The notes under the pieces were generated by a model. It saw only the letters and a program-made list of their open reading frames with translations, ran no database searches and was not told the origin of the DNA. From positions 1,280,001 to 1,344,000 of the forward strand of contig CP000067.1 of assembly GCA_000002445.1 (NCBI GenBank): a stretch of DNA of 64,000 bases, in the 5' to 3' direction. This DNA comes from Trypanosoma brucei (taxonomy: Eukaryota). The translations under genes and the position numbers were made by a program. Position 1 is the first letter of the stretch, and every line of letters begins with the position of its first letter. Below are positions 1-64,000 of the stretch, one piece after another.

Positions 1-230
1 GCAACCTTTTTACTTTCCGCATCCCTCAAAACATCCCCACTCTCCACCATTTCCCTATCAGCGACAATAACAGGCTTCCCATACGCTGCAGAAAGCTCCT
101 CGGGTGAGCTGTTAATGAGGAACGATGTGTATGCCTCGAGGTAGACAACGTCTGCGTCGTGGACCGCCTTGAGTCCGTTGACTGTGATGTCGTTGGCATC
201 ACCAAGTCCCAGACCTATTAGGGTGAACAT
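1..230 (-). CDS. DPH5: Diphthine synthase (Dph5), N-terminal part; the CDS runs off the window at position 1
   Basis: Hand translation of the reverse complement from the ATG at 228-230 gives MFTLIGLGLGDANDITVNGLKAVHDADVVYLEAYTSFLINSSPEELSAAYGKPVIVADREMVESGDVL... This matches the conserved Dph5 N-terminus (LIGLGLG...ITV.GLEA...VYLE.YTS.L......L...YGK..I.ADRE.VE). It is absent from the ORF track because it is truncated by the window edge. Confidence 0.7.
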   Translation of the reverse strand, partial: MFTLIGLGLGDANDITVNGLKAVHDADVVYLEAYTSFLINSSPEELSAAYGKPVIVADREMVESGDVLRDAESKKV

Positions 231-362
231 TGGTGCCTCTTCCTACATACAGGGAGGGGGAACAGTGAAGTATCAATCATTCGGCCAGACCAACGTATTA
301 AATAGCTAGAGCAGGAGGAAACAATTCACAGTGTATTGCCACAAACCGTAATAACATACTCT

Positions 363-968
363 TTAATTGTCCCAATACGTCCGACTTGACAGAAACGGGG
401 CTAACGCGTATATCAGTCCGTGTGTGTAGGATTCGGCACGATTGAGGTGACCGGCTGTGAGAACTCCCATTGCTCCTTGTCCAGATCTCACGTCCTTCTC
501 ACCAGTCATTTCGTCCATTATTTCTGCAAGCTCCTTTCCCTCATTGAGGATCTTCTGCATGAGCTTCTGACTCATTTCAAACCTTCCAGATGACCCTGTC
601 CCCTCGCGTCCACTCGAACGCTCAATGACATGCATCCACCCACATTCAAACCATCTGTCACCGATCTTTTCCAGGCCACCTTCCATTCCTACCCCATAAT
701 GGGCATCAGGTATGTGCCGTAGCGCCTCTCGGGCGCGGTGTTGAGCCCCTTCTTGTGACTCTCCCGCTGACATGGGTTGAGCTCGGACAGCTGAACTCAC
801 CTCAACAGGTCTGATGTCGTGTTGTTGATCAGGAAAACACTTGTTAACAACCAAGGCAACAGAGTTCAATTTTGCTTTGTTCGTTGTCCCTACTGCCCAA
901 ATGATCATTGTGTTACTAACAGCCACAATAACACTAAGAAACGAGTGCTTGATGCTTGCCGAAACCAA
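363..968 (-). CDS. Inosine/xanthosine triphosphatase, YjjX-like (DUF84, Maf/Ham1 superfamily NTPase)
   Basis: The 201 aa ORF has an N-terminal ...VGTTNKAKLNSV... and a C-terminal ...EIMDEMTGEKDVRSGQGAMGVLTAGHLNRAESYTHGLIYALAPF... These align with the YjjX family motifs (TTNPAK..., ...[37 protein letters not shown]). The match is recalled from memory; no search was run. Confidence 0.6.
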   Translation of the reverse strand: MVSASIKHSFLSVIVAVSNTMIIWAVGTTNKAKLNSVALVVNKCFPDQQHDIRPVEVSSAVRAQPMSAGESQEGAQHRAREALRHIPDAHYGVGMEGGLEKIGDRWFECGWMHVIERSSGREGTGSSGRFEMSQKLMQKILNEGKELAEIMDEMTGEKDVRSGQGAMGVLTAGHLNRAESYTHGLIYALAPFLSSRTYWDN

Positions 969-3900
969 GAAGTAGCACCAGCCACAAGGTTAGAAAAGAT
1001 GTGAGCACAAACGAGAATCGGCCGGTATGTCCGGTTGCACAGGATACAAAAAAGAAAAACAGCAAGACACCTCCATGCGCAAGATGCTGCGACAACATAA
1101 CACCCAAAGACGTACGCCTAGATTGGCAAGTGCACAACCAGCAGCGCATTACGTATCGGTTCTCTCTGATCATACGCATATATGTATGTAGAGTTCAGAA
1201 AGAGAGGAAATGATTACCTACTTGGACTTCCTGTGAGCCAAACACCTAAATAAAGATGGTGGACATCCCGCAGAAACTGAAAATGAGGGTTCCAAAAAAA
1301 AAAAAAAAATCAGCCGCCTTGAACGATCATGGACACTGTGCACGGTTGTCAGGCAGCTACGCATGGGTGCATGCGCCCGAATGATTATGCATTACATAAC
1401 ATTTCGGGTGACGTAGCCTCTGGTGCTGAAAAAGTTCCTGTCAAGGTGGTGAGCTTCACAAAGGAAAAGCAATAACACCACCTTACGTTTTGCTTTGCAT
1501 AAGCAAAGTGATCGATGCCCTCTCACCTACGAAATGATCAGCGGTATTAGAATGTATTTTCTATTGTACACAAGGAGATGCGTGCATGTACTCGCAACAG
1601 GTGGTACTGAAGAGCTCTCTCGAACACTGTGCGGGCAGGGGCGTTGGCCCTTTCGGAGCATTACTAAGCAAAAATAAAAATTTCATGTTAACGCTTGCAT
1701 GGAAAAATTGTTGCTTCTCGTCACCTGCTAAAAAGTCACTGACAACCACCTAGAGTTCATGCGCTGGAACTGGCACGTAGTGCCACTTGAAAGCGACATA
1801 ACACCATGGCTAACTAACGACACAACGGATCCTCAGCACCTGCAGAACCTCATTTTTGTCGTCCAATAGCATAAGGCCTAATTCTCGATCATGGCAACTG
1901 TCTATTCATTGAATCAGTAGCGAGAACGTTATGTTGGAGTCGCTTTTGGCGCCATATGCTTGGCGCTCGGAGACGTCATTCCGTACACATAGCGCCAGCA
2001 CTTCAGTATACTAAGAACTTCGGCATCTAAATTCCCCAGCCACCTTACGCGGTACCAACAAGGGAAGCAAGTGATATTATTGATCACCTCATCGTGCAGT
2101 ACTTGCATAAGGGAGAAAACACAGCTGTACCGACGCCTTGCGGAGTTTGTCCAGATAGTATCTGCCTTAGCGTACTTTGCTTTTTCGCCCCCCCCCCCAT
2201 GCGTAAATGTTACTACCGACTGACTGCCAGTAATACTGAGATGTCTAAACGCCAAATACCTTGGCCGCATAACCGGTGATCTCTACTTGCCGATCACCCG
2301 TTAGCAGCGTACAGACATAACCAAATCCTGACACTAGTAATGAGCCGCTCCGCGGGTTGCCAACAGCGCTTGTTTCATGTGTAGTGCCGCAAATTAATGT
2401 GCATATCACACTGTCAGGATTTTGCTGAAACAGGATTTTATGATGCATCACAGCTCTTCTTTCTTTTTAAAAAAAAAACTCAAAAGCCGATGTTTCCTAC
2501 ACATTGCAAGCACGCAAGTTCGCTATGGTTACACCCCATTTCTCTTATTCACACGAAGCGCTGTTAGACACCTAATACGCTGCAACGAGGGTGCCTCAAC
2601 TATTAGCTGAACTCAGAAGGGAGAACACATTCACCGTAGGTTCGTTATGCGGTATAAGAGCCTATGTGATCATAAAAAAAATGAAACGAAGGACAACTGG
2701 CTAGCATGTAAGTTAGGTGCAATAAATAAATAAGTTACTGAATTAGAGACGGTAATGGTGACCATCATTTTATGTGTGGAAAACCAACACGTCGTTGACA
2801 CAGAAGAAACAAAACGTCTAGAATCCTGTATTCCATCTTTACCAAGTAAAGTAATTAAAAAAAGAGACACCAGCTCTCCTCTTTTTTTGTGAGAGATGCG
2901 TTCAAAGGATACGTACCCCTAAATGGGGTTAAGTTAGTAAGGGAATATGTAGTAGTTACAAAGCCATCGAAGACGGTGCACAACAGTTGCTTTCGGTCAA
3001 CAAGGCACTCATATAAAGAAAACACATGTTTCATCGTGCTCTGGAGTTTGCAGCCACAACAGAATCAGTTTGGGAACAGAATACCAATAACTTGGTTGAC
3101 ACACACGCAAAAAATCATTTTGTGGCACAAAACTTAAAAATAAATCAGAGACCCGTTCATAAATACACCCGTGTGCACACACAAGCACATGAGTTCGAAG
3201 TTATTGGGGGAACATGTTGCATTTGGTGGGTGCTGAAATGAGTTGTGGTTCGCCAACAAACCACAGCTTTTACCTCGTCCTGAAATATCTTCAGTCAGCT
3301 AACATTGCACAGCCGTTTTTTTACACGTGATCGTCTTGGGGGGAGGGAGTGCAAAGCACCAAATCTCACCATAATGAGAGGTGGAATAGGAACGCGAGCA
3401 ACAGATCACTCGTAGGAAACACTACGACAGCAATAACGGATCACTCCAGCGCAAAAAAGCGCAGCTGACAGTAAGCAGCACGTACACTCCGGTGACCCCT
3501 CCCCCCCCCCCCCAAGGATGTCCCAGTCTCACTCCACTCTTTTTGGCAGAAGAAACCCGCACCATCCCAACTGCTTCAAAAAAAAGTTCCCTGCGAAATC
3601 CATTTGCGTCACTGTCAGAACCTTAAAATGTGTCTTCTGTTGACATCTCCAACTGCGTGTCCGAGCGTGTAGCTACTTAACAGACTAATCAGGGTACACG
3701 AACCCGCTGCACAGGAAGAAGAGTATACTTTCTCCTATACTCACCTTTGCAACCGGTACATCACTAGCATTTGCTACCTCTATAATTACTCCACATGAAA
3801 CAAAAATAAATATGCACCTAAGATAATCAAAAACTATTCCTTTGGTACCGCCCCCTCCAGGAACTCGTTCGACACCTGCGGCAACCAAATAAAATACTTT

Positions 3901-5045
3901 TCGCCTCCCGCAACTCCAGTTACCTTAACGCGACACCAGGCTAGAGAATCTTGCTGAGACAGTGGAAGCCGTAGGACTGTATACCAGTGCGCTAAGACAG
4001 GATAGTAGTGAAAAGTTCACGCCATCAAGGCACCCTGGAACCAGCAGCTGAATCACTCCCGGACAGATGTCACCGCAAGAAACCTCCAGTACCTGCGGCC
4101 GCACTTTCAACAATATCAGCGTACTCCGACATGTTCCAATGCACCACTCCTACTATTGCCATCTCGAAAGAAGTTTTAAGAGACCCAAGAATCGAGCATC
4201 AAAATCACAGCATAACTCAAGTCAACCAGTAGAGAATCTGGTTTCTGCCCCGGGGCCATGACTGCCGATAGGCTGCCAAAGGTTCAATCACCGCCGTGTC
4301 GTCGCCATCTCCTTCATTGACTGTTCCGAGAAATTGGCCACGACTGTACACGGCAGCTTTTTGCAGGAAATACGTAAACTTGGCATACAAAGCCCATTCG
4401 TCCACTGCATGGCAACGCTCCTGGCTGAACGTGCCCAGCGGCCTCGCTTACAAAGATCAGTCTCCCGACGAGGACACTTCATCTGAGACTAAGCACCAGG
4501 CGCATCAGTCGACCCTTTATTCTTAACAATTGTATTGAACCCCTTCCCCCCTGTGAAGCATGACACAACGCAGGCTCCAACCCCATCATGGTTTCTTCGT
4601 AGGCGACCAAATGATGAGGAACTAAGATGCTGGAGGCTCTGCTGAGGGAAGCAGACACTACGAATATGTCAGGGGCCAGCTGATACTTCGGCCCCCTTGC
4701 CGCACGAAAAGCATGGTCTAAAGTGTTAAGATGACATTTTATGGGTACCGTGGCACTGACACTCGATGATGCCAACATCGAAGCGAGCCCTTCCTCCATT
4801 AGTAAAAATACTGGTGATCTGCAGCCAGTACCGCCTTCTCACAAACACGGATCGAGCGGTGGAGAATAATAACTGACATGGACACACTCTCCATTACGCC
4901 GAGAATATATCAGAGAAAATATGTACATATACGGATGCACAAGCGCAGCATACGGGTATATGATATCACGTGATGATGCAGAACTTTCAAAGGATCAACA
5001 GCGTACACCACACACTATAGAGAGAGATAGTCATGCCCTTCTGAT

Positions 5046-6062
5046 CTTTTCTTTTTTCACCCAATCTATCATTCCACATCATTTCTCCCATTAGAACACG
5101 ATGGTATGGAGTAATAATGTGAGGTGAAGCACAAACATATGATGTGAGAAGGAGAGGTGTGACTGTAGTGTTCCATCCGAAGGAAGAGTTAACAAATAAC
5201 ATATACAGTAGCGACACTTCCCATACTGTGCACATAACACAGCATGGTATATTAGTATGCACAGGGGAAAACTATGTCGATATATAACGCACCTTTAGCC
5301 ACCGTACGGGGTGCAGTATCGTGATTGGGCCGTTCCTGAAAGCTAAAAATCCTATGGCGAACTGGAGCGCTCCGTGCAGGCAAAGTAGCTCCCTAAAAGT
5401 CCTCCGCGCACTGACCAGGTCGGTACGGACAAATTCCGTTGCAGAGGAGCGGAGAACCCCCCAGGAAATGTGGAACCTAGACTTCAAGACCAAGCGTCAC
5501 GACACCTCTATTCCGCCAGAGCCTGTGTTCGGTCGCCTCCGACCAAAGAATGGATCCTAAGACGACGGTGGAAACAACGCAACCCTACGAAGCGAGAGGC
5601 GTAAGAACCACTGACTAGCAAAACGACAATGCAGCGCAACTCCGATGAAGTGAAGCATGCTCCGGTCGGGAACCACCGGAAACTCGCAAACGACGATCTG
5701 GTTAGTCGAAAGGGGTCCAGTGTGCGCGCAGGACTCCGCACAACCGCACCCACCTCCCTTGGATAGCCCGGCGCAGTTCCACTGCATCCCGCGCAACGAC
5801 GGGCCGGGATTCTCTTCCACATCACCGGACAGCAGCATCTTAGTGCGTATGATACTGCTGATGGCACGCTGGCACGTGCCCAGGGACCGACAAATGAAAA
5901 GCGGTGTCCCAGCAAGACACTGCTGATCCCTGTGCCGTATGATGCCGTAGCCGGAGCAAAGCAGTGTTCCCCATGAAAGGAACGCTGTTGGCTCTTGGCT
6001 TCCCCCGATGATACGGGGTACTGGACCCTGGCACCACGTTGAGGTGGCCGGCATCGCCAGGG
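5046..6062 (-). mobile_element. ingi/RIME-type non-LTR retroposon remnant. The 5' end at 6062 is well defined; the 3' limit is unresolved, lying between ~5550 (a RIME-sized ~512 bp element) and the A-rich tract at ~5046-5062
   Basis: The minus-strand sequence starting at 6062 reads CCCTGGCGATGCCGGCCACCTCAACGTGGTGCCAGGGTCCAGTACCCCGTATCATCGGGGGAAGCCAAGAGCC..., the conserved 5' signature of T. brucei RIME/ingi as I recall it. An ATG at element position ~9 opens a 165-codon frame encoding ...LLSGDVEENPGP..., a canonical 2A ribosome-skipping motif known from ingi/L1Tc. Three overlapping minus-strand ORFs in different frames (5508-6124) fit a decayed element. RIME is ~0.5 kb with a ~160-codon ORF, which fits 6062 to ~5550. 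Confidence 0.55.
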
Positions 6063-7301
6063 TCCCTACACGTGAAAAACAGCTGCCAAGGTGGCCTGAC
6101 CGCTGGAAACCAATCTAGCACCAATTGTTGCCCTGAGATAAAAGAGGAGAAGCACTGAGAGCTTGGGAAACGGCCGGAGTGTCGTTGCTAACGTCTTCTC
6201 CCCTCTGCGGTCTCAGAAGTCACTTCACACAGGCCGCGTCTTTTGCAGAAGCGCCGCATCTCCGGGGCGCCACTTTTTGAGCTTCACTGCTGACACGTTA
6301 CGGTTGTTTTTACTACGAACAAAGATGAGGAGAGATTCAGCTACTCAGGAAGCTTCTAGACGCACCAAAGTTTCGGGTTTTGAGCCCACCAGCATAGGCA
6401 AACGTGCCCAAGCTAATGTGGTTGAAATGTCTCTTTACTAAATAGTGTCCATCCGTTCCTGAAGAGTGTGTGCAGACAACGTGCGGTGGAAGGCGAGTCT
6501 CCTAATGAGACCGTGTTGGGGAAAAGGTCAGGAAAGTTCTTCCATACAATTAGTGGAGTCCATGCCGCAGCGGTCACCTTTTTTACAAAAGAAGGATGCG
6601 CTCACTTAAAAGAAAGATACCACTCAAAGGGTTTCAGCGTATGAGAATGGACAAAGTGGTCTATTATAGCTTTTTTTTGTTGAAAGCCTGCATTACGAAT
6701 GGTTTTGGGCTTAGGAATGCAGAGTATTTTTTTGTACGGTTATCTTTGTATAAACACACTGTCCTCCCGTTTATGTACACAGCTGTTTGCAAGAGGGTGA
6801 AAATTTTAGAAAGCTCACCCAACCAAACCCAACCCTCTACGCCCCGCACGGGAGGTGAGTAAACTGCGCTTTCAGACACTTCCATATCGTTAGTAAATTA
6901 TCGTTTCAATTCATATTTGTGTAGGATGATGAGGAACGCTTACTGTTTCTTCAGCATGATAATTATTTCGTATATCTTTCTTGTCCGTAGTAAAAAGGGA
7001 AGGTAAGAACTAAACTATTCTTGGTGGAATGAGGGGGGAATTTAGTTGACATCTTCCCCCGCCACACCGTTACTTTTGCCATCCGAAGGTTCTTAAAACC
7101 TTGTCTCAGCACTCGTCAGCCACGACGTCGTGGCTGCCGCCATGATACGGTTACTTTCGGTGGTTTCATCCACATCGATGTATTTCGTGCACTTTGTAGT
7201 GCAGTCGCACTTTTTCCCCCCTTTAAATTAGGCGAAAACAAAACGCAGCGGTGCTTGTTGACAGTATTTTTTCAAGCCTGTCAGCCAGAAGAAAAGAAAG
7301 A

Positions 7302-7374
7302 CGCGCAGTCCGGGAATCGAACCCGGGGCTCCCGCTAATTGAGTGCGAGTGACTTTCCACTAGACTAACCGCGC
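7302..7374 (-). ncRNA. Aberrant tRNA-like gene with a 9-nt anticodon loop. Candidate trypanosomatid SRP-associated tRNA-like RNA, or a tRNA pseudogene
   Basis: The minus-strand sequence is GCGCGGT-TA-GTCT-AGTGGAA-AGTC-A-CTCGC-ACTCAATTA-GCGGG-AGCC-CCGGG-TTCGATT-CCCGG-ACTGCGC-G. The 7-bp acceptor stem, the T-arm (GGTTCGATTCC B box) and the A-box-like TAGTCTAGTGG are all good. The D-stem has one mismatch, and the anticodon stem CTCGC/GCGGG encloses a 9-nt loop instead of 7. The 3' end is followed by a T4 run (plus 7291-7301 is gaaaagaaaga), consistent with a Pol III terminator. Confidence 0.5.
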
Positions 7375-7443
7375 CACCTGAGCGTTTGGTGTTCAAAATT
7401 TATTGCAACGTGCAGCGTCCGAAGAACGGGAAATATAAAAAGG

Positions 7444-7516
7444 CTACGACGGGCGGGGATCGAACCCGCGATCTCTCGCGTGTGAGGCGAATGTCCTAAC
7501 CACTAGACGACCATCG
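7444..7516 (-). tRNA. tRNA-Val (anticodon CAC), 73 nt, CCA not encoded
   Basis: Manual cloverleaf: GCGATGG-TC-GTCT-AGTGGTTA-GGAC-A-TTCGC-CTCACAC-GCGAG-AGATC-GCGGG-TTCGATC-CCCGC-CCGTCGT-A. All stems pair, with two G-U pairs in the acceptor. U33, A37, T54-T55-C56 and A58 are present, and the discriminator is A73. The anticodon arm TTCGCCTCACACGCGAG is almost identical to metazoan tRNA-Val(CAC). A T5 run lies immediately 3' on the minus strand (plus 7431-7443). Confidence 0.8.
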
Positions 7517-7609
7517 CACGGTAAGCATTCCTCAGGGGTAGCTCATAGAAATGATTGTTGAACCGACCGGATCAAGGAACTTGCGGGTGTTGCGGACGAA
7601 TGGCTGTTA

Positions 7610-7890
7610 AGAGGCAAACCTGTTGGTTTGGAGGACTTTGGGGCGCACCCGGGTGGAGATGTTTCAGATGCGGAAGGGTTGGAAGAGTTGGAAGGGAGAT
7701 GCGAATCCACCACCTTACGCGAAGTGGGAGGCACGAAAAGGAAGCACGGCAACTGTAGCAAAAGCAACGTGAATGCCAGTGGTGTGTTTGCGTTGTTTCC
7801 GCGGCGCTGGAAAGAGTGCAAAGACCGGGAAAATAGAGTTGCGGTTCATATAAAACCGTATGCGTGCAATGCCCGGTGGTGAAGCAGGAT
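7610..7890 (+). ncRNA. Candidate 7SL (SRP) RNA gene, divergently oriented from the upstream tRNA. Boundaries are approximate (+/-15 nt)
   Basis: It contains an SRP-RNA helix-8-like motif, GGAGGCAC-GAAA-AGGAAGCACGGC, at ~7722-7750. This has a GNRA tetraloop and the 3'-side GGAAGCA(G)C signature of SRP RNA domain IV. The putative 5' end is ~97 bp from the tRNA 5' end at 7516, as in trypanosome Pol III small-RNA genes that use a divergent upstream tRNA as promoter. The 5' segment AAACCTG (~7628) can pair with the 3' segment CAGGATTT (~7883-7890). No long T-run terminator is seen (only TTT at 7888-7890), which lowers confidence. Confidence 0.4.
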
Positions 7891-9621
7891 TTAAGCAAAA
7901 AAAAAAAGAGATAAATACGCGGGGGGGGGGAAGTTTACGAGTTCAACATGTGAAAGGTGTTTCGTAGCAGGGGCTTTGATAATGCACATCAACCTCGTGA
8001 GTATGCACGGCCCCGTGGCACCGCTAAAGGGACTACGAGCAGTGGAGGGAAAGTGGGGTTAGCCATAGCCGCGCCGGTGTTGAGACCAAAATAAAAAAAG
8101 GGATGACGTGGAGGTAACAGTTAAGGAAGGAGAGGATAGAGAGAACAGGGTGGGGTTGGAATAAAATGTTCCTAGTAAACTTTTGATGTTCACGGGGCAC
8201 GTGGGACTCCAGAGAGTAAGGAGAGGTGCGCACTTAAGGCACACACAAGAAAAATGCATACTGAATCCGATTGCGCGCTCCGAGGGGTTTCCTGACGCTT
8301 TTATAAGGAAGTGGAAAGTGTGAAGTGAAACCCACCATTGCCCCATACTGCGGCTAAACGTAAGCGAGGCGAGTTGGTCTAAAAGGTTTAGTAGGAAGGA
8401 TACACGGCGATGGAAAGAAGGACGTTTACAACAAATTGAAGTTGGGCATCCAAGGATTGCTGAGCCACTTGCCCGAATGCACTGCCCTGAAGAATCTGAA
8501 GATGAAACATGAACTAATAGGCTTGATGGGGAAAGCGCCTCGCGGGGAGGCAAAATTGGCGGGGTTCCTTTCCGTTTGACTCGGAAAGGGAGGGTACCGG
8601 TGCTCAATGGTTGGGAAATGGCTCCGATCAGTGATGCGGAAGGAAGAGAACAAACAAATCAAGAATAGGGGCGCCCGAAACAAATCCACCACCGGAGACG
8701 TCGGATTGAGGAGTGTGTGTGTGTGTGGGGGGGGAAGGGGAGCAGCGGTGGAAGGACGATCTCTGCAAAGCACGGCGTAGACACAAATTGATTGTAGTTC
8801 ACTAATTCCCTCGTGGTCTGCTTTCGCCCATTCTCCATAGTGATGCATGAGTTCCCGCTGCGACTGTCAATGACGGGCTGCCCATCAACGGGCTGTTTCC
8901 ATTCAAAGAGGCAGGCAGCGCTGCGTGCGATTTCCATTCCCACGTGTTAGAAAAATCCACCGACAGTACAGGGTGACTTTTAGCTTGACTCAGCTCCGCA
9001 ACGCAAAGAGGAAAGGCAGCTTTTTTTTTTTTTTAAAAAAAAGAGATCTTGGGGCTGATCACGCACAAACGCCGATGTAAGAAACGTTGGCTTTTGTCTC
9101 ATTGTTGACTCGTCTTTCATGACACATTGGCCTGGGTCCCAGGCGCGAGGGAAGGAACCGCAACAGTTTAGCGGGGCTCAGTGTGGGTGATGTGGGTGCA
9201 AGCCGACTGAGCTCAGTTAATCGTCCCAATGATAATGCGGTGCAACTTTTTTGCCATAGTGTGTGTGCGTGTGTGTGTGTGCCCGAAAACCCTCCGCTAA
9301 CAACTCAGCTTTAGCGGTGGTTACATACATCGACGCAATTCATGCACCCCCGTTTGTCTCGGGCGTGTGGGTAACCATCGCTTCACCTATGTGGTGTAGA
9401 GAGCTGTGAAATTCAAGGAGAAAAAAACAGCATGTAAAAAGCAAAAACTCTGCTTACGTGTGTTGCTTGTGCTTCATCGGAAGGGGACACTCCGCGTAAG
9501 TTACAATAATTAGGTTAAACGCCCCTCGTACGGCACTCCAACTGCATTAGGTTCCATTTCCCCCTCCCCCCCCCCACACACACCCACTCTCCCCTCTGTG
9601 CGATCCGGGCCAGAAAATTCC

Positions 9622-11160
9622 TCAGCTGAAGGCAGCGGACTTTAGGGTCTGCACTTCAGTTTCTGCTGTCTTTATAATCGTCGGCGCTACCTTTCGGCGG
9701 GCCATCTCCATGCAGAGGGGCCGATGTGACTTGTAATCTTCTCGTTGACATGCCACACCACAATAAGATACGGTGCGGCAAGCGGCGCACTTCAGCACTT
9801 CTTTTACATTTCCCGGGCAACACGGATTGTGGCATTTCGGGGTAACCCCATTTTCATTTGGCGGCGTCTTACTGTGCACCGCAAGGTGATATTGAGGCTC
9901 GCTCAGGAAGGCGAATGTGGTGATGATGTACTCCTTAAGTGTGTGCAGATGCTGTGTCACACTACCTTTCCCGAGGCGTGTGTATATGTTGTCGGCGGTG
10001 GTGAGTGCGCGGTCCAGCACCGGAAGTTGTTCGCTTGCGCAGGCCATATTTTTCACTTCCCGTCGCACCACATGCAATGCGAGGGCGACGCTTGCAACAT
10101 GGGATGGAAGATCAGTATGCAGGTTTATTGACCCCGTCATGATCGCCTTCACGTGGCGGAATGCGTCGAACAGTGCTACTCTCGCTGCAAAAAGGGACCC
10201 ATTTTGAACCCTACGCACCGGCTTGTCGAGGAAAGGATTGCGGTAATCCAGTCGCTGGAGCAAATCCTCCACCAACTTACATGCAAACGCATCATCCTCC
10301 TTTACTGCCATCATAAGCAAACAGTCAATGACTTTCATTTTCTCAATGTCCTTTATAAACAACGTGTACGTGCTACGGAACTTCACGTAACATGGACAAC
10401 GGTCACAACAGACATATGTCCCAGTTCCATTCGCATTGGCACCCTGGAACATGCTATACACACCAACGCACGGGCTAAAGCAAAAGAACAGCGCCCTTAG
10501 CGAATCCATCAACGCACCAAAGATCTCCAAGTTGTCGAGCGAGGTCCTCAAACCATTTATTAAGCTGAGGGTGGTTTTCATAGCCTCTTCTGCATTGGAG
10601 GTGCTAAATTTGGTTGGAGTATTTCTGGGTTCCCCAATATCCAGTATGAATTCCTTAATGTTTCCGAGGGCTTCTACCTTCGAATTCACGTCCCATTGCG
10701 GGTACTTGGAAACAAGCCGGATAGCCTCAAAAACACGACGGGCGATGTCACAGAATGAATCCATACCCTTGGGAAACCGCGGCCATTCTTCCTCATCCTT
10801 CGCCGCCGTCGCGTTGTAGAACTCATAGCAAGCCTCTCCCAAAAAAGGGTCCTTATGGAGTACGGCGAATGCCATGAAGTCATTAAGCAGGCGAAGTGCC
10901 GCAGGGAAGCGGTCCTCTGGTTGAAAACAGGCTCCAATGTAATCCACCAACCATCCGAGGTCGATGGATTGAAAGGGATATCGGAGTACGGTTGCATTGT
11001 TCATTGTGCTTTCCACCGCTTGTGCATTTGCCAAACGGGTCTCATTACTGGGCGTGGATGGGGAAGTTGTCATGGTCGGTTTGACTAACAGGCGCGCATT
11101 ATTTTCAAGAACGAGCGCAAGGGGAGAAAAGCAACGGGAGATGGATGAGGGACTCGTCAT
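9622..11160 (-). CDS. MYND-type zinc finger protein
   Basis: The 512 aa ORF has a C-terminal CHNPCCPGNVKEVLKCAACRTVSYCGVACQREDYKSHRPLC. This matches the MYND C-x2-C...C-x2-C...C-x3-C...H-x3-C arrangement. The rest is helical with no other recognised domain. Confidence 0.7.
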   Translation of the reverse strand: MTSPSSISRCFSPLALVLENNARLLVKPTMTTSPSTPSNETRLANAQAVESTMNNATVLRYPFQSIDLGWLVDYIGACFQPEDRFPAALRLLNDFMAFAVLHKDPFLGEACYEFYNATAAKDEEEWPRFPKGMDSFCDIARRVFEAIRLVSKYPQWDVNSKVEALGNIKEFILDIGEPRNTPTKFSTSNAEEAMKTTLSLINGLRTSLDNLEIFGALMDSLRALFFCFSPCVGVYSMFQGANANGTGTYVCCDRCPCYVKFRSTYTLFIKDIEKMKVIDCLLMMAVKEDDAFACKLVEDLLQRLDYRNPFLDKPVRRVQNGSLFAARVALFDAFRHVKAIMTGSINLHTDLPSHVASVALALHVVRREVKNMACASEQLPVLDRALTTADNIYTRLGKGSVTQHLHTLKEYIITTFAFLSEPQYHLAVHSKTPPNENGVTPKCHNPCCPGNVKEVLKCAACRTVSYCGVACQREDYKSHRPLCMEMARRKVAPTIIKTAETEVQTLKSAAFS

Positions 11161-11352
11161 GAAGTGGAAGCGAAGGGGGGATTACAGGTTTCCAACAAGA
11201 TCAGTTGTTGCAGTTACCTGAATGTAGTTCCACGGTGCCAACAACGGAAGGAAAAAAGAAAAAAGAAAAAAAGAAAAGAATAATATATGGTACACCCCCC
11301 AAATCAGTGGGGCCACGCGATATAGTTGGTTGTCACTTGCCTCCGTTACGAT

Positions 11353-12012
11353 CTAGAAGGCGCTACGGTACCATTGTCGTTCCTCCTCCATTCCACGAAT
11401 TAACGCGTCCAGAAGGTCCCGCTCACTTTCACAGAGCTTCTCTCGCACATCACTCAAGTCAAACCCCTTCTTCGCAGCTGCACGGATGATTTTAAGATAT
11501 CGCAACTGATAGAGTCTAAAGAGTTGCCCCGCTAGTCGGTTGCCATCGCCCGTGGGGAGCATTGCACACAGCAGAAGCCCTGCTTCATAATAGTAAGGTG
11601 ATTTAGCATGAAGACTCACAGCAAGTGGGTCAGTTTTAAATTCGCGAAATACCGATGTGGTGTAACGTGACGGAACCTGGGGCACTATATGACCTACTTG
11701 GCGAAAAGCCACTGCTGCCCACAGGGGAAGAGTTGCGGTACTTCCGACTTGCACCTCGTCATGAGTCTCGCCCTCAGCGGTACGGGGGTTAACGTCTTTG
11801 CCAAGCCCAAACAAGGGTGTGGTGAAGGTGACTGGGATTAACTCCTCATTGGATAAAATGCTAGAGAGATCAAAATAATTCTTGATCATTCTACCGTTTT
11901 CTATTTGATAAGTGAAGACAAAATAATGGGTCCCATGGAAGGGGAAATGACACAGTGTATATCCGCACACAATTATCTTTGGTACTAAATGAAAGGTCAT
12001 GCGGCTTCCCAT
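11353..12012 (-). CDS. PSF2: GINS complex subunit Psf2 (DNA replication). The true start is probably the internal Met at 11889
   Basis: ...TATLPLWAAVAFRQVGHIVP...AKSPYYYEAGLLLCAML... matches the Psf2 hallmarks (EVPLWLAINLKQRQKC... and SPYYMELTKLLL). The first 41 codons of the 219 aa ORF (MGSRMTFHLVPKIIVCGYTLCHFPFHG...) lack homology, and MIKNYFDLSSILSNEELIPV aligns with the Psf2 N-terminus. Confidence 0.6.
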   Translation of the reverse strand: MGSRMTFHLVPKIIVCGYTLCHFPFHGTHYFVFTYQIENGRMIKNYFDLSSILSNEELIPVTFTTPLFGLGKDVNPRTAEGETHDEVQVGSTATLPLWAAVAFRQVGHIVPQVPSRYTTSVFREFKTDPLAVSLHAKSPYYYEAGLLLCAMLPTGDGNRLAGQLFRLYQLRYLKIIRAAAKKGFDLSDVREKLCESERDLLDALIRGMEEERQWYRSAF

Positions 12013-12328
12013 TCGGAAGGATTAAAAAGTGAGTGAATCATCTGATACATGCAGTCTCCCTGTGCGCTTCTACAAGCAAGAGGGCAGGAAAATAAGATAA
12101 AATAAAATACCACCGTAATGATGATGAGGCTTGGTATTAGAGGTATAAGATCCTTTCTCCATATAGAGCAATGAAAAAAAAAAGATCTAATCTTCCTGCC
12201 TTCGTGCCAGCACCAAAAAACACCAAGAACACTTAACAACACCAACGACAAAAAAAAAAAGTACATACAGGTGATTTACATTTACGTATACAAGCCGAAC
12301 CCGTTAGGGGAATTTTGTTTCCTCTTTC

Positions 12329-13165
12329 TTAGGGATGGATAATCGGCGGAAAGTCTTCGTGCGCCCTCAGGGAGCGAAGCTGCATGAATTGCTCTTGACG
12401 GTCAACAATGCCCCGCAAAATGTCAATGTTTGTTTGGTTAAGAGGTCTGTTTACAATACCACGAACCTCACGCAGGAGTTCCTTCAGCTGTCCCTCTGAA
12501 GCGGCCATCGCTTGCTTTCGTTTCTTTTCGTTTTCGTAGTCCACCTTATAGTCATTCTCTGCGCCACGCTTCTTGATATCTTCGAGCTCGTCCACATCCA
12601 TTTCAATTCTGCGCCGTTCTCCGTGTTCGCGCAGGATGAGCTCCTCGAGTTTCGCTAACTTTTGCGTGGTTACGCTGCTCACGTCACTGTCCTTGTCTTG
12701 AGAACGTATGGGTTTCTTGAAAGCCATATTGCCAAATGTATCGCATAGACCGGAAGCAGCGCAATTCTTCGCAAGCACTTTGTGTGGACCAGGGAGCCAA
12801 CCATATGTCTCACCGGCGTGCACACAACACGTGGTACCAGGACGCTTTTTGGTGCATCCGAATGGAAAATGGTTTGCAGTTGAACGAAGCTGCTCCCGCT
12901 TGTTCCTCCAGCTCCCCGGATGTGCTGCGGAGCGGGGGATGCAAGGACAACCACCCGTCGCGTTGTAATAATTATTGGTTCTTGGTTGCGCGAGAACCTT
13001 ATAATTGGGTAACCCGAGTGGATGGCCGTAGCAATCGCAATGGTGGTACTTTTTATCGTGTTGTGCCGCCGCTGCAGTGGGCAGGCGCGATGGCCGTTGG
13101 GGAGTTTCTGTGGAGGGCTTTTCAGTGGCTGGTTTATGGGGGTTTAACACCGCCCCTCCAATCAT
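12329..13165 (-). CDS. Hypothetical protein with a Cys-rich N-terminal region and a coiled-coil C-terminus; paralog of 13878-14687
   Basis: The 278 aa ORF shares motifs with the neighbouring gene: YHHCDCYGHPLGLPNYKVLAQPRT...CPCIP... versus YHVCECYGHTQQLPNYKKLTNPRT...CPCIP... It has a charged, heptad-like C-terminal half (KLAKLEELILREHGERRRIEMDVDELEDIKKR...). Confidence 0.5.
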   Translation of the reverse strand: MIGGAVLNPHKPATEKPSTETPQRPSRLPTAAAAQHDKKYHHCDCYGHPLGLPNYKVLAQPRTNNYYNATGGCPCIPRSAAHPGSWRNKREQLRSTANHFPFGCTKKRPGTTCCVHAGETYGWLPGPHKVLAKNCAASGLCDTFGNMAFKKPIRSQDKDSDVSSVTTQKLAKLEELILREHGERRRIEMDVDELEDIKKRGAENDYKVDYENEKKRKQAMAASEGQLKELLREVRGIVNRPLNQTNIDILRGIVDRQEQFMQLRSLRAHEDFPPIIHP

Positions 13166-13877
13166 GTTTTTTTTGTTATCTGGCTTGTTTTTATTCCTTC
13201 CTTCCGTATCGGTCTACCAACTGCGTCGGCCTTATATTTATTCTTTCTAGAGTCTACTGTTATTTGCGTTCGACCGTATCATTTAGAACGAAAAAAAAGA
13301 AAAGGAAGGGACCAACAGAATGAAAAAGAAATACCAAAAGCATACACAGTGGCTTCAAAAGCTCACGGGACACCGCCACAACTATCCAACAAACAACGGA
13401 AACTAACGACATCGTCACTTTGCCCGGCGCCGGAAGGGAAGGGGAGAAGCAATGGACTAAGGTGTGAATCCTCCTAAACTCATTACGCTGAACTCGTCAA
13501 CTACCTCTCCATTTTTCACATAAATACATACAATCTCCACCTCCGCGCTGGAAACATCACGGAGGAAGAGAATAATACTTGAAGTTTACATTTTTCTTTC
13601 TTTCCGCAGCATAACGGAGCCTAGGATAAAAGCAACGTGCGACAAAGCACCAGGACTCGGATCGCACGCTAGCAACTCCTCCTCCCTGGCGAAAAATCTA
13701 AGAATAATTTGTACAAAAGTATTGGGGGCCAAAATGCGGGAGGTAAGATGGTGTACGTCTTCTTATGTGTACAAAAAAATAATGGAGGAAATATCGCTTC
13801 CCAAGAATCCGCATTTGTTAATTGAAATCCCCCATCAATTCACGCATCTTCTTTCTTTTTGTTACTTTCCTCACCCG

Positions 13878-14687
13878 TCATACCCGCCCGGATGTCTTCT
13901 GTGATCCGAAGCTACGAGCAAAATTCCGCATTCTCTCTTGCTCTTCCAGTGTGTAATACATACGAATGATGTTGAGCTTAGAACCGACTGGCTGCCGCGT
14001 GACAAAGCGCAGCTCATCCATCACAGCATCGTATTGCTCCCCTACCGTCTTGGGTTCTTCATGATCTTCACTCAGCTGTGCTTCCCTGGCCGCAGCTGCA
14101 GCTTCTGCAAGTAGTCGTGCGTGGCGGCTTCCGCGAAGCCCGGTTTCATTTTCCAACTCTTCCAACTGCTTCTCAGCCTCCGCGCGATGGCAAATCTCAT
14201 CACGAAGCACAGCCTTTAGGAACTCCTTGCGGTCGTACATTTGCTCGTATTTTCGCTCACCTGGCGTCAGACGCCTCGGTTGGCCAATGGCAGGAAAAGT
14301 ATGTTTGGCCACCGTGCCGCCGTAGTTGCAGGCGTTGGGGAAGACGAGGCGGGCTCTCGTTACGGGATCCCGAAGTGTCGCTCCATCTCCAGGCACGCTG
14401 GCTGCCTTATGCACTCTGTGCTTGCCAGGTTCGAAGTCACGGTAAGTTTCCTCAGGAAATGCCACATTGCGTTTTGCAGGGTTTTCGCTGCAGTATGTGG
14501 TGTTGAAATTCTTCTCCCTCTTGTTGGGGATGCACGGGCAGGCGCTCACCTTCTGCTTTGCGTAGAAGCCCTGCAGCGTGCGCGGGTTGGTCAGTTTCTT
14601 ATAGTTGGGCAATTGCTGTGTGTGTCCGTAGCACTCGCACACGTGATACTTGTCTGAGTGAGTGACATTGTTGCTCGTCTGAGCCAT
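13878..14687 (-). CDS. Hypothetical protein with a Cys-rich N-terminal region and a coiled-coil C-terminus; paralog of 12329-13165
   Basis: The 269 aa ORF has the same CxCYGH...LPNYK.L..PRT...CPCIP architecture and a C-terminal coiled-coil-like segment (EAEKQLEELENETGLRGSRHARLLAEAAAAAREAQLSEDHEE...). Confidence 0.5.
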   Translation of the reverse strand: MAQTSNNVTHSDKYHVCECYGHTQQLPNYKKLTNPRTLQGFYAKQKVSACPCIPNKREKNFNTTYCSENPAKRNVAFPEETYRDFEPGKHRVHKAASVPGDGATLRDPVTRARLVFPNACNYGGTVAKHTFPAIGQPRRLTPGERKYEQMYDRKEFLKAVLRDEICHRAEAEKQLEELENETGLRGSRHARLLAEAAAAAREAQLSEDHEEPKTVGEQYDAVMDELRFVTRQPVGSKLNIIRMYYTLEEQERMRNFARSFGSQKTSGRV

Positions 14688-15039
14688 CCTTGATTTCTTG
14701 CCTCCTTTGCTTGAAGACTATCACCTGCTCAATTCCTTCCCTTTCCCTTTCTCTTTTTCTGTGTTTAGTTCCGATTTTGTATTCCTGAGTTTTTTCACTC
14801 TTTCCCTTTAACAAAAAGGAGGATCTGATGCCCAACAGGTTGGCAGAGTGATTAGAAGAAAGAAGGGAAGGTCAAAAAATAAATAAAAAAAAGAAAATCA
14901 CGTTTCGGTGAAGTGACATCTGCTGAGGAAAGCAAGTAGTTCCCGGCCGAACGGGAACAATGCGTTGGCCACGTTCCACCACCAGTCTTCAGGTTACATA
15001 CACCACTTTCAACAAATATTAAACGAACGAAAGCGCCAC

Positions 15040-18000
15040 CTATTGTCCATTTGCGCCAACCAAAGGTAGATAACGACGCCGCACCTCAGCACTGAGCACT
15101 GTGGGTGCAGTACTGGTGAATGAGTCAATTGCTTTTACGATTGTTGGAACCACCGGGGCCCAATTCGATTGATCAGCAGCGAGTAGTAACGAGAGCATCA
15201 GCAGCAGTCGATAGGCCTCGCCAATGTGATTTTTCACCCTTGGAATGAAGCTGGGCGAGGCATGAATGACAGCAAACAACAGCGGCTCTGCCACGTCCAG
15301 GTGCAGGCGTCCCACCTGATGGAGAGCGGCCAACGCAACAGCACAAATGAAAGCGTTCATCTTCACGTATCCCCTGTCCTGCGCTGTCGATGATGTAAGA
15401 TAGCTCCGCAACGTCTCCGTCAAGTTGTTCAGACTCTGTGAAGGAACCACTACATGTAGAATTGGGACTGGATCTGCGTTGTGGTCAAACAGAAGGTTGT
15501 AGAAGATCAGCCCCAAGCAAAGAAAAACATTACTTATAGCCTTTACCGCTGGCATTTCGCAGGCCACTTCTGTTAGACACAATCGACAAATTGTGGCGAC
15601 CATGTGTGGATCTCTATGGAAGTGCATAGCAGTGCTAAGAAATGCCACGCACGAGCGCGCTAGTTCAACTTCACCAAACTGTTGCCGCCGTTGCCTTTCT
15701 TCGAGAATTTGGGCACAAACAGAGACAACATTATTAGCTGCGCCGGTACCATATCCAACCATTACATTCTTCAGGAGCACTGCGGTACGCAAAGATGAAT
15801 CTATCATACAAAGTAGTTCTTCTTCATTCATCAATGCAGAACAGCAACCGTCCAGCATATCGAAGACAAGTGTGGCGATGTCACTACCGTACACCTCCAT
15901 GATGGAGGATGAATTCCCTTCGGTGTCTGCCGAACAGTTCAGCACTACAAGGGCGAATTCAGTGAGAGGAGATACTACATCTTCTAGCGTGCCCTTGCTT
16001 GCGGCCGAAACGACCTCCACCATGGCATTCATCAAGGAAATAAGCTCGACAGCGTTAGTTCCGGATTTTTTTTTGTTCTCGCCGTGATGAAGCAGAGAAG
16101 CGAGTTGTTGTCCCTGTTTCCCCAAAGCAGTTATGGTGTGCATGGTAGTAATATCGTCAATCAAAGGCTCTTGTTGTCGCTGTTCGTTACCGGAGGCCAC
16201 CGAAAGAACCTCTGATAAACAGCGATACGTCGCCGTTCTTGCCGCATATTGCATCGACGGAAGTGCAGAAACAAGTCCCCGAATCACAGTGGACAGTGCA
16301 GAAGCAACAGCCCTGGTCTCGCCGTCGATGCGACAGTCATCCAATGAATAAAGCGTAACCTTCGTGATGGAGTTAATGGCCTCCAGCTGAACTTGTTTAC
16401 TCACCTCCGATGCCGTGACACCAATGAGCAGATGTAACACAGGCGGAGGGGAAATCAACCCCTGCAGGTGTGCCGGTCGGCGTGCACTTGCCGCCCATCC
16501 AGTTGACATTCGAGCCACACAACGAACTGCCTGATAACGCAGGTGGTGAGGCGCCGTAGAATTTGGGCCGAGAGCTCCCCAACAGTTTGCTGACACGTGC
16601 CCCAAGAAGTCATCATGTAAGTCATCAAACAACTCGTCCACAACTTCAGCCAATATAAACAGTGCCGCCTGTTGCTCTTTCAGCGATTCCACGGAGTTTG
16701 CTTCCCTCGTTAAGGCCGAGGTAATGAGGGGGATGAGATGCGCCAGAAGATCTCCTGGGCATGTGCAGCTCATAACGTCAAGAATATGGGTGAAGACTTG
16801 CTTCTTGGTTGTTGCACACTCCGCATCACTTTCTTGCCCGTCGCTTCTATCCGTGGCGCCGCAGCTGTTTATGTCACTTTTGTTCTCGTCGGAATGATCT
16901 TCGGCATCCCCCGCTTCCACGTTGCGTCGATTGAGCACGACGGGGCGGACGGTGGCTTCGTCATCAGGTGCGCTCGTAGTTTCTTCTTCACTTGTGTTGG
17001 GAAATATATCAGTCAAGTGCACTGCGTTGTAGAAAAGAGTTTCAGCCACCTCCCGAGCTATACCTGATAGCACTGTTGCATGTGTCTCCGCTATATCGCC
17101 CAGAAGTGTAAGACAGCGTATGACAATACTTTCTTCTTCACTTTCGTGGCTGCGGATACGGTACAGTACGTGTGGTAAGAATAAAACAGTTGCGTTAATA
17201 GTGGAGGCTGAAGACTCTGTGTCCCACCGAAGGGCCTCACTTAGGTATTCCGTTGTGGCCACTAATACGTGTTGGTTAAATGGGGCGGTACACAGTTCAG
17301 CAACAAGAGCACATACTTGCTCGTGCAACTGTTTCGCATAGTGGAGGGTATGATCTGGTGCAGTGGACACGTCAAGCGATGCCTCAGGCGTGGAGTCATC
17401 AAAAGATTCGTCCGGGTTGTCTGAGAGAAAAAACACCTTCTCAACAAAGCATGACGTTGCGGCTGACAGCACTAGTTGCATAGCACTGGCCACATCGCCT
17501 CCACTACGCAACATGAAAGCTACAGCCTGAAGCATATACGAAAAAAGTTCACCTAAGCACTCACACGCCGAGCTGTCCGCTTCAATAAGTTCCCGAAGTT
17601 CTTCATTGCATTCTTCACACACGATTCGTGTGCAGGTGGCCAAACCTTGTACAGTCCGGCTGACGGTAAAGAATCCCTCCATATCAGTGGCCTGCTGACA
17701 CCGAAGGAATGTCAGACTAGATTCATTTTTCAGTGTCTCAAGGAGCTGTGGCCAGCGCTGCAAAAGTCCCTCACCCCTCACGATGGATGCTACCACAAGA
17801 CTCGCGGCTACGTTCACAGAAGGAATCGTGTCTGCCAGCGCTCTAAGCAGGGGCGGTCCAACTATATCGGCGTTCAAACAATCAATAATGGTCGGGTTTA
17901 TTTGCACGATCTGTTTCAGAATCAACCCAGCTGAATGACGAATAGACGCTTCATAACTCTCGTTTCCACTACATAGTACTTCCAACAAGAAAATGGCCGC

Positions 18001-18138
18001 CCCGCCGCTGAAGGCAAAACGCTGCAGCTGCAGGATGTTATCCCGCTGTACATTCATGTCAGAGGAAGTGACGTTCCGCAGAAATTGTACGAGGGCCTCA
18101 TGTTGCTGCGGGCCCCAACTTGAAGTCATGAACCGCAA
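15040..18138 (-). CDS. Importin-beta family nuclear transport receptor (transportin-like karyopherin)
   Basis: The 1032 aa ORF has an N-terminus WGPQQHEALVQFLRNVTSSDMNVQRDNILQLQRF...ASIRHSAGLILKQIV. This resembles the importin N-terminal domain of transportin (...SPDTTIQRTVQQKLEQL...RSLSGLILKNNV). The remainder is long, leucine-rich and HEAT/ARM-like, with an acidic loop. Confidence 0.7.
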   Translation of the reverse strand: MRFMTSSWGPQQHEALVQFLRNVTSSDMNVQRDNILQLQRFAFSGGAAIFLLEVLCSGNESYEASIRHSAGLILKQIVQINPTIIDCLNADIVGPPLLRALADTIPSVNVAASLVVASIVRGEGLLQRWPQLLETLKNESSLTFLRCQQATDMEGFFTVSRTVQGLATCTRIVCEECNEELRELIEADSSACECLGELFSYMLQAVAFMLRSGGDVASAMQLVLSAATSCFVEKVFFLSDNPDESFDDSTPEASLDVSTAPDHTLHYAKQLHEQVCALVAELCTAPFNQHVLVATTEYLSEALRWDTESSASTINATVLFLPHVLYRIRSHESEEESIVIRCLTLLGDIAETHATVLSGIAREVAETLFYNAVHLTDIFPNTSEEETTSAPDDEATVRPVVLNRRNVEAGDAEDHSDENKSDINSCGATDRSDGQESDAECATTKKQVFTHILDVMSCTCPGDLLAHLIPLITSALTREANSVESLKEQQAALFILAEVVDELFDDLHDDFLGHVSANCWGALGPNSTAPHHLRYQAVRCVARMSTGWAASARRPAHLQGLISPPPVLHLLIGVTASEVSKQVQLEAINSITKVTLYSLDDCRIDGETRAVASALSTVIRGLVSALPSMQYAARTATYRCLSEVLSVASGNEQRQQEPLIDDITTMHTITALGKQGQQLASLLHHGENKKKSGTNAVELISLMNAMVEVVSAASKGTLEDVVSPLTEFALVVLNCSADTEGNSSSIMEVYGSDIATLVFDMLDGCCSALMNEEELLCMIDSSLRTAVLLKNVMVGYGTGAANNVVSVCAQILEERQRRQQFGEVELARSCVAFLSTAMHFHRDPHMVATICRLCLTEVACEMPAVKAISNVFLCLGLIFYNLLFDHNADPVPILHVVVPSQSLNNLTETLRSYLTSSTAQDRGYVKMNAFICAVALAALHQVGRLHLDVAEPLLFAVIHASPSFIPRVKNHIGEAYRLLLMLSLLLAADQSNWAPVVPTIVKAIDSFTSTAPTVLSAEVRRRYLPLVGANGQ

Positions 18139-18312
18139 CTAGAAAGCTGTTAAATGTTACCACGTCAAATAGCGAGAGAGAAAGAGTGGCAGATGTGCGC
18201 GGGGTGAGTCACAACATTGGCGCACGATTAAAGCACTTCCGTAAAGGGGGAGGGAAAGGAGAGGATACAGACTCGTCGTTGGTACGAAACACCCGATGTG
18301 ATGATGCCAATT

Positions 18313-19908
18313 TCACCGACCTGTGGCGGCGTTCGCGTCTTCGGTAATTTTGCACATCTCTTCCCTCAGGGGAGCACGCACGGCCGTTGCGTACTCTTGT
18401 CGAAGCTCGTCAAAAACCGTGACGCCTTTTTTGTCCATTGTCACCAAAAGTGCAGAGGCCTCTTCATATCGATTCAGCTTGAGCAGCACGCGAAGTATCT
18501 TGTTGAGTGTCACACCATTTCCCTTTACACGAAAGCGGCGCATTTCGCGAAGAAAGTAATTGAGTTCACCGTACGACTGTGCCTTCTCCATCGCCTCCAG
18601 TAGAATGGTGAAGGTGTGTTCACTGGGCGCCATCCCACTCGCCCTACCACCAGGCCGTCCCATCACACTCTTATAAATAGCAAAGGCGGAAAGCGGATCA
18701 CGCGAGTGACAGGTCACGTGAAGAGCGGCGTTGAGAAGTTGCGGTGTAATAACTGTGCTGTCAATGGAAGACAAACACGCGAGCGCTTCGTCATGCTGCT
18801 GGTTGTGCATCAACCCAAACAGAAGCCGTGCGCACACACCGGCAGACACTTGCCGCTCGTGCCTTGTGCGATAGTCGGTAACTCGCGCTACCGCCAGATG
18901 CATCACAGCGTTCACGTCGCACACGCCAATGTAGGAGGCTATAGTGTACTCCGTAGGTGCGAGGTGAAAGCGGTCAAGGTCCATCATGAGGGAGTGTGCG
19001 CGCGCCTCCACAACGACATCTTTCTTGCGGTGTCTTTCGAGTATTCCCATGACATGCTGCACCACGCGGGATGTGGGATTTGTTCCGCTATCAATCATGT
19101 AACGATATACCCTCCAAAGGCTTTGGAGCATCGGTCCCGTGAGGAGGGATGCCGCTGCGATGATGGGGCTGACAAACTCAGCGGGCAGGAGGCTCGGTGC
19201 CGCCTTTGCGGTGCGACCAGCTACCTCTTCAGCATCTAGTGAAGGTGATGAGCTACCCAGCGTTCCCACGGCGTAGAACACGTGAAATATATCTTCATAT
19301 GTGTCTACCCGAAGACGAATCCGTTTGTCGATAACTTCATCATGCAATGCGAGTAAAACATGACACTTTTCGATGGGCGCGAGATGAGACTCCATACACG
19401 TGACAATGCGTACGAGAAGCTGTTGGTACTGTCGCCTGCGAGCATTCCAAAGCAATTCCCGCTGCGAGCGGTCGAGATGCAGTTCCTCTCTTTGGGAGTC
19501 GAGTGTCACCACCGTTGCGGGGTCGTGTTGAACCAACCGTGCATTACCACTTTCTGCTTTATCCTCACCAATGCAAGATGCCTCCGCGGCTGACCGTGCA
19601 GCGGCCTGTGAACCTCCTGCACTCCTAATGATATGCTCGTTGAGCGCCTCATTCTGAGGCAGCAGTTCTTTGTCCGCACGTAATTCACGATGTTTTACCT
19701 GCTTGAAGGGCTTCACCCTGACAGTCTTACCCCGTTGTAGCGGTCGCAAGTGATTTGCTTCGGCACTTACTCCTATACGATTCCCCCAGCTGCTTACGCA
19801 CAGCCGTTTCTCTGCTATTGGGAAGCGTTTCCAAACAGGTGCTTTTAACACCGCAAACCGCCGCCACGAGACACTACAGACTTCTGCGAGGACCATAATG
19901 TTCCCCAA
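18313..19908 (-). CDS. Pentatricopeptide-repeat-like (PPR) protein, probably mitochondrial
   Basis: The 531 aa ORF has a basic N-terminal presequence-like region. The C-terminal repeats (TFTILLEAMEKAQSYGELNYFLREMRRFRVKGNGVTLNKILRVLLKLNRYEEASALLVTMDKKGV) have the 35-aa helical PPR pattern. The call rests on pattern only. Confidence 0.45.
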   Translation of the reverse strand: MGNIMVLAEVCSVSWRRFAVLKAPVWKRFPIAEKRLCVSSWGNRIGVSAEANHLRPLQRGKTVRVKPFKQVKHRELRADKELLPQNEALNEHIIRSAGGSQAAARSAAEASCIGEDKAESGNARLVQHDPATVVTLDSQREELHLDRSQRELLWNARRRQYQQLLVRIVTCMESHLAPIEKCHVLLALHDEVIDKRIRLRVDTYEDIFHVFYAVGTLGSSSPSLDAEEVAGRTAKAAPSLLPAEFVSPIIAAASLLTGPMLQSLWRVYRYMIDSGTNPTSRVVQHVMGILERHRKKDVVVEARAHSLMMDLDRFHLAPTEYTIASYIGVCDVNAVMHLAVARVTDYRTRHERQVSAGVCARLLFGLMHNQQHDEALACLSSIDSTVITPQLLNAALHVTCHSRDPLSAFAIYKSVMGRPGGRASGMAPSEHTFTILLEAMEKAQSYGELNYFLREMRRFRVKGNGVTLNKILRVLLKLNRYEEASALLVTMDKKGVTVFDELRQEYATAVRAPLREEMCKITEDANAATGR

Positions 19909-20968
19909 TCAGCTTAATTCTGTTCCTATGATCACGTAGGGGCCCTAACAATAAGCAAAATGTAGTGTTTAAACGCACCCATCCGCAAAGGGCGTAGCGG
20001 TGGGCAGCGAAGTAAAAAAAAAAAGAGAATTCGTTGGAATAAGGCGTTAAGACGCGAGGGGAACGCACGGAAGATACAGGCATATATATATATATATATC
20101 TTTTAATTTATTTGCGCGCTTGCGCATAGTTTTGTCCCGAAAGTATCGCCTGCCTCACGGCAACGGCTGCAGGGGTGGTGGGTAGGGTGGGAAAGTGTTG
20201 AAGTATCAAAAAGAGATAGCCGCGTTGATGGCGATACCGCCAAAGTGGAATACAACAAGGAAACGGCTTGGGTAAGAAAAAGAAAAAAGAACAGAGAACA
20301 AATATAAAAAACAAGAAAAAAAAAGGGACAACAAACAGAACGAAAATAAGACAAGTGGAGGAAATAAGTAACCATAGTTAGTGGCAGACAAAGGAAAAAG
20401 TAATAAATGTATTGAAAAGTAGTGATACTTTCTTTAGTCTTTTCTCAGTTAATCCATTGAGCGCGCTACGCTATATGCATGTACACGACGCTTGCCACAC
20501 ACGTGTTAAGCGCCGCTACCGCAACTCACCAAGATTAAAAGAGAAAAGTAGGAAAAGAACTGGTAGTAGTAAGCGCTAAACAAGAAAAAAAAATAGAAAG
20601 TATTGGTTGAGTCCTCACTGCGTCACGGTTTCCCGTTACATAACCGAAATTACGCTTGTGCTCAGTGGACGGAAGACGCAGCTCAGTGTCTCTATAAATC
20701 AATGCGTACAACAGTAAATTAAATTTTAGAAAAAATAAAAAGAAACATTCTTGAGGCTTTTCTGAAGGGGTACAAGTTACCTTTTTGATTGGTTATTTGC
20801 TTAATGAAGCAAATAACAAAACGTACTCAATTATTGATGCAACCCATTAAATGGGTTTCGGGTTTTTTAAAAGGAAGTGAAAATATTATTATTTTTTCTT
20901 CATTACATTCGTGAGGTGTTGAATAAGGGCTGTTTGCACTCCCTCTCCTGCTACGCCGCCTCCCCTCC

Positions 20969-22390
20969 TTAAGAATACCTCTTAATTGTGTAGTAAACAG
21001 ACGCGCTCGTACCAAAGACAATTGCAACAACGCCCAGAATGAGCAATACATATGTCAAGATATACTGCACCCAGCCCACGCTTTGGCGTGTCCAACCACC
21101 GGCGTACATGATGAAGAGTGCGGGGAATATAAAGCCAATGAAACCACCGCAGAAGGCACCAACAAGTCCGAAGATGACGTTGATGTCTGGCACGAACAAA
21201 CCGAGAACGAGCGAACCGACAGCAAATGAAACACTGACGATACTGTGCCTAACATATGACATGGTATCCAGGTCCCACCGCAGCACCTGAAAGAGGGCTG
21301 TACGGCATGCGAGCATGTTAAGCGAAAACCCAGCGCAGAGTTTGACGATGATGCCAATGAAGCAAACAAAGAAGACGGGATTTGCGTAGGGGTCGTAAAG
21401 CTTCAGAACGGAGCCCTCCACCGTTGGGCCGAATTCTGCGTAGCCGAAAAATCCGGTGAGCAGGTAGACACAGCAGCAAATGGAGCAGCTCACCGCCGCA
21501 TCGCGGGTCATACGAGTGACGGAACGCTTCTTCATCTCAAAGAAGATGGAGAATGAGTTCACATGACAAAGATAAGCGAAGATGAATAGCGAAAGCCCTG
21601 CCACGGCGTCATTACCGGAACGGAACATGACAAGTTCCTGCTTGATGCCGCCATCGGTAACCATCTTTTCAGCCGAGTGCTCCACCACACAGATGGCGAA
21701 GAATAGGATGAACGAAACGCCGATCGCTGACGCATAGCGCAATGAATTCACCCTCTTAGGGAGCGTCAACGGAAAGATGAAGACAAACCAGATGGCACTC
21801 GTGAGCAGGCGGCGGCCGCCTTTGGACTGCAGATATGCCGGTACCTTTTCATGTGAAAGCAATCCTTGCAGTACGTCACCGATTGCCACCACATATCCAG
21901 AGGCACCGCCAAAGCACAGAAGCCACAACAGAAAACCCACAGCAATATCAGCACGGGGACCGAGTAGGTTACGCGCCATGGATTCAAAGCTGCGGTAGCC
22001 GGTCTTTTCCGCCGCAGACACAATCAGGAAGATGGAGAAGACGGTAAAAACCGTAACCAGCAGCAAATAGATGATTGCCATGATCATGCCTGATGTGTTG
22101 AAAGCGGATGGAATTGACATGATACCGGCGCCCAATGTAACACTTGCCAGGTTGAAGATGCCGGAAAGGGCACCACCGCGCGGTAAGATAAAGTGGAAAC
22201 AGCGCATCAACGCGTTGCCTTGTTCTTCGGGCTTTTGTGCTTCTCCAGATTTCTCCGGTGATTCCCCTTCACTCAAGTTGGAACGAGCGAGGAGGTTGTC
22301 TGCGAGAACATTTGGAGTGCGTAATGGTTCCGCTGTTGCCTCATTGGTAGGGCACTTGTTTGGCGCTTGTGCAGCAGCTTCAAATGTCAT
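20969..22390 (-). CDS. Amino acid transporter (AAT/AAAP family, PF01490-like), a divergent solo member
   Basis: The 473 aa ORF has ~11 predicted TM helices and shares motifs with the array genes (e.g. LRYASAIGVSFILFF, NVIFGLVGAFCGGFIGFIFPALFIMYAGG), with ~35-40% identity to them. Confidence 0.8.
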   Translation of the reverse strand: MTFEAAAQAPNKCPTNEATAEPLRTPNVLADNLLARSNLSEGESPEKSGEAQKPEEQGNALMRCFHFILPRGGALSGIFNLASVTLGAGIMSIPSAFNTSGMIMAIIYLLLVTVFTVFSIFLIVSAAEKTGYRSFESMARNLLGPRADIAVGFLLWLLCFGGASGYVVAIGDVLQGLLSHEKVPAYLQSKGGRRLLTSAIWFVFIFPLTLPKRVNSLRYASAIGVSFILFFAICVVEHSAEKMVTDGGIKQELVMFRSGNDAVAGLSLFIFAYLCHVNSFSIFFEMKKRSVTRMTRDAAVSCSICCCVYLLTGFFGYAEFGPTVEGSVLKLYDPYANPVFFVCFIGIIVKLCAGFSLNMLACRTALFQVLRWDLDTMSYVRHSIVSVSFAVGSLVLGLFVPDINVIFGLVGAFCGGFIGFIFPALFIMYAGGWTRQSVGWVQYILTYVLLILGVVAIVFGTSASVYYTIKRYS

Positions 22391-23714
22391 ACTTTCGCTT
22401 CCTTGTGGTTGTTAACGAGAAAAAAAACTCAACTTCCTGGTGATATTAGTTATTCTACTCCAAATTAAAAAGATAAGGGAGGAAGAAGAAGTTGAGGAGA
22501 GTCACTTCTGTCACACAACCAAGGTTATACAGACAGAAACTAACGTGTAATAACCACCGAAGTGGTAATACAAAGGTATTTAATGAGGCTCTGCCGTTGC
22601 GCATAATTACGCATGGGGAGAAACATTGGGCGAAGAAACCAAAGGGAAGGGAGGTTAATTACAGAGAGCAGCCGAAACAGGCTTCATGTGCCTGAGGTGC
22701 ATACTCTCTCCTTACCTTCCACAGTGTTTCGCCTCGAGTGTAATGATACTTGCAATAGCACTAAAACACAATGTGAAACACGACAATCGTCTCTAAACAT
22801 GACGATCTCTCGATGATTACCTTGGGGGGGGGGGAATTGGCATTTTCATACAATTTGCATCGTTTTCCCGTTAATTTCCTCATAGTTGCTGTTCTTGTTT
22901 CCAGTCGCTTCCGGTGAAGGAGTCTGGGACTTGAAGCATTTAAAATAAGGTGATAGTTTTTTTCTTTGTTTGCATTGCCAGACTCACGCGCTGAACTCCG
23001 CCCACCAAAGGTCATGCTTAAACGCAGAAGTTGTACCACCCGTCCCACTCGCCTTTCACCATTCACCTACACAAACGGACTGAAAAGCGCTGTGAACTGC
23101 TTCAACAACAGTTCCCAAGTAATTTCCAAGATGATTCCCTGCGCGGTCACACTCAAGAAAAAAAAAAGAAAAAAAAGAAAAAAGAAGTCAAAAGTCACTT
23201 ATTTGAAACCGACATCATCCGGTAACGTTTGCTTAATTTCCTGGCGCATACACATGCACGTGCGCACGAGGCACACGTGTCTGCATGCACGACGTACAGA
23301 AGTAGTAGAAACAAGGGGTAAAGAACCCAAATGCCGGAAAATATCACGCTTAATGGTGACAACACGCTGAAAGACTCGGAAGACGGAAGCCGAAACAACA
23401 ACAACAACAAAACGGAACATTAGTAAGATATATATATGAATCACCTCACATGTAACTGTGGGTTGCTCGCATTGGTGCAGGGTTTGTTACGTAATCCGCG
23501 GCGGCTGCTAGGCAGTGTTTTCATCTATTACTCTTTGAACCACATCAAATCCTTTTATTATTATTATTTTTTTCTTATTAACACTCCAAATATCTCTTCC
23601 TTCCGCTCTTCCGAAGACTTATCGTGTCTTTGAAAAGACGGAAGGGAAATAAACAAACAAACACAAAATTTATGGGGGTTAAGTAGGATATCACTCTGCT
23701 TCCTTTCACTGATT

Positions 23715-25109
23715 CTACTCCCTATGAGGTTTTGAATTCTTTGGTACAGCCTGCCCCTCAACACCGTCACCATCGTCGTCATCTTCAGAGCGAATATCAT
23801 CTACTCGTTTCCCTGTCAATGAGTTAATTGCAATTTTCATAATGAGTGTGAACCAATAGACATGTAGTCCTTGCAGGACTCCTTGCAGAAGAATAATGAG
23901 GAGACAGTAACTCCCCGTGAACATCCGTATCTTCACTCCGTATACGATATTCGCTAAAGCCAAATAGGGCAGGCACACCAACCTGAAGAATACGAAAAAT
24001 AGGGTAAACAAAGCAAAACATACATTTACTGTGATTTCATTAAATATAACTCTATAGAGAAGGGAGGGCTTCGCCTTTGTTTGTTTGTCCCCACCTCCAT
24101 TGTTTTTTAATCTCTGCGCGCGCTTACCTTCTGCAGATACAACATAGTTGATGACTTTTCCGGCGGCCAGCATGATGTCACTCGCATCATGAATGAAAAG
24201 CACGTACACCCCGAAGCGATGCTCGTAACTGCAGTGGGAGAAAACAATGAGCGCACAAGTCACAATATGATGGACAAAGTACTCCACAAAATCGGAACGC
24301 CTGATGTCATTTTCTACCGGAAGCGCCAGCATTTCTGAGAAATAGAAACCGAGTCCTGACTGGTAATAGCACATTAATCCCCCATCAGGCTTGTAAGGAT
24401 GCGGGGTCAGTAGGGCAATGCGGTTCGACTCGCTCACGGGAAGACCAAACCACGGTTTTGTGCACTGTACAGCGTATCCAAATACAGCGGATATGATGTA
24501 ATAGACGGTTAGCCATACCTGATTCTGGAACTTCCTCAGTTTTCGGCGCTGTGCGTTGTTCAAAGTTGCCTTACTGCCATCCTTTGGCACCACGACTTGT
24601 AGCCAGAGTCCGAACCGCGAAAGCTGCCTTTGGGCAAAAATACGAAAGATCAAAAAGGCGAGGGTCCACGGCAAACACAACAATAATTGTGGGAGTACCG
24701 TCACGTCGAAACCAGCACCTCCCCAGCCGCCACTCTGCAGTATAAACTGCACGGGACTGGTCAGCAGTTGCGCCCATTCTTCGCCTGTTAGTGTGATGTT
24801 GTTCGCTAGTTTGTCTGATGCCTCACTCCCGGTGTGGTTGTAGTAGGACACGAAACCATACTCCCGTGCTCGTTCTGGCGTCATTGCGTACATGTCCCCC
24901 AAAGGTTGCCGGGCCATGGGGCAACAGTGGAAGGCAACTGTTGGAGTAAATTGTGTTGCACTGAACTTCCCTGAGAATACCCTGCTTAGACTGAAATTGC
25001 GACGGAAAGGGGGTAAAAATAAAGAAAAGAAATCGGGATTAGTGCAAAGGCAGGCGACACCAGGAGGGAATGGAGAAGTGTCTGGCGCAGAAAATGAAAA
25101 CGGTCGCAA
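23715..25109 (-). CDS. TLC-domain protein, ceramide synthase (Lag1/LASS)-like
   Basis: The 464 aa ORF contains the Lag1 motif FVEYFVHHIVTCALIVFSHCSYEHRFGVYVLFIHDASDIMLAAGK (HH...Y..R.G..VL..HD.SD..L...K) within a multi-TM region. It has an acidic C-terminal tail. Confidence 0.65.
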   Translation of the reverse strand: MRPFSFSAPDTSPFPPGVACLCTNPDFFSLFLPPFRRNFSLSRVFSGKFSATQFTPTVAFHCCPMARQPLGDMYAMTPERAREYGFVSYYNHTGSEASDKLANNITLTGEEWAQLLTSPVQFILQSGGWGGAGFDVTVLPQLLLCLPWTLAFLIFRIFAQRQLSRFGLWLQVVVPKDGSKATLNNAQRRKLRKFQNQVWLTVYYIISAVFGYAVQCTKPWFGLPVSESNRIALLTPHPYKPDGGLMCYYQSGLGFYFSEMLALPVENDIRRSDFVEYFVHHIVTCALIVFSHCSYEHRFGVYVLFIHDASDIMLAAGKVINYVVSAEGKRAQRLKNNGGGDKQTKAKPSLLYRVIFNEITVNVCFALFTLFFVFFRLVCLPYLALANIVYGVKIRMFTGSYCLLIILLQGVLQGLHVYWFTLIMKIAINSLTGKRVDDIRSEDDDDGDGVEGQAVPKNSKPHRE

Positions 25110-25345
25110 GGATATGCCTCCGTCCCCAGAAAACGGCTTTCGCTACTTTTTTTTTCCTCTGTTGTGATGGCACTTGATGGGAAATTTACTTCACTTTCCA
25201 GGGGTTTACTACAGGAACTTTAGTAGTTGACCTGTTTCTACAATGTTGTATAACCACTGGATGCAACACAGTGATACAAACGCGTCAGCGCTTTCCTACC
25301 CCAACTAGGTGTAACTCGTCGCGGTATCCCTCATTCGCTAATTCT

Positions 25346-26617
25346 TTACGATCTTGCTGCTGTTTTCCTCACAGCAGCATCCGACACTTGGGCACTGGCT
25401 CCAACGTTTCTAGCGGGCTCACTACCTTTTACTATCGTGTTGGAGGCAACAACTGCTGCAAGTGCACTAGGGGCAAATAACTTCAGCCATGGAAGCGAGC
25501 GTGGTGGTGGGCCCTGAGAGGCGTAACAAAGCTGCCATCCATATACCCACGAGAAGGAGCTCCCGAGTCGTAGGTAATCTTCCAGCGTGTGGGCGATAAA
25601 AAATAGCTCATCACATTCTTCTGAACTGCCATTACCGTTCGCCACTTCAACTTCTCCATCCGTTACCACTCCATTATTGCATTCTTGCTGCTTCTGTTGG
25701 TATTTAACGCGCCCCCATATCTCAGGATTATGATCTGGTACGTGCTCTCCAATGCCAGGAAACGTAAGGTGTCTAAAATCATACACCAGCAGTACCTCAC
25801 ACGCCTCACCAGCCCCACACGTTGTAGCCAAAGTACTTACCCCCTCCTCTCTGGCAACACGATTCACCACGTCCCGCAATGAAGCATACGGGACACATGG
25901 CGACAAAAGAAAGAACCGCGGCCAACATTTTTCAGCCCAATTTTCGTCATCTTCGGCGCCCTGGCTGTCGCTCGATGTCATTTCCATACCTTGATTAGCT
26001 GCATTCTTTTTGGACGTGTGACGATACATTGCTTTGGCTTGTTGCGACAGCCGCTCCGTGACGTCGACGATTCCCTCAAGTGCATTGATGCATAAAGAAA
26101 TGATTGGTTGGAGTGTGGTTTTTTTCGTCGCCGACGTCCCGACACTGCGGCGACAATGTTGCTCTACGGCTGCCGCAGGCTCGAGGACGCCCAACAAGCA
26201 AAGGGATTCACTTGCTTTTACAAGTCCGATATCAGCTAAAAGAAGTAACAATGCCGCAGGTAGGAGCGGACGAACTCGGAACTGTTGCTCTGACTGAGAA
26301 CGCAGAGGATCTAGCGAACGGATCCAGCTATTGCTCCACGCTTCAGCGCTCTGACGCAGTTTTTCCACCTCCTGAACCTTGTTAGGATTCTTCTCAGATA
26401 CAGCTCTCTTACCTGTCGCTATAAGAGTTTCTTGCAGCTCTGTGCCATGTACTGCCTTCTCCTCGCCGAGTTTGATGAGGAAAAAGGAAACACCATACTT
26501 TGTAGCTACCCGGTTAGTAATCGTCTCTAAGAATGATGAGGCGGGAGCACTAGCGGATAACGTCCCACTGGTATTTCTATGTGGAGATCGCGTTGCCTTT
26601 GACCTCGATGCTTGCAT
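25346..26617 (-). CDS. Hypothetical protein
   Basis: The 423 aa ORF is uninterrupted and its codon usage is similar to neighbouring genes. The C-terminal half (...FFIAHTLEDYLRLGSSFSWVYGWQLCY...) could not be assigned to a family from memory. Confidence 0.45.
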   Translation of the reverse strand: MQASRSKATRSPHRNTSGTLSASAPASSFLETITNRVATKYGVSFFLIKLGEEKAVHGTELQETLIATGKRAVSEKNPNKVQEVEKLRQSAEAWSNSWIRSLDPLRSQSEQQFRVRPLLPAALLLLLADIGLVKASESLCLLGVLEPAAAVEQHCRRSVGTSATKKTTLQPIISLCINALEGIVDVTERLSQQAKAMYRHTSKKNAANQGMEMTSSDSQGAEDDENWAEKCWPRFFLLSPCVPYASLRDVVNRVAREEGVSTLATTCGAGEACEVLLVYDFRHLTFPGIGEHVPDHNPEIWGRVKYQQKQQECNNGVVTDGEVEVANGNGSSEECDELFFIAHTLEDYLRLGSSFSWVYGWQLCYASQGPPPRSLPWLKLFAPSALAAVVASNTIVKGSEPARNVGASAQVSDAAVRKTAARS

Positions 26618-26887
26618 CTTCTCAACTAGATCTATTCGTCACGCGACCAAAATTGTCAGCGCACCACTGCGTCTTTACTGTTTTCTTTGTGTTCTTTTTG
26701 CGCTTACAAAAAAAAAAATGTGAAAAGCGATGAGGCAGGGAGGGGGTTGGAGAAAAGGCAGTAATAAACAGTAGCGGCTAGGTATAAATGCAGGCGGGGG
26801 AAATTGCCAATGTGAGAGCGCAAATGCGGTAATGGCATGTCGGCATGAGGCAAACAAAATACGAGCAACAACAGGCGGCACCCCTTT

Positions 26888-29749
26888 TTACGCTCTGTAA
26901 ACAAACTGCTCCCTGTCTTCTTGGTCACGCACAATATACTCCTTATCAATTAATCTTCTCAACACCTCCTTGAACTCAACATCACTTAGTTGAAAATGAT
27001 GTCGAAGTGACTCTTGGGTGAACTGAAATAAATCCTTGTAGGAGCCGTGCTGTACTGTTTTCAACCGGTGCATTACCGCAGCCTGAATCGCCCCTATCCG
27101 TGTCTCTTGTAACCCTTTGGCAGCCTTTTCGTTCGTTCGGGTGCACGTCGTCAACTGCTTCCGTTGGGAACGCTCGGGGAGGAGGTTGAAATGTGTGTGT
27201 GACGAAGTGAATTCAGGGTTGAGACGGAGAGCTTGCTGTGAAGCGGTATCGGCTCTCTCGGCCACCTTCGCTTCTTCCTCTTGTGGAAGCACCAGCAATC
27301 CGTTAAAGATGGGCTTGCGGAGCTCTTGCTGCAACTTCGCCGTTTCCCATTCAACCTCCTTGGCCAAATTTTCCCACGTAACGCCCGCGCCCGCAGCCTC
27401 GCTAAGGCAGTTGAAGATCTCGTAGTGTTCCAAGGATCCCGTTACCAGCTTCTTCCCGCGGGGGTATGCGATATCAAAGGTTACACGTTCAAATGTGGTT
27501 CGAATCCATATCAGACGGCGCGTTGAATGCCGGTTCTGATAGAACGCGGAGAAGCCGTCCATGGTGTTCTTCAATGGCCTTGGTACGCGCTCCAGTTTGG
27601 GATATACGGGCCAAGCATGAGGTGAAAGAATGCTTGTGGTGAGTTTGACGGAGAGTGCTGCATTTCCAATATCCTGCATCTGCTGTTGGTTAAAAGCCTC
27701 CGACATCTCATTGGCCGTTTTAACATCTTCGCACATCTGTACCATATGCTGGACCGCCTCACGGTCGCCGGGAAATAGTTCCATCAGATAGCGGCACATG
27801 GATCCCTCAAACTGAAGCCTCTCGTGACGCAGTTCCTCAGTGCTCACGGCGTTATCGTGAGGTTTCGGATGAAGGATGCTCAGTAATCGGATAGCGAGGT
27901 TTTCCTTATAGAAACTGAACAATTGAGTCCGACCGGAGAGGCCCTGTATAATTCGAAGTGCCGCTCGGAGGTCCTCATTGCCGCTCAGGGAACCGTTGCC
28001 TGTTGCCGGTGATGTCTCGTTGCCTCTGAGCAAATACTCGTACACATTGTAAAGAAGTTCTTCAACAAGCGCGCTGGCACCGCGCAGCTGGTGTTGATGA
28101 TTAGCAAGTGCTGTCTCTAGAATGTAGTAGAAACAGCCTTTAGTGTCGTTATCGCTGGTCCTCGTACCGAGTAAGCAAGCTTTGAGTGCTTGGATGCCGC
28201 AGAGGCAGTCAAACACACGCTCCGTACGGATCAAATACGTGATTAAACGCTGAAGTTGCTTTTTTGGCGCATCGTTACTCAACAAGAAGGAGTTCACTGA
28301 AAGGGGTATTTGTTCCTGCAACAGCCTTCTGCACACACTTGCCATTACAAAGGAACCAATGTCCTTGTTCCCATTAGCAACGTTTTGTGTCAATAGGGGG
28401 CCCACACCTATACAGTCCCAATAATGAATATCACGGCACAGTGGTGAACCAATACACGCCATAACATCTGCAACCTCCAAAAGGAGTTTCAACGGATCCT
28501 TTTTTTCGCCGGAAGTGGTACGCTCAGTTGAAAGAGCCTCTACTGACTGCGAGTTAGCAGTGCTCGGTGTAAACTCTTTGTTGTCAACAGCAGGAACACC
28601 AAAGAGGTTGTCAAACATTGGTTGAAGTGTCAGCAAGAGCAAATGAAAAAGGTACGTATCGTCAGCGTCAACTGGGGAGCCCTCCACGCCACTTGCCATG
28701 CCTTCACCGCTGAGACTTTCTGGGTTCCATAATAACGCCATGTTTAACATAATAGCCTTCACCCACTCCTTGTCCACGCTGGGGATATCACCTAATATTG
28801 TGAGCTCACTGAGCCAATACTGTGGCCACCTTTCCAGGACAAAAACTTGGCGTGTCTCAACGTTGTTCGCCTTGCGTTCCAACATTGCCAAAAGCGCATG
28901 GCGATTGAAGTACATTTCACATCCTTCAACTACGCTGCGGAGTGCAGTTACGATGATACGCCTCTCCGCCGTGCGAGCATCGCAGCTGAAGAGCATGATG
29001 AGTTGACAAATATCTGCCAGGGCGGTTTGCAACTGCTGCCGCAGTGGAGGCGGAAGTTTGGCGCTTGAATTGGTGCCTTTCCACTGTAGCTGGCGGCACC
29101 ACCGAAGCGTCCACGTCAGCAACTGTTCCAAAAGCAACAGTTCAGCCCCCTCGCTAAAGTTGTCGATAATTACTTTGTGAAGAAGTTCCTCAAACTTGCT
29201 AGTATCTCCCAAATTCATGTCCCATGCGAAGAAAAATGCCACCAGGGCTGGAAGCCGTCGGATGACGTTCCGAAGCTCCATCGCATGTTGGATTGCCTCA
29301 AGTGATTTTTCTCCCTCAAATGTGACGTTTTCATCGGGAACGCCCTGTCCCTGTGGTGGCAGTTGTTGTTCCCCTGATTTCTCCCTTTCACGCTCACGTA
29401 TTCCCGCCAGGCACCTTTCCATCTCGCGGAGTTCATAACTAACGATTCCTGTCACCCAGTATAACAGCAGAGCATTTACATTGTGCGTGCAGCGAAGGCT
29501 GTTGTATATTTCGTTGTACCACTGCAACCACTTCTTACGACGTGTCACGGGTGTTTCCGTTTCTTCATTTCGGAACAGCAGAAGCTCGCGGTTGAGCGTC
29601 ACTTCGAAGAGATCACGAAGCGAGGCTGAGAGGTACTGCGGTCGTTTTGTTTCCCCCGCGGCGTATGCCTGCCGAAGCTTCTCTTCGTAGCTGAGTCCGT
29701 CGGAGGAGGTTTCCTCTGCAATAAGAGGAGGCGGGAGACTCGTTTTCAT
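26888..29749 (-). CDS. Cullin family protein (ubiquitin ligase scaffold)
   Basis: The 953 aa ORF has a C-terminus IQAAVMHRLKTVQHGSYKDLFQFTQESL...LIDKEYIVRDQEDREQFVYRA. This aligns with the cullin winged-helix/neddylation region (IDAAIVRIMKMRK...[21 protein letters not shown]), including the conserved Lys. The N-terminal part is long and helical. Confidence 0.8.
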   Translation of the reverse strand: MKTSLPPPLIAEETSSDGLSYEEKLRQAYAAGETKRPQYLSASLRDLFEVTLNRELLLFRNEETETPVTRRKKWLQWYNEIYNSLRCTHNVNALLLYWVTGIVSYELREMERCLAGIREREREKSGEQQLPPQGQGVPDENVTFEGEKSLEAIQHAMELRNVIRRLPALVAFFFAWDMNLGDTSKFEELLHKVIIDNFSEGAELLLLEQLLTWTLRWCRQLQWKGTNSSAKLPPPLRQQLQTALADICQLIMLFSCDARTAERRIIVTALRSVVEGCEMYFNRHALLAMLERKANNVETRQVFVLERWPQYWLSELTILGDIPSVDKEWVKAIMLNMALLWNPESLSGEGMASGVEGSPVDADDTYLFHLLLLTLQPMFDNLFGVPAVDNKEFTPSTANSQSVEALSTERTTSGEKKDPLKLLLEVADVMACIGSPLCRDIHYWDCIGVGPLLTQNVANGNKDIGSFVMASVCRRLLQEQIPLSVNSFLLSNDAPKKQLQRLITYLIRTERVFDCLCGIQALKACLLGTRTSDNDTKGCFYYILETALANHQHQLRGASALVEELLYNVYEYLLRGNETSPATGNGSLSGNEDLRAALRIIQGLSGRTQLFSFYKENLAIRLLSILHPKPHDNAVSTEELRHERLQFEGSMCRYLMELFPGDREAVQHMVQMCEDVKTANEMSEAFNQQQMQDIGNAALSVKLTTSILSPHAWPVYPKLERVPRPLKNTMDGFSAFYQNRHSTRRLIWIRTTFERVTFDIAYPRGKKLVTGSLEHYEIFNCLSEAAGAGVTWENLAKEVEWETAKLQQELRKPIFNGLLVLPQEEEAKVAERADTASQQALRLNPEFTSSHTHFNLLPERSQRKQLTTCTRTNEKAAKGLQETRIGAIQAAVMHRLKTVQHGSYKDLFQFTQESLRHHFQLSDVEFKEVLRRLIDKEYIVRDQEDREQFVYRA

Positions 29750-30578
29750 CCCTTCCTTCCTTTTCTTCCTTTTCTTTCCTTTTCGTCCCCCCTACTTCAC
29801 CTCACCTATCATTTGTAGTTAGTTTTACAGATGTACGAGATGGGTAGAAGCCAGTGAAACAGTTCCGGTTTGATCAACAGCCCCCTACCTTTCTTGTTAT
29901 TATTGAATGCTTCAGAAAAATGATTGGTGTGTATTTTCCCTTCTTATTTTTCCCTGACCCCCTAACACTGATGTGATTAATGAGGAAAAGCACGACCACT
30001 ACTCAATGTTAGCACAAGGCAAAGATAACTCAATCGCTGTTGTTTTATGTTATGGTATTAAAATGACAAAAGGGGGAAAGTTGTTTAGAGTTTGTATTAT
30101 CCTTCACAAGCGAGTAGCCGATACACCAAACAATCAGTTGTAGTGGTGCCTCACCTGCAATAAAGTAATAACGATATTAATGTTAATAACAATGCAAACC
30201 ATATTAGGTAAATAAATATTAAATAAATAAATATATATATAAATGTATTATATACACAAGTGTGAGCACATGAAAAAGTGCATGATGTGTACTTGGGTTT
30301 CGAATGCTTGGCAAAACAATCTAAATACCGCTAAGGTGATCTTAAAAAATAAAAAAAGTAAAACTCTAAAAATGGCAAGCGGGCGGAATAAAAACGAAGT
30401 CAGTAAATGATGACAACAACAACAACAATGATACCAACAAAAGTATCATGTCAGATGAGAAGTCCACCACTCCATCTCGTAAACAACCTTCTATGGTTTG
30501 AACACACTGGTAGATCACCAGCATTGGCTCCACACATCACTACGCTCTATACGACGCGTGGGATTCCATGATAACGAG

Positions 30579-31562
30579 TTACCCCGCCGCGTATTCTTCT
30601 CCTTCTTCCTCATCTGATGCAAAGAGGGAATTGGATGAAGATACGGAAAGGTGCATATGGGAAGGAAAGGAAAAAGAGAAGGGATAGAGTGAAAGTGGAA
30701 AAGAAGACAACATCGTTGGAGGGGCACACCTGTTAGCAACTATACAACGAGCGGGCTCCGTGGCCACACTACTTATGTCACTGCTGCTTTCGCTACTGGA
30801 TCCAGCACAACCGTCTCTCAATACACATTCCAAAGGCACCTCCCCACGCGGCCCATCCCAATGAGGGCCAACGAAATAACAGGATCTGCCATAAACTATG
30901 TGACTCTCATCGCGTGAACCGCCTCTCACAGTTGATGGAAAACAACTGGAGAGCGCGCCGCCGGCGTGCTGTGGGTCTGTACCGGTTGTCCATCCAGCAG
31001 GACTGCTACTTTCTTCCTCATCCCACTGTTGCTCACCTTCTAAAAAAGGTATGGCATCTGGTTCATCTGCTGCTAATAACAGGGCGGGAAGCGGTACAGC
31101 AATACGGTTGCTCAACCCCCATGACGGGAAATGCCTGGTTTCTGTTAATGCGCTGTTTGTCATTTGGTTAGTAGGTGAAACAACCATTCCCTCAACAGCA
31201 AGTTGGTGAAGAAGGCTTACATCATCTGTCGTGAGAGGGTGTATTTGCTGTCGCGCCATACGTTCATCAGCGGCATTAGGGATTGCATTGCCGTCCGTAA
31301 TGCCGCCAACACCACTACCGCCATTGAATATGACCGCCTCACCTTGATGTCGGTAATCACCAACAATTAAAGGAGGATAGTGTTGTGCAAGCGTCACAAC
31401 TGCAGTTTGGCCCGCTGTGCCATCTAAACCGTTGGCCACTCTTTCCCTAATCTGCATTCGATGCGCTGAGCGACGCACGAGCACAACTACCAGCGCAATC
31501 AATACGCATATGTTCACAAACACCAGCAGCGCTAGCATCACGTAAAGAATGGAAATCGGCAT
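30579..31562 (-). CDS. Hypothetical single-pass membrane protein
   Basis: The 327 aa ORF has an N-terminal TM helix (MPISILYVMLALLVFVNICVLIALVVVLV) followed by a Ser/Glu-rich tail. It has no recognised domain. Confidence 0.4.
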   Translation of the reverse strand: MPISILYVMLALLVFVNICVLIALVVVLVRRSAHRMQIRERVANGLDGTAGQTAVVTLAQHYPPLIVGDYRHQGEAVIFNGGSGVGGITDGNAIPNAADERMARQQIHPLTTDDVSLLHQLAVEGMVVSPTNQMTNSALTETRHFPSWGLSNRIAVPLPALLLAADEPDAIPFLEGEQQWDEEESSSPAGWTTGTDPQHAGGALSSCFPSTVRGGSRDESHIVYGRSCYFVGPHWDGPRGEVPLECVLRDGCAGSSSESSSDISSVATEPARCIVANRCAPPTMLSSFPLSLYPFSFSFPSHMHLSVSSSNSLFASDEEEGEEYAAG

Positions 31563-43209: not shown

Positions 43210-44688
43210 TTACCAGCCCACAGCCACTCCGTATATAGTGGCTCCAGTGCCAAATACAGACAAGGCAACACCAGCAAATAAAACTGCGTATGTTGCAATG
43301 TAGTGTAGCCACCCAACGGTACTCAGGGACCAGTTACCACCATACATCATGAATAAGGAGGGAAGGATGAATGCAAGAAATCCACCACACACAGAGCCAA
43401 CGAAACCAAGTACTGTATTAATGTTCGGAATAAATAGGCCACAAAGCAGCATAATTATGGAAATGGTTCCAATAATAGTGCAATGCTTAAAAAATGAAAG
43501 CTTCTCCGTATCCAAGCCGATAATGCCGCACAACCCATTTCGGCATGTCATTGCAAGAAGAGCGTAAGATGCGAATAGTTTTACGAGCAGGCCAACAAAT
43601 CCCACCAAAATTGCCGGCTCCTTCACGGGGTCATACATCAATAACACGGAGCCTGCCACATCACGCCCAAAGTCAAGGTAACCGAAGAATGCTGTCATGA
43701 CACACAGGACAAGACATATACCCATGGCAATAGCAGAGTATGCAGTAAACCTGTGCGCACTGGGCTTTGCCATTCCGAAATATATTTCAAAAACAGAGAT
43801 ATGACACAAAAATGCAAACGTAAAGACACCTGGGCCTTCCACTGCCCGGTTGCTGGTGCCGAAGAGGTGAATGCCCTCATCACCTGGCGCTCCAGTAACA
43901 TGTACGTTCTTAATGTTTTCCGGCAGCCCGTTCATACATGAATGCACCACAATAACTACCATAAGGTAAAATACGAAGAAAACAGAAATCGTCGAGACAT
44001 ACCTCAAGGAATTCACCTCTCGTGGAATGGTGAGTGGTAGCATAAAACATAGCCACATGATGAAAGTCAGAAGGCGATTACCCCACTTCTCCTTAAGGAA
44101 GTTTGGCGCATCTGTACCCTTAAGTATTGTGCTAACAATATCGCCTGTCGCTATTATCTGCGCTACGGCTGCCCCAAATGCCTCAACAACACGTAATACC
44201 CCTATAAAGTACAAACAAGGCTGCCCAAGCAGCGCACGCGCCATACCCTCGTAGGATCTGAATCCATGCCGCTCCATTTGTGCACCAAGACAATATAATG
44301 AGTATACGCATAGGAAATATATGATGATAGGGTACACAAATGCCATGACCAGTCCAGTGCTGTTGGCGGCCGCGGGCAACCCGAGGATACCAGCTCCGAT
44401 ACATATGGAGGCAAGGCTGAAGGCGGTCGAAACTAGCCCGCCCGGAGGGATCATTGAAGTGAAACACTTCATGGATGACTGTTCCCCTTCTCCCTCATTA
44501 GCGGGAAGAGCATTCTTGCCCTTAAGCCCTTCATCATCTCCACTTATCACTTCGCAGGAGCCGAAAGGAGATGTGACATCTGCCTTGTTTATCTGTTCCC
44601 TGTCTGTTGTGGGGACCACTGCGGACGCCATCCAACAATAATGATAACAGAGTGTTTGCCTTGCTTGCGCACTTACGTGCATACGCAA
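43210..44688 (-). CDS. Amino acid transporter, type A (492 aa), array copy 2
   Basis: Near-identical to copy 1 (e.g. ISGDDEG versus ISGEDEG, ERHGF versus ERHRF). Confidence 0.85.
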   Translation of the reverse strand: MRMHVSAQARQTLCYHYCWMASAVVPTTDREQINKADVTSPFGSCEVISGDDEGLKGKNALPANEGEGEQSSMKCFTSMIPPGGLVSTAFSLASICIGAGILGLPAAANSTGLVMAFVYPIIIYFLCVYSLYCLGAQMERHGFRSYEGMARALLGQPCLYFIGVLRVVEAFGAAVAQIIATGDIVSTILKGTDAPNFLKEKWGNRLLTFIMWLCFMLPLTIPREVNSLRYVSTISVFFVFYLMVVIVVHSCMNGLPENIKNVHVTGAPGDEGIHLFGTSNRAVEGPGVFTFAFLCHISVFEIYFGMAKPSAHRFTAYSAIAMGICLVLCVMTAFFGYLDFGRDVAGSVLLMYDPVKEPAILVGFVGLLVKLFASYALLAMTCRNGLCGIIGLDTEKLSFFKHCTIIGTISIIMLLCGLFIPNINTVLGFVGSVCGGFLAFILPSLFMMYGGNWSLSTVGWLHYIATYAVLFAGVALSVFGTGATIYGVAVGW

Positions 44689-45308
44689 AAGAAAAAGGGA
44701 GCAAACAGCGTAATGGAGAGTAATTGTTTAGGGGATGATCATCCATGCGGTTGTGAATAACCGAAGATGATGGATATGCAGTGGTTATAGTCAGTTCAGT
44801 GAGGCAAAAAAAAAAGGCGTTGAAACCATCTTTTTACACGGTGAATATTGCCAAATGTACTCCTTATGTGTTAAGCTCGGAACACGTCTATGTGTAAATG
44901 TATATGGAAAAAACGAGGTGAAGGGGACATGTTTACTGATGTAGATACACAAACCTCACGAAACATAAGAGCTGCGCAAAGGGACGGACGAACAAAATAC
45001 GGTTACCGAAGCCGCCGCAGCGACAGCAGGGTACCTAAGATATTAAATCGGGATAATAAGTTATGATAAAAGCAATAACACATAAAGAATACGTAAGCCG
45101 ATACAAAGCAAATCGTTTCACAGTGAACAGGAGGGAATGGATTCGCTCACCCACTTCAGTTAAAACGCTACTCGCTCAGTAGTTGAGTAAACCAAATCAA
45201 AAAAGGAAGGACAAGGTAAACAAAACAGATATTTAACAGTGCCAACAACGTTGTCACGACCTTCTTTTTAAATCATTCACTCGGGCTGACCCTTATCATC
45301 CCTTGCTT

Positions 45309-46697
45309 TTATATGTTAATAGCTCCCCAGATGGAAGCCCCCGTGCCAAACACAATTGCAATGACACCAGTGATGAGTACCGTATACGTCGCGATATAGT
45401 GAAAGGGCCCAACTTTCTGCCATGTAAATCCACCGGCATACAATAACAACAGAGCAGGGAAAATGAATCCAAGAAGTCCACCAGAGATCGAACCAGCGAG
45501 GCCAAGTACTGTATTAATGTTTGGAATAAATAGGCCACAAAGCAGCATAATTACGGAAAGGGTTACGACAGCAACACAGTGCTTCCAGAACATCACCTTC
45601 TCCGCATCCCAACCAATAATGCTGTACAGCGCGTTACGGCATGCCATTCCGAGCAGCGCGTAAGATGCGAATAGTTTTACGAGCAGGCCGATGAATCCCA
45701 CCATAATTGCCGGCTCCTTCACGGGGTCATACATCAATAACACGGAGCCTGTAACATCACGCCCAAAGTCAAGGTAACCGAAGAATGCTGTCAAAACGTA
45801 CATGGTGAAGCAGACAGCCATTGCAATGGTGGATGCCATTACAAACTTACCCACCGACCTGTTTGTCATTCCTACATAGACCTCATACGCCGTAATTTGT
45901 GAGACGTAGGCGAAAATGAACACCCCAAGTCCTTCGATGGCCTTGTTCCCACTGTTAAAAAGCACAATTGCAGCCACATCATTCCTGCCCACGCTGACGT
46001 TCTTGATGTTTTCCGGCAACCCGTTCATACATGAATGCACCACAATAACGATCACAAGGTAGACAATGAAGCTAACAGCAAAGGTCGAGACGTACCTCAA
46101 GGAATTCACCTCTCGTGGAATGGCGAGTGGTAGCATAAAACATAGCCACATGATGAAAGTCAGAAGGCGATTACCCCACTTCTCCTTAAGGAAGTCTGGC
46201 GCATCTGTACCCTTAAGTATTGCGCTGAGGATATCACCCACGGATATTATGTACGCCACACAACCGCTGAAGCCATGAAAGGCACGGGTTGCGGCCACAA
46301 GGTAGGATCCCTTGGCACCAAACAATACTTTTGCCACACCCTCAAAGTCGTGTGTTTTTGTTTTGTCTGCAGCGACACCGAGGGCATATATGGAGAATAT
46401 AGTCATAACAGTAATTATAATGAGGTATACAATAGCCATAACGAGTCCGCTACTGTTGGCAGCGGAGGGTAGACCGACGATACCAGCTCCAACGGTTGAT
46501 GATGCGATGTTGAAAGCACTTGCGGCAATGCCTCCGGGTGGGATGGCGGTGGCCACAAATGTGCTCATCCGTGCAAGGAAGCCGGTTCCCTCCCGCTGCT
46601 CTTGTGACTTGGGGTCTACAGCCGCGTCGCAGCATCCGATTGGTTCGTTCCTGACTTCCATGGCGGTGGGAACCTCTCGGGAGCAGGAGTCAGTCAC
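45309..46697 (-). CDS. Amino acid transporter, type B (462 aa), array copy 2
   Basis: Identical translation to 41321-42709. Confidence 0.85.
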   Translation of the reverse strand: MTDSCSREVPTAMEVRNEPIGCCDAAVDPKSQEQREGTGFLARMSTFVATAIPPGGIAASAFNIASSTVGAGIVGLPSAANSSGLVMAIVYLIIITVMTIFSIYALGVAADKTKTHDFEGVAKVLFGAKGSYLVAATRAFHGFSGCVAYIISVGDILSAILKGTDAPDFLKEKWGNRLLTFIMWLCFMLPLAIPREVNSLRYVSTFAVSFIVYLVIVIVVHSCMNGLPENIKNVSVGRNDVAAIVLFNSGNKAIEGLGVFIFAYVSQITAYEVYVGMTNRSVGKFVMASTIAMAVCFTMYVLTAFFGYLDFGRDVTGSVLLMYDPVKEPAIMVGFIGLLVKLFASYALLGMACRNALYSIIGWDAEKVMFWKHCVAVVTLSVIMLLCGLFIPNINTVLGLAGSISGGLLGFIFPALLLLYAGGFTWQKVGPFHYIATYTVLITGVIAIVFGTGASIWGAINI

Positions 46698-47197
46698 AAT
46701 CGAGTCTGCGCCTTCGTTGCTCGTATTCTCTTTGTACTGGTATACGTGTGTGTGTGTTTTGGTGTGCAGTCAAAAAAATGTAGAAGAGAGTATAGGAGAA
46801 GGGAAAAGCACATTTTGTGTTATTTCCATATTGGTTCCGGAATGTGCATCGGCATGGGCATGGGAGCGACGTGCACAGAACGTTTAACACTAATCCAACA
46901 AGATTGAAAACACATGTTATACCGCCTCTCCCCCATTTTTACGGAAAAATATTTCGTCCATGTTATACGTAAGAATAATGTACCCGCTACAGAAGGAATT
47001 GCTGCTGGTTAGCACCGTCCCTTCAAAGGGGGAATTATTACCGTATAATTCACGTTCGAGGAAGGAAATAACATATTTACCAGAGTTTTTAAGTTATTCC
47101 GTATATTATTTGCTTGTGAAGCGCTTTTTTACTCTAAAGTTGTGGCTTGTTACAACATTTTGCTTCGGAAGTACCGTTTGCCAAGCGTGGGGCATTA

Positions 47198-48676
47198 TTA
47201 CCAACCCACAGCCACTCCGTATATAGTGGCTCCAGTGCCAAATACAGACAAGGCAACACCAGCAAATAAAACTGCGTATGTTGCAATGTAGTGTAGCCAC
47301 CCAACGGTACTCAGGGACCAGTTACCACCATACATCATGAATAAGGAGGGAAGGATGAATCCAAGAAATCCACCACACACAGAGCCAACGAAACCAAACA
47401 CTGTATTAATGTTCGGAATAAATAGGCCACAAAGCAGCATAATTACGGAAAGGATTCCAATAATAGTGCAATGCTTAAAAAATGAAAGCTTCTCCGCATC
47501 CCACTCAACGATGCCGCACAACCCATTTCGGCAGGACATTGCAAGAAGAGCGTAAGATGCGAATAGTTTCGTAAGGACGCCAACAAATCCCACCAAAATT
47601 GCCGGCTCCTTCACGGGGTCATACATCAATAACACGGAGCCCGTAACTTTCCCCCCAAAGTCAAGGTAACCGAAGAATGCTGTCATGACACACAGGACAA
47701 GACATATACCCATGGCAATAGCAGAGTATGCAGTAAACCTGTGCGCACTTGGCTTTGCCATTCCGAAATATATTTCGAAGGCGTAACATTGACAAACAAA
47801 TGCAAACGTAAAGACACCTGGGCCTTCCACTGCCCGGTTGCTAGTGCCGAAGAGGTGAATGCCCTCATCACCTGGCGCTCCAGTAACATGTACGTTCTTA
47901 ATGTTTTCCGGCAGCCCGTTCATACATGAATGCACCACAATAACGCCCATAAGGTAAAATATAAAGACAACAGCAAAGGTCGAGACATACCTCAAGGAAT
48001 TCACCTCTCGTGGAATGGTGAGTGGTAGCATAAAACATAGCCACATGATGAAAGTCAGAAGGCGATTACCCCACTTCTCCTTAAGGAAGTTTGGCGCATC
48101 TGTACCCTTAAGTATTGTGCTAACAATATCGCCAACGGAGATTATGTACGCCACACAGGCCCCAAATGCGTTAACCACACGTAATACTCCAGTGAGGTGC
48201 GCACCGTAGGGCCCAAGCAGCGCACGCGCCATACCCTCGTAGGATCTGAATCCATGCCGCTCCATTTGTGCACCAAGACAATATAATGAGTATACGCATA
48301 GGAAATATATGATGATAGGGTACACAAATGTCATGACCAGTCCAGTGCTGTTGGCGGCCGCGGGCAACCCGAGGATACCAGCTCCGATACATATGGAGGC
48401 AAGGCTGAAGGCGGTCGAAACTAGCCCGCCCGGAGGGATCATTGAAGTGAAACACTTCATGGATGACTGTTCCCCTTCTCCCTCATTAGCGGGAAGAGCA
48501 TTCTTGCCCTTAAGCCCTTCATCTTCTCCACCTATCACTTCGCAGGAGCCGAAAGGAGATGTGACATCTGCCTTGTTTATCTGTTCCCTGTCTGTTGTGG
48601 GGACCACTGCGGACGCCATCCAACAACAATGATAACAGAGTGTTTGCCTTGCTTGCGCACTTACGTGCATACGCAA
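47198..48676 (-). CDS. Amino acid transporter, type A (492 aa), array copy 3; a mosaic carrying type-B patches
   Basis: It has the type-A N- and C-termini but internal segments matching type B (GACVAYIISVGDI, VSTFAV, WDAEK, LSVIMLLCGLF). Confidence 0.85.
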   Translation of the reverse strand: MRMHVSAQARQTLCYHCCWMASAVVPTTDREQINKADVTSPFGSCEVIGGEDEGLKGKNALPANEGEGEQSSMKCFTSMIPPGGLVSTAFSLASICIGAGILGLPAAANSTGLVMTFVYPIIIYFLCVYSLYCLGAQMERHGFRSYEGMARALLGPYGAHLTGVLRVVNAFGACVAYIISVGDIVSTILKGTDAPNFLKEKWGNRLLTFIMWLCFMLPLTIPREVNSLRYVSTFAVVFIFYLMGVIVVHSCMNGLPENIKNVHVTGAPGDEGIHLFGTSNRAVEGPGVFTFAFVCQCYAFEIYFGMAKPSAHRFTAYSAIAMGICLVLCVMTAFFGYLDFGGKVTGSVLLMYDPVKEPAILVGFVGVLTKLFASYALLAMSCRNGLCGIVEWDAEKLSFFKHCTIIGILSVIMLLCGLFIPNINTVFGFVGSVCGGFLGFILPSLFMMYGGNWSLSTVGWLHYIATYAVLFAGVALSVFGTGATIYGVAVGW

Positions 48677-49190
48677 AAGAAAAAGGGAGCAAACAGCGTA
48701 ATGGAGAGTAATTGTTTAGGGGATGATCATCCATGCGGTTGTGAATAACCGAAGATGATGGATATGCAGTGGTGACAGAAAATGAAGAGAAGGCGGGCGG
48801 ACATCCTTCTTAGGTGGTAGGATTGTCTGACTGCTGAATTACGCTAGGATTGTTGCGCACGTTGTGAAGAACACAACAACTGTACTTTATTGTTAATAGG
48901 AAAATTTAATGCTGCCATCTTAGGATAAATACAACACGAACAGCATCTAGTAATGTGCTGGTGGGGCGATAACATCACCGTTAGTGGATGAAGGAGTGGT
49001 TTCTTCTACGTGCTTATATAAAATAGGAAAACCATTACACAAAATTAAATAAGAAGTTTACGATTAGAACACACCCATATTATCCACCTACATCAATAAT
49101 TGACGACGCAGGAAATCCCAACAAACAGGACCGTGAAAGAGTCAATGACAACTAAAGGACATCTGTGACTAAGGCATTTTTAATCAATTG

Positions 49191-50582
49191 TCAATTTCCC
49201 ACCACTACGCCATGTATAGTGGCCCCCGTGCCAAACACAATGGCCAGCACACCACTAAGCAACAACGTATACGTCGCGATATAGTGAAAGGGCCCAACTT
49301 TCTGCCATGTAAATCCACCGGCATACAATAACAACAGAGCAGGGAAAATGAATCCAAGAAGTCCACCAGAGATCGAACCAGCGAGGCCAAGTACTGTATT
49401 AATGTTTGGAATAAATAGGCCACAAAGCAGCATAATTACGGAAAGGGTTACGACAGCAACACAGTGCTTCCAGAAGATCACCTTCTCCGCATCCCAACCA
49501 ATAATGCTGTACAGCGCGTTACGGCATGCCATTCCGAGCAGCGCGTAAGATGCGAATAGTTTTACGAGCAGGCCGATGAATCCCACCATAATTGCCGGCT
49601 CCTTCACGGGGTCATACATCAATAACACGGAGCCTGTAACATCACGCCCAAAGTCAAGGTAACCGAAGAATGCAGTCATGGCATACAGCACGGAGCACGT
49701 TGCCATCGCGATGCTCGTGGCGACGATAAACTTGCGTACAGACCTGTCTTCCATGTCCATGTAAACCTCATACGCCGTAATTTGTGAGACGTAGGCGAAA
49801 ATGAACACCCCAAGTCCTTCGATGGCCTTGTTCCCACTGTTAAAAAGCACAATTGCAGCCACATCATTCCTGCCCACGCTGACGTTCTTGATGTTTTCCG
49901 GCAACCCGTTCATACATGAATGCACCACAATAACGATCACAAGGTAGACAATGAAGCTAACAGCAAAGGTCGAGACGTACCTCAAGGAATTCACCTCTCG
50001 TGGAATGGCGAGTGGTAGCATAAAACATAGCCACATGATGAAAGTCAGAAGGCGATTACCCCACTTCTCCTTAAGGAAGTCTGGCGCATCTGTACCCTTA
50101 AGTATTGCGCTGAGGATATCACCCACGGATATTATGTACGCCACACAGGCGCTGAAGCCATGAAAGGCACGGGTTGCGGCCACAAGGTAGGATCCCTTGG
50201 CACCAAACAATACTTTTGCCACACCCTCAAAGTCGTGTGTTTTTGTTTTGTCTGCAGCGACACCGAGGGCATATATGGAGAATATAGTCATAACAGTAAT
50301 TATAATGAGGTATACAATAGCCATAACGAGTCCGCTACTGTTGGCAGCGGAGGGTAGACCGACGATACCAGCTCCAACGGTTGATGATGCGATGTTGAAA
50401 GCACTTGCGGCAATGCCTCCGGGTGGGATGGCGGTGGCCACAAATGTGCTCATCCGTGCAAGGAAGCCGGTTCCCTCCCGCTGCTCTTGTGACTTGGGGT
50501 CTACAGCCGCGTCGCAGCATCCGATTGGTTCGTTCCTGACTTCCATGGCGGTGGGAACCTCTCGGGAGCAGGAGTCAGTCAC
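49191..50582 (-). CDS. Amino acid transporter, type B (463 aa), array copy 3; a variant with unique internal and C-terminal patches
   Basis: It is identical to the other B copies for ~280 aa, then diverges (YMDMEDRSVRKFIVATSIAMATCSVLYAM; C-terminus ...LLLSGVLAIVFGTGATIHGVVVGN). Confidence 0.85.
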   Translation of the reverse strand: MTDSCSREVPTAMEVRNEPIGCCDAAVDPKSQEQREGTGFLARMSTFVATAIPPGGIAASAFNIASSTVGAGIVGLPSAANSSGLVMAIVYLIIITVMTIFSIYALGVAADKTKTHDFEGVAKVLFGAKGSYLVAATRAFHGFSACVAYIISVGDILSAILKGTDAPDFLKEKWGNRLLTFIMWLCFMLPLAIPREVNSLRYVSTFAVSFIVYLVIVIVVHSCMNGLPENIKNVSVGRNDVAAIVLFNSGNKAIEGLGVFIFAYVSQITAYEVYMDMEDRSVRKFIVATSIAMATCSVLYAMTAFFGYLDFGRDVTGSVLLMYDPVKEPAIMVGFIGLLVKLFASYALLGMACRNALYSIIGWDAEKVIFWKHCVAVVTLSVIMLLCGLFIPNINTVLGLAGSISGGLLGFIFPALLLLYAGGFTWQKVGPFHYIATYTLLLSGVLAIVFGTGATIHGVVVGN

Positions 50583-50980
50583 AATCGAGTCTGCGCCTTC
50601 GTTGCTCGTATTCTCTTTGTACTGGTATACGTGTGTGTGTGTTTTGGTGTGCAGTCAAAAAAATGTAGAAGAGAGTATAGGAGAAGGGAAAAGCACATTT
50701 TGTGTTATTTCCATATAGTACCCCTTTTCTCTTCGCCAAAAACATTTTGCATTATCAATGTTTATATGCTATATGTTTTATTATTATTTTGTTTTATTTT
50801 TTGGTAAAGCCATTTTGCTGGTGTTTTCCATAATTTTTTAGACGGAATTTACTCTCAGTTCAGCGAACTTCCCTTCATATATTTCTTTTCGCACTATGAG
50901 GACACATATTTTGGTTTTCATGGTTTGCGTTGCTTCAATGCGCTGATAGAGTGTTAAAGAGGCTTGACAGTCGTGGAAGT

Positions 50981-51003
50981 GTGTGTGTGTGTGTGTGTGT
51001 GTA
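50981..51003. repeat. (GT)11 microsatellite at the upstream end of the transporter array
   Basis: gtgtgtgtgtgtgtgtgtgtgtg, read directly. Confidence 0.9.
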
Positions 51004-52659
51004 TTCTTCTGTTGTCAATGCTGTTCCACCCTTTGTATGGTGGTGGACTTCTCGTTGCATCGCTGTTGGTACTAATTTTGCATCTCCCTTTTCATATATA
51101 TATATATATATTTCCTTTTCACTACGGCATTTAACTGGGGAACACTCCGTTAGAACCAGGGAGAAGTGAAACAACCCATAACTTTGAGGAAGAGAAGAGA
51201 AGAGGGGAGAGGAGGGAAACTTATAAACCAGAGTGATTAAGCGAATTGTTTTCGTAATTTTGCCAATCCATCAGCAGTGTGAGAGGAAGAAATTGTATCC
51301 TTTCGCACAACATACAATCTTCGTAGCACAAAGGGAAGACAGAGGACCATATAATAAAGCGTACGAAATGTTAATATCTCCTGCCGCTGTTGGAAACGGC
51401 TATGTATATATATATATATAATTTATATTTTTTACTGTTTCTTTGTGTGCGATCTTCTTCATAAATAAATAGACACTTTTATCACTCGTTCGTTCAACTA
51501 CGTATCGGGGATCCGGTTAAGTAATGGTGAAAAGCAACTCTTTTACACCTTAGATAAAACGCTACCACAAAACATGAAATGAAAGAAAACAAGACGGAAC
51601 GGACCGAACGAAGTCTCTCACTCGTTTTTTTTCCATTCATTCTGCCACAGCAAGTAATAACAAGTAAGGAGACATAAAACAATTAATACGGGGGGGGGTG
51701 GATATAAGTGTAAAAAAAAAAAAAGAATATGTGTATGTAACGCGTGCGAGAACCGTCCACAGCATAAATACATCACCGCTGCGACGTAAACGGGAGGGGA
51801 AACAAGATGGACACACACACACACACATACACAAACGAAAAGAGAAAAAGGGATACAGTTAAACGATATCGAGCCACTTCCTCTTTCACATTTATTCTTC
51901 CACAGCCCCATTCACTTTCACTCAGCCAGTTACTGATTTCACTGATGCTTTTCAGGTTGTTAAAAAGCAGCCGGGGTAACAAAAACATAAAACAAGGAAC
52001 AGATGGAATCAGAGGCCGATAGTGACGAGCGCACAGATGTCACCGATGTAAACAAAAATACAAGAGAAAAAAGAATGAAAACAACAAAAACCAAACGAAA
52101 CAAGGACCAAACGGACGGATATACTCCTTGAGACACCGATAAATGCGTGGGTGTTGATTGTGGGTGAGGTAAGATCGTACGATGAAATTGACGTAACAGT
52201 AATAATAATAATAATAATATCGACCGCTTTCAAACAGACGTAACAACAATAGTAATGCGACGAGAAAGGGAAGTAGTTATGACGATACACATATGTGCGG
52301 TGGTGGGAAATATAGAGGCGGCAGTGGGGAACTGGCGAAAAAACTTCGTCATATTGCTTGTGTTTGCCCCAACTTCTGTCACTTTCGCGCAACTAACGAC
52401 TAAAAGAAGTCACATGCCCACCTCATTCCTCTCTTTAGTCAGTCCCCTGTCGCCTCATTTTCCCTTCCTCCCTTTTCTTCGTTTTTCTTTTTTTTTTTTT
52501 AAAAAGTTTCCTCCGTTTAGGATCCTTAATAACATTTTGCTAGATCTTCGAGATGCCTAGTGTGCAGCCACCTTCAACCCTCAACCCCTCTAGAATGTCC
52601 TCTGTTCTTCCTTTTTTTCTTAAAAAAAAAACGAGCACCAGGCGCTGTTGCGATTATAT

Positions 52660-64000: not shown

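What the first reader, a model, noticed from the sequence alone, without database searches (positions are those of the whole stretch)
5046..6124. Retroposon remnant with an ingi/RIME 5' signature and an in-frame 2A (DVEENPGP) motif
The minus strand from 6062 begins CCCTGGCGATGCCGGCCACCTCAACGTGGTGCCAGGGTCCAGTAC..., which I recognise as the RIME/ingi 5' end. Its first ORF encodes LLSGDVEENPGP, the 2A self-cleaving signature described for ingi/L1Tc. The body is broken into three overlapping frames, so it is degenerate. The 3' end is unresolved: an A-rich tract lies at ~5046-5062, but no clean target-site duplication could be identified. It sits ~1.2 kb from the Pol III island, and the retroposon and small-RNA genes lie in the same gene-free gap.
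Basis: partly seen in the sequence, partly recalled or inferred. Interest (0 to 1): 0.55.

Follow-up and report, generated by a model that had tools for sequence, protein, structure and literature searches.

The report
Truncated ingi retroposon 5' stump
This is the first ~305 bases of an ingi mobile element of Trypanosoma brucei, cut off at its 3' side and left as a dead stump between genes; it is an ordinary relic already listed in a published catalogue.

Summary
The minus strand from 6062 to about 5757 is the 5' end (nt 1 to ~301-305) of a Tbingi non-LTR retroposon. It is 94-97% identical to full-length ingi and RIME copies from T. brucei subspecies. It keeps the 79-nt Pr77 hallmark and the in-frame 2A motif MLLSGDVEENPGP.

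- Homology to ingi stops at 5757-5762, about 11 codons into the endonuclease domain.
- Nothing from 5756 to 5046 resembles ingi, RIME or a DIRE at DNA or protein level.
- The "A-rich tract" (5046-5062) lies inside an unrelated ~440-bp dispersed repeat (4865-5297).
- The piece runs past the RIME A/B junction and lacks the RIME 3' half, so it is not a RIME.
- It is truncated, not degenerate: 6 of 300 positions differ from the ingi consensus.
- There is no poly(A) and no target-site duplication. The ingi target-motif test is inconclusive.

The window is T. brucei TREU927 chromosome 4, 1,280,001-1,344,000. Khan et al. 2015 already list this element (1,285,762-1,286,062, ingi nt 1-301, 5' end ok, 3' truncated), among many similar stumps. 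It is shared with T. b. gambiense and T. b. equiperdum. It is most likely inert; residual Pr77 activity is possible but untested.

The parts
5984..6062 (-). 79-nt 5' signature (Pr77 hallmark) of the ingi clade. It includes CCACC at +16..+20 and the DPE motif CGTG at +25..+28.
   Evidence: 78 of 79 positions match the majority consensus of seven T. brucei ingi/RIME copies; the one difference is at nt 75. The DPE and CCACC positions are those described for Pr77 in PMC4748587 and were read directly from the sequence.
5757..6062 (-). ingi-derived segment, Tbingi nt 1 to ~301-305. This is the whole recognisable element.
   Evidence: blastn gives 94.2-97.4% identity to ingi copies in L002, L004, L005, L006, L007 and L008, and 97.2% over nt 1-247 to the RIME in L003. 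No other ingi similarity exists anywhere in the 64-kb window by blastn or tblastx. It is listed as NC_007277 1285762-1286062, element nt 1-301, 5' ok / 3' tr, in PMC4660242 Suppl. File 1.
5557..6054 (-). Chimeric 165-aa ORF. About 97 codons are ingi-derived (leader, 2A, and the first ~11 codons of the AP-endonuclease domain, MQWNCAGLS). The remaining ~68 codons come from unrelated sequence.
   Evidence: Only the orthologous T. b. equiperdum ORF (P0001, 95%) covers it fully; all other hits stop at ~61% coverage. No Pfam domain. pN/pS is 0.44 against the ortholog, not significant (p=0.11).
5800..5823 (-). 2A core motif DVEENPGP (D78-P85 of the ORF). The predicted ribosome-skipping site lies between G84 and P85.
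   Evidence: Translation. The peptide MLLSGDVEENPGPSLRGMQWNCAGLS is identical in ingi ORFs P0002, P0003, P0004, P0008, P0019 and P0020. In P0020 the Exo_endo_phos domain starts right after it. The 2A consensus DxExNPGP in L1Tc and African-trypanosome LINEs is described in PMC5814959.
5755..5762 (-). 3' breakpoint zone where ingi homology ends (ingi ...GGGCTATCTCAAGGAAAGAG versus window ...GGGCTATC-CAAGGGAGGTG).
   Evidence: Alignment A1; blastn end points 5757-5762. The same junction occurs in the T. b. equiperdum and T. b. gambiense orthologues.
5298..5756 (.). G+C-rich sequence unique in the DNA sampled. It is not ingi-derived and is included only because the finding counted it as element body.
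   Evidence: No blastn (word 7) or tblastx hit to ingi or to ~150 kb of other T. brucei and related loci. No protein homologue in any frame. No Pfam hit. GC is 0.53-0.58.
4865..5297 (.). It is not part of the ingi remnant.
   Evidence: 93.7% identity over 441 bp to T. b. gambiense FN554965.1 (L006 5737-6177), with no flanking similarity.

Best explanation
The feature is a 3'-truncated stump of a Tbingi non-LTR retroposon (ingi4 subclade) of Trypanosoma brucei. Only ingi nt 1 to ~301-305 survive, at window 6062..5757 on the minus strand (TREU927 chr 4, 1,285,757-1,286,062).

What it keeps: the Pr77 / 79-nt hallmark, the ingi start codon, the 2A ribosome-skipping peptide, and about 11 codons of the endonuclease domain.

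What it lacks: the rest of the endonuclease, the reverse transcriptase, RNase H, the zinc finger, the 3' end, the poly(A) tail and any target-site duplication. It therefore cannot move or encode anything useful.

Age and origin: the insertion predates the split of the T. brucei subspecies. Its sequence is still close to the ingi consensus, so it was shortened rather than slowly degraded. The shortening happened either by a later deletion or already at insertion, through internal priming or capture of a partial cDNA. Which of these applies is inferred, not resolved.

Function: most likely an inert relic in an 8.7-kb gene-free gap that also holds two tRNA genes. [quoted passage not shown] Here it points in the same direction as all flanking genes. 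That residual activity is inference only.
For: Identity of the piece:
- blastn and tblastx to seven independent ingi/RIME copies fetched from T. b. equiperdum and T. b. gambiense show homology only for ingi nt 1-~305.
- The 2A and the start of the endonuclease are identical to annotated ingi ORFs. The Exo_endo_phos domain begins right after the 2A in the controls but is absent here.
- It runs past the RIME junction.
- The downstream 5756-5046 has no retroelement similarity.

Locus and conservation:
- The same element and junction are present at the orthologous locus in T. b. equiperdum (98.35% over 16 kb) and T. b. gambiense.
- The copy differs from the ingi 5' consensus at 6 of 300 positions.
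- The ORF shows no significant constraint.
- A published catalogue lists exactly this element as ingi nt 1-301, 5' intact and 3' truncated. Its 100-nt upstream sequence is identical to window 6162..6063.

How common such pieces are:
- The same table holds dozens of other 5'-intact, 3'-truncated pieces.
- Three of the eight 5' ends I sampled are also truncated.

Pr77 properties come from PMC1874656, PMC4035085, PMC4748587 and PMC8190864.
Against: - No TSD and no poly(A), so insertion by the canonical mechanism cannot be shown at this site.
- The upstream flank matches the ingi4 endonuclease target motif at only 4 of 10 positions. That is background level, although about 20% of genuine elements score as low.
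- The origin of the G+C-rich 5298-5756 stretch is unknown. I could not BLAST it against a whole T. brucei genome, so a rare composite repeat is not strictly excluded.
- No expression or chromatin data were available to show that the piece is inactive.
Confidence: 0.9

Rival explanations
1. One reading: a ~1-kb degenerate ingi/RIME-type retroposon running from 6062 to an A-rich 3' end at ~5046, with a frameshifted body.
For: The 5' signature and 2A are real. An A-rich run exists at 5046-5062.
Against: - ingi homology stops at ~5757.
- No DNA or translated similarity of 5756-5046 to full-length ingi.
- No protein or Pfam hit in any frame.
- The A-run sits in the middle of an independent 440-bp repeat that occurs elsewhere without ingi next to it.
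- No TSD after it.
Confidence: 0.03
2. It is a RIME: the 500-bp non-autonomous element made of the first ~250 and last ~250 bp of ingi.
For: 97% identity to a RIME over nt 1-247. The published table labels such pieces "RIME A".
Against: - The RIME control diverges after GGTGATGTGGA, inside the 2A codons. The window continues with ingi-only sequence for ~55 more bases: the full 2A plus MQWNCAGLS.
- The ingi/RIME 3' half (nt ~5015-5262) is absent from the whole window.
Confidence: 0.02
3. Origin variant. The stump was never a full-length insertion. A partial ingi cDNA (RNA 5' end to about nt 305) was captured at a chromosome break, or reverse transcription was primed internally by microhomology. 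This resembles endonuclease-independent LINE-1 insertions in mammals, which lack a TSD and poly(A) and are 3'-truncated.
For: - Exact ingi nt 1 at the 5' boundary but no TSD, no poly(A), and a 4/10 match to the endonuclease target motif.
- Two other short stumps (L007 nt 1-420; L006 nt 1-~220) end exactly at their 12-13-nt TSD, with 7-nt microhomology to ingi (TGGCTAC; ATGCTGC). This is consistent with internal priming or microhomology-mediated joining in this family.
- A possible CAAGG overlap at the window's 3' junction.
- The L1 comparison rests on my own knowledge (Morrish et al. 2002), not on a tool result.
Against: - With 58 catalogue elements as controls, about 20% of ordinary ingi/RIME also score 4/10 or less on the target motif, so the low score is not diagnostic.
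- About half of L1Tc/NARTc elements lack a TSD anyway (PMC5814959).
- A simple later deletion that removed ingi nt ~306 to the end together with the 3' TSD explains the same structure.
- No empty site was available. T. vivax and T. cruzi do not align here.
Confidence: 0.25
4. Functional variant. The orphan Pr77 module has been co-opted as a promoter and/or ribozyme that restarts or processes RNA polymerase II transcription downstream of the tRNA genes, towards the next genes on the minus strand.
For: - Pr77 is nearly intact (78 of 79; DPE and CCACC present).
- It has the same orientation as all genes in the window.
- It lies 1.2 kb downstream of two tRNA genes in an unusually long 8.7-kb gap that is also a synteny break relative to T. 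cruzi.
- It is retained in three Trypanozoon genomes.
Against: - The first 79 nt are not better conserved than the rest of the stump: 1 change in each of two lineages versus 5-6 changes in the remaining 221 nt, in line with neutral expectation.
- The whole gap diverges at 2-5% between strains, like neutral DNA.
- Retention across very closely related subspecies is expected by descent alone.
- Many such stumps exist genome-wide.
- Pr77 promoter activity has been shown experimentally for T. cruzi L1Tc, not for this copy.
Confidence: 0.07
5. It is the founder or a member of an undescribed composite non-autonomous element: ingi nt 1-305 joined to a novel 3' body.
For: SIDER, NARTc and RIME show that the ingi clade spawns short elements sharing only the 5' end (PMC3820030). 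The body 5298-5756 has unknown origin.
Against: - No second copy of 5298-5756 in the window or in ~150 kb of other T. brucei-group loci.
- No annotated ORF elsewhere matches it.
- No poly(A) or TSD.
- Bringaud et al. 2007 found 29 orphan signatures followed by unique sequence in T. brucei (PMC2323293).
Confidence: 0.03

Closest known systems
Tbingi (autonomous ingi retroposon of T. brucei, ingi4 subclade, ~5.25 kb)
   Same: nt 1-~305 are 94-97% identical. It has the same Pr77 / 79-nt signature, the same start codon at nt 9, the same 2A peptide, and the same first ~11 codons of the AP endonuclease.
   Different: About 95% of the element is missing: the rest of the endonuclease, RT, RNase H, the zinc finger, the 3' region and the poly(A). 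There is no TSD, and the target-site motif match is weak.
TbRIME (500-bp non-autonomous partner of ingi)
   Same: It shares the first ~247 nt (97% identity).
   Different: The window copy continues into ingi-specific sequence past the RIME A/B junction. It has no RIME B half, no poly(A) and no TSD.
Other 5'-intact, 3'-truncated ingi pieces, and the "orphan 79-bp signatures" of T. brucei (Khan et al. 2015 table; Bringaud et al. 2007)
   Same: Same class of object: an ingi 5' end of a few hundred bases followed by unrelated sequence. This very copy is a row of the 2015 table.
   Different: Two sampled relatives (nt 1-420 on chr 10; nt 1-~220, multicopy) are bounded by a 12-13-nt TSD at the truncation point. 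This one is not.
TbSIDER1/TbSIDER2 and DIRE (extinct degenerate ingi-clade elements)
   Same: They carry the same 5' hallmark.
   Different: SIDERs share only the ~79-nt signature with ingi and are 8-18% diverged from their consensus. Here identity to ingi runs to nt ~305 at ~98% of the consensus. DIREs are ~5-kb elements with recognisable endonuclease and RT remnants, and none is detectable here.
Endonuclease-independent LINE-1 insertions of mammals (own knowledge: Morrish et al. 2002)
   Same: 3'-truncated, no poly(A), no TSD, atypical target sequence.
   Different: This is only an analogy for one possible origin. Nothing here demonstrates that mechanism.

Membership tests
Tbingi (ingi-clade non-LTR retroposon) | Conserved 76-79-nt 5' signature (Pr77 hallmark) at the very 5' end | tested here: met
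   6062..5984 matches the consensus of seven T. brucei ingi/RIME copies at 78 of 79 positions. CGTG is at +25..+28 and CCACC at +16..+20.
Tbingi (ingi-clade non-LTR retroposon) | Nucleotide homology to ingi beyond the signature | tested here: met
   nt 1-~305 at 94-97% identity, E 1e-134 to 1e-147. Homology ends there.
Tbingi (ingi-clade non-LTR retroposon) | [quoted passage not shown] | tested here: not met
   Only ~11 endonuclease codons remain. There are no Pfam hits in any frame, while the controls P0020 and P0004 hit Exo_endo_phos. tblastx against full ingi finds nothing else in the window.
Tbingi (ingi-clade non-LTR retroposon) | 3' end with poly(A) tail | tested here: not met
   No ingi 3' sequence in the window. 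The only A-rich run (5046-5062) is internal to another repeat.
Tbingi (ingi-clade non-LTR retroposon) | 12-bp target-site duplication | tested here: not met
   No 12-mer with 2 or fewer mismatches within 6.5 kb downstream. The best match near the junction has 5 mismatches, and 84% of random 12-mers do as well. The method recovers TSDs in the controls L003, L007 and L006a.
Tbingi (ingi-clade non-LTR retroposon) | ingi4 endonuclease target motif AxxxxxxxTxxxGTxGGxTxxx^xTxTxxTxxxxx upstream (PMC3820030) | tested here: inconclusive
   The score is 4/10. 27% of random window positions score 4 or more. 58 catalogued TREU927 elements average ~5.9, with ~20% scoring 4 or less.
TbRIME | ingi 5' ~250 bp fused directly to ingi 3' ~250 bp, then poly(A) and TSD | tested here: not met
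   The window continues with ingi sequence past the RIME junction. The 3' half is absent. The control RIME L003 shows both halves and a perfect TSD.
TbSIDER1 / TbSIDER2 | ~570-bp element that shares only the 5' signature with ingi, has a family-specific body and an A-rich end, and is 8-18% diverged | tested here: not met
   Identity to ingi extends to nt ~305 with 2% divergence. The SIDER consensus bodies were not available, so 5756-5298 could not be compared with them directly. The family features are from PMC2323293 and PMC3820030.
DIRE | Long (~5 kb) degenerate element with recognisable endonuclease and RT remnants | tested here: not met
   tblastx of the whole window against ingi, and Pfam and protein searches of the downstream frames, found nothing.
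2A / 2A-like ribosome-skipping peptides | C-terminal motif D(V/I)ExNPGP in frame within an ORF | tested here: met
   DVEENPGP at residues 78-85 of ORF 6054..5557(-). Its context is identical to ingi ORFs. The consensus is from PMC5814959.
2A / 2A-like ribosome-skipping peptides | Demonstrated co-translational separation at NPG|P | not testable with these tools
   This needs an in vitro translation or reporter assay. It has been shown for L1Tc2A in the literature, not for this copy.
Pr77 promoter / HDV-like ribozyme (L1TcRz type) | Promoter activity and self-cleavage just upstream of nt 1 | not testable with these tools
   Only sequence conservation could be checked. No Rfam family matches. The minimum-free-energy fold is not unusual (z = -0.77).

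The most novel reading that the evidence does not exclude
The near-intact orphan Pr77 module is oriented like the surrounding gene cluster. It sits 1.2 kb downstream of two tRNA genes, in a long gap that is a synteny breakpoint. It could be a domesticated RNA polymerase II restart promoter and/or HDV-like cleavage site for the downstream polycistron.
Probability: 0.06. Interest if true: 0.5.

Novelty: already known. Interest (0 to 1): 0.08.

Why it matters
It matters little on its own. It is one of many truncated ingi 5' stumps in the T. brucei genome, and this exact copy is already in a published table.

Its modest value is for annotation:
- The element boundary is 5757-6062, not 5046-6124.
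- The 165-aa ORF annotated in T. b. equiperdum as a hypothetical protein is a chimeric artefact of an ingi leader and 2A fused to non-coding DNA.
- The neighbouring 440-bp repeat is a separate entity.

Orphan Pr77 copies would become interesting only if they proved to drive or process transcription inside polycistronic units.

Tried and rejected
- Looked for further ingi, RIME or DIRE sequence in 4600-5800 and in the whole window with blastn (word 7-9) and tblastx against two full-length 5.26-kb ingi copies. Nothing lies beyond 5757.
- Searched all reading frames of 5072-5763, as a concatenated query, against 5.8 billion proteins. No hit. Pfam found none either.
- TSD searches with several stringencies. 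None found.
- Target-motif test. Eight controls all scored 6 or more, which suggested a non-canonical flank. A larger control set of 58 catalogue elements showed ~20% of genuine elements score 4 or less, so I withdrew that inference.
- Tested whether the stump diverges faster than its surroundings, as a sign of gene conversion. It does not; the whole gap diverges at 2-5%.
- Looked for an empty site or alignable gap in T. vivax and T. cruzi. Only the coding regions align, and the T. congolense contig is too short.
- The apparent tandem duplication of the stump in T. b. gambiense is an assembly artefact flanking a 204-N gap.
- Rfam at permissive thresholds across the gap returned only the two tRNAs, with no snRNA, 7SL or ribozyme family.
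- An RNA fold of the 79-nt signature is not more stable than shuffles.
- Bringaud 2004 and 2009 and Heras 2006 are not held in the library.
Full report
**Observation**

It occurs once in the window. An ATG at 6054 opens a 165-codon ORF (6054..5557) that contains ...AISSIIRTKMLLSGDVEENPGPSLRGMQWNCAGLS... The DVEENPGP core occupies 5823..5800. So the quoted sequence and the motif are both present.

**Is it ingi?**

A protein search with the ORF returned T. brucei-group proteins. Several are named Tbingi or BES15S03c, and all share the first ~100 residues including the 2A. I fetched the DNA encoding these proteins. This gave two full-length 5.26-kb ingi copies (L002, L004), further ingi copies (L005, L006, L007, L008) and one complete 500-bp RIME (L003).

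- Window 6062..5757 aligns to ingi nt 1-~305 at 94-97% identity, E 1e-134 to 1e-147.
- It aligns to the RIME at 97% over nt 1-247.
- In the control ORF P0020, the Pfam Exo_endo_phos domain starts immediately after the 2A.
- The DxExNPGP match is therefore the genuine ingi 2A and not a chance hit.
- The first 79 nt differ from the consensus of seven copies at one position (nt 75). They keep the CGTG downstream promoter element at +25..+28 and CCACC at +16..+20, as described for Pr77.

**Where it ends**

The RIME control diverges after GGTGATGTGGA, inside the 2A codons. The window continues with ingi-specific sequence for ~55 more bases, so the piece derives from ingi, not RIME.

Homology to ingi then stops at 5762-5757 (ingi GGGCTATCTCAAGGAAAG versus window GGGCTATC-CAAGGGAGG). 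That is about 11 codons into the endonuclease domain.

Downstream of 5757 I found no retroelement signal:
- no blastn (word 7-9) or tblastx similarity to full-length ingi;
- no Pfam domain;
- no homologue for any reading frame among 5.8 billion proteins;
- no ingi 3' half anywhere in the 64-kb window.

**The "A-rich 3' end"**

Window 4865-5297 is 93.7% identical over 441 bp to a stretch of T. b. gambiense FN554965.1 (L006 5737-6177). The similarity has sharp edges and there is no ingi next to that copy. The A-rich run at 5046-5062 lies in the middle of this independent dispersed repeat, so it cannot be the tail of the ingi piece. Between the stump and this repeat lies 5298-5756. This stretch is G+C-rich (0.53-0.58) and unique in everything I could sample.

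**Truncated, not degenerate**

- The ingi reading frame is uninterrupted through the whole ingi-derived part.
- The other-frame ORF 5840..6124 follows a frame that is also open in another ingi copy: the N-terminus of P0019 reads in it.
- The copy differs from the ingi 5' consensus at 6 of 300 positions. The T. b. equiperdum orthologue differs at 7 of 300 and the T. b. gambiense orthologue at 0 of 300.
- Published median divergence is 4% for active RIMEs and 11-16% for TbSIDERs, so this copy is not old by that measure.

**Locus and organism**

- Window 1-16041 is collinear with T. b. equiperdum chr 4 at 98.35%. It is also collinear with T. b. gambiense DAL972 chr 4. Both carry the same stump with the same junction.
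- An apparent duplication in DAL972 flanks a 204-N assembly gap and is an artefact.
- Two flanking proteins are identical in TREU927, DAL972 and T. equiperdum.
- Khan et al. 2015 (PMC4660242, Suppl. File 1) list an INGI/RIME element at NC_007277 (TREU927 chr 4) 1,285,762-1,286,062, minus strand, element nt 1-301, 5' end "ok", 3' end "tr".
- Its 100-nt upstream sequence is identical to window 6162..6063.
- The window is therefore TREU927 chr 4 1,280,001-1,344,000, and this element is already catalogued.
- The same table lists many other 5'-intact, 3'-truncated pieces: nt 1-184, 1-197, 1-206, 1-211, 1-220, 1-294, 1-320/321, 1-326, 1-341, 1-420, 1-450 and others. Three of my eight sampled 5' ends are also truncated.
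- Bringaud et al. 2007 reported 29 orphan 79-bp signatures followed by unique sequence in T. brucei.

**Context**

- All ORFs of 200 aa or more that are not nested inside a longer ORF lie on the minus strand.
- The stump lies in an ~8.7-kb gene-free gap, roughly 970-9620, between an NTPase (PF01931) gene and a zf-MYND gene.
- It is 1.2 kb downstream of two minus-strand tRNA genes at 7445-7517 and 7302-7374.
- No other Rfam family is detectable in the gap, even at E up to 1.
- In T. cruzi the upstream neighbour of the NTPase gene is a thiolase, so the gap coincides with a synteny break.

**Origin**

There is no TSD. The best 12-mer near the junction has 5 mismatches, and 84% of random 12-mers do as well. 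The same script recovers a perfect TSD for the control RIME.

Two other short stumps behave differently. L007 (nt 1-420) and L006 2043-2270 (nt 1-~220) end exactly at a copy of their 12-13-nt TSD. Each shows 7-nt microhomology between the TSD and ingi (TGGCTAC; ATGCTGC). This pattern is expected from internal priming or from microhomology-mediated deletion.

The published ingi4 target motif matches the window's upstream flank at 4 of 10 positions, which is background level. Eight controls all scored 6 or more, which at first suggested a non-canonical insertion. With 58 catalogue elements as controls, about 20% of ordinary elements also score 4 or less, so this test is inconclusive.

Three origins remain open:
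- a later deletion that removed ingi nt ~306 to the end together with the 3' TSD;
- internally primed insertion;
- capture of a partial cDNA at a break.

No empty site could be obtained. T. vivax and T. cruzi align only in coding sequence, and the T. congolense contig is too short.

**Function**

The chimeric ORF shows 8 non-synonymous and 6 synonymous differences from its T. b. equiperdum orthologue (pN/pS 0.44, p = 0.11). Constraint is therefore not significant. The whole gap diverges at 2-5% between strains, and the stump does not stand out. The Pr77 part is not better conserved than the rest of the stump.

I conclude it is most likely an inert relic. The only plausible residual activity is that of Pr77. 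In L1Tc this is an RNA polymerase II promoter and an HDV-like ribozyme, and the sequence is conserved across the clade. Here it points in the direction of the downstream genes. I could not test this.

**Verdict**

The object is an ordinary, already catalogued, 3'-truncated Tbingi stump. Interest is low.

Noticed in passing
window 4865-5297 (second copy: L006 5737-6177, T. b. gambiense FN554965.1): A ~440-bp A+T-rich dispersed repeat, 93.7% identical between two unlinked loci, with sharp edges. It has no similarity to ingi/RIME, no protein or Rfam hit, and no obvious terminal repeats or TSD. Its identity is unknown.
   Followed up: partly
L007 10133-10566 (T. b. gambiense FN554973.1) and L006 2043-2273: Two other 3'-truncated ingi stumps (nt 1-420 and nt 1-~220) end exactly at a copy of their 12-13-nt target-site duplication. 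Each has 7-nt microhomology between the TSD and ingi (TGGCTAC; ATGCTGC). This suggests internally primed reverse transcription or microhomology-mediated deletion as a recurrent way of making such stumps.
   Followed up: partly
L010 17116-18155 (T. b. gambiense DAL972 chr 4, FN554967.1): The orthologous stump appears twice, flanking a run of 204 N. This is an unmerged contig overlap, not a real duplication. The copy is identical to the ingi 5' consensus (0 of 300 differences, versus 6-7 in the other two strains). That could reflect gene conversion or reads from other copies entering the assembly.
   Followed up: partly
window 7302-7374 (-): The second tRNA call (ARAGORN "Leu-CAA", Rfam 40 bits) is only 73 nt, with no long variable arm. 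It has a 9-nt anticodon loop (ACUCAAUUA) in the Rfam alignment. The isotype is doubtful, and it may be a tRNA-like gene or a pseudogene.
   Followed up: partly
window ~970-9620; L013/L014 (T. cruzi): The 8.7-kb gene-free gap holding the tRNAs and the ingi stump coincides with a synteny break. In T. cruzi the NTPase gene is preceded by a thiolase gene, and in L013 DGF-1 genes lie further upstream. In T. brucei it is preceded by the gap and a zf-MYND gene.
   Followed up: partly
window 5250-6300 and 7500-8700: The G+C-rich block (0.53-0.60) extends ~500 bp downstream and ~240 bp upstream of the ingi piece, so it is not explained by ingi alone. Separately, 7500-8700 has a strong positive GC skew (+0.2 to +0.37) on the plus strand.
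   Followed up: no
window 39221-50582 (-): A tandem array of three repeats, each holding two amino-acid transporter genes (PF01490; 492 aa and 462-463 aa).
   Followed up: partly
L005 9304-9992 / 9993-15247 (T. b. equiperdum CM010679.1): An inverted ingi 3' fragment (nt 4575-5258) abuts the 5' end of a full-length ingi, head to head, at the same base.
   Followed up: no

What the first reader, a model, noticed from the sequence alone, without database searches (positions are those of the whole stretch)
7302..7890. Pol III island: divergent tRNA / candidate 7SL (SRP) RNA arrangement inside a Pol II polycistron
Two minus-strand tRNA-type genes 69 bp apart sit ~97 bp upstream of, and divergent from, a plus-strand region carrying an SRP-RNA helix-8-like motif (GGAGGCAC-GAAA-AGGAAGCACGGC). 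Trypanosome U6, U3 and 7SL genes are known to use a divergent upstream tRNA or tRNA-like gene as their promoter. Trypanosomatid SRP uniquely contains a second, tRNA-like RNA encoded next to the 7SL gene. This locus has the right architecture for that system. The exact 7SL boundaries and which tRNA-type gene is the partner cannot be fixed from sequence alone.
Basis: partly seen in the sequence, partly recalled or inferred. Interest (0 to 1): 0.7.

Follow-up and report, generated by a model that had tools for sequence, protein, structure and literature searches.

The report
Known trypanosome sRNA-76 gene, no 7SL
[quoted passage not shown] The proposed 7SL RNA gene beside them does not exist; the real one lies on another chromosome.

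Summary
The window matches T. brucei TREU927 chromosome 4, about 1,280,001-1,344,000. Two minus-strand tRNA-type genes are real. 7445-7517 is tRNA-Val(CAC), Tb927.4.4666. 7302-7374 is a 73-nt tRNA-like gene with a 9-nt anticodon loop. Its coordinates, with an offset of 1,280,000, equal those published for Tb927.4.4663. That gene was first misannotated as tRNA-Sec and later corrected to sRNA-76, the tRNA-like RNA that joins 7SL RNA in the trypanosome SRP.

The plus-strand "candidate 7SL" at about 7600-7890 is not supported.
- No SRP family hit appears in Rfam, even at E<=10.
- Four published stretches of T. brucei 7SL are absent from the whole window.
- The plus strand has no run of four or more T between 7273 and 8180.
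- The fold is no better than shuffled sequence, and the "helix-8 motif" forms no hairpin.
- Nothing there is conserved in six other Trypanosoma loci.
- It carries 10 substitutions against T. b. equiperdum, while both Pol III genes carry none.

The single-copy 7SL gene, Tb927.8.2861, lies on chromosome 8 next to its own divergent tRNA-Lys. The feature is already known and of low interest.

The parts
7302..7374 (-). sRNA-76 gene (Tb927.4.4663). It encodes a 73-nt tRNA-like RNA, the second RNA of the trypanosome SRP. ARAGORN mis-calls it tRNA-Leu(CAA), and GeneDB formerly called it tRNA-Sec.
   Evidence: ARAGORN. Rfam tRNA 40.3 bits with a 9-nt insert in place of the 7-nt anticodon loop. Published coordinates Tb927_04_v4 1287302-1287374(-), annotated 'really sRNA-76', equal the window coordinates plus 1,280,000. 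It is 100% identical in T. b. equiperdum.
7357..7367 (-). Box A-like internal promoter element of sRNA-76 (RNA nt 8-18, TAGTCTAGTGG).
   Evidence: Read from the sequence. Compared with the eukaryotic consensus TRGCNNAGTGG from my own knowledge; it differs at position 4, as does the neighbouring tRNA-Val.
7313..7323 (-). Box B of sRNA-76 (RNA nt 52-62, GGTTCGATTCC).
   Evidence: Read from the sequence. It matches the consensus GGTTCGANTCC (my own knowledge) at 11 of 11 positions.
7336..7344 (-). Enlarged 9-nt 'anticodon' loop ACUCAAUUA (RNA nt 31-39). It contains the UCA that led to the old tRNA-Sec annotation.
   Evidence: Rfam alignment shows *[9]* where the model has 7; sequence. That the UCA caused the tRNA-Sec annotation is my inference.
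7325..7336 (-). AGCGGGAGCCCC (RNA nt 39-50). It is complementary in two 6-bp blocks to 7SL nt 30-35 and 39-44 (GGGGCU/CCCGCU).
   Evidence: Duplex prediction against the published Tbr 7SL-sRNA and the 7SL 1-80 stretch rebuilt from published oligos. It is only marginally better than shuffles: 69 of 2000 and 92 of 1000 shuffles do as well.
7292..7295 (-). T4 Pol III terminator of sRNA-76, 6 nt past the gene end.
   Evidence: It lies within the 0-7 nt distance and the 4-10 T range reported for T. brucei tRNA genes (PMC2695483).
7445..7517 (-). tRNA-Val(CAC), Tb927.4.4666, the only Val-CAC gene of T. brucei.
   Evidence: Rfam 60.9 bits. Published coordinates 1287445-1287517(-). The published terminator string AGCCTTTTTATATTTCCCGTT matches the window flank. 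Gene count from Table 1 of PMC2695483. The sequence is 100% identical in five other Trypanosoma species.
7437..7441 (-). T5 Pol III terminator of tRNA-Val.
7518..7900 (+). It is unconserved, purine-rich intergenic spacer with no detectable RNA gene.
   Evidence: No Rfam hit at E<=10. No T>=4 on the plus strand from 7273 to 8180. Fold z -0.39. No cross-species conservation. 10 substitutions against T. b. equiperdum in 7610-7895. No similarity to genuine 7SL segments beyond chance 8-11-mers.

Best explanation
The locus is the known T. brucei chromosome 4 Pol III cluster 'chr04-V'. It holds two tandem, same-strand, independently transcribed Pol III genes embedded in a minus-strand Pol II polycistron.

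The upstream gene is the sole tRNA-Val(CAC). The downstream gene is sRNA-76, a 73-nt tRNA-like RNA. I infer, without showing it, that CCA addition gives the 76 nt of its name. Each gene has internal box A and box B elements and its own T-run terminator, so I infer a type-2 (tRNA-type) promoter. No divergent partner is needed.

According to the literature, sRNA-76 (sRNA-85 in Leptomonas) base-pairs with the 5' domain of 7SL RNA. [quoted passage not shown] It contacts the sarcin-ricin loop, the peptidyl-transferase centre and the small-subunit helix 31, and so would provide elongation arrest.

The plus-strand stretch 7518-7900 is spacer. It probably lies in the region downstream of the MYND-finger gene (3'UTR or Pol II run-off) and encodes no 7SL RNA.
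For: Shown here:
- Two tRNA-type genes with terminators.
- The window is T. brucei: the MYND-finger ORF is 100% identical to the T. b. equiperdum protein.
- Window coordinates differ from the published Tb927_04_v4 coordinates of Tb927.4.4663 (sRNA-76) and Tb927.4.4666 (tRNA-Val CAC) by exactly 1,280,000.
- The published tRNA-Val terminator string matches the flank.
- The 9-nt anticodon loop and short variable region are incompatible with a decoding tRNA-Leu or tRNA-Sec.
- There are 0 differences in 146 nt of the two genes against T. b. equiperdum. The 70-nt spacer has 9 and the 286-nt candidate region has 10.
- No SRP RNA hit at the gathering threshold over 64 kb, or at E<=10 over 6800-8600.
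- Four published 7SL segments, 104 nt in all, are absent at up to 3 mismatches. A blastn-short search with about 170 nt of 7SL rebuilt from published oligos found only chance 8-11-mers.

From papers:
- 7SL is single copy on chromosome 8 (PMC6413958; PMC2695483 supplement).
- sRNA-76 and sRNA-85 function (PMC2800229; PMC9283944).
Against: I did not hold the original sRNA-76 sequence (Beja et al. 1993). Identity therefore rests on coordinate and annotation matches from two independent papers plus one matching flank string, not on a direct sequence alignment.

Predicted sRNA-76:7SL complementarity is only marginally better than shuffles.

I ran no positive control of the Rfam SRP models on a full trypanosome 7SL, because the complete sequence was not obtainable with these tools.

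No expression data were available for either strand.
Confidence: 0.95

Rival explanations
1. A 7SL (SRP) RNA gene, or a diverged 7SL paralogue, lies on the plus strand at about 7614-7890 and is driven by the divergent tRNA-Val gene.
For: The spacing of about 97 bp from the tRNA-Val 5' end recalls the tRNA/7SL and tRNA/U3 arrangement on chromosome 8. A purine-rich string containing GAAA and AGCA occurs at 7727-7750.
Against: No SRP family hit even at E<=10. Published 7SL segments are absent. There is no plus-strand T>=4 terminator for about 570 nt past the putative start. Fold z is -0.39, and the motif does not form a hairpin. The region is not conserved in any other Trypanosoma locus and evolves at background rate within T. 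brucei. 7SL is reported as single copy on chromosome 8.
Confidence: 0.01
2. Some other, unannotated small RNA (not 7SL) is transcribed from the plus strand near 7600-7900, using the tRNA-Val A and B boxes as a divergent extragenic promoter.
For: All T. brucei U-snRNA, U3 and 7SL genes use such a companion tRNA (Nakaar 1994, as cited in PMC3273796). Trypanosome small RNAs are short and diverged, so Rfam can miss them.
Against: No T-run terminator. No structure signal. No conservation, even though the tRNA-Val keeps its syntenic position in five species and is inverted in T. vivax without any conserved neighbour. The comparative ncRNA screen of Doniger et al. lists nothing in Tb927_04 1287518-1288999.
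Confidence: 0.03
3. The gene at 7302-7374 is a decoding tRNA (Leu-CAA as ARAGORN calls it, or Sec-UCA as first annotated) or a dead tRNA pseudogene.
For: ARAGORN and Rfam both score it as a tRNA. It has a good acceptor stem, T arm and box B.
Against: It has a 9-nt anticodon loop. It lacks the long variable arm that Leu and Sec tRNAs need, and it has a mismatch in the D stem. The genuine T. brucei tRNA-Sec genes are on chromosome 9 and tRNA-Leu(CAA) is on chromosome 3. Two papers re-annotate it as sRNA-76. It is perfectly conserved against T. b. equiperdum while its flanks diverge, which argues against a pseudogene.
Confidence: 0.02

Closest known systems
T. brucei sRNA-76 (Tb927.4.4663; Beja, Ullu & Michaeli 1993)
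   Same: Same chromosome coordinates (offset 1,280,000), strand, 73-nt length and neighbour (tRNA-Val CAC). It is this gene.
   Different: Nothing detected. A direct alignment to the deposited RNA sequence could not be done here.
Leptomonas collosoma sRNA-85 (Liu et al. 2003; 'RNA walk', PMC2800229)
   Same: A tRNA-like SRP RNA that pairs with 7SL and contacts the ribosome as both a tRNA and an Alu domain would. It is the functional homologue.
Divergent tRNA/small-RNA promoter units of trypanosomes (Nakaar et al. 1994), e.g. the chr08-II cluster with tRNA-Lys/7SL and tRNA-Arg/U3
   Same: A tRNA gene with A and B boxes sits in a compact Pol III cluster.
   Different: Here no small-RNA gene lies about 95-110 bp upstream in divergent orientation. 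The two genes are in tandem on the same strand, and each has its own internal promoter.
Eukaryotic 7SL/SRP RNA (Rfam SRP clan)
   Same: Only a functional link: sRNA-76 is its partner RNA.
   Different: No sequence, structure, terminator or conservation feature of 7SL is present in the window.
Canonical class I tRNA / tRNA-Sec
   Same: Cloverleaf with a 7-bp acceptor stem and a perfect T arm and box B.
   Different: 9-nt anticodon loop, a D-stem mismatch and no Sec-type long variable arm. It is not counted among the 66 T. brucei tRNA genes (PMC2695483).

Membership tests
7SL / SRP RNA | Match to an SRP RNA covariance model (Rfam SRP families) | tested here: not met
   No SRP hit at gathering score over the whole window, nor at E<=10 with lax filters over 6800-8600. 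Caveat: no positive control on a complete trypanosome 7SL was possible.
7SL / SRP RNA | Sequence identity or similarity to the known T. brucei 7SL RNA (Tb927.8.2861) | tested here: not met
   Four published segments (nt 4-28, nt 29-54, nt 138-161 and the cr7SLb3 target) give 0 matches at up to 3 mismatches. About 170 nt rebuilt from published oligos give only chance 8-11-mers.
7SL / SRP RNA | Helix 8 hairpin with a GNAR tetraloop and conserved internal loops | tested here: not met
   The GAAA at 7735-7738 is not closed by a stem. The 7700-7780 fold has z +0.83, and 7610-7895 has z -0.39.
7SL / SRP RNA | Pol III T-run terminator about 260-275 nt after the start | tested here: not met
   No T>=4 on the plus strand between 7273 and 8180.
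7SL / SRP RNA | Conservation among trypanosomes | tested here: not met
   Only the tRNA-Val aligns between species in 6055-9621. There are 10 substitutions against T. b. equiperdum in 7610-7895.
sRNA-76 (tRNA-like SRP RNA) | Identity with the annotated gene Tb927.4.4663 | tested here: met
   Coordinates 1287302-1287374(-) equal window 7302-7374(-) plus 1,280,000. The neighbour Tb927.4.4666 also matches, and its published terminator string matches.
sRNA-76 (tRNA-like SRP RNA) | tRNA-like cloverleaf that deviates from the canonical tRNA | tested here: met
   Rfam tRNA 40.3 bits, against 60.9 for the neighbour. It has a 9-nt anticodon loop and one D-stem mismatch.
sRNA-76 (tRNA-like SRP RNA) | Base-pairing potential with the 5' domain of 7SL RNA | tested here: inconclusive
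   Two 6-bp blocks pair with 7SL nt 30-44. Duplex energy is -32.1 kcal/mol, against -26.3 for tRNA-Val, but 3.5-9% of shuffles do as well. The interaction itself is taken from the literature.
sRNA-76 (tRNA-like SRP RNA) | Physical association with 7SL RNA and SRP proteins | not testable with these tools
   Reported by Beja 1993, Liu 2003 and Lustig 2005, as cited in PMC2800229 and PMC9283944.
Decoding tRNA (Leu-CAA or Sec-UCA) | 7-nt anticodon loop, and a long variable arm for Leu and Sec | tested here: not met
   The loop is 9 nt and the variable region 4 nt.
Divergent tRNA-dependent small-RNA promoter unit (Nakaar type) | A small-RNA gene about 95-110 bp upstream of, and divergent from, a tRNA gene | tested here: not met
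   No gene is detectable on the plus strand upstream of the tRNA-Val. sRNA-76 lies downstream of it on the same strand.

The most novel reading that the evidence does not exclude
sRNA-76 may have arisen by tandem duplication of the neighbouring tRNA-Val(CAC) gene and was then recruited into the SRP.

The evidence is suggestive only. The two genes sit 70 bp apart in the same orientation. They share 66.7% gapped identity, including the D-arm GTCTAGTGG. The sRNA-76 anticodon arm looks like the tRNA-Val arm with two inserted bases. Padilla-Mejia et al. report that the T. cruzi sRNA-76-like genes are called 'Val-CAC' by tRNA finders.

In the other five species examined, the syntenic site holds only the tRNA-Val, or in T. 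cruzi Dm28c a decayed copy of it. The present adjacency could therefore also be secondary. The idea was not tested against a panel of other T. brucei tRNAs.
Probability: 0.3. Interest if true: 0.3.

Novelty: already known. Interest (0 to 1): 0.1.

Why it matters
As a discovery it matters little. Both genes have been annotated since 2005-2010, and sRNA-76 has been known since 1993. The value lies in correcting the claim: no second or hidden 7SL gene sits here, and in T. brucei the two SRP RNAs are encoded on different chromosomes (4 and 8). The locus is biologically important in its own right. It carries the only tRNA-Val(CAC) gene and the unique tRNA-like SRP component that is thought to stand in for the Alu domain.

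Tried and rejected
- Rfam at gathering and at E<=10 gave only the two tRNA hits plus noise (Plastid-ycf2, osmY, Y RNA, all far below threshold).
- The bacterial-type promoter and terminator scan was uninformative for a eukaryote.
- I looked for sRNA-76 orthologues next to the syntenic tRNA-Val in T. vivax, T. theileri, T. melophagium, T. rangeli, T. cruzi and an unnamed Logan assembly. None were found by ARAGORN, Rfam or blastn-short.
- ARAGORN with relaxed thresholds produced only noise and was discarded.
- T. congolense synteny could not be fetched because the protein is not on record.
- I could not get the complete 7SL or the original sRNA-76 and sRNA-85 sequences. Liu 2003 is not held. Only oligo-derived 7SL pieces could be assembled, so no Rfam positive control was run.
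- Duplex-energy tests of sRNA-76 against 7SL were not significant enough to count as independent proof.
- No supplementary small-RNA tables were held for PMC3273796.

Full report
**1. What is in the sequence**

ARAGORN finds exactly two tRNA-type genes in the 64-kb window. Both are on the minus strand, at 7302-7374 (called tRNA-Leu CAA) and 7442-7518 (tRNA-Val CAC). Rfam's tRNA model confirms both, at 7302-7374 with 40.3 bits and at 7445-7517 with 60.9 bits. These are the only Rfam matches above gathering score in the window.

The weaker gene has a 7-bp acceptor stem, a perfect T arm and box B (GGTTCGATTCC), and a box A-like TAGTCTAGTGG. It also has a 9-nt loop (ACUCAAUUA) where the anticodon loop should be, and only a 4-nt variable region. 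It therefore cannot be a class II tRNA-Leu or a tRNA-Sec.

Both genes are followed on their own strand by T-runs: T4 six nt after 7302, and T5 three nt after 7445. These fall within the ranges reported for T. brucei tRNA genes (PMC2695483). The spacer between them is 70 bp. All Pfam-supported ORFs on both sides are on the minus strand: NTPase_I-T at 363-968, the MYND-finger ORF at 9622-11160, Sld5, amino-acid transporters and others. The 'Pol III island inside a Pol II polycistron' description is correct.

**2. Where the window comes from**

The 512-aa MYND-finger ORF (9622-11160, minus strand) is 100% identical to a T. brucei equiperdum protein. It is 43-54% identical to orthologues in T. congolense, T. 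vivax, T. cruzi, T. rangeli, T. theileri and T. melophagium.

Two papers give coordinates for this locus.
- The supplement of Doniger et al. [quoted passage not shown] It also lists 'tRNA Valine 1287445-1287517, -1, Tb927.4.4666'.
- Additional file 1 of Padilla-Mejia et al. 2009 (PMC2695483) gives the same coordinates, with 'Tb927.4.4663 (sRNA 76)' and 'Tb04_tRNA_Val_3 (CAC)'.

These equal the window coordinates plus exactly 1,280,000. The terminator string that paper lists for Tb04_tRNA_Val_3 (AGCCTTTTTATATTTCCCGTT) matches the minus-strand flank in the window. The window is therefore T. brucei TREU927 chromosome 4, about 1,280,001-1,344,000. The locus is the published cluster 'chr04-V'.

**3. 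What the tRNA-like gene is**

sRNA-76 is the tRNA-like RNA that co-purifies with 7SL RNA in T. brucei. Its Leptomonas counterpart is sRNA-85. The following is what the literature reports.
- The trypanosome SRP is unique in having two RNAs.
- Its 7SL lacks part of the Alu domain and lacks SRP9/14.
- The tRNA-like RNA base-pairs with the 5' domain of 7SL.
- It cross-links to the sarcin-ricin loop, the peptidyl-transferase centre and helix 31 of the small subunit.
- It is proposed to supply the elongation-arrest function.

These points come from PMC2800229, PMC9283944 and PMC6413958.

I assembled part of the T. brucei 7SL from published oligos. The 26-nt 7SL-sRNA came from PMC12051490, and nt 1-80 came from the position-labelled oligos in PMC9626900. 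sRNA-76 nt 39-50 (AGCGGGAGCCCC) can pair with 7SL nt 30-35 and 39-44. The predicted duplex is stronger than for tRNA-Val (-32.1 against -26.3 kcal/mol). However, 3.5-9% of shuffled sequences do as well. I count this as consistent with the literature, not as independent proof. The mature length of 76 nt probably reflects 73 nt plus CCA. That is my inference.

**4. The candidate 7SL**

Every test was negative.

(a) No SRP family is hit at gathering score in the 64 kb, or at E<=10 with permissive filters in 6800-8600.

(b) The T. brucei 7SL gene is single copy on chromosome 8 (Tb927.8.2861, 860996..861256 complement). Its own divergent tRNA-Lys lies at 861366..861438, and a tRNA-Arg/U3 pair lies next door.

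(c) Four published 7SL stretches have no match in the window at up to 3 mismatches on either strand. A blastn-short search with about 170 nt of 7SL rebuilt from published oligos gives only scattered 8-11-mers.

(d) The plus strand has no run of four or more T between 7273 and 8180. A Pol III transcript starting near 7614 would have no terminator for about 570 nt.

(e) The 286-nt candidate folds no better than shuffles (z -0.39). The quoted motif at 7727-7750 is not a tetraloop hairpin (z +0.83).

(f) In the syntenic loci of T. vivax, T. theileri, T. melophagium and T. rangeli, the only conserved block in 6055-9621 is the tRNA-Val itself. T. cruzi shows only a 74% match to it, and the unnamed Logan assembly yielded no tRNA-type gene.

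(g) Against T. b. equiperdum, the two Pol III genes have 0 differences in 146 nt. The candidate region has 10 substitutions in 286 nt, which is the background rate.

(h) The comparative ncRNA screen of Doniger et al. lists nothing else at Tb927_04 1,287,518-1,288,999.

**5. Mechanism**

The best-supported picture is two autonomous type-2 Pol III genes in tandem. Each has internal A and B boxes and its own terminator. They interrupt a minus-strand Pol II transcription unit, between the MYND-finger gene and a retroposon remnant.

The Nakaar-type arrangement is not realised here. In that arrangement a divergent tRNA about 95-110 bp upstream supplies the promoter for a small-RNA gene. It does apply to the true 7SL locus on chromosome 8.

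The gene anatomy, the identity with the annotation and the absence of 7SL are shown here. The promoter mode and CCA addition are inferred. The function of sRNA-76 is taken from the literature.

**6. Novelty and score**

The feature is already known and annotated. The headline claim of a 7SL gene, and the premise that the two SRP RNAs are neighbours, are both wrong.

The one mildly novel thread is that sRNA-76 may be a tandem duplicate of the adjacent tRNA-Val(CAC). The support is 66.7% gapped identity and similar D and anticodon arms, plus the report that T. cruzi homologues are called Val-CAC. I could not test this against other tRNAs. Interest: 0.1.

Noticed in passing
window 5557-6080, minus strand: An ingi/RIME-type retroposon 5' end lies about 1.2 kb downstream of sRNA-76. 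The sequence CCCTGGCGATGCCGGCCACCTCAACGTGGTGCCAGGGTCCAGTACCCCGTATCATCGGGGG is, from memory, the Pr77 hallmark. It is followed by a 165-aa ORF with a 2A-like DVEENPGP motif. The ORF has no Pfam hit, but it is called as a gene in the T. b. equiperdum assembly.
   Followed up: partly
L006 (T. cruzi Dm28c) 10705-10777, plus strand: A 73-nt decayed tRNA-Val(CAC)-like gene with downstream T-runs sits at the syntenic position after the MYND gene. It is 72.6% identical to tRNA-Val and 52.7% to sRNA-76. Its anticodon and T stems are broken. ARAGORN and Rfam gathering both miss it. It may be one of the odd 'Val-CAC' genes discussed by Padilla-Mejia et al.
   Followed up: partly
L002/L003 (T. vivax), L004 (T. 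theileri), L005 (T. melophagium), L007 (T. rangeli): tRNA-Val(CAC) is 100% identical in sequence across these species. It keeps its place just downstream of the MYND-finger gene, at 0.3-1.2 kb against 2.1 kb in T. brucei. In T. vivax it is inverted. sRNA-76 is adjacent only in T. brucei.
   Followed up: yes
window 7302-7517, minus strand: sRNA-76 and the neighbouring tRNA-Val share 66.7% gapped identity. The D-arm GTCTAGTGG is identical, and the anticodon arm differs mainly by two inserted bases. This suggests a possible tandem-duplication origin.
   Followed up: partly
window 7375-7444: The 70-nt spacer between the two Pol III genes has 9 substitutions against T. b. equiperdum (13%). This is far above the roughly 2.7% of the surrounding intergenic DNA, while the flanking genes are invariant.
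   Followed up: no
window 39221-50582, minus strand: Three tandem copies (period about 3.99 kb) of a pair of amino-acid-transporter genes (Pfam Aa_trans). A further Aa_trans gene lies at 20969-22390.
   Followed up: partly
window 7897-7907 and 8093-8099: There are long A-runs on the plus strand, which read as T11 and T7 on the minus, coding strand. G-runs lie nearby (7921-7930). On the minus strand these could act as polypyrimidine tracts or processing signals of the Pol II unit upstream of the tRNA genes.
   Followed up: no

What the first reader, a model, noticed from the sequence alone, without database searches (positions are those of the whole stretch)
7302..7374. tRNA-like gene with intact Pol III boxes but a 9-nt anticodon loop
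The acceptor stem, T-arm and A/B boxes are canonical. The anticodon stem CTCGC/GCGGG encloses ACTCAATTA (9 nt) and the D-stem has a mismatch. It cannot be assigned an amino-acid identity. It is too short (73 nt) for tRNA-Sec and has no Tyr-type intron. The options are a decaying tRNA pseudogene that survives as a promoter element, or a functional non-tRNA small RNA such as the SRP-associated tRNA-like RNA of trypanosomatids.
Basis: seen in the sequence. Interest (0 to 1): 0.6.

Follow-up and report, generated by a model that had tools for sequence, protein, structure and literature searches.

The report
Known trypanosome SRP tRNA-like RNA gene
This 73-base tRNA-shaped gene is the already published sRNA-76 of Trypanosoma brucei, a tRNA look-alike that is part of the parasite's signal recognition particle rather than a decoder of codons, so the finding is real but not new.

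Summary
On the minus strand at 7374..7302 there is a 73-nt cloverleaf with a 7-bp acceptor stem, a canonical T arm, A and B boxes, a U·U mismatch in the D stem and a 5-bp anticodon stem closing a 9-nt loop, ACUCAAUUA. Infernal folds it the same way (tRNA model, 40.3 bits against a threshold of 29).

The window is Trypanosoma brucei: a flanking protein is 100% identical to one from T. b. equiperdum. Two published tables place "sRNA-76, tRNA-like" at Tb927 chromosome 4, 1287302-1287374, minus strand, and tRNA-Val at 1287445-1287517, minus strand. These equal the window coordinates plus 1,280,000.

The feature is therefore the sRNA-76 gene (Tb927.4.4663), once mis-annotated as tRNA-Sec. Its RNA co-purifies with 7SL RNA in the trypanosomatid signal recognition particle. 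The Leptomonas homologue, sRNA-85, base-pairs with the truncated Alu end of 7SL and contacts the ribosome, and is thought to supply elongation arrest.

The pseudogene/promoter alternative fails, because no divergent small-RNA gene can lie at the required distance.

Already known; low interest. One side observation: the gene lies 70 bp downstream of tRNA-Val(CAC), is 67% identical to it, and is absent from the syntenic locus in six other Trypanosoma species.

The parts
7302..7374 (-). [quoted passage not shown]
   Evidence: Rfam tRNA model 40.3 bits with a 9-nt anticodon loop. Coordinates, strand and neighbour match the published sRNA-76 entry, Tb927_04_v4 1287302-1287374 (-1), with an offset of 1,280,000. 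A second paper identifies the chr4 'tRNA-Sec' as sRNA76. An identical copy lies at the same place in T. b. equiperdum.
7357..7367 (-). Internal Pol III A box TAGTCTAGTGG (RNA positions 8-18)
   Evidence: Read from the sequence. It matches the general eukaryotic consensus TRGCNNAGTGG at 10 of 11 positions (consensus from established knowledge). GTCTAGTGG is also present in the adjacent tRNA-Val.
7313..7323 (-). Internal Pol III B box GGTTCGATTCC (RNA positions 52-62)
   Evidence: Read from the sequence. Perfect match to the consensus GGTTCGANTCC (established knowledge).
7336..7344 (-). Enlarged 9-nt anticodon loop ACUCAAUUA, closed by CUCGC/GCGGG
   Evidence: In the Leptomonas homologue sRNA-85 the anticodon arm also carries extra nucleotides, and its loop cross-links to helix 31 of small-subunit rRNA (PMC2800229). 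Applying this to sRNA-76 is inference.
7345..7360 (-). RNA positions 15-30 (GUGGAAAGUCACUCGC): expected 7SL-pairing region, by analogy with sRNA-85
   Evidence: PMC2800229 states that sRNA-85 positions 15-30 pair with 7SL positions 26-42. This was not tested for T. brucei because no 7SL sequence could be obtained. Inference only.
7292..7295 (-). T4 run within TCTTTCTTTTCTTC, the likely Pol III terminator 7-10 nt past the gene
   Evidence: Read from the sequence. Function is inferred from the general Pol III rule.
7445..7517 (-). tRNA-Val(CAC) (Tb927.4.4666), 70 bp upstream on the same strand, with its own T5 terminator at 7437-7441
   Evidence: Rfam 60.9 bits. Published coordinates 1287445-1287517 (-1). 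The sequence scores identically (60.9 bits) in T. rangeli, T. vivax, T. theileri and T. melophagium.

Best explanation
The feature is the single-copy gene for sRNA-76 of Trypanosoma brucei (Tb927.4.4663, chromosome 4).

How it is most likely made (inferred): RNA polymerase III transcribes it from its internal A and B boxes and stops at the T-run just downstream. Processing is tRNA-like; 73 nt plus CCA would give the 76 nt of its name.

How it most likely works: the RNA does not decode. It joins the signal recognition particle, which in trypanosomatids has a 7SL RNA with a truncated Alu domain and lacks SRP9/14. In the Leptomonas homologue sRNA-85, the 5' part of the tRNA-like RNA (D-arm region, nt 15-30) base-pairs with nt 26-42 of 7SL. 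Its anticodon loop and 3' part contact the ribosome at SSU helix 31, the sarcin-ricin loop and the peptidyl-transferase centre. The published proposal is that it replaces the Alu domain and supplies elongation arrest.

What is shown here: the identity of the gene, its fold and its Pol III signals. Taken from the literature: SRP association for sRNA-76, and 7SL pairing and ribosome contacts for sRNA-85. Inferred: transfer of the pairing and contact details from sRNA-85 to sRNA-76, and the arrest function itself.
For: (1) Organism. The flanking MYND-finger protein is 100% identical to T. brucei equiperdum and 43-54% identical to other Trypanosoma species.

(2) Locus identity. They list tRNA-Val at 1287445-1287517 (-1). 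Both differ from the window hits 7302-7374 (-) and 7445-7517 (-) by exactly 1,280,000.

(3) PMC2695483 found independently, by BLAST with the published RNA, that the chr4 'tRNA-Sec' is sRNA76, in locus chr04-V.

(5) Function from the literature: co-purification with 7SL, replacement of the missing Alu domain, and ribosome cross-links.

(6) The sequence is identical in T. b. equiperdum.
Against: The primary papers with the RNA sequence (Beja 1993, Liu 2003, Lustig 2005) are not in the held library. Identity therefore rests on coordinates and on two secondary papers, not on a direct alignment to the sequenced RNA.

Complementarity to T. brucei 7SL could not be checked, because no 7SL sequence was available.

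No orthologue from another species could be fetched, so there is no covariation support for the fold. The single-sequence fold is not better than shuffled controls (z = -1.18), which is usual for tRNAs.

Elongation arrest by this RNA is a proposal in the literature, not a demonstrated activity.
Confidence: 0.96

Rival explanations
1. A decaying tRNA pseudogene kept only because its A and B boxes act as an extragenic promoter for a divergently transcribed small RNA gene, as with the tRNA-like elements upstream of U2 and other snRNA genes in trypanosomatids.
For: Trypanosomatids do use tRNA and tRNA-like sequences in this way (PMC4950102). The element has intact A and B boxes, a damaged D stem and an abnormal anticodon loop.
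Against: In such arrangements the A box lies 104-106 bp upstream of a divergently oriented snRNA gene. Here that start point (7471-7473, plus strand) falls inside tRNA-Val, which is on the same strand as the tRNA-like gene. Rfam finds no small RNA in 6000-9000 at E up to 10 apart from the two tRNA hits. The acceptor, anticodon and T stems are all intact, and the cloverleaf is as stable as that of the neighbouring real tRNA. The literature identifies the product as a stable RNA in the SRP.
Confidence: 0.02
2. A working decoding tRNA with an expanded anticodon loop, for example a Leu(CAA) or UGA-reading/Sec-type tRNA, or a frameshift-type suppressor.
For: It scores above the Rfam tRNA threshold. 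ARAGORN calls it Leu-CAA and GeneDB once called it Sec-TCA.
Against: tRNA-Leu is a class II tRNA with a long variable arm, whereas this molecule has a 4-nt variable loop. The genuine T. brucei tRNA-Sec genes are on chromosome 9 and are about 88-93 nt long. The loop has 9 nt; if forced to 7 nt, it needs an A·A closing mismatch and has U at position 37 (sequence). The homologue sRNA-85 is reported to be uncharged. The different programs do not agree on an anticodon.
Confidence: 0.02

Closest known systems
T. brucei sRNA-76 (Beja, Ullu & Michaeli 1993; Tb927.4.4663)
   Same: Same organism, chromosome, coordinates, strand, length and neighbour. It is this gene.
   Different: Nothing detectable. 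Direct alignment to the originally sequenced RNA could not be run.
Leptomonas collosoma sRNA-85 (Liu et al. 2003; Lustig et al. 2010, PMC2800229)
   Same: A tRNA-like RNA of the SRP with an abnormal, enlarged anticodon arm, presented in the literature as the counterpart of sRNA-76.
   Different: 85 nt against 73/76 nt. It is described as having a longer anticodon stem with several bulges, whereas sRNA-76 has a regular 5-bp stem and a 9-nt loop.
tRNA-Val(CAC) of Trypanosoma (window 7445-7517)
   Same: 67% identity (50 of 75 aligned columns). Shared features are GUCUAGUGG in the D arm, the anticodon-stem core UCGC/GCG, CUCA in the loop and the T arm. T. cruzi sRNA76-like genes were auto-annotated as Val-CAC, and a review says sRNA-76 is shaped like tRNA-Val.
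   Different: sRNA-76 has two extra loop nucleotides, no CAC anticodon, a D-stem mismatch, a different acceptor stem and discriminator G instead of A. tRNA-Val scores 60.9 bits against 40.3.
tRNA-like promoter elements upstream of trypanosomatid snRNA genes (e.g. L. major U2, PMC4950102)
   Same: tRNA-derived sequences with A and B boxes, transcribed by Pol III.
   Different: Those elements do not fold into a cloverleaf and sit 104-106 bp upstream of a divergent snRNA gene. This one folds as a cloverleaf and has no such partner.
Alu domain of mammalian SRP (7SL 5' domain plus SRP9/14)
   Same: Proposed functional equivalent. sRNA-85 cross-links to the sarcin-ricin loop, as the Alu domain does.
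   Different: A separate RNA molecule of tRNA origin, joined to 7SL by base pairing, with no SRP9/14. The likeness is one of function, not of family membership.

Membership tests
sRNA-76 / trypanosomatid SRP tRNA-like RNA | Lies at the published sRNA-76 locus of T. brucei TREU927 (chr4 1287302-1287374, minus strand, 70 bp downstream of tRNA-Val(CAC)) | tested here: met
   Window hits 7302-7374 (-) and 7445-7517 (-) equal the published coordinates minus 1,280,000. The organism is T. brucei. A second paper agrees.
sRNA-76 / trypanosomatid SRP tRNA-like RNA | tRNA-like cloverleaf that departs from the canon in the anticodon arm | tested here: met
   9-nt loop and D-stem mismatch in the Infernal alignment and in the hand fold. 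sRNA-85 is described likewise.
sRNA-76 / trypanosomatid SRP tRNA-like RNA | Pol III gene: internal A and B boxes and a downstream T-run | tested here: met
   TAGTCTAGTGG, GGTTCGATTCC and TTTT at 7292-7295. Transcription itself was not tested.
sRNA-76 / trypanosomatid SRP tRNA-like RNA | Sequence identical to the RNA sequenced by Beja et al. 1993 | not testable with these tools
   The primary papers are not held, and a text search for sequence fragments found nothing relevant. Indirect support comes from the BLAST-based identification in PMC2695483.
sRNA-76 / trypanosomatid SRP tRNA-like RNA | Base-pairing with the 5' (truncated Alu) domain of 7SL RNA | not tested
   No T. brucei 7SL sequence could be obtained. 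Known for sRNA-85 (nt 15-30 with 7SL nt 26-42). Complementarity to 7SL is asserted for both RNAs in PMC6413958.
sRNA-76 / trypanosomatid SRP tRNA-like RNA | Co-purifies with 7SL RNA / SRP and is not aminoacylated | not testable with these tools
   Experimental property, reported in the literature.
Canonical elongator tRNA | Rfam tRNA model score at or above the gathering score | tested here: met
   40.3 bits against 29. This shows tRNA shape only.
Canonical elongator tRNA | 7-nt anticodon loop with U33 and a purine at 37, giving a readable anticodon | tested here: not met
   The loop is 9 nt. Programs give Leu-CAA or Sec-TCA. A forced 7-nt loop needs an A·A closing pair and has U37.
tRNA-Leu (ARAGORN label) | Class II tRNA with a long variable arm | tested here: not met
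   The variable loop is 4 nt, AGCC. Class II is defined in PMC2695483.
tRNA-Sec (old GeneDB label) | About 87-93 nt with a long variable arm; genuine copies lie on chromosome 9 | tested here: not met
   73 nt with a 7/5 acceptor/T arrangement. The genuine tRNA-Sec genes are at chr9 505605-505697 and 509442-509534.
snRNA-promoter tRNA-like element | A box 104-106 bp upstream of a divergently transcribed small RNA gene | tested here: not met
   The predicted start, 7471-7473 (+), lies inside tRNA-Val. Rule from PMC4950102. No Rfam hit there.

The most novel reading that the evidence does not exclude
The SRP tRNA-like RNA may descend from tRNA-Val(CAC) by tandem duplication, with the T. brucei arrangement a relic of that event (or a lineage-specific re-creation of it).

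Supporting observations: in T. brucei the two genes are head to tail, 70 bp apart and 67% identical. The T. cruzi copies are still auto-called Val-CAC. The syntenic loci of T. vivax, T. theileri, T. melophagium and T. rangeli keep tRNA-Val but lack the tRNA-like gene, so the gene has moved or been lost from this locus several times.

The evidence here neither establishes nor excludes this. 67% identity between two class I tRNAs of one genome is only mildly elevated, and no panel of other T. brucei tRNAs was available for comparison.
Probability: 0.3. Interest if true: 0.3.

Novelty: already known. Interest (0 to 1): 0.1.

Why it matters
sRNA-76 is itself a remarkable molecule. It makes the trypanosomatid SRP the only known SRP built from two RNAs, with a tRNA look-alike standing in for the Alu domain. 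It was described in 1993, however, and this exact locus has been flagged twice in print as a mis-annotated 'tRNA-Sec'.

The value of the finding here is as a check on the scan: reading raw sequence picked out a true non-decoding tRNA-like gene and named the right comparison. It is also a reminder that automatic tRNA finders still mislabel this gene (ARAGORN: Leu-CAA).

The only mildly new points are the lack of synteny of the gene among Trypanosoma species and its resemblance to the adjacent tRNA-Val(CAC).

Tried and rejected
(1) Orthologues by synteny, MYND-finger anchor. I fetched loci from T. rangeli, T. vivax (two assemblies), T. cruzi (three assemblies), T. theileri, T. melophagium, an unnamed Logan assembly and T. 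b. equiperdum. Only T. b. equiperdum carries the tRNA-like gene. Four species keep tRNA-Val alone; T. cruzi and the Logan contig have neither.

(2) Orthologues by synteny, NTPase (DUF84) anchor on the other side. No tRNA or tRNA-like gene was found in the T. cruzi or T. grayi loci.

(3) T. congolense: the protein is not on record in the contig index.

(4) Primary papers (Beja 1993, Liu 2003, Lustig 2005) are not held.

(5) A full-text search for fragments of the sRNA-76 sequence, or of its complement as a way to reach 7SL, returned only unrelated primer hits.

(6) The supplements of the 7SL-sRNA paper hold no 7SL sequence. The supplement of the RNA-walk paper is not held.

(7) 'Candidate 7' of PMC3091756 turned out to be tRNA-Sec, not sRNA-76.

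(8) Single-sequence MFE folding does not give the cloverleaf and is not better than shuffles (z = -1.18). I gave this no weight because genuine tRNAs behave the same way.

(9) Weak Rfam hits on the opposite strand (Plastid-ycf2, Tymo_tRNA-like) are mirror images of the tRNA genes, far below threshold, and were dismissed.

Full report
**Observation.** The minus strand of the window from 7374 to 7302 reads GCGCGGUUAGUCUAGUGGAAAGUCACUCGCACUCAAUUAGCGGGAGCCCCGGGUUCGAUUCCCGGACUGCGCG. Laid out as a cloverleaf, it has these parts:
- a 7-bp acceptor stem with one G·U;
- an A box, TAGTCTAGTGG (7357-7367);
- a D stem GUCU/AGUC with one U·U mismatch, and a 7-nt D loop;
- an anticodon stem CUCGC/GCGGG enclosing nine nucleotides, ACUCAAUUA (7336-7344);
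- a 4-nt variable loop;
- a T arm CCGGG-UUCGAUU-CCCGG that contains a perfect B box, GGTTCGATTCC (7313-7323);
- a discriminator G.

Downstream comes TCTTTCTTTTCTTC, with a T4 run at 7292-7295.

The Rfam tRNA covariance model reaches the same fold on its own. It places a 9-nt insertion where the 7-nt loop belongs and marks one non-canonical D-stem pair. It scores 40.3 bits (threshold 29; E = 4.8e-5 for the whole window against all families), against 60.9 bits for the neighbouring tRNA. The cloverleaf is only 1.4 kcal/mol above the minimum-energy fold, about the same gap as for the true tRNA next door.

**Identity calls by programs.** ARAGORN labels the gene tRNA-Leu (CAA). That cannot hold, because tRNA-Leu is a class II tRNA with a long variable arm and this molecule has four variable nucleotides. 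GeneDB once labelled it tRNA-Sec, presumably because UCA can be read in the 9-nt loop. Infernal assigns no anticodon. This disagreement is what one expects of a tRNA-shaped RNA that is not a decoder.

**What and where it is.** The protein encoded at 9622-11160 (minus strand, MYND finger) is 100% identical to a Trypanosoma brucei equiperdum protein and 43-54% identical to orthologues in other Trypanosoma species.

Supplementary files 1 and 2 of Doniger et al. [quoted passage not shown] Next to it they list 'tRNA Valine, Tb927_04_v4 1287445-1287517, -1, Tb927.4.4666'. The two Rfam hits in the window are 7302-7374 (-) and 7445-7517 (-). All four numbers differ from the published ones by exactly 1,280,000, with the same strand, lengths and spacing. 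I conclude that the window is T. brucei TREU927 chromosome 4, 1,280,001-1,344,000, and that the feature is the sRNA-76 gene.

Padilla-Mejia et al. [quoted passage not shown] The genuine tRNA-Sec genes are on chromosome 9. The T. b. equiperdum genome has the same tRNA-Val/sRNA-76 pair, and its 73-nt sequence is identical.

**How it works.** This part rests on the literature plus inference. [quoted passage not shown] The 7SL RNA has a truncated Alu domain, and the Alu-binding proteins SRP9/14 are absent.

For sRNA-85, the published findings are:
- nt 15-30 base-pair with nt 26-42 of 7SL;
- the RNA is uncharged;
- the anticodon arm carries extra nucleotides;
- U36 in the anticodon loop cross-links to helix 31 of small-subunit rRNA, and deleting the loop abolishes only that contact;
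- further cross-links go to the sarcin-ricin loop (helix 95), the peptidyl-transferase centre (helix 92) and helix 63.

The authors propose that the tRNA-like RNA mimics the Alu domain and pauses elongation.

For sRNA-76 I show the gene, the fold and the Pol III signals. I infer that transcription uses the internal A and B boxes and stops at the T-run. I infer that 73 nt plus CCA accounts for the 76-nt size. I also infer that the D-arm/anticodon-stem region (7345-7360) pairs with 7SL. The pairing could not be tested because no 7SL sequence was obtainable.

**Rivals.** The 'pseudogene kept as a promoter' reading fails on geometry. In trypanosomatids the A box of a promoter tRNA or tRNA-like element lies 104-106 bp upstream of a divergently oriented small RNA gene (PMC4950102). 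For this element that start would be at 7471-7473 on the plus strand, which is inside tRNA-Val. A permissive Rfam search of 6000-9000 finds no other small RNA.

The 'odd but working tRNA' reading fails on three counts: the 9-nt loop, the lack of class II or Sec architecture, and the reported lack of charging of the homologue.

**Surroundings and comparison.** Using the MYND-finger gene as anchor, I fetched the syntenic loci of other trypanosomes. T. rangeli, T. vivax, T. theileri and T. melophagium keep an identically scoring tRNA-Val(CAC) just downstream of the MYND gene (inverted in T. vivax). None has a tRNA-like gene beside it. T. cruzi has neither gene within 10 kb. Anchoring on the NTPase gene on the other side also found nothing in T. 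cruzi or T. grayi.

The literature says T. cruzi does have sRNA76-like genes elsewhere. They are 75% identical to the T. brucei gene and were auto-annotated as Val-CAC. So the gene is conserved but its position is not.

In T. brucei it lies 70 bp downstream of tRNA-Val(CAC) and is 67% identical to it. The two share the D-arm 5' half, the core of the anticodon stem and CUCA in the loop. [quoted passage not shown] This is compatible with an origin from tRNA-Val(CAC). I could not test it properly, for lack of the other T. brucei tRNAs and of orthologues.

**Verdict.** The feature is an already known, experimentally characterised gene, so novelty is nil and interest is low. The molecule remains biologically unusual, and automatic tools still mislabel it.

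Noticed in passing
window 5557-6054 (-): A 165-aa ORF contains SSIIRTKMLLSGDVEENPGP. From my own knowledge this is the 2A-like 'ribosome skipping' peptide of the T. brucei ingi/RIME (TSR1) retroposon family. There is no Pfam hit, and no long RT ORF lies nearby, so it is probably a RIME or a degenerate ingi about 1.2 kb downstream of sRNA-76. T. cruzi tRNA loci are reported to be associated with transposable elements.
   Followed up: partly
window 7445-7517 (-); L001 8320-8392, L002 12627-12699, L005 12069-12141, L006 11932-12004: tRNA-Val(CAC) scores identically (60.9 bits) in T. brucei, T. rangeli, T. vivax, T. theileri and T. melophagium, and stays just downstream of the MYND-finger gene. 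It is inverted in T. vivax, and it is about 2.1 kb from the MYND gene in T. brucei against 0.3-0.6 kb in T. rangeli, T. theileri and T. melophagium.
   Followed up: partly
window 7374-7302 vs 7517-7445: sRNA-76 and the adjacent tRNA-Val(CAC) are 67% identical (50/75) and lie head to tail, 70 bp apart. This is a possible trace of origin by tandem duplication.
   Followed up: partly
window 7614-7616 (+) onward: This is where a divergent small RNA gene would start if tRNA-Val served as an extragenic promoter. Rfam finds nothing there at E up to 10, and the first 160 nt show no obvious T-run.
   Followed up: partly
L009-L013 (T. cruzi), L014 (T. grayi): Synteny between the MYND-finger gene and the NTPase (DUF84) gene is broken in T. 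cruzi. DGF-1 genes lie within the 10-kb flanks of both anchors, beyond the MYND gene in L010 and upstream of the NTPase gene in L011. A thiolase gene sits directly upstream of the NTPase gene in T. cruzi and T. grayi. No long ORF that could be a thiolase gene lies in the 6 kb upstream of the NTPase gene in the T. brucei window.
   Followed up: no
L005 12240-12282 (T. theileri): A run of about 40 T lies roughly 100 bp downstream of tRNA-Val(CAC).
   Followed up: no
window 7442-7518 vs 7445-7517: ARAGORN's bounds for tRNA-Val (77 nt, anticodon at position 35) differ from those of Rfam and the published annotation (73 nt). ARAGORN was run with bacterial settings, and its labels on this eukaryotic window need care.
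   Followed up: yes
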